A stretch of DNA of 64,000 nt, taken from NCBI GenBank assembly GCA_008632985.1, contig QPGO01000177.1, positions 1-64,000 of the forward strand, given 5' to 3'. The DNA is from Psammoneis japonica. Taxonomy: Eukaryota. The notes below the pieces were generated by a model. The model searched no databases. It was given only the letters and a program-made list of their open reading frames with translations, and was not told the origin of the DNA. The translations under genes and the position numbers were made by a program. How positions within the stretch are numbered: position 1 is the stretch's first letter; each line of letters begins with the position of its first letter. This document shows positions 1 to 64,000 of the stretch, piece after piece.

Positions 1-3000
1 GAATTTGCTGAGTTCATTGATCTTGCCTGTGATGACATTGCCATTGAGGATGGTTTTGCTGCAGTGAACTCTGTTGGGGTTGCTCTGATTGATCCATCCC
101 ACGACTTTGAATCAAGTGCACCAGAATTGATCCGTGCTGCCTGTTCTGTCAATGCTGTCAAGTTGGCACTGACTGAATGCTGTGCCCAGCTAGACACTGG
201 TGCTGATGTTGCTTGTGCTGGTGACCGTGACCTTCATCGACACCAAGACTTCACTCCATCAAATCCATGCCCACTTGCTGTCAACCCAGCCCTTGGCCAT
301 GAGGCTGTTCCAGTTGGCTTTGGATGCCTCTGTGTGCCTGCGGAGAACTCCGTTGGATGTGTCAAGGTTTGCACCTGTCGCCACCCGCAGATCCAATCTA
401 CCTTGGTTGATGAGCACTTGCTCCTCCACCAGAATGGTGCCCGTCACACGGATTGCAACATTGATTGCATTCTCAAGTTCCATGACCTTGGCACTTGCAA
501 GTTTGTTGCACAACATCGATTGCGCAAGAGTCAGGATGTCATTGTTCACGGGAAACTCGTTGATGGCAAGTGTTGTGCTCACCCTCTTGTCCTGCCAGTC
601 TCACGATGAACTCGGTGCATCTGTTGATTGCTTGAAGACCAGCAACCCATCCTTTGCAGAAGAATGTGAAGCAGTTTCGGCATGCATGATTGAGACACAT
701 CGTGCTTGCCAACACGCAGATCTGCATGAGGAGGAACGGAAGTTGATCCCCCAAGCACATCAAGACATTCCTTTTGAGGAATGTGCCAAGAAGAACATCC
801 CTGTCCAATCCCTCAAAGCTGACACAGAGCGCCTCTTGTGGCACCAACGCCTTGGCCACCCAAGTGATCGCTGCTTGTGTCATGCACATGAACGCGTTGA
901 TGGTGTCCCGAAGCTTGCTCATGGTGCATCCCCCCTTGACACTTGTTCCACTTGCATCCAAGCTAAGCAGACGAAGGAACCTGCTGGTCTGAACACTGCT
1001 TTGACTGCCACCCAACCCTGCCAAGGTCTCACGGTTGACTTTTCTTTCTCCGGATTACGCTCCAAGAACTTTGAACGTGCCAAAGACTGTGTTGGGTTGA
1101 ATGGTGAGACATGTTGGATCACTGTTTGTGATCATGCAACGAAGTGACTCCATGGTGCAACTCGTGTCTCCAAGGCCACCCCTTTGAATTGGATTTGCCA
1201 CTTTCTGGAAGAGCACTCACCAAAATGTCCAGACAAATGTGTTTTCATGGATCAAGCAGGCGAGTTGCACAAGAATCCAGCAGTGCGGCGACTTTTTGAG
1301 GATGACTTTCATCATGTGATTCGTCCCACTGGTGAAGATGCTTCAAACCAAAGTGGCCCAGTTGAACGCAGTCATTTGACCGTTGCGAATGCCATTCGGG
1401 TGATGCTCATTGGTGCCAACTTGCCCATCAAATTTTGGCCCCATGCTTTTCATCACTTTGTTTGCATCAAGAATGCTGTGCCATCCAAGGGTCAACCTGG
1501 TGCTCTGATTGCACTTGCCACTGGTTGGAAGGATGACTTTAGCAACTTCCGTGCATTTGGTTGTCACGTTTGGGTGCATGCTTCGAATCACCGTCCGGCA
1601 AAATTCTGGGCTGTTTCTCACAAGGGTGTCTTCTTGGGCTGTCTCCTGGACACCACCAAGAACATTTTGTGGTGTGATCCTGAGACATCGCGTGTCAAGC
1701 TTGCCAAGCACATTCGATGCTATGAGGGGATGAATGATTTACCCCGTGATTCGATCCCTCTGAATGTGGCTCACTTGGAGCGTGCTCAAGGTGGTGAGCC
1801 ATTCCCTGCTGAGCCTGAGGAAACTTCCGTGGATGAGTTTCATTTTCACGGCAACCATTTTGCCAAGACCATTGCATGCATGATGAAGGGCCCGTTCACT
1901 GGCTCCACTTTTGGATTGTCGTTGACTGCGGATGACCTGTGCCAACGTGTCTTTGTCTCGGACATCAAACATGGTTCCCTGGCTGCACATCCCTTCTCCT
2001 CCCTGAAGGAAACCCGCAACAAGCTTGAGGGTGCACAGATTGTCTCAATTGATGATCAACCTGTTTTTACAGCAGATGAGGCTGTCCAGCATTTCCAACA
2101 GATGTGTGATTCTGGCAAGACTCATTTTGCAATCGAATTCATGCCAGAACCCTGCTTGGACTCTCAGGGATTGCAACGTGCCCTCATGGAACATGACATC
2201 TGTGCACCCACCCCAGACCCTGATGATGAGCATGTGCCGGAGTTGACCAATGCTGACACATGTGCCATTGCCGCAATGTGTCACCCTGACATTGATTTCA
2301 CAGAGCTTGACAATGATGATGTCCCTCCACCTTTCTGCATCAATTGTGACAATGGTGTTGTCAACATCCATGCAATGTCATCCCACACCATTGCCCCGGA
2401 GGAACAAGCATTGGGCACTTTCACTCATCATCGCCTCAAGAAGTTGGATGCATGGCCTGAATGGCATGTGGGTGAATTCAAACAACTCGATCAATTCCAT
2501 GAGTTGGGGATGTTTGGTGCACCAATTGAATGTCCCAAGGATGCCAATGCACTCCGTCCACACTGGCAATGTGACCTCAAGCACAATGGCACACAACACT
2601 CTCGACAGTGTTGTGATGGTTCCCTGTGTGTTGCGTCAATTCTTCATTGTGCGCATTTGACCTGTTCCTCATGTGTGGAACAACCTGTCCAATGAATGTT
2701 TTTTTGCTCTCGCTGCAACTGTGAGTTATCCTGTCTTTGGTGGTGATGCCCGTGATGCCTGTGCACACTCTCCCCGGCCATCACACCCCGCCCATGTTGC
2801 CATTGATGATGCATGTGTGACTTGGCACAAGCCTCATTTCGGCATTGACTTGGACAGGAGCATGGTCCTCCCGATGCAACATGCCCTCCAGGGACACCCA
2901 GAAGCTGGCGTGCTCTGAGAGATGCACATCAGCAGCATCTTGTCTGATGTGGCTCTTTTGTTTTGCAATGCTGCTCATGACAAATGCATCCATTCTGCTG

Positions 3001-4506
3001 CATTTGAAGGACACAAGATTTTGTTGCTTCAACAGGTTGTTGATGATTTCTCTGTGGCATGTCCCAAAGAGTCCTGTGTGGTCAAGACCTGTGACAAAAT
3101 TGGCAAGGCTCTTCAATTGGATTTGGAAACCTCCCCGCCCTTCAAGCATCTTGGCTTGATTTAAGAATTCAATGGTGTTGATCATGTCCATCAATGTGAG
3201 GACTCCATTGGCATTGCTGTCCACAGTTGTGTTGACCAAGTTTGCTTGTCACATGGTTGGGCAACACCGACGGATGCAGAACTTGAAGATGATTGCAAGG
3301 CAACCTCGATTCCGGTTGACTGCATTCATGAACTGCACACCACTGTTGGTCCAGCTGAAGGCACACCAGAACATGCAGAATCACAACAAGCTGCTGGTTT
3401 TGGATGTCGCACTCTCCTTGGAGAACTTTTGTGTGCATGTGTTGCCTGTCGTTTGGACATTGGACATGCCATCACTGCTCTCTCCAAGTTTTCTGCCTGC
3501 CCTGCCGAGGTGCATTGTGATGCACTCAAGGGTGTTTGCAAGCATCTTTGACACACCAAGCACTGGGAATTAAATTGCAAGAAGCCCCATCGTGATGTGA
3601 GTCTCCCAGCCTGCCCTTTTGAATGCCCAACTGCGGATCCGACTCTTCCATCATTTCCTGCTGCTGAATGTGACCACCAACTTCTGGCTTTTCTGGATGC
3701 CACCTGTGGCAATGATCTGCGTGACCACTGCTCTGCGACAGGCTGTGCGTGTGTGCTGGCCGGTTCTGCCATCTCCTTCTGCTGCAAGACCCGATCAGTG
3801 ACTGCCACAAGCTCTGCGGAGGCAGAATTCTGTGCAGCTGGTGCTGCTGCTAAACATGTCCTTTGTCTTTGCCATGTGCTTCATGAGTTGGGTTTCTCCC
3901 AGTCAAAGCCTGCCCCTTTGCACATTGACAATGAACTGGCAATCAAGATCATCAACCACTCCATTCCCACCAAGTGCTCACGACACATTGAAGCTCAGTT
4001 CTTCATGATTCAAGAATGGAAGGAAGCGGGCAAGATTGTCACTCGACATGTCCCTGGCATTGTCAATCCCAGTGATGACCTCACCAAGGCTCTGGGATGG
4101 GCACTTCACGCCCACCATGCTCGGCGCAATGATGGGACACTGCTGTTGATGTTTTTTTCCACAGTGGCCTCCCTGCTGTGCATTGCCCCCCCCTTGTTTT
4201 CATGCGCATTGGGCTTGGACACTTGTTGTGTCCCTTGGTCTTCCTGTCTGCATCATCCCTGTTCTTGGTTTGATCTGCATTGTCTCTCCTGTTTCGACAT
4301 CACAGATCAGGGGAGGGTGTCAGTCCACCTGCTCTGTGATGGACAGACTGTGTGTGGATGATGGACAGGCCATTTTAGATGGACGACCAGATCTCTCTGA
4401 GATCTGTCCCTCATTCTCTTCTGGCAGCACTCGTGTCGCCACAAAAGTCCTGCTGCTTGGGGAGTCTTTCTCACCTCCATCAGTGTTGACCATCGGCACT
4501 CTGTCA
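1..4506 (+). mobile_element. Decayed Ty1/copia LTR retrotransposon (PR-IN-RT-RNaseH plus 3' LTR); 5' part lies outside the window
   Basis: Protease LDTGA at ~190, GAG-pre-integrase LWHQRLGH...CSTC at ~835-960, integrase core (GPVERSH, FWPHAF), RT (ALQGHPEAG, QVVDD), RNaseH (SSAEAEF, IDN, NPSDDLTK) in copia order; many stops and frameshifts. Confidence 0.95.
4318..4506 (+). repeat. 3' LTR of the copia element (~189 bp, TG...CA)
   Basis: Directly preceded by polypurine tract AGGGGAGGG; second copy in reverse orientation at 5233-5418. Confidence 0.9.
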
Positions 4507-5418
4507 ATGCCATGGCTGTTGAAGGCATGGGTTTGGAAGGTTGCTTCAACGTGTGTGAATCGAGAGAGAAAACTTGTTCCAATCTCCATTGCTCGATGTC
4601 ATGCCGGGGTCAAAGTGCGTGTGATTCATTGACGCAAGGATGCACACAGATTGCTTGCAATGACAAAGAGAGTGTTCAATCATGGAGGAAAGGCTCTCAG
4701 ATGTCAAACGGTTGGTGTGAGGTCTTGTGGGGTCCACAATGCAAAACGGAGCTTGGTCTAGGATCACTTTGATGGATTGTGTGTCCGCAGGGTCTGCTGT
4801 GCAGGGTGGGATTGCTCCATTGATGAGATGTGAGCAAAACAAGTCCACAAAGTTTGTCTTGGGGATCGCATGCTCGGAGTCTTCAAAAAATGGGTCTAAG
4901 TCACAGACAGCATCCGCACAAAGCACATTCAAAGATGCATGGACATGGGGTGGAGAAGCATGTGGTTGGAACTCGCAACGGATCTCTGTGATGGATGTCG
5001 GAGGAGGGTTTGTGCCGCTCGGAGACACCATGGTTGGACCTGGTGGAAGCATTTTTGGTCATGCACACTCAGAAATCTGGCATGTTTCTACGATCGTGAA
5101 AAATGCCGGGAAAGCAAGAAAAAAGTTGTTTCAGGAACAGACAATGAGGCTTGCTCAATCGGCTCACAAAACAAATGAATCAAAACAGAAAGTGCGGCAC
5201 AGAGGTCTGTGGCAAAGCACAAGGCCACAACCTGACAGAGTGCCGATGGTCAATGCCAATGGAGGTGTGAAAGACTCCCCAAGCAGCAGGACTGTGACAA
5301 CACGAGTGCTGCTAGAAGAGAATGAGAGACAGATCTCAGAGAGATCTGGTCATCTGTCTAAAATGGTCTGTCCATCATCCACACACAGTCTGTCCATCAT
5401 GGAGTGGGCAGACTGACA
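4507..5418 (-). mobile_element. 5' end of a second copy of the same copia family (5' LTR 5233-5418, PBS-like site, start of gag-like ORF), interrupted by the + strand copy
   Basis: Reverse-complement LTR followed on the minus strand by GGTTGTGGCC, resembling the copia-type GGTTATGGGCC primer site, then ORF 4546..5052. Confidence 0.75.
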
Positions 5419-5856
5419 CCTGGTTTGCCATGCCGCAAAACAGAAGCTGAGTTGCATGGCTTCAGCAAAGGAGTGAGTGCAGATGCATCTGTGCTTCCCA
5501 AGGTCTCTTGGACTGTTGTTCTTACATCCAGCTTTACAGGTGCATTCTGCTGCGCAACAAAGTCCTTCTAATTTGTGGCACTTTGAGCTGAACAAAGAGC
5601 CACAATGTCAATCGATCGATTGCCATCTCCATCCTGGCAGATGGCAACTGCAGGTCTGCTGCAGTGTCAAGGAAGGAGGAGTTGTCACTTCCACTCAAAC
5701 TGTGAGTGAGTGCTGCCACTGTCGCTCACACTCTCCATCGAGAGTCCATGCGTCAACCGTTCTTTGTGCACGAGCTCGCATGCACCCAAAGGTCTCCTCA
5801 CAGACTCTCAAAGAATTCAAACGGATGATGTGCCAGGGTCACATGTGGGCATGTGT

Positions 5857-5996
5857 TCTTCTGGTGCTCTTGCAGATTCCACATGCAGAACATGCACCAA
5901 AGAAATTTTCCATGCACAATTCCACATGCAGCAAAACACACCAGAATTTTTTTTGGAGCACAATCTACACACGGGATCTGCAAGAGCACCGGAAGA
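5857..5996. repeat. Small foldback/MITE-like element with ~53 bp imperfect inverted arms
   Basis: TCTTCTGGTGCTCTTGCAGATTCC... at 5857 pairs with ...GGGATCTGCAAGAGCACCGGAAGA ending at 5996. Confidence 0.65.
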
Positions 5997-6832
5997 CACC
6001 ATCCATCTGAATTCCATGAGAGTCCATGTGGAGACCTGGGTGTGCAAAGCACGTGATGGAGAGTGACTTGCTCACCGCAAGCGCACGTTCTCCAACACCA
6101 CCAAGTGAATCCAGCTGCACGATGGCTCAGCCACTCACAGCACCAGTGTGACAATGATGTGACAATCCAAAGATGCTCTGCTTGTCCTGCTGCTAGAAAC
6201 CATGGACCCTCTCAACACTTCTTTGGTCACATCACTCTTCAACATGGCCACCCTGAAAGCATCCATCCCTCTGCTTCATGGGGCCAACCATCCCGATTGT
6301 CTCCACAAATGATGGACCACAAAATTCAGGAAACCCTCTTGGCTCGCAACACCAAGGTGATCATCCATTGACAAGCACCCAAGTGCTCAAGTGAAGAAGC
6401 TGCAGAGAGGCAGTGAGGAGTTGACTCATGTGAACATCACATGGATCAAAAGCATGAACGTGATGGTGTTCCTGTCTGAACAAGGAACAAGAAACCTTTT
6501 TCTAGAATCCCTGGACTTTGTGAGGTTGAGTTTCCTGATGGATCCTCTGACACCTTTGCTGTTTACACAGTCAAAGAAAACATGCACCAACTCTGAGGGC
6601 AACTCAATCATAGTCGTACTTACTTGCAAGTGGCCAGTGTGGCGCACGTGGGTGGGGCGGGGACGGGAGGACAAGAAGCACAACATCAATGGCGATGATG
6701 TCAATGGTGCACTGGTGGGGGAGGCTGCCACACCACGCCTTCTGATGGATTGACTTGCTTGAACGACTTGAGAGAAGAAATTTGAGCATGTGTGAGGGTG
6801 TAAATGCAGCAGTCTAGACATCCTTAGTTGTT

Positions 6833-8488
6833 CTACCAATCGTCGAAAACATCATCCTGACCAACGTCCTCTTCCTCCGGTGGCTCGGAAAAAGCGAGGC
6901 TGTCTGTCCAAGTTTCACAGTCACTGCGCTCGAGTGGGCTACTTTCTGCAATGGGTGACGGGCAAAACAGACCAGAAGTGTTGATTTCCAATTCATCCCT
7001 TGCCTTTGGACTCCTTGTGTCTTGGTTGTAAAAGTAGAGACGAGCATCAGATTTGATGAGATACTCAGTGCTGACTTCGATGATTTGCATTGGGCCTTCC
7101 AAAGAGTTCTGCAATACCCAGCATTCTGTCCCATCAACTATGCGATACCCCAGAAGGACCATTGCATGTAGCGGGGCGTCATCACCTCCTTCCGCAGCTT
7201 CGTATTCTTCTTGCGACGTGCTCGAGGTGTCATCTTCGTCATCGCAAAAGAACTCGGACCAATCGTATCCACCAGAATCGCTGTCAAACGACATGGAAGC
7301 ATCGCGAGAGGTGGACCGCTCACTGATTGTTTCCCGACTGACATCAGCTGAATCCGTCGACAAAGAAGCCGTCATGTCAGTGGACCTGTCAACATCTTCA
7401 GATGACATCAACGATTCTCTCCATTTCTTTGTCAACTCACTTTCCTCCCCTTCTGCATCGTCAGAGGTATTCAGCGGCACAAATTCGGCCGGACGACCCC
7501 ATGTTGTGAAACGAGCAACGCCAGGAGGTATCAACCCCGCGGGTATTTCGCTCCACTTATCGTATCGAGAAAGGTGCGGAAACTGTTGTTTCTGCTCTCT
7601 TGAAAGTTCCGAGCAATAGAAGTTGCAGCACACAAATTTTGAAAGTAGTGCGGGATTCTTGCTAAGCTCATCTCTTACAGCATTGGCCCATGTCTCCGTT
7701 TCCAAAGCATTACAATTAACTGCATTCGGGTCACGATTGAGGCTGTGGCACTCAAACAATGTTGCTTCGAGAATCTTGAAGACACCGACGGAGTCACCAC
7801 CATCATCTTTCACGTACTTAATGAGTTGTTCATCAGTAAAATGATGCCGGATCAGTCGTGACGCATTTACTGGTGGAAGTGATTCACCGCAAGCCTGAAG
7901 GAAGTAGGACATTGCTACACACGGCGCTTGAAGGAAGCAACTACCGTATTTCTGCGTTCGCAAGTAGTAACGCAAGCTCGACATATCCCGAACAAATCCA
8001 GTTGCTTCAGATTGTCGAAAGTAGCGATGGATCGTCAAGCAGGCGCGGATATAATGATCCTGACTGTTCTCGTGGGAAGAAAGATCGATATCGCCGTCGC
8101 ACGCCATGACTTGCCCCATGACTCGCATATTCTTTATCATCGCTGAGACTGCCTTCCTTCGACTAGCCTGTGATTCGTTTTTCTTGAAGCTGCGGCTGTA
8201 GAGGAAAAGAAGAACCCGACATACATCAACATGAAGCTCCTTCCCTTCTTTCTTCTGAAACCACATAACCTTCCGGCCGTCCCATTCCACTCGTAGCTCC
8301 TTGTTCCAGTCCCTCTGGATCGCCGCCACTGCTTCGTCAAAAGTTTGCTGCTTATTTTTTCTTAGCTTTGGAGGTGACAGGTTATAGTCCTCGTAGCCTT
8401 GCTTCTTCTTTGCTGTTGGACTGTTGTATGGGTTCGACATCGCGTTGGATTTGATTGCCACTGTGGGTTGTTCGCTGTCAAGTCCCAA
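6833..8488 (-). CDS. Papain-like (C1-type) cysteine peptidase-domain protein; true start probably the ATG at ~8440
   Basis: Intact 551 aa ORF with QKYGSCF (Gln/Cys) and HAMVLLGY...WVLQNS (His/Asn) motifs separated by an acidic insert; normal Tyr content. Confidence 0.8.
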   Translation of the reverse strand: MGLDSEQPTVAIKSNAMSNPYNSPTAKKKQGYEDYNLSPPKLRKNKQQTFDEAVAAIQRDWNKELRVEWDGRKVMWFQKKEGKELHVDVCRVLLFLYSRSFKKNESQASRRKAVSAMIKNMRVMGQVMACDGDIDLSSHENSQDHYIRACLTIHRYFRQSEATGFVRDMSSLRYYLRTQKYGSCFLQAPCVAMSYFLQACGESLPPVNASRLIRHHFTDEQLIKYVKDDGGDSVGVFKILEATLFECHSLNRDPNAVNCNALETETWANAVRDELSKNPALLSKFVCCNFYCSELSREQKQQFPHLSRYDKWSEIPAGLIPPGVARFTTWGRPAEFVPLNTSDDAEGEESELTKKWRESLMSSEDVDRSTDMTASLSTDSADVSRETISERSTSRDASMSFDSDSGGYDWSEFFCDDEDDTSSTSQEEYEAAEGGDDAPLHAMVLLGYRIVDGTECWVLQNSLEGPMQIIEVSTEYLIKSDARLYFYNQDTRSPKARDELEINTSGLFCPSPIAESSPLERSDCETWTDSLAFSEPPEEEDVGQDDVFDDW

Positions 8489-8721
8489 GTCTTTCGTTTG
8501 TGTTCAGAGCTACAAATGCGGTATTGTATATGTTTTGTTTTATATCGACGCTCTGAACCTATCCATAGTTGTGGATTGAAAGGACTCTCAGGCGCATTTA
8601 AGCCCTAGGCAGCAGCCGTAATTGGCTGTGTAGTTTTTAAGAATTGAATTGAATAGAGTTCAGCGTTGCGGTTTTTTTTTTTTTGCTCTTCGGTGTGCGG
8701 TGTGTCTGTCGCGCGCGTGTA

Positions 8722-9259
8722 GTAAGGACTGAGGCGAGCGCGCCGCGGCTACACGAAGTTGTCAGTCCCGCCCACTCGTGACTCAGTACATTTCTACGGT
8801 GAAAATTGCGTACCGGTAGGAATCCGAAGATGACAAAAACGGTCAGATAACTTCCGCTAACTACAATATGAACTGCACCTAATGTACATTCTTTGTTCGT
8901 TGATTGTTGAATTAACTATTTTAGGCGTTACATGCAGTTACTTTGACGAATTGGAAGTCATCCGAAACAAACCACGAATCGTACGGAGTGCCGTGGATTT
9001 GTACGCAATACAGTGCTTAGCGTTATTTTGGCGAAATTCATCAAAGTAACTGCATCTAACGCTTAAAGGTGTTAATTCATGTATAAAAGAACATGGAATG
9101 AACATTAGGTGCATTTCATATTGTAGTTAGCGGAAGTTATCTGACCGTTTCTGTCATCTTCGGATTCCTACGCAATTTTCACCGTAGAAATGTACTGAGT
9201 CACGAGTGGGCGGGACTGACAACTTCGTGTAGCCGCGGCGCGCTCGCGTCAGTCCTTAC
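8722..9259. mobile_element. Foldback/MITE-like non-autonomous element with ~225 bp inverted arms
   Basis: 8722-~8952 is the near-perfect reverse complement of ~9035-9259 (GTAAGGACTGA...TCAGTCCTTAC); no ORF. Confidence 0.85.
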
Positions 9260-9660
9260 GAGTTGTGTTCGCGTTGTTTTTTTAGCGACGCATGCCACCG
9301 CGCGCAAAAGAAGTCTGGCTGCTGGCTGGAATGCCAACAAAGTCCGGAATTTCGCGAACGCGCGTGCAGTTTTTCAGTCTTGGAAATTTTGAATTTCAGA
9401 GTCTTTTTAGACGTTGCCTCGTTTTGCGACTCGGCTCAAGCTCAATGTCACTCACAGATCTCAATGGACTGTTGCGAGCATTTCGCCCCTGGTTGTTGCT
9501 GACGCGTTCCAGATGCAGGTGGGAATGCGTGTGACATTGGGCCCGTAGACTTCTGCGTGCGAGCTCCGCAGTAAAATCACACGGTGATTAAAATGTCAAT
9601 GATCGCCAACAGAAAATGAGGCAATTTTGCGAACGCACAAACTCGCACATGATTGAAGTG

Positions 9661-9896
9661 CTCCTCGCACCCAAGTTTAGATGGAGACACACCGTGCGAT
9701 GCAAGACTCCCCAACTGACAAGACCTTAGACTCATGCCCTCTCCAGGAGCGGGTGCTCCTGGACCAAGATGCCTGGTCATTGTGACCAGTCAAACTCATC
9801 GGTTTTCTTCTTGTCACTTTTCCATTCTTTGTTGAGACAGGAACCCTGATCAACGTGACTGGATCATGCCAAAGCAGTGGAAAAGCTTCTTTTTGC
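9661..9896 (+). repeat. Split direct repeat A1
   Basis: Near-identical to 18073-18310. Confidence 0.95.
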
Positions 9897-9916
9897 TCCC
9901 TCTCTTTCTCTCCCTC

Positions 9917-12387
9917 ATGTCTGATTGCTTCTCCTCCGGCATCGATGACGGTGCCTTCGTCAACTTCGCTCGCACGCTCGAGGCGGATGTCATTTCCCCG
10001 TTTTCGTCTCGCTCTCCCTCGTCGCCCGCTTCTCGGGCCCCACCGTCTGCGGTGGGTCATCAGGGGGGGGTTGAGCACTTAAACCCCTCACTTGGGGGGT
10101 TAAATCTTGGAGAAATGTCTGGTGGCACCGGACATTCGGACATCGAGCGGGCGGAATTGGGGGAAGTCATTTCCCCGAACCCGGATTTGGCATTCAACGC
10201 TTTGCCATCGAGGGCAGGCATTGGATCGGAAGAGCGTGCACCTCGCATTGATTTCTTCGCATCGAAAGATGAGGGAGCCTCTCGGGGTGCGTCTGGAACG
10301 AAGGAGGAAGGTGCGTCTCCTTCGTCTGATGCACCTCGTTTTCGTGTCGTGTGGATGGAAGGGACAGACAATTCCCGTTGCATGGGTGTCATTGGCGGTG
10401 GCGCCACTTTCTGTTTCAAGAAATCCACCGATTGCAAGGTGAAACACAAAGGTTCCAAGAAAGGTCTTCCGTCGAGCGGCATGGTGTCGATTTTGAAGAC
10501 TCCGGATACAGCGTTTTGCCAACCTACTTTGGACGGATCGTTCGTGTCAGCGGAAGTGTTGGTGAAGTGGGAGGCCACCACAGACACCCCAGCGGGATGG
10601 TGCCAAAAGTTCCTCGTCCTGGAGAGCAGCGAAACTCGCTGCCCCACGGAGGACCAGTTCGGTGCTTCCTTAAAACAGCACAAGGAGGCCGCGGCTTTCA
10701 AGACCCCAGCCAGGAGGAAAGATCCTCACAATGAAGGCTTTCCGGGACCACTGTTCGGGCGATTCTCGCCTTGTCAACCAGTGATTTCCACCACCCCATC
10801 CCAGTTCCTCGCGGCAAACAAGAGCCCTGCAGCACTGGCGCGTGTGGTCCAATCGGTTGAACGCAACCTTACGGAGACGGGCAACACGCTTTGTGATCTA
10901 GGGAACCGGGCCTGCGCGCAGTTCAAGGAGACGGATTCCCTCATCAACGTTCTCAGTCGAAAGTTAGAGCAGCTCAACGCCTCTCTGGGTTCCCCTCCGC
11001 CGGAATTGGACCAGCGCGTGGAGGCCCCGACGATTTGGGGAACTCTCGCAACTTGTCAGCGGTCGGGGCGTCGGATCGACTGCCTCACGATTTCTCAACG
11101 GAATTGTCTCGTGTGGAGAGCAACGTTCGGGCTAGCTCCAATGACCTGGCTTTAAAAGTCAACTCAGCCATTCAGGGACTACAAGCCCAAATGTCTGGGT
11201 TGGCTGCTAAACGGGGTGTGGACTCGCTGAGAGCAGGAGTCTTGAGAGTGTGCAACCAGCTGGTCGGCAGAGTCCAGAATCTGGAAAACTCCGGAGTCTC
11301 TGGCACAACTGGCCTGGGCGGCGGCACAGGGACCGGTCTTTCGGCATCACTCGAGAATTGGATCCGGGACATCGGCCAAGCGGTGAACGATTTAAAATCC
11401 AAGTCGGACTCATCGGCAATCAAGTTCTCGGGGGCAGGAGTGTCGTCCTTTGGCGAATGTCAAGCTTGGATGGTCCAACATTTCTCGTCCAGAGCGCATG
11501 GATGCCTCACGGATGCTAACTTGCTGTTGGACAGGATTGCGGGTGTCGAGCCCGCTGCTTTGCATCACTTCTTGGCGGGTTTGTCCAAGCGGATGGACCT
11601 GAAAATTAGCACCGAAGAAGACGCGAGAACCCCATCCAGCTTCCAGCATGGCATGCCAAGGATTCTAGACTCAGGGTCGGCAAAAGGTGCCCAGTCACCG
11701 GGTTTGCATCCTTCGTTCCTGGATAAGGTGGGAACGCACGACCAGTGGACGACCGGATCGACCGGCACCAAACACTTCATCATGGAAAGGATTGGTGCGG
11801 TCGAGAGGAACATTCTGAGTGACATCGATCAGAGGATTCCGGGCGGGTCTTTCGAGGGTCAGGTAGTTCGAGATGCGCTGTCAAAGTCGGTGTCTTTCAC
11901 ACGGGGTTTGATCCAATTTATGGATGAAACCTGCGACAACTTAGTCCAGTTGAGCAAGTTTTCACACAAGCAAGCGTGGTCGTTGACGTCAAAGCTGGTG
12001 CACCGTATTTTTGATGATCTGAATCAGGTTCGGTCGGGAGTCTTCACCTCAATTGCCGGGACGGATCCGGACGCAGTCTGCAGCCAAATCCTCTGGGCGG
12101 TTTTTCGCTCCCAGGACGTGATGGCTGAGCACACGGCCCACAACTTTAGGGACCACCCGTCGATGGCCTCGGAGTGCGTCAAATTTCTGGCGACAAACTC
12201 TGGATTCGAGGCAGTGACCGCTCTTCAAGCCACTGTAACAACTTTGACGGACAAAGCTGAGAACGCTGGGACGGAGGCAAAGTCAGCGCAGGCTCGGGCG
12301 GACACGGCTCACCAAGAGATCAACAAGCTTAAGACGGAGTTGAAGGAAGTCAACAGGCGCCTCAAGGCTTTAGAATCCAAAAAATGA
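9917..12387 (+). pseudogene. ORF1 (gag-like) of the YR retrotransposon, frameshifted near 11050-11100
   Basis: ORFs 9866..11155 and 11035..12387 overlap; Cys/His cluster CMGVIGGGATFCFKKSTDCKVKH; C-terminal coiled coil. Confidence 0.75.
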
Positions 12388-12393
12388 AATTCG

Positions 12394-15300
12394 GTGGGGG
12401 AGGAGGTGCCGCCGGGTGAAAAGAAAGGGCTCGCCATTCACGGGCGGAAAGTTTTTTCCTTCCACGGGTCTTGCTTGATTGTTTGCACTGGCCCCCCCAT
12501 TTGGCTCTTGTCTCTGAGGTGCTCCGAATGGTCCCGTGTCGTTTTGTGTTGCGACAATGAAGTCCCAACTCTGTTGGAGAGTGTTGTCATAAATCTGTTT
12601 GAAACCCAACCGGGTGCTTCCCTCCAGCGCATCTCATCGACCTGCATTGCCGAGGCGTCCAAATCTAGCGACGTTGTGCTAGTCTCTGGGGACCCAGCGT
12701 TTTTGGAGCGGATCTCGCGTTTGGACTGCGAGTCCCCCATGTACTTGGCCCCAGTCGGACGTTTTTCGAGACGAAGCTTGAAGGGCTTACAACACCTGCC
12801 GGGCACTGCCCTCACCCACACGGGGGTTGGTGGCGTCACAACCTTTCGGACGTCTCTGTTCAGCGTTGGTGCCTCACTCCCTGCCTCTGTTCGTGGGTTG
12901 GACCGCACCATTGGGCATGTCATTGACTGCAAGCTGGAGGGACCGGCTGGTTCCCCAGATCCTTTGGATGCAGTCTACAAGGAAGGTGATTGCTTGAGCC
13001 CTCAATTCCCCCACCGGCCTGTGTTGCACCAATCTCATCGATCTCGCACGGGGTGGATTTTAAGGAGTTTGAGCGCGGATGAACTCCTGGCCGCTTGGGA
13101 CTTCCCTCTCCGATTTCGGACCCAACATCTTTCACCTCTGGCATCTGGGGAGACTTTGAGGCTGTTGATCCCGCTCAATCTTCTCACTGCGGTGACGGAC
13201 CATTTCATTGTGCAACGCTCTCGGGGTGCGTCGGAAATCCCAGCACCGGTCCCGGCTCACAGGTCGGGCTCGGTTCGTGCGCCGGCAACTGCCACTTGGT
13301 TGCCGGGCTTGGGCAGATGCCCATCTCATGAGTGGATTGATCTGACTCTTGTTGCTGCCAAGGCGGCAAAAGGTGACTCTGCACTGCCACCATTTCGACA
13401 AGCGCACAACTCTTTTGTTTCCCACGTTTGGGCCTGCCCTCCCAGCTCTGCGAGATCTCGCTCTTCGTTGGTGGCGGCGGCGATTAACACGCTCCTTCTT
13501 GGCACATTTACGGCGGACTCATGGCCTTGATTGGCCCTCTCGGCTGGGGAACTGGCGGCGGCAGTTTGGGGACTCCTTGTCGAGTCATCGGGGGGGGGGG
13601 GGGTTGTGCCGCGATCCACCGCTCCCATCCTCATTGTTGGACGGGCACCTTGGTGCCAACGTTCTCTCTCAGACTCTGGCAAGTTCTTGGTGGACCTGGG
13701 ACCGGGGGTCGTCTCTTTTCTTTTGGCGTTGGCCCTCGCCCGAGCGATGCCAGGCGGCCCGGGATGGGCTCCCCACATTTGTCCGGGGCACCCTCCCCCG
13801 GAACCGCAAGCGGCAGCGCGTTCGTGGCTCGACCGTTGAGGTTCAGCGCATGGCAACCAAGATTCAGAAGGTCCGGGACCATGGCTGCATAGAAATTGGC
13901 CCAGTGACAAGCCTCACTGATTGCTTCTGGGTGCCCAAGACTGTGTCCCTGATCCCAAGTGGGGACGGAAGGATGGAGGAAGTGATCGAAGACATTAGAG
14001 TGGTGTGCAACGGCACCTCTTCTGGTCTCAATGACGCTCCATGGGCCCCCTCCTTTTTCCTTCCCACTGCGGCGTCGGTGCTTGGCTGCATGGCTGTCTC
14101 TACATTTTCCATTGACTTGGATCTCGGGGACATGTTCTTAAATTTTTTTTGTGGATCCCCAAATTTGTCCGCATGCCGGGATCGACTTGTCACCGCTTCG
14201 AGCTCATCTCCCACGTCCGACGGGGAACGCATCTCCAGTCGGCGTGGAACGGTGGAACAGACTTTTTATGGGGATGAAGCCCAGCCCTTGTGACGCGGTG
14301 CGAACACACTGCTGGGCGGACGAAGTGGCGTGTGGCGACCCCAACCGCCCTGGAAATCCAATGGGGTTCGACAAAGTCTTGCTCAACCTGCCAGGAGACC
14401 CAAATTACAGAGTTCAGGACCCCTTCGTAATCAAATGGAACTCTGTTTCAAGGGCCATTGCCGGCGACATCAAAACCTTCGTCGACGACTTGAGAGGCAT
14501 GGGACCCAGTGAAGAGGCGGCTTGGCAAGTGGCCCATCAAATGGCGTCCTGCCTTCAACACCTCGGGCTCCAGAACGCCCCTCGTAAGGTCCGCCCACCT
14601 TCGCAGCGAGAGACTGGTGCCTGGGCGGGGGCAATCTTTCACGTCCTTGGCCCGAATGTCACTCAATCACTTTCTCAAGCCAAGTGGGACAAGGCCAAGG
14701 GCATCATCGAGTCCCTCCTGGGGCACTACGACGGGGTGGACGAATTGGCCCTCCTGGAATTTGAGTTCAAGGACCTCGAGAGGAAGCGTGGTTTTCTAGT
14801 TCATGCGGCCATGACCTGCCCTTTCCCAACCCCCTTCCTCAAAGGGATCCACTTAACCTTGGACAGTTGGCGTCCCAACCGGAAGGAGGACGGGTGGGCC
14901 ATGTCTGACAAGGAATGCGCATCATGGATTCATCATGAAGCGGCGAAGCTTGATGTCGATCCATGCGACATCGCCGAGACCCTTCGTGGTGGCCAGCACC
15001 CTGAGTCTGTTCGGGGAGCACCACGTTTAGCTTCAGATTTGAAAGCACTGCAACGAATTCTCGAGCCCGAAAAACCAACAGCAAGGATTGTCCGATCGTC
15101 TAAGGTGGCGGTGGTCCTGCATGGTTTTGGCGACGCGTCTGGCAAAGGTCTGGGATCCTCGGTCCAGACCAGGGACGGTGCAATCCTGTTCCGGATTGGC
15201 GTCTGGGGTGATGACGACCAGTCAAACTCGTCGAACTGGAAAGAGCTGTCAAACACAATTGATGCGATCCAGGAACTGGCCGAAGCGGGCGAACTCGAAG

Positions 15301-16160
15301 GAGCCACCCCACATTTTTTCACTGACAACTCAGTCTCAGAAATCGCCGTGTGTGAAGGAACCTCATCTAACCCAAAGCTCCTGCAACAGGTGATTCGGAT
15401 GAGGGTGCTCGAAGCCAAGCACGGCTTCATTCTGCACCTCATCCATGTGTCGGGCAAACGGATGACAGCCCAGGGCACAGATGGTGCATCACGAGGTGTG
15501 CCAACAGAAGGGGTTGTGAATGGGGCCAGCATGCTCTCCTTCGTTCCTCTTCACCTTGCCGCAACCGAGCGAGCCCCCTTGCTGTTAGAGTGGATACGTT
15601 CCTGGACGGGAGCGCCCACGGCAGAACTGCTCTCGCCCCTCAACTGGTGCCAGAAGGGACATGATGTATCTGGGTGGACCTGCCCGCCTTACGAAGCAGT
15701 CGAGATGCCCGAGTTCAGGTCGGGGACTTGGGTGTGGGCTCCTCCCCCAGCCGTGGCGAGGACAGCACTCGAGGAACTAAGAATTGCCCGGCTCAAGCAT
15801 CAGAGCTCATTTCACATCTTTGTGTGTCCCCGCCTCATGACCCCCGAGTGGCAAAAGCAATTGCACAAGGCAGCAGACCTTGTGTTTCCGGTGCCAGCTG
15901 GAGCAGGGCCCTTTTGGCCTGACGACATGTTCGAACCCCTTCTCATCGGTCTTGTTTTTCCCTTCATCTCACACAGTCCGTGGCAGCTCCGAGGAACCCC
16001 TGAGATGTGCTCTATGGACCGGACGCTGCGAAGAGTGTGGGAGGATGTTGAAGTGGACTCGCGGACTGTTTTGCGCAAAATTTTGTGCACAGTGTCGGGG
16101 ACTGGCCCGCGTGCCGCAAGGCTTGGTGTCCCGGGTGTTGTGCTTCGAGCGCAAGCGTGA
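12394..16160 (+). pseudogene. pol of the YR retrotransposon: N-terminal extra domain, RT, RNaseH, C-terminal methylase-like remnant; frameshifts at ~13400 and ~14150
   Basis: DLDLGDMFLNF, MGMKPSP, FVDD (RT); FGDASG, SSNWKEL, FTDN, HVSGKRM..QGTDG.SRG (RNaseH); WVWAPPP after RNaseH. Confidence 0.9.
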
Positions 16161-17545
16161 CCTTCCATCCAGGCGGGATTCTTCAACCCGACCAACAAAA
16201 CGACGAAGAAGCGCAGGCCGTTGAGGGTGCCGCCCGAATCGAGGACAACACATGGTTTCGGAAGCCCCAGGACGAATGCAAGTTCACCCGTGCGCGAACG
16301 GGAGACCATCTGATGGCAGCCTTCGAGTGCGATCATTGCATCTTTCATAAGTTGCATCACAGAGACCCGGGAACCTCTTCTCCATGCGACGAGATGGCAC
16401 TGGCGTGCATCAGACGAGATAACTTGGACGCGCTCTGGAGCAGAGAAAGCTCTTCGGTGGAAAACAACGCCTCCAAGGTGGGGCGGGGATTGGCTCTGTC
16501 GGAACGGTTGGGGCTTCACGGCCCCCACCTAGAACCAGGCCCTCTCCCTCCACATGACCATTGTGGTTGCGAGGTGGCAATGCAGATCGTCTTGGCCTCG
16601 ACCTCTCCGGGACGGCACTCGGAGTCCCACACACAGTTCGACACAATCAGGAAGCTCCGGACTGCATGCTCCAACCAGGTGAGGGCATCAGCGTCCGCTA
16701 ACTCACGAGCTCTTGCCTTAGCAGATCTCGAGGGGAAGCAACACCTCCGGATGTGCGAGGATCCGTGTGCCTCTTTGTGGTTTCAGAGGTTCATGACGGG
16801 ATGCAAGAGGCGAATGGGTCAGGACTGGAGACCCGACAGGGCCATTTCAGCCCAGATCATGCAACACCTCCTTCCAAGGATCGAAGAAAAATTTCTCCGA
16901 GCCACAACCGTTGGGGACCGGTTCAAACACTTGACTGGTGGGTTCTACTTTGCAGCAAGCTTCACGCTCTCCCTCCGAGGTCCCGAAGGGCTGCTTGTTG
17001 ATCTGGGGGCTCTGAGGGAGCACCTCCCTCGCCACGCTTTGCACGTGGTGATCCCATTGCTTGGTCGAGTTAAGGGAGAACACGGGGAGCGGCAGCACCT
17101 GCTGCCAAGTGTGAATGTCACTGGATCCGGCATCCGGATCCGCGAGTGGGCCCAATCGGTCGCATCGTTGCATGCTTCAAGAGGACGCACCCAAGGACCC
17201 GCCATGTCTGATGCTGAGGGCAAGGTAATTCCCACCAGGGACCTAAACTCCCTCCTTCACCTTGTTTTGTCAGAGCTGTTCGACGACCACCCGGCTTTGT
17301 TTGGAACTGACATCACCTCCCATGACGACATCGAGGATAAGTGCGACGTGTGCAGGTCATTTAGACGGGGGTCCGATTCCCGAGCCATTTCTTGAAACGT
17401 GTCAGAAGATGACACAGACGTGGTGAATCGATGGAAGAAGAAGGAATGAGCTGGTGCGGCGAGACCTGCACACAAGATGAGACAGCACTGTGCTGACACA
17501 TCACTGCTGCTCCCTTCTTTCTTGAGATGCACACAGGAAATGTGA
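16085..17545 (+). pseudogene. Tyrosine recombinase of the YR retrotransposon
   Basis: LSLRGPEG, GRVKGE, RSFRRG motifs; frame continues through TGA at 17393 and 17447 (likely CGA>TGA) to MRQHCAD and a stop at 17543-17545. Confidence 0.88.
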
Positions 17546-17630
17546 GTCGACACCATCAACTCGATTCCGACTGCTCAAGTTTCAAGACCTTTTCTTCAGG
17601 TGGCCACTGCCGGGGAGTTCTCATCGGGGG

Positions 17631-18072
17631 GGATTTGTGCTCAACTTTGCTGGCGCGACCACGGGAGTCTACCGGCAAAGTCTAGAAGGGCACCTGCCAC
17701 GACCTGCTCATGATGACGCGTGACTGCGAATGCAAGAAAACAGCGTCTGGCGTTGCCTGCGGTCCCGGTTTGAAACTCACCTTGTGCAAGGCACCGATGT
17801 TGCAAAATGCCGAAGGCACCTTGGTCTAGGTTCAGCTGGGAGCGCCCTGAGTGGATCCCAGCAGGCCCCATTCGTGAGCCCTCGAGTTCAGACTCGAGAC
17901 CCTGCGGAGGGTGTGGGTTCACCCAACCCCCCTTGTGCGGAGCAGAGCATTGCCGAAAGCTCTGCTCTGTGAGACTCCCAAGTGCACTGATGCCAAGTTT
18001 CTTCTTGGTGGTTCTTGGCGCGGCAGTCCAGGACTGTGCCAGATTGGAATTGGCGGCGCACAATGTCGAATC
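17631..18072 (+). repeat. Split direct repeat B1
   Basis: Near-identical to 18330-18772. Confidence 0.95.
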
Positions 18073-18310
18073 CTCCTCGCACCCAAGTTTAGATGGAGAC
18101 GTGCCATGCGATGCAAGACTCCCCAACTGACAAGACCTTAGACTTGTGCCCTCTCCAGGAGCGGGTGCTCCTGGACCAAGATGCCTGGTCATTGTGACAC
18201 CAGTCAAACTCATCGGTTTTCTTCTTGTCACTTTTCCATTCTTTGTTGAGACAGGAACCCTGATCAACGTGACTGGATCATGCCAAAGCAGTGGAAAAGC
18301 TTCTTTTTGC
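18073..18310 (+). repeat. Split direct repeat A2
   Basis: Near-identical to 9661-9896; abuts B1. Confidence 0.95.
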
Positions 18311-18329
18311 AACCCACCCACCACTCCCT

Positions 18330-18772
18330 GGATTTGTGCTCAACTTTGCTGGTGCGACCACGGGAGTCTACCGGCAAAGTCTAGAAGGGCACCTGCCACG
18401 ACCTGCTCATGATGACGCGCGACTGCGAATGCAAGAAAACAGCGTCTGGCGTTGCCTGCGGTCCCGGTTTGAAACTCACCTTGTGCAAGGCACCGACGTT
18501 GCGAAATGCCGAAGGCACCTTGGTCTAGGTTCAGCCGGGAGCACCCTGAGTGGATCCTGGCAGGCCCCATTCGCGAGCCCTCGAGTTCAGACTCGAGACC
18601 CTGCGGAGGGCATGGGTTTGCCCAACCCCCCTTGTGCGGAGCAGAGCATTGCCGAAAGCTCTACTCCACGAGACTCCTGAGCATGCCAACACCAAGTTTC
18701 TTCTTAGTGGTTCTTGGCGCGGCAGTCTAGGACTGTGCCAGATTGGAATTGGCGGCGCACAATGTCGAATCC
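18330..18772 (+). repeat. Split direct repeat B2
   Basis: Near-identical to 17631-18072. Confidence 0.95.
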
Positions 18773-19007
18773 ATCATTTTTTACTTAGCCAGTTACATTC
18801 TTCAGACATTGAAGAATGTAACTGGCGCATCATTGTTTCTATAAATTTGTCACATAAAACGTCTGGGGCTTCGCAAAACAGCGAGTCTGGACAATTTTTT
18901 TTAAATATCACACGTAGAAATCTACGTACGAAACATACGACGGATGATAAAAATTATTGTTGTCACACGTCAGTGCTACGAGCTCCCACCTAGGGCTGGA
19001 ACGCGTC

Positions 19008-20892
19008 TGCTGTTGATCTCACAATCATGTGCGTGGAAGCAATCAAGATTGACAACAGAGCGGGGGCAGACTTTTTTGGTTCAAAGCTGTTGAAAAGGAG
19101 GAGGTGTGCAATGTCATGCCTGCATTTGAGTTCCAAGATGATGATGTTGTGCCGGTCGGGTGCAAACACATCAGTTGTCACACGGCATTTGACACTGAAA
19201 GCACCCTCCAGTGCAAAGCAAGGTTTGTGGCTGGAGGCCATCAGACTGATCCACCCAAGGAATTGACCTGTTCCAGTGTGGTGTCACATGACAGTGCAAG
19301 GACAGCCTTTGCTGTTGCAGCTCTGAATGACCTGGAGGTCTTGAGCACAGATGTTCAGAGTGCTCACATCTGAGTGCACACACTGAGGAGAAGTGTCGTT
19401 CTGCTGCTGGGCTGGAGTTTGGCGCAAGCAGGACCAAGGGAGGCCAGCTGTTGTTGTCTGAGCCTTGCATCTCTTAAATTGTCAGGTGCACAATTTGGGG
19501 AGCACATGGCTGCAACTTTGCATGACACTGGATTTGAGTCATGCAAAGCTGATCCAGATGTCTGGATGAGAACAGCAGTCAAGCCTGACAGCTTCAAGTG
19601 CTGGGAACGTGCACTTGTCCATGTGGATGATTTCTTGATGTGCATCTCCCATGGCCCTCAGAAAGGCATGGACTGTGTGAGCTCCATGTCTGGGCACACA
19701 TTGAAGGATGGAAGTGTCTGCAAACCAGAAGAGTGCCCAGGAGCACAAATCAGAAAGTGTCAGCTGTCTGATGTGGAAGGCAAGATGTGCTTGGTTGTGT
19801 CCTCTGACTTGTGTGTCAAAGCAGAGCCTGAGAAAAGTGACTGGCACATTCCAACAAAGGTGTCGACACCCTTGCACCTGGGGCACTGGCCTGAACTGGA
19901 CAGTTCACAGGAATTGAGGGCCAAAATGGCAAATTGTTTCCAAGGCCATTGTTGCTGTTGATCTCACAATCATGTGCGTGGAAGCAATCAAGATTGACAA
20001 CAGAGTGGGGGCAGACTTTTTTGGTTCAAAGCTGTTGAAAAGGAGGAGGTGCACAATGTTGTGCCTGCATTTGAGTTCCAAGATGATGTTGTGCCAGTCG
20101 GGTGCAAACACATCAGTTGTCACATGGCATTTGACATTGAGAGCACCCTCCAGTGCAAAGCAAGGTTTGTGGCTGGAGGCCATCAGACTGATCCACCCAA
20201 GGAATTGACCTGTTCCAGTGTGGTGTCACATGACAGTGCAAGGACAGCCTTTGCTGTTGCAGCTCTGAATGACCTGGAGGTCTTGAGCACAGATGTTCAG
20301 AGTGCTCACATCTGAGTGCACACACTGAGGAGAAGTGTTGTTCTGCTGCTGGGCTGGAGTTTGGCAAGCAGGACCTGACCAAGGGAGGCCAGCTGTTGTT
20401 GTCTGAGCCTTGCATCTCTTAAATTGTCAGGTGCACAATTTGGGGAGCACATGACTGCAACTTTGCATGACACTGGATTTGAGTCATGCAAAGCTGATCC
20501 AGATGTCTGGATGAGAACAGCAGTCAAGCCTGACAGCTTCAAGTGCTGGGAACGTGCACTTGTCCATGTGGATGATTTCTTGATGTGCATCTCCTGTGGC
20601 CCTCAGAAAGGCATGGACTGTGTGAGCTCCACGTCTGGGCACACATTGAAGGATGGAAGTGTCTGCAAACCAGAAGAGCGCCCAGGAGCACAAATCAGAA
20701 AGTGCCAGCTGTCTGATGTGGAAGGCAAGACATGCTGGGTTGTGTCCTCTGGCTTGTGTGTCAAAGCAGAGCCTGAGAAAACTGACTGGCACATTCCAAC
20801 AAAGGTGTCGACACCCTTGCACCTGGGGCACTGGCCTGAACTGGACAGTTCACAGGAATTGAGGGCCAAAATGGCAAATTATTTCCAAGGCC
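19008..20892 (+). repeat. ~940 bp tandem duplication of the RT segment (19008-19947 / 19953-20892)
   Basis: Both copies begin TGCTGTTGATCTCACAATC and end TTTCCAAGGCC. Confidence 0.95.
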
Positions 20893-21711
20893 TCATGGGG
20901 TGCTCTGATGGGCAGTTGAGCTTTCTTTGATGAGACTTGGTTTGCAAAGTGTTGCCAGAGACATGTGTGAGTGGCATGACCACCACTTGCTTTGATGATG
21001 CCAATCATGATGGATGCAATGTGATGCACAGGTCCCACACTGGGATCCTGACATTCAACCAGCAAGTGCCCATCTTGTGCTGCTCCAAACAGCAGAATGC
21101 TGCAGAGTCATCTGCTTTGGGTCAGAGCTCATGGCAATGAAGACTGCCATGGAGCAGATTGAAGCCTTGCAATGCAAGCTTTGCATTCTGGGCATCCCTG
21201 TGGATGGGGCCACGAATGTCTTTTGCAACAAAATGAAACTGTCTTCAAGAGTTCAACTGGATTGGAGTCTAAGTTGAAGAAGAAGCACAGTGCAATTGCG
21301 TGCCACATGACCCACGAGGAACAGGCTGCAGGGATTGTGTACATTGCTTGTGCAGGAATTTGGCAGATGCACCAACTGAGTTGTTGCCTGGACCAAAGCT
21401 CCAGGAGACCACAAGTCACATCTTGTGGTGAGCCCCAAAAGGGGACAAACTGAGGGTTTGCCACCTGGACATGGCTTTTTCCCATCCCCAAACTGAACTT
21501 GTCCTGGAACAAGGTGGCATCAGGTTTACAATTGTCTGTCAATCTGACCTGAGTGGAGCCAGCATCAGTTCAAGGGGACTGAACAAATGCTGATGTGCTG
21601 TCACACATGATGTGAGCTGTTGTTTGCTGTTGGTGACAGGCCCACCATCGCTGACACAGCGGCCCCAGCAGCATGCATGACTCACAATCTAGAACCTGTT
21701 GATGCTGTTCA
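19008..21711 (+). mobile_element. 5'-truncated, heavily decayed Ty1/copia of a second family (RT duplicated, RNaseH, short 3' LTR)
   Basis: KARFVAGGH, TCSSVVS, ADPDVWMR, HVDD, DANH, SKQQNAAESS, LKKKHSAIACH; PPT AAGGGGA then TGAACA...TGTTCA (21580-21711) as candidate LTR. Confidence 0.88.
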
Positions 21712-22900
21712 ACACTCTTTTTTCTGTCCAATTCTCAGCTGTCATGGCAGCATTTGTTTGGGCTGCCGGCGCATGCAAAGAGCTGCCAGTCAGAGCGCAG
21801 CAGCACACTTGAGTGCACTGCTTGCTGCTCCTCTCTCTCAAGCATCTTTCAAGCCCCACCCAACCACACAATGCTGCCTCTCTGACTTTGTTGTGTTGCT
21901 GCCAAGACAAAAAATGTCTTGACAGAGATGTGTTTTCTTCAAGACTTGGTGCCTGCTGCCTGGCTCCCTTTGCTGTGTGACAGAGCAGCACAAATCACAA
22001 AGAACAAATCAACTGATTGATCTGCTGGCTCTGCACACAACAAAAAATTGTGCTCTGCTCATCTCAGCTTCCAATGGAATTCTTGAGCACAATGGGGGTG
22101 AGCTTTTGGAGATGCCTGAGCTTGCCTCCAGTGTTCTTTTTTTGCAACTGTCAAGATGGCGCAGTTGACAAAACATCAACACAATGGCTCAAAAAAGAGC
22201 AAGCTTGGCACCCTGTGGTCTTGTCACAGTGTTTTCACCCAAGCATCAGGAGGAGACATGCACAAAACTGTGCTCATTCTCAAAGAAGCTGCAAAGAGGC
22301 ACTTGTCAAATCAAGTGCTGCACAACCCTTCAAGTCAACCAACAACTCTGTTGCTGTGAACGACATGAGATGGTGGGGTTTGATGACCTGTGACTCCTGG
22401 CCCCTTGTTCTGCAGGTCTCTGATGAGCTCCTTACGGCACTTTCACAGGATGTGACATTGGCACCAGATGTGTTGTGACAAGCAGTGCTGAAGCTCCTCA
22501 TCACATCAATTTGCTGCATGGCTGCCACACCCACTTTCCATGAGATTGGTCGTCATGATTCCATGCATCAACCACTGCGTGTGTGGGTTTTCCATGTGCC
22601 CAGCACCACCAGGGTTGCCACACAGCACTCCCAAAGACTTCAGATGAGCAAAATGTGTGCCAGGGTTGCACCATGTGGTGGGTGGTGGGTGCCACAGCAA
22701 GGTTGCTGTGCATGATGGAAGACAACAGACTGCCATGGCAAGTGCGCTCTCTTTGTGCGACAGTGTCCACTTTGTTGACAGTTGAGCAGCAGCCACAGTG
22801 CCTGCAGATTGTCCACCAACCATGGGGCTTCAAAAGGACTGCAGCTGCATCTCAAATGTCATGGTGCACCGCATGACATCATTCTCACTTTTGTCATCAT
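21712..22900. other. TpA/CpG-depleted decayed sequence of unknown class
   Basis: Same composition as the adjacent TE relics; no recognisable domain. Confidence 0.45.
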
Positions 22901-23101
22901 TTCTTGTGCTTGCGTCTTTCTCAACATTCCCGTCCGTCCGTCCATTCTCGGCTGAACGTCCAGGTGGCAACACGCGCCCTACTCAATTCACGTAATTTCT
23001 ACGCAATGACTTACCTACGTAGATTCTTGTACAAACCGTATGCAGACAGATGTTCTGAATTTTTCTGAAAGACTTATGTACATTGCTTGCAACGCACTAC
23101 C

Positions 23102-25159
23102 ATGGCGTCTTCTTCCATCATGATGAGGGACGTGGGTCCCCGTGCCAAGTGTGATTCTGTCATTTATGAAGCCGTCGCCAAGGCTTGTGAAATTGTGGTC
23201 TCGTCACGATGTCCTCCAGGCGCCACACGAACGACTCCGTCGTCATCGTCTCGGTTTAATTTGCAAATGCCCGAGTATCCCGATGTGCGCAAAACGCTTG
23301 CTCCTCTCAAGCGCAGTTTGCATGTCCCGCTGAGACTGGATGTATGCTATCAAACAACGAGTGAGAATCATCAAAAACAATTGTTGGAGAGGTGGTGTAT
23401 CGAGTATGCTCCGTGTCATGCCGCGTTTTTTCAGGAAGAGTGCTCGAGTCTCGATCCGTTGGTGCAGTTGCGTCATGTCTGTAAGAAGCTGGTGCTGTGG
23501 TTACGGACACTTTATTGTACCAGTCACTTGTTGCCTTGCAAACGCTCAAACAAGTTACATTTCAGTATCTACGTTAGTGATTCATCGAATCAGGACGCGC
23601 TAGAATTGCAGCGGAATATGCAATTTGCGCAGCACGTGCATTCGTCCGTATACACGCCGTATGGACGATTGGAATTGCAAGTGCTACATGCTCCGCGACA
23701 AGCAGTGGCGCACTTGTTTCCCAAGCAACCCACAGCTCGATGGACGACGGCTGTACAGAATAGCAATGTCAACCGAAAGTCAGCTTCTCGGCCGATTCCA
23801 ACCACCAGACAACCCTGGAACAATAATAGCTCTTCTCCGAACCGTTACCAGATGCGACTGCAGCAGCAACAGCAAGTTGCACCCCAATCGGCACCAGCAC
23901 ATATATCCATTATTCCGAATTATACCGCCAGTCCAAGTCAAAGCAATGGCATAATGCAAGCACCAACACCACCGTCCTCGAGACCGCAAGCGGGACTGCG
24001 GGCCACAAGTTACAAATCGCCCATTGTTGAGCAACGGCATGCTCGACCTGTTGTAACAAGGACGCAGTCGGCCCTGAGCGATCGTGAAATTCAGTATCAA
24101 CAGCCATTACGAGAGGAACCGCAACAACAACAAGACGAAGAAAACAACAAGGGAACAACAAAGCAGAAACGTGTCTTGAGTGGTTTGAGCTTGGCACTCA
24201 TGAATGCCGAAGAAGAACAGCAGCAGCAGCAAGCAACTCCACTACCCTCGTCGACCGAGTTTCAACATTCGTCTCCTCCATCACCCCGTGTGGTGGAACA
24301 GCGTCGTGCAGCACTTCATCACGCTCCTCCTCTCTTGACTGAACATTCTAGTGATTATGGGTATGCTTACAATAACCATATCCCGCAACTGAGCAAGTCT
24401 CCGACCACGAGTGAATTACAGCAGCAGCAGCAGCAGGCAAGTCCCGCCTTGGGAAGCACTCCACCACAGCCCATGTTTTGTGTTGGTAGTACTAGACCAG
24501 CCGCTCCATCACCCCTCTTGATTCCGCCACTCTCCTCGAAAAAGCAAAATAATGAAGCCGGTGTTGCACCCCCCTTTGCGGCTCTCCCCACAACGTTGGG
24601 TGAAACACCCAAGGTGGCACAACAACCCATGGTGTTGTCCAATCCTCCACCACCCCTGGCGGTACCACCACACCAGGGACCACCCATTTCGTCTTTGGAT
24701 TTGTTGCACTCATCACCCTTTCAACAACAAAATTCCATTCTAAGCAGTTTGAGTGGAACGGAACATTTTGCGTCTCAATCCGAAAGTTTGATGCGATCTG
24801 GAATGCAGGCAGCAGACGACTTTTATTATCCACATTATCAACTCGAACAAGATGACATGCCGTTTGCCATTGCCGAACAACAAGCACCACCACAGCAGCA
24901 ACAACCAGAAGATTTGGGTGCATCTGCAGCATTGGCACACAAGTGTGCCACGGCGGGACGGCTCAAACTGTTTGACAGTACGACCATTGTGGTCAAGAAG
25001 AAGAGGAGAAAATCCAATAATAACGATAACGCTGCCATGAATTCCTTGGCGCTGCAATTGGAGGGATTTCGATCCTTTGGAGCATCCCTGACACCCGCCG
25101 CAGGCGATGCCGAGACGGCAACAAGCTCGACATCCACACCCATTTCACTCAAGACGTGA
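23102..25159 (+). CDS. ATG13: Autophagy-related protein 13 (N-terminal HORMA domain, disordered Q/P/S-rich tail)
   Basis: KACEIVVSSR, RFNL, LLERWCIEY, KKLVLWLRTLY...LLP motifs; C-terminal DDMPFA. Confidence 0.85.
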   Translation: MASSSIMMRDVGPRAKCDSVIYEAVAKACEIVVSSRCPPGATRTTPSSSSRFNLQMPEYPDVRKTLAPLKRSLHVPLRLDVCYQTTSENHQKQLLERWCIEYAPCHAAFFQEECSSLDPLVQLRHVCKKLVLWLRTLYCTSHLLPCKRSNKLHFSIYVSDSSNQDALELQRNMQFAQHVHSSVYTPYGRLELQVLHAPRQAVAHLFPKQPTARWTTAVQNSNVNRKSASRPIPTTRQPWNNNSSSPNRYQMRLQQQQQVAPQSAPAHISIIPNYTASPSQSNGIMQAPTPPSSRPQAGLRATSYKSPIVEQRHARPVVTRTQSALSDREIQYQQPLREEPQQQQDEENNKGTTKQKRVLSGLSLALMNAEEEQQQQQATPLPSSTEFQHSSPPSPRVVEQRRAALHHAPPLLTEHSSDYGYAYNNHIPQLSKSPTTSELQQQQQQASPALGSTPPQPMFCVGSTRPAAPSPLLIPPLSSKKQNNEAGVAPPFAALPTTLGETPKVAQQPMVLSNPPPPLAVPPHQGPPISSLDLLHSSPFQQQNSILSSLSGTEHFASQSESLMRSGMQAADDFYYPHYQLEQDDMPFAIAEQQAPPQQQQPEDLGASAALAHKCATAGRLKLFDSTTIVVKKKRRKSNNNDNAAMNSLALQLEGFRSFGASLTPAAGDAETATSSTSTPISLKT

Positions 25160-25944
25160 CTTTTTAATTTTTGTGCATGAAATGAATATAGTTGAAAAAC
25201 GAGAGTTAATCTTGTATCGATCGATAATGGAACAAGTAATAATGTCTACTGGATGCTGTCTCAACCTACTTGATATATTGCGACACAGCAAAACTTGTAG
25301 CGAACACAACAAGACGGAGGCAGCGACAGTAAACAGTAGGAACAGTGCAAGCGAATCAATCTAAACTCGATACTCATAAAGTTGAGCGGGGCGAGTTGGT
25401 ATAACACCTACTGGCACTACAATACGGCGAAAGAGTAAATCAATGGATCACCCACCACTATAGCAGCATCAAAGATCAAGTATGATTAGCAAGTGATTAG
25501 TTCGAGGTCTCCGTAAGAAATAAAAGCACTTTCGAGAATAAAGCGTTTTCTTGGTTGTGCTCCCATGTTGTTGGTGACTGTAGAAAAGACTGCGCATTGG
25601 ACGGATGGGTCGGCTACGTATGGAAACGAAAAAGTCCATGTTGTGTGTACCGGTGTCTAAACCGAGGCATTATACTTCTGCAAGTACGAAACAGCAAATG
25701 CATTACAACAAGAGCCACTTTCAAGATTGAGTGGAGGATTTTTCTTTTCGTCGGTCAATCAAAACGAAACAAGAAGCAAGTAGTGATTTGAGTCGTGCGC
25801 TTTCTTGTGTCCCACTGAGATAAAGACTCGAGAGACGTGCACCTGATAAGCGAGCACCTGATAAGCGAGCCCCTCTTGTAGCTTTCGTGATAGTGTATCA
25901 AAGAAGCTACTGTATTGTGGACAATAATCGGCAAACTGTTGTTG

Positions 25945-26493
25945 TTATTGCATACCGGTGCCGGACGAAGCCCTAAATCTCTTCTCCGCTGCGACCTTGA
26001 CGTCATTCACTTCCGACTCCATATACGTCTTTCCATACTTTAAAATACAGCACCCACACAGACTCAGCAAGAAGCGCCCCCAACAAGAGGAGGATGAATA
26101 GGCAAACGACAAAATAATTTCACAAGAGGTTTTGCTCAGGGGTTGAAATATCAGTGTCGCGGTCTCGGCATCATTGTTGGTCCACCACATTAGATTGCTT
26201 GAATTCTTATTGTCCAGAGTCACACTGATACAACATGATTCTTTTTCAACAACTTCTGTAATTGTCTTGGTCATGACAATGGTGTGTCCCTGAAACTGCC
26301 GTGTCTCTTTCCATCGGCATCCGACTTGAACTTTTTCGTAGCCGGCAACTCGTTCGACCGACTGAATGTTGGCAAAGATTTCGGGATAGTCATCAATTTG
26401 TAACAACATGTCCCATACAAAATCTGCAGGTGTTTGAATCTCGGTCGTAACAGCCGCCGACATGGACGGATAAGAGGACATGTTGGAGCCCAT
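25945..26493 (-). CDS. SRPBCC/polyketide cyclase (START-like) protein
   Basis: EIQTPADFVWDML..IDDYP....IQSVE, VGCRWKETR. Confidence 0.8.
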   Translation of the reverse strand: MGSNMSSYPSMSAAVTTEIQTPADFVWDMLLQIDDYPEIFANIQSVERVAGYEKVQVGCRWKETRQFQGHTIVMTKTITEVVEKESCCISVTLDNKNSSNLMWWTNNDAETATLIFQPLSKTSCEIILSFAYSSSSCWGRFLLSLCGCCILKYGKTYMESEVNDVKVAAEKRFRASSGTGMQ

Positions 26494-26759
26494 GATGCTT
26501 TTTTGTTGCTAATATTTGACAATATATAAGGTCTTATGTCGACAGCGGCCAGCTATGAATAGAGCGATGCTCATCGCCCGACTGCGAATGCTCGATCTCC
26601 CTCTCACCAGGGAGAGGAAAATATTTCCGATTTCATATTTATACAGGCCTTAATTTTAAATTTATAAAAACCAATAATAAATACAGTACTGTAGACGCAA
26701 ATTGAATCCCCTCGCCGGTGATGATTGATCGATGATCACAAATTTGACCGCACCCCCCT

Positions 26760-28087
26760 CTACGTTTCAGAAGTATCATTGTCAGTCTCCCGAGATCCAT
26801 TTGTTGGCAAAGCCTTCTTGCTGTTACCGTCAAGCATATCAAGTGTTAAAAGTCCTTCAAAGTCGTTTCCAAAGATTTTGGATAGATACGAGTTGACCCA
26901 ATCCACTTTTAGTTTTTCGCTGTCATCTTTACGAACCACTTGGATTTGATGCTTGCCTCCTTCAACCATGGCTGAAAAATCATTCTCCACGGTAATTCCT
27001 TGATTTAAACCAATCTCGGCAATGCATCGGCCCGTCCGGTCGGCCGAGACCGAATCCGACTTTGCAATGTCGTCCGCCACGGACTGTCCCATTTTCCAGG
27101 CAAACTCGCCCGCTTTGGGTATGGTCAAGTCCTTGTCCATTTCGACACGACAACAATCTCCAATGGCATAGCTATTGGGGAGATTTGGAATCTTGTTTGT
27201 AACGCAGTCCTGGATATCGACCGATCCGTCCACAATATGGTTTGGAATGGCGTTTCGTACAAAGTCGGGAGCTTGAATCGGATAAATGGCCCAAATCAAA
27301 TCCGCTTGAATGGTGTTTCCATTCTTGTAGAGAATGACCGACTCGTCAGAAATGGATTCCATTTCATGGTTGCCTCGAAACTCAATACCTCGTTCCTTCA
27401 TGGCATCGTCAAAGGTGGGTTTGGTCGATAACGGCATGGGCCAATCCTTGGGGCACGTGATTATGAATTTGCATTTTTCCCTCACACCCGCCTTGAGGCT
27501 TGTTCTTCCAATAAAAAGGTCAACTCAAAGGGTGCCACGGGACACTTGAATGGACACGCTCCAATGGCCAATACAAACACCACTGCACTACTCGTAGTCT
27601 TGGCGGCGGCAGATGCTACAAAGTCGGCAGCCTCGGTGGTTTGACGATCCAACGAATCAAACGTACAAATATTGACGTGATTTTGTATTCCGGAATGGGT
27701 GTTGGATCCGTCACGACTCCACAAGCCAATACAATAGAATCATACTGCAGTGTCGTTTCATTGTGGTCGTTCTTGTTTATGAGTGTCACGGCCTTTTCAT
27801 TGGGACGCCATTCCGTCACGGTCGTGTTGAGTTTGACCTCGACATTGTTTTTTGTTTTCAAATTGGACCTTGTTCAAATCAAACACAATATTTCTAATTT
27901 CAATCGATGATTCCAAACAAATTGCCACAATCCACCAATGGTAAAGGTGTCGCCCTTGTTTACTAGAATGATCTGAAATTGTTGTTCTGCTTTTTGGAGA
28001 CGCAACGCGGTAGCAAGACCACCAAAACCGGCACCAATCACAGCACCACGGAAGGTTGCGGGATATTTCGTCCGAGGATCGTTTCAT
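26760..28087 (-). CDS. Sulfide:quinone oxidoreductase/FCSD-like FAD-dependent oxidoreductase, broken by several frameshifts (assembly error or pseudogene)
   Basis: AVIGAGFGG, YDSIVLACG, PFKCPVAPFE, YAIGD, PKAGEFA distributed across different frames. Confidence 0.75.
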
Positions 28088-28422
28088 ACTATTAAAATGT
28101 GGACAATATATGCAGTGTTGTTTCTCAAGCAAGCAGAGAGCAGTGGACAACTATGGTTTTAGCTGTTAAGGTTGCCTTTTCGTCTGCAGCAAATGAGTCA
28201 GTGTCGTCGTCAAAAGCCGCAGAAACGGCAGGTAAAGCGGAGCGACAAACAGACCGTCAAGTTTTCTACGTAATTTTGTACCACGTTCTACGACAATTTG
28301 GAATTTTCGATTTTCCCTCCGACAACCGACAACCTCGCAACGCGATGACAACCGCACAAAAAATCGCCGACGAATAGACCGCCATGGCAATCATGGTGCT
28401 GTCGTAGTGTGCGATTGACAGC

Positions 28423-29885
28423 ATGTCCATCATTATCAGTCTCCTGTTATCATTCATGATTGGATACTGTTTTTTGAAATCAGCAGATGCATTCGTTGTT
28501 CCAATGAGGTCGAAAAAGAGTTTGCGCTTGTTTGCTTCTACTCAACCTACCCAAAAAGAGTCGCCATTGTCGGTGGTGGACTAGCGGGTCTGTCTGTGGC
28601 TCATCATTTGATTGTCAACGGTAAAGGCAATGTGAGTGTCACAATTTTCGATCAAGCTCCCGTGGGGACAGGAGGTGCCTCGGCGGTTGCGGGAGGGTAC
28701 GTTCTGAATTGTTCTTTTTTAACGCATTATTGTTCTGTGATGATTATCTATATTTGCTACTCCTCATTGAGCCACGCTCATGACGACAGTTTTTATCACC
28801 AAGATCTCTGAGAACAAAAACACGAAACTTTCGTATTTTTTCGCAGTGCATGTGATTGTTGAGCATATCTCTTCTCACGCACTTTGTTATATCGCTTCTC
28901 CTCTGTCAGCCTCTTGCATCCGTTTTCTCCACGCGGCAAACTGGTTCACTGGGGTATGCAAGGCTTGCAGTCCACCACGGATTTGATTGGGTATGCTTCT
29001 CGATATGAACCCAACTGTGTTTTGAGAGATTGTCTCTATCGAATTGCAAAGACTTCCAAGCAAGCCGAGCAGCTCCAAGAAACGTGTCTTTTGCATCCAG
29101 ACGTTTGCAAGTGGCAATCTCCAGACGATATAAAACAAGCCACAAATGTCAGAGATTCCATGGGAGGGATCTTGCTCGAATGTGGTAAGGTAATAGATGT
29201 ACCATTGTATCTGCAAGGGTTATGGAAGTCTTGTGTGAATCTGTCCAATGGGACTGCCGAGTGGGTATTGCTTGATAATAACGCGAAAGAAGCAAGTTCC
29301 TACGAGGAGGCGATACTAGATTTCGATACCGTGGTCTTGTGTGCTGGTGCAGGACTGTTTCAAAAGAATGGTACCCTCTTGGATGAATCACTTGCAAGTT
29401 CGTTGCCGATACAACTTGTGCGTGGACAGTCGTTAATCATGTCGTCGTCGTCCAATCATGATTCTTTTCCTCATAATGCCATCTTGTGTGGAAAGTACAT
29501 GGCACCCATGAGCGAACCAAACAAGGTCTTGGTTGGAGCGACACATGAATTTGCACAAGAACCTTGGGACCAATCCAAGGTACAGTCCGACTTGCAAGAG
29601 CGTTGTATTGCTCCTTTTGGCTTTTGGCAAGACGCCAAAGTGGAACAAGTGACGAATGGTTATCGGGTTCGATCCAACCGTGGTAAATTCGGTAGAATAC
29701 CCATTGTTGGAAAACTCAAAAAGGACGACGATACTTGGATCTTTACGGGTCTCAGTAGTCGCGGGTTGTTACACCATGGGCTGTATGGGGAAATCTTGGC
29801 GAATGCCATCCTGGGATTAGATTCTCTTGATAAGGAAGAGTATAGCCATTTGCGGTGGTGGCGTGATACTGTAGAACGAGAGTAA
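28423..29885 (+). CDS. FAD-dependent oxidoreductase (DAO/glycine oxidase-like), probably plastid-targeted; intron 28697-28909, 1-nt frameshift in an A-run at ~28555
   Basis: Signal peptide ending ADA-FVVP; VAIVGGGLAG; GGASAVAGG/LLHP joined by a GT-AG intron; VRGQ, VGATHE, TGLSSRG. Confidence 0.8.
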
Positions 29886-29954
29886 TTCGACTGAGTCGAA
29901 TGCTGGCGGTTCCCCCGATACAGGACCTCTTGCTTCTGCCTCCCTCTACGGTGT

Positions 29955-31177
29955 CTAGGATCGCCCAATGGTGTTGAATATGTCGTAGACAGATGCAGCG
30001 GCTCCAATGACACCAGAGACAATGCCAATGAAAAGCAACATGTATTCGAGCATTCGCTTGGCTGTCGCTCCTTCCGTGAAATGCAGTGCCAACAAGGAAG
30101 GAATGATCAATGCCGTGATGGCACCTGCAATCCCTCCTGCCAGCCCAATGAGTTGGGTGACATTGGGTATCACCGCAGCAACTATAACCGTCGCTGATAC
30201 TAGCGATAATCGCAAAATAGGCGTGTCGTAAGGTCCATACGCCAGCTCCCCTCCCCACCAATGTTCCGTTTCTATCGGCGGTTCCAAGGAATCATGCACT
30301 TGCATGCTTCTCAACATGGCTTGACACCACAATTCAATGCTAGGAAAAATGCTCAAGGCATATGTAAGCAAAATAGCGGCACTTGCAAGTAAATTGGCGA
30401 CAACCACCAGGACGTAACCATTGTATTCATCCGCGCGAGACATTAAAAAGGACGTAATGCTGCCCGAATCAACCTGTCCAAGAACCCAGACGCAGGAACC
30501 ACCAATCAAAGCATAAAGCACTGTGATTACGACGTAGGTGTATGTGAAGAGTGAAGTAAAGGGCGTTCGATCAATCATGCTTGCTTCGAGAGGAAGGACA
30601 ATGCAAATGCCTTCAAACGCGTACAGAATACCGCAAATCGCAATTGGCAATTGACTCCAGGTCACACTCGTCAGCACCTCTACCGAGCCATTGTAGTAGT
30701 TTTCGCCCAAAAGCACAGCCAAAAGTATCAAGGCTCCCATGAAAATTCCCATGCTGCAACCTGCAACCATCAACCATACCGTACCGCATCGACTCACCCA
30801 TCACAATAAAACACAGCCTCCACAACCCCAACTAAACGATAATGAAGGTGGTAGGAGTCAGCGCCTTGGCGGTGCAACTGTTTCTGTGGACCCCCTCGGC
30901 TTCTCAGGCTTTTGTCGTCGGATTCCTCCCGNTCTGTAATATCATTATCCGCTTCCATCATGATTCCAGTCTTATTTTCTTGTAATTCGATTTTATCTCG
31001 CGCCATCAGATCGGTTACTTCTTCCGCCATGATGCTTCCATAATCGTTGTTGCTCTCGTCTCGCAAAGCCGCGTTTGACGACTCCCGTCCTGAAACGCTT
31101 GTTCCTGGCTCTCGTTGATCCTTCTGATCCCGTCTTCGCCTTATCGGGCAAGTAAGCCATTTTATTGGTTTTGCCAT
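29955..31177 (-). CDS. Amino-acid transporter (Aa_trans/SLC36-like); middle missing at the N gap
   Basis: GILYAFEGICIVLPLEASM, GSIT, IGLAGG...ALIIP and several TM helices; hydrophilic N-terminus beyond the N at 30932. Confidence 0.8.
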
Positions 31178-31514
31178 GGTCAAATCGAGAAGATAGAGCA
31201 ACTATAAGCTATAAGAGAGCCATAGTTTAGGTGGTGGTGGTGGGAATGGTAGGTAATAGGTGGCCGTTCTCAGTTGTTCTCATCCCCGTTGCCCATTTCA
31301 CATTCCACTTCGCAGAAGAAAAAACCTCAAAACGGATTCGATTAATCCGACTCAACCGACATGAAGCACACAAAAAAGATTCGTCATGCGATCACCTCAA
31401 AGCTTGCAGTTTAGTTGTAGTAGTGCTGCAACCTGCAACCATCAACCATACCGTACCGCATCGACTCACCCATCACAATAAAACACAGCCTCCACAACCC
31501 CAACTAACCCGATA

Positions 31515-32533
31515 ATGAAGGTGGTAGGAGTCAGCGCCTTGGCGGTGCAACTGTTTCTGTGGACCCCCTCGGCTTCTCAGGCTTTTGTCGTCGGATTCCT
31601 CCCGACGACCACGAGCCTGATCAGGAGGGCGAGTAGTACTAGCGAGATTCCATTGCTGTTTGCTGCAACGGATGAGCCAAAAAATGAGGTGTTGGGGGGA
31701 ACAGTCGAAGAGGAACCAAAGTGTTTGATTGGAAGGCGATCCATATTGACGCTGCCCTTTCAAGCCACTCTCATTGAGCAAATCTTGTCCTGTAGTCCAG
31801 CCAAGGCGGCAAGTGACGGATTTTTACCGTCAACGATGATTCAGGGGACTGCGGACGTAAACGACCTGCTGGAAGACAATGGCTTTCTTCCTGGCTTTTA
31901 TGGCATTATCCCTGCTATTTCGCTGGAGCAGAAACTCTACGAGTTGTCCCAACGTCTCCCTAAAAGACCTTCGAATCCGGTTAAGCTTCAGAACAACCCT
32001 GGTGGTGGAGACTGTGCATTCTATTCCATTGTCATTTCATTGGTTCACGAAAACCTGGGAGTCACGATACGATATCCAAATCATCTGGAAAGGTTACGAT
32101 ATGCTTCTTGGGACCTCCGTCAGAAAGCTGTGCGCCGTCTTAGCCAACAAGACTTACCCATCTATTTATGGGGGAACGAATACATGGGAACAGGACAGCT
32201 ACTGGAGGCAGCAGCCCACCACCATGGATTGAGCGCCTTGGAATACCTCGGTTGGATGGAGCAACCCCATGTGTGGGGCGGCGGACCCGAGTTTGTAGCA
32301 TTGTCCAATGTACTTGAGCAACCCATTCATATCTATAATTTGGTATCTATGACTGACGGGTCTTTTGCATTGGACAGAGTCGCTGCCTGTGGAAGTCCTC
32401 GGTGGGATGACAAACAAGCCCTTCACGTCCTGTGTGGTGATGGTCGTTTCCAAACATTGAACCAGGGGAGGAACTGAGAGTTGGGGATCATTTTTGGACC
32501 GTATTTCCTGACTGGGAATCCACGGAAATCTGA
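31515..32533 (+). CDS. OTU-like cysteine protease with signal peptide + AF leader; 1-nt frameshift at ~32450
   Basis: PGGGDCAFYS, WGGGPEFVALSNVL..PIHIY; His motif GDHF lies in the adjacent frame, which ends at 32533. Confidence 0.75.
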
Positions 32534-33280
32534 GAGCGAGACAGCGGTTAGCACTGATTAGGTGGGGATCCGCTATGGTTGTCATCTCCTCAACCGGATC
32601 TGGGTTTGGGATGTCTCTGGTTGGGAGTTTCGAGTTGGCCACCACATTACAACTTAGTGTCTCCAAGTTACTACGTGTCGAATCTATGTCCTAATCCATG
32701 CGGCACTTATGTCTGCTTGGTCCCAGATTGCATAGAGTTCCACGCTTGAGTTGATTCTGCCATGAGTTGTAAAAGATCTCTCTCGCCAACTCCAGGATGC
32801 CAGTGAGGGGATCAATGAGGCTAAGGTATTCGCCAGCTCTCTGCATACGACATCATAAATGAGGGAACGAATGAGAGAGGCCAAAGCTTCGCTGTGAAGG
32901 CCTTGTCAGAGCTGCTCTTGGTATTGCTGAAGACCGTCAAAACAACCGATTGTAAGATTCTGTCAATGTGTGCAATTGATATACTTAATTCTTAGAATGT
33001 TAAAGAGTAGAATGTTGAACTTTCTCCTTCGGGATGTCCCAGGTGTGCCCGTTTCAGATTGCTCCCTTCTTTTCCCGTCATGACGGCGGCGCTCGTTCTC
33101 TCTAGAAAAGCCCTACTAGTAGAGGGCCCTATGCAGTAAGTAGCAAAGCAACCAACCGATAACAAAACAATAATAACGATCCACAATGGCACACATTTAA
33201 TTTTTAAAAGCAACATAGTGTAGTCACTCTATGGCTAGAGCACTATCTGTCATGGCATGCAATGCGCATCAAAATATCGG

Positions 33281-35071
33281 CTAGCCAGCCGTCAGAGACA
33301 TCAACGTCAAGATGGTACCCTTATTAATCACACCGGCCGTCAAAAATCCTCCAGCCATTGCTCCCCCAATTCCACAGAAAGCGACATCCTGACCTGACAA
33401 ATACAGGTTCCTAATGGGGGTCACCGGGCGAAGCCATGATTGCTGAAAGCGAGCCGGGGTGTGTCCGAGTCCGTAAACGGCACCTCGATGAGTGCCAAGG
33501 TAAAAGTCGTTGCTCACGGCAGTGCCAATGTCGGTGAAGCGAATTTTCGATTCCAAATGAGGAAACTGCCTCAAGAAAATTTTCATCATGGCGTCTTGCC
33601 ACTTTGCTTTTTTCGCCTCGTATTCCTCGCCACGATGCTTTACTCGGCCCGAGCTAAACTCGGCAACGTCTTCAAACCGACTCGGAGCAATTACGAGTGC
33701 CACTTGCTTGTTTGGGTGGCGTTCACTGAACGACGGGTCTTTTGCGGATGAAAAGGAAATGAAAACAGCTGGCATGTTGGAGGTATCCTCTTCATAGGCT
33801 TTCCAGTTGGCTTCGTGATCCCAGCTAGGAAACACCCAGAAGTTCTGCTTTGTTAGCTGCAACTCCTCTGCCGTGCCTTCCATACCAACAAATAATGACA
33901 TTAAGGAAACTTTGGACATTAAATCCTCTTGTTGACCACACTGGGATTCTTTAGATAAGCAATCCTGAAAGTCTTTGGGAATTAACTGGTTGTACGTCAG
34001 TGGAGCCCCGACAGTGCTCACAACCACGGGGGCTAGAATCTTCTTCCCTTTCACTTCAACTCCAATTGCTTTTTTATTGTCATCAACTAGAATCGATGAC
34101 ACCGGAGCTCGAACCAACACTTTACCGCCTGACTTTTCAATGATTGGGACAATGCTTCTCGCAATCATAGATGGTCCGCCCACAGGATAATAGGCCCCAT
34201 CCTGAAAGTGGTTCCACAATGTGGCATGAACCAAGAATGAGCCCCGACTTGGCCTTTCTCCATAGTCGCCATAATGATAACTTAACAAGCCCTTGAGCTT
34301 TTCATTGGAAGTGAGTGACTCGAGCACGTCTTGAGCCGTTTGTCGAAACATGGGCAGGCGTGTCGTGATGAACCCGTGAATCAAATCGCCCAGAGCTCGA
34401 GGTAAAACCCTCAAGAGACAGAATACGGGAAGTCCGATTAGTTCGGCACGGCGCAAAAGACGAAAATGATTGTCAATAGCCTTTGTATCATTGGGAAATT
34501 CTTCCTTCAACTTTGGTATCAAGTTGGACCACCCGGAAGGTACGCTGAACGTCTCGTCCTTTGATGGATCATGCTTGGAATGAACAACTGCCACGTCGTA
34601 CTCCTCATCCATTTCTGCCCACTCCACATTATTGTTGGTGATATAGTCAAACCGGCGTCGGGCATCCGACGAAAAGTTGAACCAGCGCTTTCGTTGTTTG
34701 CCCATGCCTCCAATATAATGCAACCCGGTATCGAATTCGTATCCCATTTCTTCAAACGTGTGCGTGTTACCTCCCACAACATCGTGTTGCTCCAGAATCA
34801 AGACTCTTTTGCCTTCCTTGGCCATGATGGATCCTAGTGACATTCCTCCCATTCCAGAACCGATAATAATCATGTCAAGTTCGGTTGGTACCTTTCTCAT
34901 GGAGAATCCCTGCTTGACACACTCTTTCGACCCGAGCTCGGTAGGCCCGAATCTGTCTTTTCTTTTCCGAATAAAGTACCATAATGTTGTTGAAGTGAGA
35001 GTAACAGCGGTGGAAACAAACAACGCGCTGTTGATCCTTCCCTGTGAAGAGGAAGAGGAGATGAACGCCAT
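33281..35071 (-). CDS. All-trans-retinol 13,14-reductase (RetSat)-like / phytoene desaturase family flavoprotein
   Basis: IIGSGMGG, LEQHDVVGGNTHTF, FDTGLHYIG, GAYYPVGG, TPIRNLYLSGQD. Confidence 0.9.
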   Translation of the reverse strand: MAFISSSSSQGRINSALFVSTAVTLTSTTLWYFIRKRKDRFGPTELGSKECVKQGFSMRKVPTELDMIIIGSGMGGMSLGSIMAKEGKRVLILEQHDVVGGNTHTFEEMGYEFDTGLHYIGGMGKQRKRWFNFSSDARRRFDYITNNNVEWAEMDEEYDVAVVHSKHDPSKDETFSVPSGWSNLIPKLKEEFPNDTKAIDNHFRLLRRAELIGLPVFCLLRVLPRALGDLIHGFITTRLPMFRQTAQDVLESLTSNEKLKGLLSYHYGDYGERPSRGSFLVHATLWNHFQDGAYYPVGGPSMIARSIVPIIEKSGGKVLVRAPVSSILVDDNKKAIGVEVKGKKILAPVVVSTVGAPLTYNQLIPKDFQDCLSKESQCGQQEDLMSKVSLMSLFVGMEGTAEELQLTKQNFWVFPSWDHEANWKAYEEDTSNMPAVFISFSSAKDPSFSERHPNKQVALVIAPSRFEDVAEFSSGRVKHRGEEYEAKKAKWQDAMMKIFLRQFPHLESKIRFTDIGTAVSNDFYLGTHRGAVYGLGHTPARFQQSWLRPVTPIRNLYLSGQDVAFCGIGGAMAGGFLTAGVINKGTILTLMSLTAG

Positions 35072-35814
35072 GGTGTTGCGTTGATTGTGATGCTGTCAAA
35101 CTGGAAAGAAAACTCTCAACGCTAACGGACTCAACGGTCCAGCCGTTATTTTTAAAAATTACAGTATGTTAGCGAATGAATCATAAAGATTGATGGCATT
35201 TTCAGTCTTGTTTAGTAAGAAGCATGATCACCTCGACGACTTTGCACCTTGTGTAGTAGAAACGAGGAGCTGCAGAGTCTTCTACTGTATTCAATCGAAC
35301 AAGCGCATTTCGAAGGAAGCCAAAGACAGCGGTAAAGCGCCCGGCGTTCCAAAATTCCAAGAGCAATTGTGAAATGGAATCGACACGTGCGCGTCCGAAA
35401 GGAAACGTGCTTGACAACAGCCCATGCGACAAGCATTTCTGGATCATGCTTCATTGCGCCCCTGCAATGAACAGTGGAATAAAGTGTAAAAGGTATACAG
35501 TGATTAAATATGAAAAGCGTGTTTTCCTTCTCCATGCACACTTTATGGGCACAGAATGAGGCTACCAATGCCTCAGAACAAGCAACAGCGTTGCACCCAA
35601 GGCCCGTGGTATTCACGAATAAATCAGCGTTAGGCAACCGTCCAGCCGTACACCGTGCCAGAGTCATTTGCGTAATAGATCTCTGCAGTCACTCCGTCAA
35701 AATCCAGGGGATGCCGCAAAGTAGTCTGTTCCATCAGCCGTATCTTGGTGGAGTGGATAATGGCAGGGTCAGACTCGGTACTCTCGTCATGAGAAAGCAC
35801 AGCTCTCATAAGCA

Positions 35815-36386
35815 CTAGCGAGCCCAACTGCTTGTTTCACAGCTCGTCCAACGTCGGGACATCGGCGACAAGGGTGGCAAAGACAGGAGTTGCCATGCCA
35901 ATGTAGAGCAAAGCTGCAGATTTATCCACAGTGGGAGTGTTGGGCGGATCGAGGAACCCCGGGTCGCCACAGCCATAAGGTTCCTTGCTTGTTCCAATGG
36001 CAGCTTCATCCCAACGGCCACGAAACGCAGAAGCTGGGATCCAACAGCGAATGGAGTTTCGCGAGATTCCATAGTGTTGGCGAAGACCATCGGCGGCAAT
36101 GGCGGGTGGGTTCCTCGAGAGCCAACCAGTTCCACTAAGGTATTTGACCGCAAAGCCAGTGCTGTCGTCTCCAGACGCAAAGTCGATAGGATGCTGAAAG
36201 GCAAAGGTTTGGCCTCGTCCAGCGCCGAATGGCATGACCGTGGCCGCCCAGGCGAGAACTGTCTTTGTATTGTCCAAACCCTGAGCGTTGTCGGGAGTAG
36301 GAACAAAACCACCAATGTAGTTGCCATAAGCGGGCCGACGAGGTTTGCCTCGGTGTAAAAGACAGCACCATCGTTGGAGGCATCAA
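35815..36386 (-). CDS. Possible small hypothetical gene, frameshifted
   Basis: Overlapping ORFs 35837..36277 and 35815..36327 with a hydrophobic start; no recognised domain. Confidence 0.25.
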
Positions 36387-39010
36387 GGATCCTGAATGAA
36401 CACAGGCGTAGGATCGTTTACTGTAAAAGCATTCGCGGATCCGGATCGATCGTTATTGACATCAGTCCAACTCGCACCAACTCCAACGATGATTCCGTCT
36501 GCTGACAATGACACAGATTCTCCAAAATTATCAAGAGCAGCATCGCCAGTCAAAGGGTCTCCCACCTGATTCCATCTGTTTGTATTCCCATCGTGGTGAA
36601 AGACTATAACTTGACCTGCCCAGTCTATTTCGTCGACGTCGTGACGAGGACTTCCTATAGCCAAGATATTTCCATTTCCACTCAAAGACACCGAGTTGCC
36701 AAAATAATCGCCAGGCTGCTGCGTAAGTAGACTTTGGCCACGTTGGTTCCATGTCGACGTCGAACGGTCGTGGACATAAACCAATACCCTCTCTTCAACG
36801 TCAGCGTTGCCCAGTGCCCCCACAGCCATTATCAAACCAGTGTCGTCGAGTGAAACTGAAACCCCAAACAAGCCACGATCGACTGGACCATTGATTGTAC
36901 CACCTAGTGGATCCCAGCTTGACGATGCAGATATATATTCAAACACGGAGACTTGACCTGCATCTTTTCCACCGTTATCGTTCACATATGCTCCAACGCC
37001 AACGATTGTGCCGGATGCACTCAACGACACTGAAACTCCGAATTGATCCCCTTGAGATTGGCTAATCAGTGTCTGCCCCACTTGGTTCCAAGATGAAGTG
37101 TCTCGGCTGTATTGGAACAATCGAACCGATCCGGAGCTGACACCTTTTGCTCCCACGGCAAGAATGTCTCCAGCGTCCGAGAGAGAGACAGAAGAACCAA
37201 ATAAACCACCGGACGATTGCCCAATAATATCGCTCCCGAGTTGTGCCCAGCTCTCGGTGTCGGATCTGTATTCAAAAACTCTAACATGACCAGCATTGCT
37301 TCCACCACTGTCATTATGATCGGCTCCAACACCTAAGATCGTTCCGTCGCCATTCAATGCCAAGGACGTGCCAAATCTATCATGATCGTTTTCTCCTACC
37401 AATTTTTGACCGATGGGTGACCACTGTCGGGTATTTTGATTGAATCGATGTACGGAAACAAATCCGGGAGCTGTTGAGTCGTAATGTTGAACTGCTCCTA
37501 CCGCCATGATATTACCATTGCGTGACACAGAGATGGACTGGCCAAACCAATCGTTTGCAGAAGTACCATGCAAAACTTGCCCAATGGGTTGCCACACACC
37601 ATTTAGCAGTGGTCCAGAGGGTGAAATAGTTGGTGTCAAGGCGCTCTCTTGTTCTGATGGAGCTAAGCTGTTCTCTCCCTCTGGAGTTACGGTGGGCTGC
37701 TCTTGATTATCACCGCCACCCGAAGATACTCCAATAGCAGCACCCACAACAACCCCAGCAATAAGCAGAAACACAACTCCGAACAAAATGAAGCGTTTGC
37801 GACAAAGGAAGTTCCACATTCTGCACCTATCGGTGTCGTCACTCACGACTTGATCGGCACCGTGACTAACGACATGAGCAACGTCGGCTTGGGTAAGGAG
37901 AATGGTCTGGCGGCGGAGACGCTCATTTTCGTGTTGGAGACGAGCCATTTCATCATCCGTCACTTGAGCGAGCCGGGCTTCGACAACGATGGTGGAACTA
38001 TCCACATCATTGCGCAACGGTTGTGGAGGCATTGACTGATCCTCGGATTGAACCGTTTCAAGATCTGAGAGAAGCGTAATATCATCACTACCGGCGCCTG
38101 CTCTAGGAACTAGTCCTTCACGGCCCACCGCATAGGCACCCGGCGCAACACTTGTGGACAAGTCCATGTTTGGAGTACGTACGGTATCATCATCACTCAC
38201 TAGCAACGATTCGTCCTCTTCTTCGACTCGAATGCAAGGCTGTTGAGCTCGGAGAGATGAAGTAGCAATATCTGATGGAGGAGGTGGAACTTCGTGTTCA
38301 CTTTCACCTTGTGACAGCCTCTCCTGTAAATCTTGTGCTTGAGTTTCTGATGTGTGCCTCTGGTCACGTGGCTGCTGAATACTGCGCTTTCGATTCCTCT
38401 TGCTACCATGGGCAGCAGCAGAGATACGGGATGCATGATGTGCAGGGCAGGTAGCTTCCTGGCGACTCAAAATGTTTCCGCTTCGGTGCTTGCGCCTTGA
38501 TTGACGTCTCGCAATACCAGTCTCGACATCATCAGGCTTACGGTCGCCGCCTTCACCTGCTTTGGGTAAAAAAGCTTTGTCGACGCTCATTGGACCGCCT
38601 TCTTTCTGTATTTGACGTTCTTCTCTCTTCTTCTTGGTGCGACGCGACGCACGTTTTATGGCCGATAGTTTTGAAAGTATTTTGTTCTCTTTCGAAACCG
38701 ACTTGGTAGGCTCTACGGCGACAGCTTTGTCAATTGCCAGGGCCAGTTCTTCTTCGTCTTGCGCGTTTTTTCCTGTTGTTTCCTCTGTTGGTGCTGCTAA
38801 TTGAGCCTCCAGGTCGTTGCGGTTTATCGTTTGTATTTCATGATGCTCATCTTGGTTACTTTCTACCCCGTCATCGTCACACCTTGCCTCTGTCTCGTTC
38901 TTCTTTTTGTTCTCGTTTTTCTTTTTGTTCTTCTTTCGTTTTGGACGCCGCTGCCGGTCGTCGTCGTCGTCGTTGTCAGACCCCTTGGGCTTGTCAGGTC
39001 GATTCTCCAT
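36383..39010 (-). CDS. Single-pass membrane protein with extracellular FG-GAP/integrin-alpha-like beta-propeller
   Basis: Disordered N-terminus, one TM helix, about seven FG.SVSLS..G..LAVGA repeats. Confidence 0.88.
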   Translation of the reverse strand: MENRPDKPKGSDNDDDDDRQRRPKRKKNKKKNENKKKNETEARCDDDGVESNQDEHHEIQTINRNDLEAQLAAPTEETTGKNAQDEEELALAIDKAVAVEPTKSVSKENKILSKLSAIKRASRRTKKKREERQIQKEGGPMSVDKAFLPKAGEGGDRKPDDVETGIARRQSRRKHRSGNILSRQEATCPAHHASRISAAAHGSKRNRKRSIQQPRDQRHTSETQAQDLQERLSQGESEHEVPPPPSDIATSSLRAQQPCIRVEEEDESLLVSDDDTVRTPNMDLSTSVAPGAYAVGREGLVPRAGAGSDDITLLSDLETVQSEDQSMPPQPLRNDVDSSTIVVEARLAQVTDDEMARLQHENERLRRQTILLTQADVAHVVSHGADQVVSDDTDRCRMWNFLCRKRFILFGVVFLLIAGVVVGAAIGVSSGGGDNQEQPTVTPEGENSLAPSEQESALTPTISPSGPLLNGVWQPIGQVLHGTSANDWFGQSISVSRNGNIMAVGAVQHYDSTAPGFVSVHRFNQNTRQWSPIGQKLVGENDHDRFGTSLALNGDGTILGVGADHNDSGGSNAGHVRVFEYRSDTESWAQLGSDIIGQSSGGLFGSSVSLSDAGDILAVGAKGVSSGSVRLFQYSRDTSSWNQVGQTLISQSQGDQFGVSVSLSASGTIVGVGAYVNDNGGKDAGQVSVFEYISASSSWDPLGGTINGPVDRGLFGVSVSLDDTGLIMAVGALGNADVEERVLVYVHDRSTSTWNQRGQSLLTQQPGDYFGNSVSLSGNGNILAIGSPRHDVDEIDWAGQVIVFHHDGNTNRWNQVGDPLTGDAALDNFGESVSLSADGIIVGVGASWTDVNNDRSGSANAFTVNDPTPVFIQDP

Positions 39011-39427
39011 CTTGATAGATTCTTTGGCTGGGACGAGATGAAGAAAAACAAAATAGAAAGTTCAACATCGATGGCATGCAGGCGTGGTCAAGACTGAAGA
39101 AACGCGGTTGCAAGATGGAAGACAGCAGAAGAAGTTGACACAAGGATTGACAGGACACAAGGTTTCAGATCAAAAACGCGTGCATCGAATTTGATTAACC
39201 CGACTTAATACCTGCGAATCACCTTGCGAGTTCAGTCACGCATGGCATCTCGAGTCAGTCGTGGATCCGTGATTCCCGATTCTAATTTGAGATTTGACAC
39301 TTGTCATTCTTGACATATTATTTGACCGAACAACAGCTGCAAGTTATCAAGCAGAGCGTATCTTTACTCACTCAGTATAGATACGCTTTGCAACATTGTC
39401 TGTAATTCTATTTAAAACTCGCAAATA

Positions 39428-40294
39428 ATGTGGAATACTCTTTTTAGATCCGCTGCGGCAGGCACCGCTGCATTAGGAGGATCAGCTTCGGTTGCGAGTG
39501 GAGGCAACCTTTTGCAAATCAACCAAGAATGGCAGTACGCTATTCGCTACGATAAGAACGCATCCGACCTTCGTCACGGCAATGTATACGACGATGACGA
39601 TTTGGAGGATGGGATCTTTGCACTTCCACAAGAGTCGATAGCGTCTGTTGGTGTTTACTACAGCCGATTCCTCGAGTCTGAATTTTTGGGATTCACCCGA
39701 AAAGAAGTAAAGGAAATCGATTCTACGTCCAAAGATATGGAAGCATCAAGTAGCAGTCTCGCCAGATTTGCCGACTTGTTTACGCGTTGGACTGGAGGAA
39801 ACGTTGACTGCAAAGACAACACGACAGACTGTGGAGTGGAACAGGAGTTTCTGTCTTCAAGCAAATCTTCAGACATGGCAGCAGATGCGGTCTTGCTCTT
39901 GGAGGGAGCAAAGCTGAGCTACAACACGTTGCGGGATTTGAGTTGGTTTTCCCACCACTACATTGTGGTCGAAACTACCAACGGCATGTTTTACTCCTTT
40001 GACAAGTATTGCGATTTCATTGACATTCGCCGCGACAGTAACAAGACCGCCATTACTCACATGCAACCCAATGACGGCACGAGAAAGCATGTAAGGTTTG
40101 CAGAGCAATTAGGGTGGGCGCAGCCACACAAGCCAATGAAGCTATCTGACTTGAATCCTTTCCTCCGCGTTCACATGCACGTTCCTTACCATGTGCTCTG
40201 GAGTAATTGTCAGAAGTTCACACGGGACTTATGGGAAGCGATTGTGGTTCCTCCGAATAAACGAGGAAAGAAACGTGGACTGCTTCGTCATTAA
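39428..40294 (+). CDS. Hypothetical protein with possible permuted papain-like (PPPDE-like) domain
   Basis: Intact 288 aa ORF; HHYIVVET and YHVLWSNCQKF motifs. Confidence 0.6.
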   Translation: MWNTLFRSAAAGTAALGGSASVASGGNLLQINQEWQYAIRYDKNASDLRHGNVYDDDDLEDGIFALPQESIASVGVYYSRFLESEFLGFTRKEVKEIDSTSKDMEASSSSLARFADLFTRWTGGNVDCKDNTTDCGVEQEFLSSSKSSDMAADAVLLLEGAKLSYNTLRDLSWFSHHYIVVETTNGMFYSFDKYCDFIDIRRDSNKTAITHMQPNDGTRKHVRFAEQLGWAQPHKPMKLSDLNPFLRVHMHVPYHVLWSNCQKFTRDLWEAIVVPPNKRGKKRGLLRH

Positions 40295-40428
40295 GAGACG
40301 TGTCCTCTCCATTACATGTTTACATGCGTGTCAACAAAGTATATACTGTACATAAATAAAAGTTGATATTAAAATTGTCTGTACATTGTGATCATCAGCG
40401 CGATAATCACTCTAACTATTACGTATTC

Positions 40429-40872
40429 TCAAACCACCATACTCATGGGGACTTCATCGTATCCCTCTCGCCGAGCCTTGTTGAACCAAGCATAACCACC
40501 GCCACCGGCAACACCTGCGCCGACAATAACCCAAACCCACCAAGCACCGCCATGTTTTCCGCTTTCTGGTGGCACGACAATCGGTTCCTCGGTCTCTTCT
40601 GAAGGGATCGGTGTGACTTCTTGCGGTGCACCTGTCACGTCAGGTTCTTCGGGTGTATTATCGCCGTGTCGAAGGACGCGGTGCCTTTTGTGATGCTGCT
40701 GGCGACGCACAATTTGTGGGGTTGAGACATTAATTTCTGATGGGGATTCGTGACCGTGTCGACGTCGGTGTGCAATGTGACGATCAAGGTTCTTGAGAGA
40801 AGCAACGCCGTTCAACAGGCTTAGCAGCACCGACAGTATCAATAACTTTCTCGTCGTGCTGGAAACCATCAT
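40429..40872 (-). CDS. Small type-I membrane protein
   Basis: Signal peptide, P/E-rich stalk, TM helix, REGYDEV tail. Confidence 0.7.
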   Translation of the reverse strand: MMVSSTTRKLLILSVLLSLLNGVASLKNLDRHIAHRRRHGHESPSEINVSTPQIVRRQQHHKRHRVLRHGDNTPEEPDVTGAPQEVTPIPSEETEEPIVVPPESGKHGGAWWVWVIVGAGVAGGGGYAWFNKARREGYDEVPMSMVV

Positions 40873-41170
40873 TGTGATGAATGTTTTGGTTGTAAGAATA
40901 TGAACAATGAGATGAAAGACGATCGTTGCAGAACCATGAGTCCCGTGAAGACGCCGTGTTGTTCAGTCTGAATTTTCAAACGACTCAAAGATACCTTCTC
41001 TTATATTACGTTTACTCCGTCTTCGAATAAGATTATGTTTTTTGAAATCTTAAGGAATTGATGCCGCGCACGCGCTTTTCGCGCGCAAACCGCACAACAT
41101 GCGGGACTGTTGAATCGTATCTTTCACTCGTTGCCGCCACCCACGACTCACGACTGCACACCCTTGCCTC

Positions 41171-42275
41171 GATGCCTGGGATGCTGGATATGGAACGGAA
41201 AGAGTTTTCAAGTTTGCCACTCTTGACGATTATGATTGTGCTAAATAGACTTTCCGAATTCTCTGTTGCGGTTCTAGTACTAATAATCGGATGCAATGGC
41301 TTGTGGCGAGTCAACGGTGCAAACAGAACATTCCTCTCGGAAATGTGCGGCTGCCTGAAAGCATCCAGGTGGGACCAGATGGTTCATCAGTTTTGTTTCA
41401 CAAATTACGGGGTATATCTTTAGTTGATGTAACACGGGTGGCATTCAACAAGTTGTACCAAAGAGTGAATTTCTCCAACGAGGTGCCTTGGCTGTAGGAT
41501 ATACGGGCAATGCATTTGTCGTACCAGGAGGAGGACCCACGCCGTTTGGCTTTAATAAAACCGCAGTTTATGTCTATGACGCAGATACAGGTGAAGACTT
41601 TGCCACGTGCGTTCCGTTGGTTGGAGACGATGGATTCATGAATGATGTTGCCTTTGGTTGGCTATATTATCAAAAGTGATACGCCCAATCTCATGGTGCT
41701 CAATGTCGAGAAAGCCGTCAACAGGGAGTTTGTGATGTTGACTCGATTCCTTACCAAATGAGAACTTAAACGTTACCTTTCCCGGCTCTAACGGGATTGT
41801 AAGTACGGAGACGGTCCACCCATTGCTGTTACGTCTACGGGTGCTCTTCACTTTTTCGACTTGGGGGACAACAGCACCGCCCAGGTAATTGCCCCGGATG
41901 GTGTGCCGTCTGTAAACGGGTTGTTTGTGCAACACAACATCCTGTACGTGACGCAGCTCAACAACGCCATAACTGTTTGGACTCTTAGTGGTGGAATCAA
42001 TGGAGGACCAGTTCAAGCGGTCATGGAAGGGCAGATTTGAAAGCCCGCTTTATAGGGCTCGTCCGTATCGGCGATTGTCGACAATGACATCTTCACCACA
42101 AACTTACTCCTCGTCTTGGATTGCCGGCTCCAGGAGAAAATGATCTTGCTTCCTTCGCGGAAGACCTTTGACATTGTTGTGATGCCGAATCCCTTTGGAA
42201 GCGGCCTACCCACTCCCTCTCCGACAGATTCTAGTAGCGCCGCTGGTTCCGTTGATCCAATCTGCACCCTACTTT
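41171..42275 (+). pseudogene. Disrupted secreted beta-propeller (SMP-30/gluconolactonase-like) gene
   Basis: Fragments LPESIQVGPDG, VYVYDADTG, FMNDVAF, GSNGIV, NGLFV..NILYVTQ in changing frames with stops. Confidence 0.55.
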
Positions 42276-42488
42276 AACACGCAAAGACATGGCTTCTTAC
42301 CTTCGTCATGGCCACCACAATTTCATCGTAGTGAAACTAAGGCACTGTCGAATAGAAAGAGCATCAACGCTAGTAGAAAGACTTGTAAGTTGCTAGTAAT
42401 ATGGTAGTAGCTACTAGCAGATGGAATAAAGTATCCCTTTGAAAGCGAAGCAATAATAAGACATAACCCATCCCTTGAGGAAGTATTT

Positions 42489-42752
42489 CCATTTCCCGAC
42501 TCATCTATCTCATCAACAAGCAAGCAGGAGTTCTCCCCTCGATAGCTCCAGATCGAGAGTTGCGCACATAGCAATCATCCAGGTCGCGAGATGTTTCACC
42601 GTCCTCTGCGCAGGTTGGTTCCATTTCCCGACTCATCTATCTCGTCAACAAGCAAGCAGGAGTTCTCCCCTCGAGAGCTCCAGATCGAGAGTTGCGCACA
42701 TAGCAATCATCCAGGTCGCGAGATGTTTCACCGTCCTCTGCGCAGGTTGGTT
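42489..42752 (+). repeat. Tandem duplication, 2 x 132 bp
   Basis: CCATTTCCCGACTC...CAGGTTGGTT at 42489 and 42621, only about 2 differences. Confidence 0.95.
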
Positions 42753-44439
42753 CGTTTCTTTCTACCTTCAATCAGCTTTTTAACGTGGTACGCCTCAGTT
42801 ACCCGCGCTTCATAAAGCTCCCTAGCAAACCTTTCCTCAAACTCAGTGTCCGAGGGAGTTCCCAGGCCAAATGGACGAGCGGCGCAGAAACAAACGTCCC
42901 TACCTTTGAAAACATGGTGCCAATCAAACTGTGCCCGATATGATGGCTCCAAGTCTCTTCTATTGTCTTCTTCTCCTCCTTCTTCTTCCCCTTCAGAATC
43001 ATCATTCTCTTCATCAAGCGTTTCAGACTCATCGTCGACATCACTAAGCGCCCTTCTGCCCCCTCTTCTGACTTTTGCATCTGTCGAATCATTAAATAAT
43101 TTCATTTTCTTTCTACACCCCCTGCACCTACCCCTTATTCTAAAGCTCATCCGTTTCTTTCTCCTCTTTACCACCACTAGATCCCTCAAAAATCTTTCTC
43201 GTGGCACACTACCCTGAATTTCAACATCATTGACAAAGCGAAACTTAGGGTCGCAGTAGTTGCTAAAGGTGGAAATGAGAGAGAGAGAGAGAGAGATCAC
43301 ATTTCAAATGAGACATGGATTCCATTGGAACAAAGAAAAAGGGCAAATGTCACATCTTACACTGTCAAGTGATTGTACGAGTTTTGGAAAGCGCTCGTGA
43401 TTGCTGAAAAATCCCGAGGAGCTGGTCCCTTATCGAACGTCAAAGTCACGTCCGAGTAGAAGTCTCTCTCCTTTGGGTTGCAATCGACAGCTTCATATTC
43501 AACTACGCGATTCACGCTCTTGAAATTGTCAATAAGACGAAGGCTTGCTATCAATTCAATTTCCATCCTGAATGCTGCCAAAAACTCCTTGGGTGTCGGA
43601 CCCCGATCCTCCCAAATGTCAGAAGGGCAGCGACATGCATCAGGGTTGAAGGGCTCGTGAAGATATTTTGGGTGCTTTTCCTCTTTCGCATTGTGCTCAA
43701 ACATCCTTGTCTCTTCCGATAAGTCAACCCCACGCCCACTTACTTTGTAGATGAAGTTCCTTACATAAAGCGTTTCGGTTTCCAGCTTTCTGTAAATGAC
43801 TTCCGACACTGACAGTTTCACATCTTCCACTACGCGGAAATGACTCTTGTCACACACATTGCTGTATGGAGGCTTGGGCATGTTGATCGAGTTGTAGGTC
43901 TCTTTGAAGGCATCCTCCATCAACAACCTAGTCTGTTTTGATATGCTTTCCGTATCAACAAGAGCATGCTCGACGAGGACGTAAGCCGAAAACGTGTCTC
44001 GTCTCCCGCATGTGTCGAGATTCTTGGATTCTATTTGGCTTGGATCGACGTCTTCGGCGTAGTAGGCCAAGTCGTAAGCGTAAATGCCATTAGGGAGAGG
44101 TTTTTGTGCATAAACCTTCTTGATGACCAGTCGGTCTCGCCTTGAAACCATTTCATGCTCGCTATGATTACTTGTTCGTATCTGTGGCTGGTCGTTGATG
44201 ACTAGTTGGTCTCGCCGTGAAACCATTCCATGCTCGCTATGGTTACTTGTTCGTGTCTGGAGCTGATCCATGATGACTGGTCGTGCTCGCCGTGAAACTA
44301 CTTCATGCTCGTTATGGTCATTATTTGTTCGTAACAGGTGCTGCGCGTTGTTGGTCATCGTCGTCTCAACAAAGATCACTCTCGATGCAGTCGTGAGAAA
44401 GAAGGCAGCAATCCTGGCAAACCTTGTCTGTCTCATCAC
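42728..44439 (-). CDS. Two-exon hypothetical secreted protein (intron 43263-43360)
   Basis: GTAAG...TTTAG intron joins ORFs 43357..44439 and 42728..43300 in frame; repeated CD..FR.V.DV domain; three N-terminal 22-aa repeats. Confidence 0.65.
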
Positions 44440-44929
44440 TAGGGGAATATATTTGAAGCGTTCTAGTAATCAGTTCTGCCCTACCCTCTTCGAACCGGCA
44501 ATCGGTGCTCCCTACATCTAGTGACAACGACTTGGAGTGGTGAGTGGCGTGTGAAGAGTTTGAGGAGCGGATCGTGGATCAGCGCGAGAAAAGATTTATG
44601 CCCCGTCAGATTGCTATGACCGGCTATTTTCAAAAATGAAGCTTATGACGATTTCGCTAGGACGTAGAGACAAAGACAAAATAATGACCTACGACAAAGT
44701 CTCTCATGACATTTCTATTCGATTCACAGTGAGACATTTCTTCCAATTATTTCAAAAAGAAATGTCATATAGTCATTGTTGAAATGGAGATGAAATGAAG
44801 GTCATTCATACTTCTAGCTAGAGTGTAGACTACACCTACCCAAAATGGTGATGAGCGCGATGCGGTACGATGATGATGATGTCTGTAGCCTACATGCGAC
44901 GACCAGACGGGTCGTGTTCCCCCATCAAC

Positions 44930-46590
44930 CCACCTGACATGCCTTTGTGTCACACACCCCCATCCGCCATCCATGGATAAAACAGTGGTGTAAGGAATGG
45001 TTGATGCAGGTTGACATCAGCTGATCTGCAGGCACTGCCTCTGCCAGTTCTGTGTTGTTGGTCAGGCAGCACAGCGACTCTCTGCGCCCAGCGACTCTCT
45101 GCACACTTTTGCTGTCAGAAAGGAAAGGCGGGGGTGCAGAGGAAGAAACTGACAACTCCTCAACATTTGACAAAGCACTTTAGCCAGAAGCCAAAATCTC
45201 AATGATGCTGCCACAGAAGTTGGTGATGAACACATCCCAGCTCCACTTGCTGAGATTTCCACATTTGCGCTGGCTGTCGTCTTGGCCGCGGCTGCTTTGC
45301 TCTTTGTTGAAGTGGGCCGCCACTCTGGCCCGATGACATCTGAGTGTGTGGATTTTGTGGAAACATCACAAGCTTTCAAAAAACAGAAAATGCATGTGGA
45401 GGTCAAAAACGTGACGTGCAGTTGCCCCCGAGATCATGGAACAGACTTCAGCTGCACACAGCTGACAGGCTGCTTTCTGTCTCTGTGCTTTGTGCGCTCA
45501 ATGTCAAAATCAGCCACATTTCTGATGGGTGCAATCTGTTTGCTGCCAGGAACAATGGCCAAGGTTGTTGAGACTTGCACCCTTGCTTGCTGTGACTGTC
45601 TTGCCAGGTTGGAATCTGTGCCACAAAATTGTGGGTGTGTTGCTGTTTGTCTTCTTCATGCTTGGGCTGTGTCAACAGCAAATGCCAAGGCATGGTGGCG
45701 CAGTTGTTGATGAACAAGTCAAAGCTTGTTGTGGCAAACAAACAAAGAGAGGGCAACATTGTGAAAGTTGGCAACACAGTTCTTGCAGGGACAGTCATCA
45801 AGACAGGGTGGAGAGAGACAACAACTCACGCACAAGATGGAGTTTTTGCCACATTGTCAAACACAGTTGGAGAAGAGGAGCAGCTCACCAAGAGAAACTG
45901 TTGGGTGGTTGAGACTCTTGCCTTCTTCTGCAATGATGCAGCAAAGATCCCACAACTTGCGCATGTGTCATCAAGCCCAAGTTGATTGCACATTGTCCTG
46001 AGCTGGTCAGATGGATCTCATCCATTCATTGTTGCGTGGAGTGAGTTTAGAGAAGAGCACCTGCAGGTTCTCATGGAAGCACACATTTTGGGAATTCAGC
46101 CAATGTGGGTGAAGCACACCATTCCAACAGTGACAATGAGCAATGCTTGCAGTTTTGGAGGTGGTCATTGAAACGGATGTGTTTTTGCCAAAGCATCAAA
46201 GCCCGCAGCTGGCTCACCAAGCATGATGTCCTTGGAAGAAAACCCCCATTGCATCATGGTGTGAAACAAGGAGGGCACAAAAGATGAATCAAGGCCCTCT
46301 CTTCTGTCAGCAAAAAGCTCGACGAGCGAAGCAACAGACGACATTGATTTCTTTCCGAGTCACCGAAACGACGTAAATTCCACAGTCTCAGCACGATGTT
46401 GCTTACGAGCGACGCATTGCACAAGCAGATCGCTCACCAAAGTCAAAGAGCGCAGACAAACACATGTAATTTGCAAAAGTGCGACACCAGCCCATGCAAA
46501 AAGAAAGCGGCTGTTGCCAATTTCGTCGACATGGAGAAAGCCTCTGTGGCAGCTTGACAGCAGCTCCTGATCGTTGTGAGATTCTTGCCT
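44930..46590. mobile_element. Isolated TpA-depleted relic, probably a decayed repeat of unknown class
   Basis: Abrupt loss of TA and excess of TG/CA amid normal genes; Cys/His-rich ORFs in all frames. Confidence 0.5.
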
Positions 46591-46788
46591 CTCTGGAGAG
46601 GAACCTACTGCATTAAAATCCGATGATCAGAAGATACAATTCCTTTACAATTTACTGGGGAGAAGGGTGAGATAAACCACAAGCTGCATGAAATCCATGG
46701 CATGCATGGCAGTTCTTTTAAACAATCTTTACATGACCTCAAATCACAACGAAGTCAATCTGGGCTTTCTCTTGCTGTCCCATGCTCG

Positions 46789-47943
46789 TCACTGGTCCAT
46801 ACGAATGCGAAGCTTCTTGCCAGTGAAACCTTCTTTGTTCACCAGTTCCAAAAACTTGGACTGCATGTCCTCCAACCGGCAATCCACAAAGCTCGATTCC
46901 GCCCATCCGCCCGGTTTGAGACCCTCATTGACCATTTTATTGGCACGTCCGAGTCGGGCAAGCGTCCTGATTGGACCTCCACCTTCAATCCAACTGCCGA
47001 GATAGAATCCCTTGACCTCCTTTTTCCCATAAATCAAATCCACCACATCCACGCCCTCGACGGGCTTTTTCGAGAGTCCACCATAGACCAAGCACGTGCC
47101 GCCCGAAGGAAGTAACGAGACGAGTGTACCAGGCATTTCTCCAGCAATGGCATCAAACGCAACCGTAATGTTTAATTCTTGAATCATTGACGAGAGCTGG
47201 TCCTGCCAGTCCTTATCGTTGGTACAAACAATGTGTGTGGCACCAAGTTTTCGCAAGAGTTCCACCTGTTCTTGGCGACGAACAAGATTGACCACCGTCA
47301 TGTCTTTCTGAGAAGCACTCAGTTTCACCATCATTTGTCCCAATTGACTCGCCGCGGCAGTATGAATCAATGCTTTTGCTCCATATGTTGTCTTGGCTGT
47401 GTCGAGAATGGCAAGAGCGGTAAAGGGATTGACGAAAAAGGAGGCTGCATCCGCCGGACCAATCTCACGAGACATGACAAAGGCGCCTCGTAGGGCATTG
47501 ACGCAAACATACTCGGCATAGGTGCCCTGATTATCCGATGCAAGCACACCAACCGTTTTGTTCAAGAGTCGATTGGCAGACCAGCCACCACCGGAAGCCA
47601 CAACAACTCCAGAGCCTTCAATGCCCACTGGAGACGACGGTTCTTGCGATTTTTTGCCCGCTCGCCAACGTCCATAGTCGGAAGGATTCACGGGCGAGGC
47701 TGACATTTTCACAAGCACCTCTCCTGGCTTTGGCTGAGGAACGTCGACCTCTTGAACTTGTAGCTTTACCTTGTTGAGATCTGAATTGGGCTCCATGAGA
47801 AAGAGCTTTTTCATTTTTGTGGGTATAGTGTTGCTTTGTTTGCTGCTGCTGCGAGAACGAGATTTCAGAACGTAAGCGACCGACGCAATTGCCAACGCTC
47901 CACCGACAAAAACACCGCTACTTGTCTTCACTTTGTTGTCCAT
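46789..47943 (-). CDS. MDR-family NAD(P)H:quinone/enoyl reductase (Zn-ADH-like)
   Basis: PKPGEVLVKM.ASPVNPSD, GIEGSGVVV, GTYAEY, FVNPFTA, HTAAASQLG. Confidence 0.92.
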   Translation of the reverse strand: MDNKVKTSSGVFVGGALAIASVAYVLKSRSRSSSKQSNTIPTKMKKLFLMEPNSDLNKVKLQVQEVDVPQPKPGEVLVKMSASPVNPSDYGRWRAGKKSQEPSSPVGIEGSGVVVASGGGWSANRLLNKTVGVLASDNQGTYAEYVCVNALRGAFVMSREIGPADAASFFVNPFTALAILDTAKTTYGAKALIHTAAASQLGQMMVKLSASQKDMTVVNLVRRQEQVELLRKLGATHIVCTNDKDWQDQLSSMIQELNITVAFDAIAGEMPGTLVSLLPSGGTCLVYGGLSKKPVEGVDVVDLIYGKKEVKGFYLGSWIEGGGPIRTLARLGRANKMVNEGLKPGGWAESSFVDCRLEDMQSKFLELVNKEGFTGKKLRIRMDQ

Positions 47944-48353
47944 GGTGATGTTGTGTGAACTTCCTGGCTAGAATTTCGTGAGGTCAAAATACATTACGTA
48001 CCACTTTCAAGAGGTACCGGTAATCTATATATAATACAGTAACTACAGCAGAGAAAAGTCGTTAACTCTCTATCTTCAACGCAAAAGGAGAGGGGTCTTC
48101 GATCTTCGCATGCTAACCTTATTGATGTGAGATTGAAGATCTTCGATCTTCGCAACATCGTCTTCGTGAAAATTTCATCAGGACGCGGTCTCATGGACGG
48201 ATGGATGGACGGATGGCGCGGTGCTGTGTCTTGGCTCGAGCTCTCGCTCCAGGAAAGACTTGAGAAAACACGATCTTTTATCTTTCGTCGGATCTTTTGC
48301 GACCTTGATTTTGTGTTGTTGCTGTTGTTGCTGGGTTGTCTCTTGTATCTGTC

Positions 48354-49151
48354 ATGGCGAACGATGACGATGAAAAGCCATTGACAGACACCAGTAGACT
48401 CAAAAAGCTGAAATCTGACTTGCACGGCAATGGCCTTGATGTTTTTCATCCTTTCCAACCAAAGTGGTACAACGACAGTATCGCGCGTGACAACTTGACT
48501 TCGAAACTCGCTCGTCTGCCCGAATCAGGTCAAGGATACTTGATTGGCAACACGAAGTATCTGTGGCCGCGATTCAAGAATTGGTACAAAAGGCAATCTG
48601 CTTCTTGTCTCGAAAATCCTTTGGATACCTACTGTCACGAATGCATTCAGCGCCGTCTCAACAAGAACAACTTTGCACCAAACAGCGTTTCAATCTATTG
48701 GTCTGAAGAGACCGAGCCAAATCAGTTGGTGTCGATGCAACGCGTTGCAATGGAGAGCGGCTTCGCATATCATGATTCAACGACCCAACTGACAATCCAT
48801 CCTCTCTACGGTCCATGGATTTCGTACCGCGCCGTTGTGATTCTTCGCGACCAGACTGTTATTCCTACTTTACCTCCTACAAGGATAACATGTTTGCTGA
48901 CACCGCAAGAAGAAACGTGTGCAAAGGAGGCTATGAAGCACGCTTTGGAAGTTAGTGACCGTAGTAATCTTTGCCGTCAACTACATGGAGGCTCAAAGGA
49001 TCAAGACATGTTTTTGAAGATTTGCAAAGCATGGATTGCCGTGCGTGATTGCATAGAGGCTGGAAAAGCCAAATACCGTTTTGATGAAGACCAACTCATG
49101 TATCACTACACAAAGAATGTTAAACATCTAAAAGATGGAAATTACATATAG
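48354..49151 (+). CDS. MMACHC/CblC-like cobalamin-processing protein
   Basis: HPFQPKWYN, LIGNTKYLW..F, NPLD, MQRVA..SG.AY, IHPLYGPWISYRAVV. Confidence 0.8.
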   Translation: MANDDDEKPLTDTSRLKKLKSDLHGNGLDVFHPFQPKWYNDSIARDNLTSKLARLPESGQGYLIGNTKYLWPRFKNWYKRQSASCLENPLDTYCHECIQRRLNKNNFAPNSVSIYWSEETEPNQLVSMQRVAMESGFAYHDSTTQLTIHPLYGPWISYRAVVILRDQTVIPTLPPTRITCLLTPQEETCAKEAMKHALEVSDRSNLCRQLHGGSKDQDMFLKICKAWIAVRDCIEAGKAKYRFDEDQLMYHYTKNVKHLKDGNYI

Positions 49152-49822
49152 GATTAATATTGTGACATGCGCAAGCTAGTCACAGGTTCTTTTGGTTGAA
49201 CGGTATTTTCTGGAAGGGTTCTCTCCATGGAACAAATAATAGAGTGCAGGACATAGGAGCATCCGCCGAAAAATAGTGCTTCATTAGCAGCTATGGTGCC
49301 GATACATGGGCACGAATCTCGCTTCGCCGTCTGCTTCGTTGCCGCATTGAGCAACTCTTTCGTCTTCCAATACGAAAAAAGCGATGGTCACGCTGCGCGC
49401 GTAGCAAGCTTTAGATTGCACTTGACGAAAAAATGCGTCACAAATACCGGTAGTTGTCGCGGTTGCAAAGCGCCATTTGATCCTCTCTTTACTTCTCTCG
49501 TTTTCAGTTCGTGGCTTACCGTGTAATGTGTAAAATCGTGTGCCGGGTCGCGCTCTGGCTCTGAGCTCACGGAGCTCTGGTTTTGGATCTCTTTCCGGGT
49601 TCTCTTTGAAGCAATCTGGTTAGCTCCGCTCTGCTCATTTTTTGACGCCCAAACCTGCCCAACATCACCCCACGACTGCAACGAAACGCGGATGATGTGT
49701 GTCACTTCACTGTTCATTGCATGGCGACAAACGTTGCGTTGAACTTCCATCCTCCCAGGCGCTTCCAATTACGTTTCAAACGCTTATGGTAATTACATTA
49801 ATGCTTCGAGGTATGATTCAAG

Positions 49823-51556
49823 ATGAAGTTTCGAATCATGCGCCAAACCTCGGACAGGCTTGAAAGCTTCCCCGATGATCAAGTGAGTCAACGAGGAGAA
49901 GTTGTCGAGTCAGCCAATTTTTTGCAGAATGAGATTGCGGCAGATGCTGAATCCTCCCGAGCCCCGAGACACGAAGAGGCCAGGTTTGATGAAGAAACCC
50001 CAGTCACCGCAACTGACGACTCCGGGAACGACATCCATTCCGACCAAACAGGAGCCTCTGCACACGTTGTTCCCATTGTAGAAACTGGCAGCGATAGCGA
50101 GAACCGTGAAAAATCCAGCCCTCGACCGGGGAAAACGTTGTCTAGAGATCGCTTCATACTTCTGTTTGGTGCCATTGCCTTGTTTCTTGTTTTTGCTGGA
50201 GGCTTGGCTGGTGTTTTGATTTCCCAGGGAGGTGCTTCCGAATCCGCGCAAGGGATAGCAGCGTCCACTCCTACCGAGCCTCCCAACACAATCCCAGTCG
50301 TTTCAGACTCACCAACAAGCACCCCTACCATATCTCCAACGTTGACGCCCAGTGCGACTCTGAAGTCCACCACTCCGCCGACGGCACTACCGACCCCTCT
50401 TCTGACGCCTCCTCCTACGCCTTTTCCCACACCCAGCCCCTGTGAGTCTTGCGTAAGCACATATGCTGAGATTGCAGCGGCGGTGGCAAATGCTACGAAC
50501 AAGACCAACCCTCTCCGTATTTGCGTGTGTCCTGCTACTGAGCCAATCGATTTCTCGGCTGCGGGCCGCCCAATTACCATTACCGACAAGTTTTTTGAGA
50601 TGGAATGTTCCGGTAATGTCGGGGATTGCGTGTTTGAGGGAAAAGACAGGACACAGCTTTTCACCAATCGCCATCCCCTTGATATAACTTTTGCCGGAGA
50701 GTCCCATGCAACTTTCCGTAAAATCAAGTTTCAGAATGGCTTCGCTGAGATTGTAAGTATTAAAGCCTTCTGATCATAAATGCACACGATTGGTCAACAC
50801 GCATGTGTGTCTAACGTCTTCGACATTTATAATTCCACGGTACACTTTAGGGCGGCGCCTTAGATTGGGTAGGTTTAGGATTTTTGGGCATCTATGATTG
50901 CCATTTCGATTCAAATGAAGCAACACTGTTGAATAATGGGGCAGCGCTTTGGATTCACGAAGTAGGGGGGCAACTGATTGTTGATATTCGGGATTCTACG
51001 TTTTCTAATAACATCGTGGTACGTACAAGATGAATCGGCCTGGATGCGGAATTCAGTTGTGCTCACTTTGCCATGCTTTTATAACAGAGTCGTTTGGGCG
51101 GAGGAATGTGGATGGGAGGTCTTGGACAGTCAAATGCATCTGAGCCTTCGAGCCTCATTATTGATAACAATAGGTTTATCGGAAACAGGGCTATTGGCGA
51201 CAGGATTCGGGATGTCGACGGTGGAGGTGCAGGCTTTGAGCTATTTTGGTTTAACAGTAGTAACGCGTACGTCCAAGTGACAGGTAATTTCTTTGAAGGA
51301 AACACCGCTGATGTGAGTCTGCTTGAGCCAGAGAAGGCAGTGCACAATTAGTTTTGAAATGATGCGCAGCTCTCATTTGCGTTCACTTTCTGTCGTGTAG
51401 GTTGGCCCCAACATCGTTGTATGGGGGGTCCAGTTGGATGTTTGCACGTCGTCAAATACATTTGTAGGAGTGGTGTTGGGTACTTATAACAGGAGCGCTT
51501 CCGCTGAAATCACAATGTGCAACGATGGCCCAATAGGCACTCCTGTGTTGGACTAG
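49823..51556 (+). CDS. Single-pass membrane protein with P/T stalk and parallel beta-helix (Pmp-like GGA/FxxN) repeats; exons 49823-50752, 50851-51018, 51088-51312, 51401-51556
   Basis: Three GT-AG introns give a continuous frame; GGAL..F.SN.A type repeats. Confidence 0.75.
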
Positions 51557-51607
51557 AGGCCACCATGGTTCCCAGAGCGGTATATCTCCAGAAAGCAACT
51601 GGCTACT

Positions 51608-52374
51608 CTACTCAATTTCTCCTAATTCTCGAAGCTTTTCCATGGCCAACAAACATATCCATGATCCGACAACGTTCATTTCACCGTTACAAATCATTTG
51701 CATAATATCTCGACATGAAACATTCCGAATAATTTCAATCTCTTCCTCGTCGTCCATGGCTTTTGGATCAGACACATGATCAGCGTCCATCACTAGATAG
51801 GCAAACACATTGGTCGAAGTGTACTTGTCCATAGCGATTGGTTTTTTTACCAGTGGTATCCATGTGCCGCCCCTTAAATGGCACTCTTCTTCTAGTTCCA
51901 TTCGGGCTGCAATCAAAATGGCGTCCTCATCACCACTGTGTTTGTCGTGCTCGACAATGCCCGCGGCACCGCCAATCAACATTTTGTTGGGACCAGGGTG
52001 ATATTCGCGCACCAGCGTTGCTGTCTTTGTTTTTGTATTCCAGCAAAAGATTGTGACTGCTTCGTTGCTACCACCGCGGCCTTGTCCGATAATCTATAGT
52101 AGTCAACAACAGGAAAATTAGCAGCTCGAACAAAGCTTGAATTTTTTTCCTTGCAAGGACAACTCACATCGAACGTAACAGTTTTACCGTTTCTCATTGT
52201 AACATCTTGTTGAATAATTGTTCTCCATCCATTGTAAGCCAACGTTTTACGGACGATGTTGTATCCGACAGGCGTCGTGGTCGTGTGCGGAGTTTCTGCA
52301 TGACCACGTTTTTGCACGGCAATCAAAAGCAAGAAAATGAAATAGTCGCGGCACAATAATCTTGTCAAAATCAT
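51608..52374 (-). CDS. NUDIX hydrolase (ADP-ribose pyrophosphatase-like); intron 52094-52167
   Basis: REYHPG, AGIVE, AARMELEEE, DDEEEIE; splicing restores the frame. Confidence 0.85.
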
Positions 52375-52685
52375 TCTACTAGATGGTGATGATATTCGTT
52401 TTTGTCCTAGGTTTGGTACAACAGACCTGCTCTGTTTCTCTGGATTGTTTTTTCCAATCTGGAATCATACAAACACCAAACACAGCGGTACTGTAGATTT
52501 GAAATCCAAAATTTCCCTCCAACGCATGACTTTGTCCGTGCGTCTGTCTGATCTGGAGTCTGGTGCACGATCGCATGACGCACCGACGTCGAAACCCCGC
52601 AAAAAGCGAGCGATCGGATGAGCACAAGCGAGCACGCGAAGCGGTCACAACACGAAACAACGACAACAACAACACGTGAAACAAA

Positions 52686-53638
52686 ATGGCGGACCATGTC
52701 GCCGTGTCACCAACGGATGCTACACCAGAGCCCAAAAATGAAGCTTCAATGTCCTTGACACCATCCTCTGAAATGGATGGTTCGAGCTTCGAACAGCTCA
52801 TGAAGGAACGCACGAGGGTATGTCAAATGACTTTTTGTTTTGAGTTTGCCCAATTTCTGTATTCAACTTGAATAAGATAATATTGTTGATCTGAAAATGC
52901 CTTCTGTACTTTTATTTGATATCAATCGCTTTTCCTATTGAAACTCACAAAAACTGCGCTGCCATGTAGATTCGCAAAGAACGAGAAGAGTACAGTGTTG
53001 CCGAGTTGCGTGTACGGATTACTCGATTGGAACAAGCTCTGACGGGTGAAATCAAACGCCGCGTTTCGACCTTGAACGAATTGGAACAAAAGAGTCAGTC
53101 AGAAATTGCGCAAATGGAGGAGCGACTCGGCCAAGTGTTGAAGCAATCGGCAGAGCAGTCCCAACAGCGTCTGGACTCTATGGAGGAACGATTAAAAGCA
53201 TTGGAAGAGCGGTTTGAAAAGGAATGCACAGAACAGCAAAATTCGATTGAAACTAAGAGCAAGAGTTTGGAAAGCAAAGTTGCTGAATTAAAAGACATGG
53301 TTGAGCTAGAACGCAAACAACGTGGTCAACGAGAGCAAGTCTTTGAATTGCAGTTGAAGTCGCACAAGGACGAATTTGGACAACGATGGGCTACGGAACA
53401 GCAGCAACGTCAAGATGCCTTGCAACAAATGAATACGACTCTGGATGATCAAGAACGTGCTCGGAAAAAAGAGCAAGCGAGTTGGCAAACGCGAGTGCAA
53501 GAAGAAATGGCTCTACTCCAGGCTGAGTTGCAATCAGAAGCAAAAGAACGGCAAACACAAGATGAAGAGATTGTCACGGCTCTCAATCGATACACGATGG
53601 ATTTGAAGAAGAGCTTGGCCATTCTAAGTGGTAATTAG
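52686..53638 (+). CDS. SF-assemblin/beta-giardin-like coiled-coil protein; intron 52818-52969
   Basis: EIKRR, repeated E...R...E heptads, C-terminal DEEIVTALNRYT..LKKSL. Confidence 0.7.
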
Positions 53639-53731
53639 TCTACTGTAAAACGATCAGCGAGAGCAAACCAAATGTGGTACTGTTGTTTATTTCATGCCCT
53701 GTAGTTTTCTTATTCCCCTCTACCGTAGGAT

Positions 53732-56203
53732 CTAGGATTTGTTGTTTCCGGCCGCCGCGTTGAGCTCGTCCACAAAATCTAGACCCACCAAAAGAGACGA
53801 GGACGATCCCATTGAGACGTTCTTGTCTAAACGGTTCATGGCACTGCTCGAAAACGGGTTGCTCCTGTTGTTGCCCGTGTCGTCACTCAAGGCGAGACTA
53901 TGGAGCATGGCAGCATGATTATCACAAGAGCTTTCTCCTCCTTTGTCTTGCGGCTTGACTTTGGCCTTAGCCCATGACGGCCAGTCGCTCGTGTCGAGAT
54001 TGGGTTCGAGTGGACTCATCGCCTCGGCGGGTCCATAGTGAACAGTCGAGGGCAGCAGCGGAGATGATTTCACGTCAGCGGTTTGCCTAATCTTTTGTCC
54101 GGATCCATCATGAGGTGTCCTTGGTGGCTTGGATGCCGACAAGAGTGGTGGAGACAGCATATGATCTCTTAGAGAGGACACCGACTCGCCAGGCAGAGGT
54201 GAAAAGAGACCTCTGCTGGTTGTTTGTTCGTCTCCGGAAGAAACAGCTTCTAGAAACAGCGGAGACTGCAACAGATCACGAGCATTTGGTCTTAGCGACG
54301 GATCACGAAAAAAGCACTTCTCCAGAAAGGACTTCAAATGATTCTTTTCTTTCAATGAAGAAGGCAACTCCAGTTCCGGTGGACCTTCAGTTCTCCTGAT
54401 ATGAGAGAATAGCGCCATGGGATTGGTCAATCCCAAGGACTTCCAAGGTGGAATAGCTGTAGCCATCTGGCAAGCAACGCAACCGACGCTCCAGATATCC
54501 GCTTTATGCCCATACATTTCTTCAAAAACTTCGGGGGCCATAAAGTACGGGGTACCGCGCATGGTGAGACTTTCCATATCGATGCGCTGTTTCGCGGCAA
54601 GTCTCTTGCTCGATCCAAAGTCGGCAAGCTTAACGATACCAGCGTCATTCACAAGTACATTGCCCCCTTTTATATCTCGATGCAGTATCATCTTGTCGTG
54701 AAGATAATTTAGCCCCGAAAGAATCTGGTGCAGATAACTTTGAAGTACTGGAAGAGTAAAGGGCCCAAACTTTCTCAAGAGGGAAGTCACGCTACCACCA
54801 GGCACCCATTCTTGGAAGATGTGTAGATGTGTATCGTTCATTTCCGCACCCAAGTATCGCACGATATTGACATGATTCAGAGACCGGAGTAACTCGATTT
54901 CTCGACGAATATCCTTCATTACTGCCTTTTCAAGTTTGACGCTTTTGACGGCCATGAGCGTTCCATCATGTTGGTTCATACCGACGTGCACAACTCCAAA
55001 CGACCCGATACCGATTTTGGATCCCAGGCTCCATTTCCCACGAGGAACAGACCCTTCACGCTTTAGAGGCCCACTGTTGGGTTTTGATGACATCTTTCTA
55101 GTCTCAACTTCCCTTTCCGTTTCTCTTTGGTCCTCCTTGTTGCTATCTTTTTGAGTGGATTCAACTTCTGTCGATTTCTGGTGTACGCTTTCAACAGGCG
55201 GAGCATCTACGATTTCTTCATTGTCAAGGTGGACGTCAGCGAGTATCTCTGTGACCTCGACTACACTATCATCATCATTGTCAGTGACGGTTCCGTCGTC
55301 TTCAAATGAAATGGGACCAGATTCCTCATTTTCACTTCTCGGGCTTCTGAGCGATTCCGCCTTGTGCGAAAAGTCTTTCGACGAAACTGTGTCTTCCCCG
55401 CCCTGAGACTCTTCTTCTGTTTCCGTCGAGTCATCGTCATTGTATCGATAGCCTCTTCTACTCCCACCTCTGCCTTCGTCACCAGAAATAACGTCAACTT
55501 CCAACTCTTCATCCGAGCTAATTTCCTCGTCCTCTGGCGCGTACTCGTCATCGACAATCTCTTCTCCACCTTTGGGTATGACTGGCTTGAACTCGCTTTC
55601 CGAACTGGAGGATGAAGAAACATCCGAGGAACTTACGCTCTCACTGATCTCGTCAGATTCTTCCTTTTCAGAAAGTTCCTCATCATCTGCAGTGTACGAG
55701 CATGATTCTTCATCGTCTTGAAAAAGGGGCGTTGGTTTCAATGAACCATCGCCATCGTCCTCACTGTCGACATCTTTGCTATGACTTCCATTACCTTTAT
55801 TCCTTGCCCGATTATAACTATGCAAGGATGATAAGCTTGACACATCACTTTTGGAGTCATCAAAAGTGGCGGAGTCCTCCCGGCTCTCGTTGTGGGCTTG
55901 GTCATTCATGGGAGAAACCGACAAAGGTGCCATTTGCGTACTGACAACAACGCTTGACGGGGGCGGCGACTTGAGTATGCATCGGCTTGCATCTCTTGAT
56001 TTGCGCCGAGGAGAAGGTGTCGATTCACCCCCTGCATCACTGAAGCTCTTTCCTCCAGTCGATTTCGCCACCGGGCGACGAGGCAAAGCACGGTTCGGTT
56101 GTAGCGACGCCAAAATCCCTCCGTTCGATGCCGCGCCATTCTGTCGCCGACGAGGCTTGCGAGTCCTGAAACCAGTTGGCACATTGTTGCTTTGCTTCAT
56201 CAT
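53732..56203 (-). CDS. STE11/MAP3K-like Ser/Thr protein kinase
   Basis: GIGSFG, MAVK, EWVPGGS, HRDIKGGN, DFG, GTPYFMAPE, DIWSVG. Confidence 0.93.
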   Translation of the reverse strand: MMKQSNNVPTGFRTRKPRRRQNGAASNGGILASLQPNRALPRRPVAKSTGGKSFSDAGGESTPSPRRKSRDASRCILKSPPPSSVVVSTQMAPLSVSPMNDQAHNESREDSATFDDSKSDVSSLSSLHSYNRARNKGNGSHSKDVDSEDDGDGSLKPTPLFQDDEESCSYTADDEELSEKEESDEISESVSSSDVSSSSSSESEFKPVIPKGGEEIVDDEYAPEDEEISSDEELEVDVISGDEGRGGSRRGYRYNDDDSTETEEESQGGEDTVSSKDFSHKAESLRSPRSENEESGPISFEDDGTVTDNDDDSVVEVTEILADVHLDNEEIVDAPPVESVHQKSTEVESTQKDSNKEDQRETEREVETRKMSSKPNSGPLKREGSVPRGKWSLGSKIGIGSFGVVHVGMNQHDGTLMAVKSVKLEKAVMKDIRREIELLRSLNHVNIVRYLGAEMNDTHLHIFQEWVPGGSVTSLLRKFGPFTLPVLQSYLHQILSGLNYLHDKMILHRDIKGGNVLVNDAGIVKLADFGSSKRLAAKQRIDMESLTMRGTPYFMAPEVFEEMYGHKADIWSVGCVACQMATAIPPWKSLGLTNPMALFSHIRRTEGPPELELPSSLKEKNHLKSFLEKCFFRDPSLRPNARDLLQSPLFLEAVSSGDEQTTSRGLFSPLPGESVSSLRDHMLSPPLLSASKPPRTPHDGSGQKIRQTADVKSSPLLPSTVHYGPAEAMSPLEPNLDTSDWPSWAKAKVKPQDKGGESSCDNHAAMLHSLALSDDTGNNRSNPFSSSAMNRLDKNVSMGSSSSLLVGLDFVDELNAAAGNNKS

Positions 56204-56409
56204 TTTCTAATCGATCAGAAAGATACGGTAAGAGATTACAGTAGATTTATCCCGTTTTCGTCGTCATCATGAACAAAAGCAGGGAGCAGTGCAAAATGTG
56301 GCGGTTGGTTTTTGTTGGAAACCGTCGACATTTCATTATTATATCATGAATATAGCATTATAAATGTATATGTATATGTAAACATAACGTATTTTCACAT
56401 TAAATTTAA

Positions 56410-56944
56410 CACGGGATCCGCGGATGCACCAGGGGAATCTGCAAAATGCGGGATGAAAGGGGAAAGGGGCAAATGTGAATGGTGGAAAAGTGACATGCTA
56501 TTATTTTACCTTGAGGGACCCTTTAGTCAGCCAAACACGCTTATTGCCGATTTGACCCTCGTAGGTCCGTCCTTTCGGGGGGTCGTTAAATTGTGAGAGC
56601 AGACGCGGTCTCGAGAAATAATTTTATATATTATATATTTGACCATTAATATTATATAAATCTGAAAACGACACACATAAAAAACGCGCACGTACGTTTT
56701 TCAACTTTATATAACCTTCATAGCCAAATATATTATATAACGATTAATCCTCAAGACGCGTCCCGTCACAACATTTTGACACCCCCCATAAGACGGACCT
56801 ATGATGGTCAGATGACAAATGTGCGTGTTCGGCTCACTAAAGGGACCCTTAAGGCACAACAATAGCCCCTTACTTTCCCAACATTCCCATTTGCCCCTTT
56901 CCCCTTTCATCCCGCAATTCCCGGGTGCACCCGTGGATCCCGTG
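56410..56944. mobile_element. TTAA-flanked MITE (piggyBac-like target site) with ~200 bp imperfect inverted arms
   Basis: TTAA|CACGGGATCC...GGATCCCGTG|TTAA; arms match through GGGGAAAGGGGCAAATG and GACCCTT segments; AT-rich centre. Confidence 0.85.
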
Positions 56945-57286
56945 TTAAAATGTTGTTTTAACACTTGTGTGGCATCTATCTTGTTATAACACCGGCTATC
57001 CAGCAGTTCCTCCCAGCCAGATAGAAGAAGAAGAGAAAAGGAAAAGGAAGGAAAAAATGAACATTGATGAAGGTTTGAAAGGGTGCGCTGCAGCACCGCA
57101 GTGCGCACAGCAGTGAAGACGGACGTAGACAGGTGCAGACGCGCCACGTCCTGATGCGTCAGGCACGTGGAATTTGGCACGAAGTGTCACGCGTTTGCGT
57201 GCACAGAAGGATGTGGATCACCAACGGCTGGAACAAAGCAGCACACCACACAGCAGTCAGTGCAGCTCTGTCATCACAGTGCCAGA

Positions 57287-58753
57287 ATGGCGGAGGACAA
57301 CATCGTTGCATCTGGCAAAGCAGAGGATGCAGCAGCTCCGGAAGTCATGGCAGAACTCACGGGTGCCGAAGGCGTGGCGGCAGCTGCCGTGACTGCACTT
57401 GGCGCCGAGGGAAGTGCCGAGGGTGTGTCCGTCGAGTCCGAATGTGCAAGGATGTCGGAGAAGCCGGCGCAGCCCCAAACTGAAAATGGGGAGAAAGCCG
57501 TGCCGCCGGAGCCAACCTTTCAAATTTGTGGTTGGAATGAAGCACAGCAGCTGGGTTGCACCGCCAAGCAGCTCCTTGAGGCCGGTTGCAAGATCGAGTT
57601 GGTGGGTGATCAGGCCACCTTTGTGAAACCGGAGGTCCCACCTTTTTGCAGCGGCAAAAGCGAGGAGGCAGCCAAGCCCACGGCCAAAGTGGTCGCGAAA
57701 GCAACGGCGGAAGAGGAAGAAGAAGGAAAGCAATTTCCGGACCCCAACGACTTGTGGGACTGGGTGTGGCGGCACGAAAAATCCGATAATTTCCAGGAGT
57801 CCATGTGCCTGATGAAGGATGCGCCGAATGATCCCGACCTCTGGTTCCCCGTGCTGGGAGAACTGGGGTGCATCAGGAGCGACCCTGAAGCCGTCGCAAA
57901 TGCTCACGGCGAACACTGCAAGTGGGTGTGGAGGCACCGCATGGAAGTCGGCGAGAGGGGCATCCCAGACTTGATGCCGAAGAGCAACAAAGTGTTCAAG
58001 ACCGCCGTCGAGGCTTTCGAAGCGGGGTGGTCACTCGCACTGGTCTGCCTCGTGAAGAGAGTAAGTGCAGAAGTGTGCACATTTGGATGAGGCGCCGTGT
58101 CACTTCAACCTGCGTTGTTTTGCCTCGAAAAGTCCGTTTGCTCCGCAGGCCCCAAGGAGGTGGAGGTGGGCGAGCTACGCGCATCGCAACTGAGGGGCGC
58201 AGGCATTGGTTTTTTTGCTTTGCGCCAGTTCCAGAAAGGCAGCACGGTTGGAATCTACGTGGGCCCCAGGGTGCCCGGTACGACGAGGAGCCACTCGTGG
58301 TGCGACCACGACAGCAAGTTTGGAGAAGACCACAGCGTGTGCTGCTCCGCCATCCGTGACAGCGAGGGCTGCTGCATCACAGTGGAGCCAAAACCGCTTG
58401 ATTTTAGCGGTCCAGGGAACAAGAATTCCCATCCACTCTACCTTGGAATGCACTGCGTGAACGATGCCACCGAGTCATTCAAGGACAAGAAGAAGATCAA
58501 GGCAAGCCAACAGGCGGACAACAACTGCGAGTTCTACAACGACGGGTGCTTGGCAGTCACGAAGCAAATCATGCCCGGGGAGGAATTTCTCTCCAGATGC
58601 AACTTGGACGAATCGGAGAAGAAGAAGAAGAAGAGGAAGGCGATGTCGGGTGCCATGAATCGGAAGAAGAAATCGCGTCTGCTCCCCAAGTTGGGGGGGA
58701 GAAGTTTCTCAGCAACAGCACGCAGAAACATCAATGTAGCGCGCAAACATTAG
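57287..58753 (+). pseudogene. SET-domain protein gene with one in-frame TGA (58088) and partial Tyr>Cys/His conversion
   Basis: GAGIGFFALRQFQKGSTVGIYVG, MHCVNDA, KQIMPGEEFLSRCN; ORFs 57167..58090 and 58097..58753 share a frame. Confidence 0.75.
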
Positions 58754-58887
58754 ATTAGGATGCTCAACCACTGTGCAACTGTTTGGCGACCCCAACCGCA
58801 AAAATGCGGAAATTTCGTAAAACAAAACATTTCGATTAGATCAGCACATTGCGTGGAAATCCACACATGCGTCACACAACGTCGAAT

Positions 58888-59356
58888 GGATTTTAACCAA
58901 CAAACCAAGAAACGCGAACGCAGCCGTCACAGAAAACGCAGCAACAGAGAAAACACAGATTTGCAACAACAAACAAAGAAGGCAGACGAGCCAAAGAAAA
59001 CTGGTGAGGACAAGAAAAAGGTGCAGACATGTGCGGAACTTCTTCAGTCATTGATGAACAAGGAAGACGAAGAGGAGATCACCTTGGAAGAAGCAAGAGC
59101 GGCGTTTGACCTCACCTCGGGAAATTTTGATGTCACTTCTGCACTTGTGCAAGACAACACGACAGCGGACAGTCATCATGTGGAAACAATGGTCGCACCC
59201 AAGGATGATTCAACCATGGAGGAGCTAAAGGCAGCACATGCAGCGGTGATTCCACAGCGGTTGGGGAGATTTTTCACTGAGGAGGAGATGGCGGAGCAGG
59301 AGAAGGAGCAAGCAAAGGCCCTTCAGAAGAAGTGTGGCCAGAAACAATGGAATTGA
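58888..59356 (+). CDS. Charged hypothetical ORF within the TpA-depleted block
   Basis: Coding-like K/E-rich ORF with no Tyr. Confidence 0.35.
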
Positions 59357-59929
59357 GCAAGTTGCAAACAACCATTTAGCAAAGACAACCGCATCAATGC
59401 GTGGAATGCATGCACATGGACTTTCACTCAAGCCGCCGCGGATTGAGCATGGCCACAAACAAGGACCAGCTGTTTGGCAAAGAAACTGCAACAATGCGTA
59501 AATTTCGCACATTTCCACATTCACTTAATCCAACGCAGCTTGCCTTAGACAACATCAACATGCACAGACAGCCTCATGAAACCTCACAGAAGACAGAACG
59601 GTCAGAAGCAAAACAACCAGCACCACGCACTGACGCACATTAGTCATGTCGCGTGGGTCGCGCAGAAGTGCGCACCGAAACAACCGTTGTGTGTTGTAAT
59701 TAATTCGAACGCCTGGCGCAAAATGCAGCAAAATGATTGGTGCAGGCAATCGTCATGGCTCTATTTTCTGATGGTGGCGAGGGCGGCAATCCAAAATCTT
59801 TCGGTTTCAGACTTCGATCTAGAGAGTTCCACCTAAAAGAGGAGGAACCAACAAGTGGAATTTCGTAGAATAAAATGAAATTAGCTCGCAAATGCTGGTG
59901 GTGAGTGAGATTGACCGTCACATCTTTGT

Positions 59930-62000
59930 CCCCGTACAAATTCTACAGCGGCTGCGTGATTTCGAAAATTCACACCTCAACGCCCGAAGCATTGCAAACA
60001 TCACCTCGCGCTGTGACAAACTTGAAAGCAAAATCAAGAGCACACCGGTGCATCTTGACTGTTTTGATGAGCTTCTCGAGTGCAACCAGCCCAAATTGTA
60101 GACCCTCTCCGCTGGCGTCACAAGCCTGAACATGATGTGCGCTCCATTGACAACATTCCTCATCCCACAAGCAGAGTTGACAACACCTCATCCCACAAGC
60201 AGTGCTCAAATGATTTTTTGAAAATGTTTTTTCTTCTTTTCCATTGCAGGAAAAGGTTTTGATGCTTGCTTTTTGAACAAGCCCCAAGACATTCTCTGTG
60301 TCTTCCCCTGCCAACTTGGCATGGCATTTTGGAGTCAAAATCTTGCGGACTTCCCATGCAAAAATGAAGTGACACAGTTTCCTTCACAAGCTCTTCACCA
60401 CAAGAGGCAAGCATTTCCACAGGTTCTGCATTTTCCATGCAGCTGCCATGCTGATTTTTAGTGCCTCCTTTTCTGTGCTTTAGATTGGCATCCATGCACC
60501 TCCCTTTCAATCAAGAACACTTGTGAAAATCCCTTTGGTTTGCCGCGCCACCAAGGCAGCATTTTCTGCACCCTTTTCTGGAATGAAACATTTGCTTTCT
60601 GACAGCAATCCTCCAAATTTTTCTTTTTTGCATCCTTTGGCATGACACAGTTGGGATCATTCACCTTCACTGAACTCATTTTCCAGCTCTTCCTTGACTT
60701 TGTCACAGCCCTTCACACCCGGCTTTGTCAGTCACTGCGTCATGCTTTCATCGCAGCCATTCACTCTTTTCTGTCAGGCAAAGCTTTTCATCATTCATTG
60801 TCATCTTTAAATGATGTTGATTGAGAATCTCCAGCTTGCAGCCTTTGTGCATTCTCGTGCTGTCTCCTGCGCTTGACTTTGTCAACAGCCCTTCACATTC
60901 GGCCTTGTTGGTCACTGCGTCATGCTTTCATCACAGCAGCCATTCACTCTTTTCTGATGTCAGGCAAAGCTTTTCATCATCATCTTTAAATGATGTTGAT
61001 TGAGAATCTCCAGCTTGCAGCCTTTGTGCATTCTCATGCTGTCTCCTGCACACTCTGCTGTCAATGTGGCATCCCTCGTCATCTTGTGTTTCCCCCCGTC
61101 CCACCCCACCGGGTTCATCTCGTGTGCTGACAGCCCCAACGAGTGGCAAAAAAAGAGCATGCAATCAAATTTGGGACACATCTCTGCAAGTGCATCAACA
61201 CAGTTTTTGAGCTGTGTGACCACATGTGGTCATGCATCCAACAACCTTGGTTGTGCTGGCCACACTCAAGTTGGCAGACGAGTGGTGACATCATCAAAGC
61301 TTTCTTGCTGCTCAACCCTTGTGCTTCCACCACTGCTGCATTTTCATTGTGCTGTGCAATGTTCCTGTCCATTTCTCATTGACTTTCTTGAGCAAGTCAT
61401 CATCCAGACTTCACAGCAAGCTGTGCTCCTAACAAGAGAGAGAGAGTGCCGTTCCAAGGCCATGTTGCCCCTGCACAGCTGGCTTTGCATTGGCAGGAAA
61501 CTGACAGCTTGGGTGTCCACAGCATTCTTGCACTTTTGGGTCATCAGATTGAGCAATCATGTCATGAAATCCACTGCAGTCATCCACATGGAACTCAGCA
61601 CATGCATTGCCATCTCAAGACAAGAGGAAGTCTGGACCACACTGTTTGGAAGCAGGCCTTTGTTCATGAGATCCGTGGCTTGTTCCTGAAGGATTTGCAT
61701 CCACCAGCAGCACTGCTTCTCCAACTCAACAAGACATTCCTCAGCAAACTGTTTTCAACATGCCTTGGTGGTGAGCTTCTTGTGACTGCCTGTCTGCATG
61801 ATTTTTTTTCAGTTTGCAGGTGCTCTTAAATCCTGGAAAGATGCACCCACCTCGCCACTGTTGAAATGGAAAGTGTCCTCAGTTTGCACTGCTTCAGAGA
61901 TGAGCTTGTGGCATCTTCTTCATCTTCTTCAGTGGGTGGCTGGTGGGGTTCATTTGCCAGTTCAACAGCTCATTCAAGGTCATTGTCAGCTGCCACCACA
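59930..62000 (-). mobile_element. Decayed DDE transposase, Tc1/IS630-superfamily-like
   Basis: Minus-strand fragments EFHVDD, QLKNCVDAL..MCPKFDCMLFF.HS, WRGKPKG..QV, TPKCHAKLAGE (cf. PK(Y/F)HxELxxIE). Confidence 0.7.
60694..61049 (+). repeat. ~180 bp tandem duplication inside the transposase relic
   Basis: TTGACTTTGTCA..CAGCCCTTCACA...GATTGAGAATCTCCAGCTTGCAGCCTTTGTGCATTCTC..GCTGTCTCCTGC occurs twice. Confidence 0.85.
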
Positions 62001-64000
62001 ACATCTTTCTTGCTTGGCTTTCAGGATCAGCACAGGAATTGTCTTCTGGCAAAGGTGCTCATGCATCAGCTCAACAAAAAGAACCTTCAATTTTTTTTGC
62101 ATTTCTCACAAATGCATTTTTAACTTCTGGGCCACTGCTGAAGAAAGGTGGGAGCACATGTTCCCCTCAATTGATGTTTTGAGGGAAGCAGTTTGTTCCT
62201 GCTTGCACCAAACACTGGTGCCAATGCTGCACAGTGAGTGGGTTGGCAATGGCAACTGTGCCATCCTCCTCTGCGGCCTTTTCATGGCACACTCACAGAA
62301 CTCACCCCAAGTCATGTCACCCTCAATCTCTTTTCCTCCACCCTTGAGGTTGTCAAGTGCAGCCAGCCTGAAGTGCTGCCATGATGCAAAGTGAATGATG
62401 CTGAGTGCGTGCCATTTTCATGGTTTGCAGCTGGATTCTTGTCATCCTGGTCAGGCAACACTGACTTGGTGTAGCCACACAGATGATTGACAACAGCAGA
62501 CAAAATGTCAATGCGATCTTGCACAACTGCCTTTGCATCAACATTGTTTGGTCAAACCAAGGTCAGTGCAAAAATGCTGCATGCTCACGTTGAATCCCAG
62601 CAGTCATGCTGAGGTGCAATTCATTGCCTTGCAGACTCCAACTCTTCAACTGCTTGCATCCCATTGTCTCTTCTTTGCTTGTCATGCTTTGTCACTGTTG
62701 AGTGTGTCTGGATTGGTGTCAGAAATGTTTGGATGGCATTTCAGCATGATCAAAAGTGCAGCTCTCTTCAACATTTTGTCTTGACAGCTCCACTTTGCAG
62801 CCACACTTCTGCAGAGTCATTGTCAGTTGCTGGTGGACAAAGGTGTCAATGGAGCTTTCCAATGGCAATGAAAAGAAACATCACGTGTCACGATTGTTTT
62901 CCACCCTTCTCAAGGCCACACAAGCACTCCATTTGTTGTTGTGCATTCACTCCGTCCGCAATGACACTGTTCTCTTCCATCAAATTTGAAACCCATTGAT
63001 GTTGCCACACAGCTTCTTCAACTCTCCACCCATGATTTGGACTCCCTCATCAATGACATGTTGAATTTTGCATTTCAGTGCTCTGCCCACAGGTCTGCTG
63101 GCATCCGTTGGTTGTGAGCACGAGAGTGTTTCCACAAACAGGCAATGCGTGTGTTTTGATGCAAGTGATTTGCAAATGTCAGCAGACACTCATGATGGGC
63201 TTTTGTGCTTCAGCACCCAGGGACGAGCTTTGCAGGTGGATTGGGAAGGTGGGCACAGGTTGCAGTGCAAAAAGCCAAGGATTTTCAACAGAAGCGGTGA
63301 GCAAATGCATGATTTTTTGTCCTTTCTGGCAATTTTCTGTTGACAATTCTGTGTGAATGCACTTCAGAAATGACCACCAATGACTGCTGCATCAAACCAG
63401 CAAACTGCTTTCATTTGCACTTGCCAGTCCTCAGTGATCACTTTTTCCCCTCTGGTCAATCAAGTTTGTCACCTCATGTGGTGAAAGTGCTGTCCCTGTT
63501 GCAGTGGTTGTGACAGTGTGCTTGAATCAACCCCCTTGGCTTCATTTGACTGTTGTTCATTTGCTGAATGGGTTGGCATTTCTGTGCAAGATCCAGCACC
63601 ATTTCCACATGTAAAAACACATTTTCCAATGCCCAACTCATCACATCATCAAGGCTCTCTGCCATTTCACACCTGCCAGTCCTGAACAACCACCCTTCTA
63701 ATTTGCTTGTCAGCAGGTGTCAAGCTCTCACTGCTCTGAGTGGCTGAGTGCAACTGTTCTTTGGTGCCATTGAGGTGCTGTTGGCACTTTGCACCCAGCT
63801 CAAAAAAGAAAACAATGAATCCTTTCCTGTGTCACCTTGCTTCAACCAGTTTTCTCTAGCACGTGTCACTGCAAGGTGGTGCCATGTGTCCAGCCAGCTG
63901 TGCTTGCTTTTGCCACATCCCTGGTTGGGTGCACTGGAAGTGTGGATCAACTGGTGCCATCATTGTGTGTAAGAAGTTGTCCTCTGTTGAGCTGTCCAAA
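62000..64000. other. Strongly TpA/CpG-depleted decayed repeat sequence, unclassified
   Basis: Composition only. Confidence 0.45.

Follow-up and report, generated by a model that had tools for sequence, protein, structure and literature searches.

The window (the whole 64,000-nucleotide stretch of DNA analyzed here) contains at 9661-18772 an element with the layout A1-ORFs-B1-A2-B2. Its split direct repeats begin at the 5' end with A1 (9661-9896), which is 96.6% identical over 238 alignment columns to the internal copy A2 (18073-18310). The other pair consists of two 443-bp copies, B1 (17631-18073) and B2 (18330-18772), comprising what the initial annotation had called A1 plus B1 and A2 plus B2, respectively. 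B1 and A2 are internal and lie downstream of the recombinase frame. All four repeats and the open frames are on the plus strand. Six long plus-strand open frames sit between 9836 and 17395; the four upstream ones (9836-11155, 10897-12387, 12388-13530 and 13346-14293) matched no Pfam family at E≤0.01. They are followed by a putative reverse transcriptase (RT)-bearing frame of 672 aa (14142-16160) and by a tyrosine-recombinase frame of 447 aa (16052-17395). A second transposon, a copia-like pseudo-element at 184-4127 on the plus strand, was delineated by tblastn with 33 diatom-type copia polyproteins and by the Pfam families gag_pre-integrs and SH3_retrovirus; we used it to polarize mutations. 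A relaxed tblastn search with copia proteins found nothing credible outside 184-4127. At 19053-19370 there was a weak RVT_2 match (E 0.0047, 17 bits), below the cut-off.

The RT-bearing frame had 400 relatives at E≤0.001, the best of them 49% identical, and the named relatives were from pennate diatoms. The tblastn search with the relatives additionally matched 12500-14100. Two relatives (P0003 and P0016) matched the Pfam family RVT_1 with E-values of 1.9e-5 and 0.0025, at scores below the cut-off (24.9 and 18 bits compared to 29.6), while the window's own frame 14142-16160 had no Pfam matches. Its translation carries an F-V-D-D motif, a putative polymerase motif. For the recombinase frame we found 2411 relatives at E≤0.001. 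Sequence searches did not name its family, with no match in Pfam and nothing meaningful in a PDB profile search (best E 0.11); therefore, its identity had to be sought by fold. The structure was modeled for the closest relative (49% identical) rather than for the window's frame, which is mutated; built with the family alignment, the model had a pLDDT of 85. Foldseek matched this model to XerH, Cre and lambda integrase at probability 1.00 with TM values from 0.37 to 0.53, and the element is thus predicted to encode a tyrosine recombinase.

We read the element as a split-direct-repeat tyrosine-recombinase retrotransposon of the DIRS order (Ngaro/PAT-like), a layout defined in PMC4157794. With Ngaro and PAT it has in common the A1-ORFs-B1-A2-B2 layout and the tyrosine-recombinase fold, and it has a putative RT; unlike them, the window's own frames are unrecognized by Pfam. 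A methyltransferase domain separates PAT from Ngaro. As for the host, a dinoflagellate was considered, but a search for the spliced-leader motif gave no matches, and the relatives of the proteins then indicated diatoms and stramenopiles. The product of a host gene on the minus strand (ORF 33284-35095) had its best matches, at about 50% identity, in Thalassiosirales diatoms, with oomycete proteins next. By sequence likeness we place the host among the stramenopile algae and regard a diatom as probable.

The initial annotation had proposed aligning the sister repeats and classifying every mismatch. In the ungapped alignment of B1 and B2 (17631-18073 with 18330-18772) there were 29 mismatches in 443 columns (93.5% identity). 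All 29 were transitions, with no transversions and no indels, and all 29 fell into YpR dinucleotides, with none outside. Since the YpR steps cover 208 of the 443 columns, the chance that every mismatch would be located there is P = 3e-10. The mismatches formed nine TG/CA swaps, six CG/TG pairs, two CG/CA pairs, two TG/TA pairs (17964 and 18007) and one CA/TA pair (18029). Both copies were poor in TA, with 3 observed versus 19.2 expected in B1 and 6 versus 19.1 in B2. The densest cluster of mismatches, at 17961-17994 in B1 against 18660-18693 in B2, held six TG/CA swaps, one TG/TA and one TG/CG pair; all six double hits within these 34 nucleotides went in opposite directions. The two 34-nt strings given in the initial annotation were correct, with the six swaps and the one retained TA, although the B1 string had been assigned to 17961-18000 rather than to 17961-17994. 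The CTTGG/CTTAG and TCCAGG/TCTAGG differences listed there were both found.

Decay of methylated CpG alone could be thought to produce such a pattern if every swap site was once CG and was deaminated once per copy, on opposite strands. The B pair does hold eight single-hit CG sites (CG in one copy, TG or CA in the other), along with 24 shared CGs and the nine swaps, and diatom transposons are CpG-methylated according to PMC9998398. When we fitted a model of CpG decay alone to the shared and the single-hit CGs, it had p = 0.143 per copy and predicted 0.33 swaps compared to the nine seen (P = 1e-10). Unchanged CGs are interspersed among the swaps (17905, 17938, 17954, 18019 and 18021); therefore, a regional difference in rate cannot rescue this model.

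We then considered a putative TA class, made of the swaps, the three TA-vs-TG/CA pairs and the three shared TAs of the B pair. By an indirect estimate, about 81% of the sites of this class were hit per copy, with about 1.67 hits per site, compared to about 0.15 hits per CpG site and to no changes in the 235 non-YpR columns. An independent choice of strand in both copies predicts about nine hidden same-direction double hits in the B pair, so the ancestral B repeat would have been TA-rich, with an observed/expected ratio of about 1.0. The opposite direction of six out of six double hits in the cluster may be due to chance or to a TA-rich regulatory patch, or may hint at a coupling of the copies.

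Other copies of the element were judged from the contigs (Logan) of one public run, where depth sums all copies and where contigs drop variants. These contigs contained 70% of the element's sampled 31-mers. Over 16500-18329, 219 family contigs matched at a likeness of at least 80%. The variant places listed were the best 40 of 431, each with at least about 63% of the depth against the window. Among them, the other copies had T at 17920 in 94% of the depth, A at 17989 in 78% and A at 18103 in 94% (18102/3 belongs to the A pair), and the partner changes at 17921, 17988 and 18102 were absent from the variant places listed. It appears, within that listing, that TA is present in other copies at the swap sites 17920/1, 17988/9 and 18102/3; by our reading of the listing, its share is at least about 31%, 15% and 31% of the depth, respectively. 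The initial annotation had named CG at the swap sites across the family as the sign of ordinary CpG decay; at these three sites the other copies appear to have T followed by A instead, which speaks against CpG decay as the sole cause. On the other hand, at the single-hit sites 17721, 17798, 17804 and 17837 the other copies read CG (again among the variant places listed). Therefore, ordinary CpG decay runs in parallel, and the eight single CG-vs-TG/CA pairs have the form expected of methyl-CpG decay.

The landscape of the window, in 64 bins of 1 kb, showed a much wider loss of TA. The observed/expected ratio of TA was as low as 0.02-0.07 in 1-5000, 19001-23000, 45001-46000, 57001-58000 and 60001-64000. 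In these TA-cleared blocks the CG ratio varied from 0.08 to 0.52 (0.8 in 57001-58000), the ratios of TG and CA were mostly 1.6-2.1, and the G+C content of the mutated blocks was 0.49-0.51. In the DIRS-like element, TA was at 0.18 (65 observed versus 359 expected) and CG at 0.8. Bins outside the TA-poor blocks had TA ratios from 0.4 to 0.85, with CG near 1 in most of them. The edges of the signature were sharp, at 18772/18773 and at 19007/19008: the 235-bp spacer between two transposon blocks (18773-19007) had a normal TA content (17 observed versus 21.4 expected), and the adjoining stretch 19008-19307 had no TA at all versus 18.9 expected. Together, the bins, these edges and the host gene control described below show that the TA process stays within foreign or selfish DNA. 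The CG ratios of 0.08-0.5 in the older transposon blocks would suit CpG decay acting alone, but such decay cannot remove TA.

The TAs that survived in transposons had a distinct context. A 5' pyrimidine was present in 45 of 53 and 60 of 76 cases, compared to 524 of 1257 outside transposons, and a 3' T in 3 of 53 and 5 of 76, compared to 366 of 1257 elsewhere. This suggests that a purine before T favors the TpA reaction.

The direction of change was determined by comparison with outgroup proteins, restricted to codon columns with at least 10 relatives and an agreement of at least 70% among them (for the recombinase, at least 20 relatives and 60%). For the copia-like element, compared to the 33 outgroup polyproteins, there were 629 conserved columns. 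None of its 27 conserved tyrosines was kept (TGY 15, CAY 9, CGC 1, CAG 1 and TTC 1; P = 6e-18 for Tyr versus all remaining columns), while controls were mostly intact: Glu 22/22, Gly 51/55, His 26/28, Lys 20/21 and Trp 13/14. Arginine was kept in 21 of 47 columns, with 20 of the 26 changes being of the CpG type (TGY 7, CAY 8, CAA 3 and TGA 2). Replacements of Thr by Ala (ACN to GCN) numbered 14, of which 13 were directly after T, as were five of the six replacements of Ile by Val. The stop codons arose from CGA to TGA (two) and from TGG to TGA (one). The DIRS-like element kept 2 of 11 conserved tyrosines (TGY 6, CAY 2 and TTC 1) and 38 of 41 arginines (P = 3e-6). In the RT-bearing frame (14142-16160) one of seven tyrosines (4 TGY, 2 CAY) and 26 of 29 arginines were kept; in the recombinase frame (16052-17395) one of four tyrosines and all 12 arginines were kept. 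With both elements pooled, 2 of the 38 conserved Tyr codons survive, and 32 of the 38 are now TGY (21) or CAY (11). In the host gene (33284-35095), taken as a control, 7 of 8 tyrosines and 6 of 6 arginines were kept; the difference in Tyr retention between transposons and the host gene had P = 5e-6.

These shifts of TAY to TGY or CAY mean that A after T became G, and that it did so on both strands. The change of A to G preceded by T outpaces CpG decay and occurs only in transposons, and the changes of this class are A-to-G or T-to-C at TpA only, as is the case in Bigelowiella natans (see below). CpG decay alone cannot turn 32 of 38 TAY codons into TGY or CAY, nor can it give Thr-to-Ala changes that follow T, and with the other evidence above we regard it as very improbable. 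We consider it probable that the swaps are mostly ancestral TA sites hit once per copy, with the CG pairs left by methyl-CpG decay. The claim of the initial annotation, that mutagenesis after insertion was limited to a few dinucleotides and hit the swap sites twice, is supported by the spectrum, by the failure of the CpG-only model and by the loss of TAY codons.

Two further candidates were rejected at this point. That active elements avoid TA and CG through selection is ruled out by the replaced conserved Tyr and Arg and by the stop codons. Processive editing of a single strand looks unlikely, since TGY and CAY outcomes alternate along the copia-like element near to chance (13 runs versus about 12 expected, by hand count).

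The same kind of change was seen in other repeats. A1 and A2 differed by two CA/TG pairs, two CA/CG pairs and one 2-bp indel, and by nothing else. In the TA-poor blocks, the inverted pair 4316-4506/5233-5420 had six CA/TG pairs, and a non-retro tandem duplication (19008-19947/19953-20892) had four. The non-transposon repeats of the window had many transversions; for example, the repeat at 8722-9259, outside the transposons, showed an ordinary spectrum with 40 transversions and 10 other transitions.

The pairs found in the tandem duplication and in the inverted repeat bear on the possibility that the differences predate insertion, either because B1 and B2 were each copied from an RNA template and were not homogenized, or because the RNA or cDNA intermediate underwent ADAR- or APOBEC-like editing; CA/TG pairs in a non-retro duplication are hard to fit to such an origin. 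The replication model of split-direct-repeat elements is unsettled and the family comprises multiple copies in diverged subfamilies, which leaves some room for it. However, by the definition of these elements in PMC4157794, B2 repeats B1 identically, and two relatives from metagenomes with the same A1-B1-A2-B2 layout (L010 and L036) have A and B pairs that are 99-100% identical, though metagenome assembly may collapse repeats. Editing of the sense RNA would also give A-to-G on one strand, while we observed both (TGY 21, CAY 11), and the TG and CA states alternate within each B copy. We therefore find an origin before insertion improbable.

The relatives also showed how far the signature extends. 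None of the 80 related elements on metagenome contigs was TA-depleted, with TA observed/expected ratios from 0.47 to 0.78. Some of them had a CG ratio down to 0.18 with TA still at 0.6, a further point against CpG decay as the only process. Among 26 repeat pairs of these relatives with at least 85% identity we found no CA/TG pairs. As all 80 relatives are without TA depletion, the TA loss is not a property of the element family; the signature is restricted to this genome or this assembly. Among 154 database relatives none was tyrosine-poor (the lowest had 0.99% Tyr) and no hypermutated copy came from another data set; when viral contigs were scanned with the copia alignment, 14 pattern matches turned up and none was confirmed.

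A signature peculiar to this assembly could be an artefact of consensus or base calling. A long-read caller would misread modified TpA and CpG per strand, the assembler would pick TG or CA at random, and the true repeats would be identical, keeping TA and CG. The absence of the signature from the 80 metagenome-assembled relatives would agree with this. At 16964, 17040, 17804 and 17837 every matching contig has CG and the window has CA or TG; as these four window letters at CpG-type sites occur in no matching contig, and as the run covers only 70% of the element's sampled 31-mers, some letters of the window are without confirmation. In addition, no contigs matched in two further small runs from this sample, an outcome that noisy long reads would fit but that carries no weight in either direction. 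Against this, contigs lose one arm of each paralogue bubble, which could by itself account for the missing letters. Moreover, a 591-nt contig with a k-mer depth of 67 had no differences from the window over the 329 bp of 16500-16828, a stretch that is TA-poor (3 TA versus 13.4 expected) and holds a Tyr-to-TGC codon at 16568, and 52 of the 219 matching contigs were at least 99% alike. B1 and B2 align without indels, and three of the element's open frames run to 672, 496 and 447 codons; therefore, the consensus can be trusted at homopolymers, the sites at which long-read errors accumulate. Finally, the preprint on B. natans describes the same signature arising de novo in Illumina-sequenced lines. 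On balance, we consider the artefact unlikely.

A search of the literature for the signature found only the preprint on B. natans, and none on diatoms (Mettrop et al., bioRxiv 10.64898/2026.01.13.699255; its supplementary tables may bear on the sequence context). In the preprint, 231 of 302 new mutations in Illumina-sequenced mutation-accumulation lines were located in two viral regions integrated into the genome. With a single exception, the mutations in these regions were A-to-G or T-to-C, those being on TpA, at a rate about 1000 times the background. TpA-poor coding sequences of that genome were enriched in reverse-transcriptase and DDE domains, and the authors proposed that an ADAT2-like adenine deaminase is responsible (10.64898/2026.01.13.699255).

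The two systems have in common the change of TpA to TpG or CpA on either strand, limited to foreign or selfish DNA, and a long-term trace in 1-kb windows made of TpA loss together with a gain of CpA and TpG. The B. natans process runs orders of magnitude above background and was caught in mutation-accumulation lines, while the process described here is known from scars alone. The hosts also differ, B. natans being a rhizarian and the present host a stramenopile. The B. natans targets are a giant-virus and virophage insert that retain TpA (rho 0.45), whereas the retrotransposons of the window are almost cleared (0.02-0.18). The accompanying CpG decay and the pyrimidine-T-A context of the surviving TAs were observed here, and neither is described for B. 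natans in the part of the preprint available. We observed the specificity reported in the preprint in another lineage, on retrotransposons, near saturation and together with CpG decay.

Among other known systems, RIP of ascomycete fungi is alike in being transition-only, dinucleotide-specific and destructive to transposons after insertion, in acting on both strands, and in having stops near repeat edges. However, RIP changes CpA to TpA, thus making TA and lowering G+C, whereas here TA is destroyed and G+C is near 50%; neither the TpA gain nor the AT enrichment characteristic of RIP was found, with TA lost and a G+C content of 0.49-0.51. According to PMC9998398, diatoms possess DNMT4 enzymes akin to RID, the RIP factor, and these are without a known function. 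Methyl-CpG decay explains the eight CG-vs-TG/CA pairs and the depletion of CGN arginine codons, but neither the TA loss nor the excess of swaps.

We propose that two dinucleotide-specific processes would have acted on both strands of the element DNA since the copy was made. The fast one would convert TpA to TpG or CpA (A to G with a 5' T, on either strand) at about 80% of the TA sites per copy; at such a rate most ancestral TAs would be hit in both repeats, and half of the double hits would appear as TG/CA swaps. The slower one would be the decay of CpG to TpG or CpA, affecting about 14% per copy and yielding the CG-vs-TG and CG-vs-CA pairs. Positions beyond TpA and CpG are essentially unmutated. 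The TA process is limited to transposon DNA and ends at transposon edges; older elements are nearly cleared of TA and have reached an end state that is rich in TG and CA and has about 50% G+C. The data themselves show which sites change, in which direction, on both strands and in transposons only. A candidate agent is a DNA adenine deaminase with a preference for 5' T, of the ADAT/TadA type as proposed for B. natans; the CpG decay would come from cytosine methylation of transposons, and the process may serve genome defense.

In its broadest form, the proposal is that a stramenopile runs a transposon-directed DNA-editing defense that erases both self-complementary pyrimidine-purine steps, TpA by adenine deamination (with a purine before T preferred) and CpG by deamination of methylcytosine. 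Working on elements already inserted, at over 250 times the background rate, it would drive every retrotransposon to a TG/CA-only, tyrosine-free state with about 50% G+C; the opposite outcomes at paired repeats (6/6 in the cluster) might reflect a coupled event on the two copies. We give about equal weight to this broad form being right and being wrong.

The signature has practical consequences as well. Dating such elements by the divergence of their repeats would be badly wrong. Pfam found no families in 14 open frames from the remaining TA-depleted blocks; thus, homology tools miss such elements. The joint loss of TA and CG, with a gain of TG and CA and a loss of tyrosine codons, would offer a simple genomic marker for the process elsewhere. 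If the scars are real, TpA hypermutation of selfish DNA is not peculiar to one chlorarachniophyte but is also present in stramenopiles, where it saturates on retrotransposons. If so, an adenine-directed counterpart of fungal RIP would be a wider strategy of eukaryotic genome defense, and this alga would offer an organism in which the responsible deaminase may be sought.

Besides the DIRS-like retroelement, the dinucleotide counts revealed five TA-depleted blocks across the window (1-6800, 19008-23000, 45001-46300, 57001-58000 and 60001-64000), where the observed/expected ratio of TA varied from 0.02 to 0.2 and that of TG/CA was mostly in the range from 1.5 to 2.0. The G+C content of these blocks was ~0.50, except for 57001-58000 and 60001-61000, while the CG observed/expected ratio was 0.08-0.5, with 57001-58000 again the exception at 0.8. 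Only block 1-6800 could be given a class (copia-like); the Pfam search detected no family in the other four. The TAs left in the transposon blocks mostly had a pyrimidine on their 5′ side and A, G or C as the next base on the 3′ side, with TTAC, CTAA, TTAA, CTAG and TTAG the commonest contexts, and the contexts ATA and TAT were nearly lost.

The region 19008-20892, within a TA-free block, holds a tandem duplication whose copies are 96.6% identical and recur with a period of 945 bp. We observed that its copies differed at YpR dinucleotides by five CG/TG, one CA/CG, four CA/TG and one TA/TG pairs (the dinucleotide in one copy versus that in the other); the remaining differences were five other transitions and two transversions. 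A match to RVT_2 in Pfam at 19053-19370 was weak and fell under the cut-off.

Dinucleotide content was normal in all four long, uninterrupted host open frames, i.e., those with an ATG13 domain (23069-25159, plus strand), an amine-oxidase/retinol-saturase-like product (33284-35095, minus), FG-GAP repeats (36386-39061, minus) and a protein kinase (53735-56206, minus). Two stretches of ~540 bp each, 8722-9259 and 56405-56949, matched their own reverse complements over the full length with 83% and 74% identity, respectively; they are situated outside the transposon blocks and showed an ordinary substitution spectrum. Short tandem arrays were found at 42487-42753 (132 bp × 2.0), 44119-44318 (75 bp × 2.7) and 60693-61049 (179 bp × 2.0). 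The single N of the whole window, at position 30932, directly follows a 180-bp stretch (30752-30931) that is repeated 672 bp downstream (31424-31604) with 98.9% identity, a configuration resembling a redundant assembly join or an assembly gap.

Perfect tandem duplications were also present in metagenome contigs bearing relatives of the DIRS-like element, with lengths of 2236 bp (L006, 4660-9131), 578 bp (L025, 6826-8003) and 743 bp (L053, 83-1584). These may be true tandem copies or assembly effects.

The 300 bp immediately 5′ of A1, the 5′ member of the split direct repeats of the DIRS-like element (9661-9896, plus strand), were already TA-poor (9361-9660; 4 TA observed versus 20.1 expected), and CG was at a normal level there (20 versus 17.2). 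The start of the element, or of the mutated zone, may lie to the left of the A1 homology.
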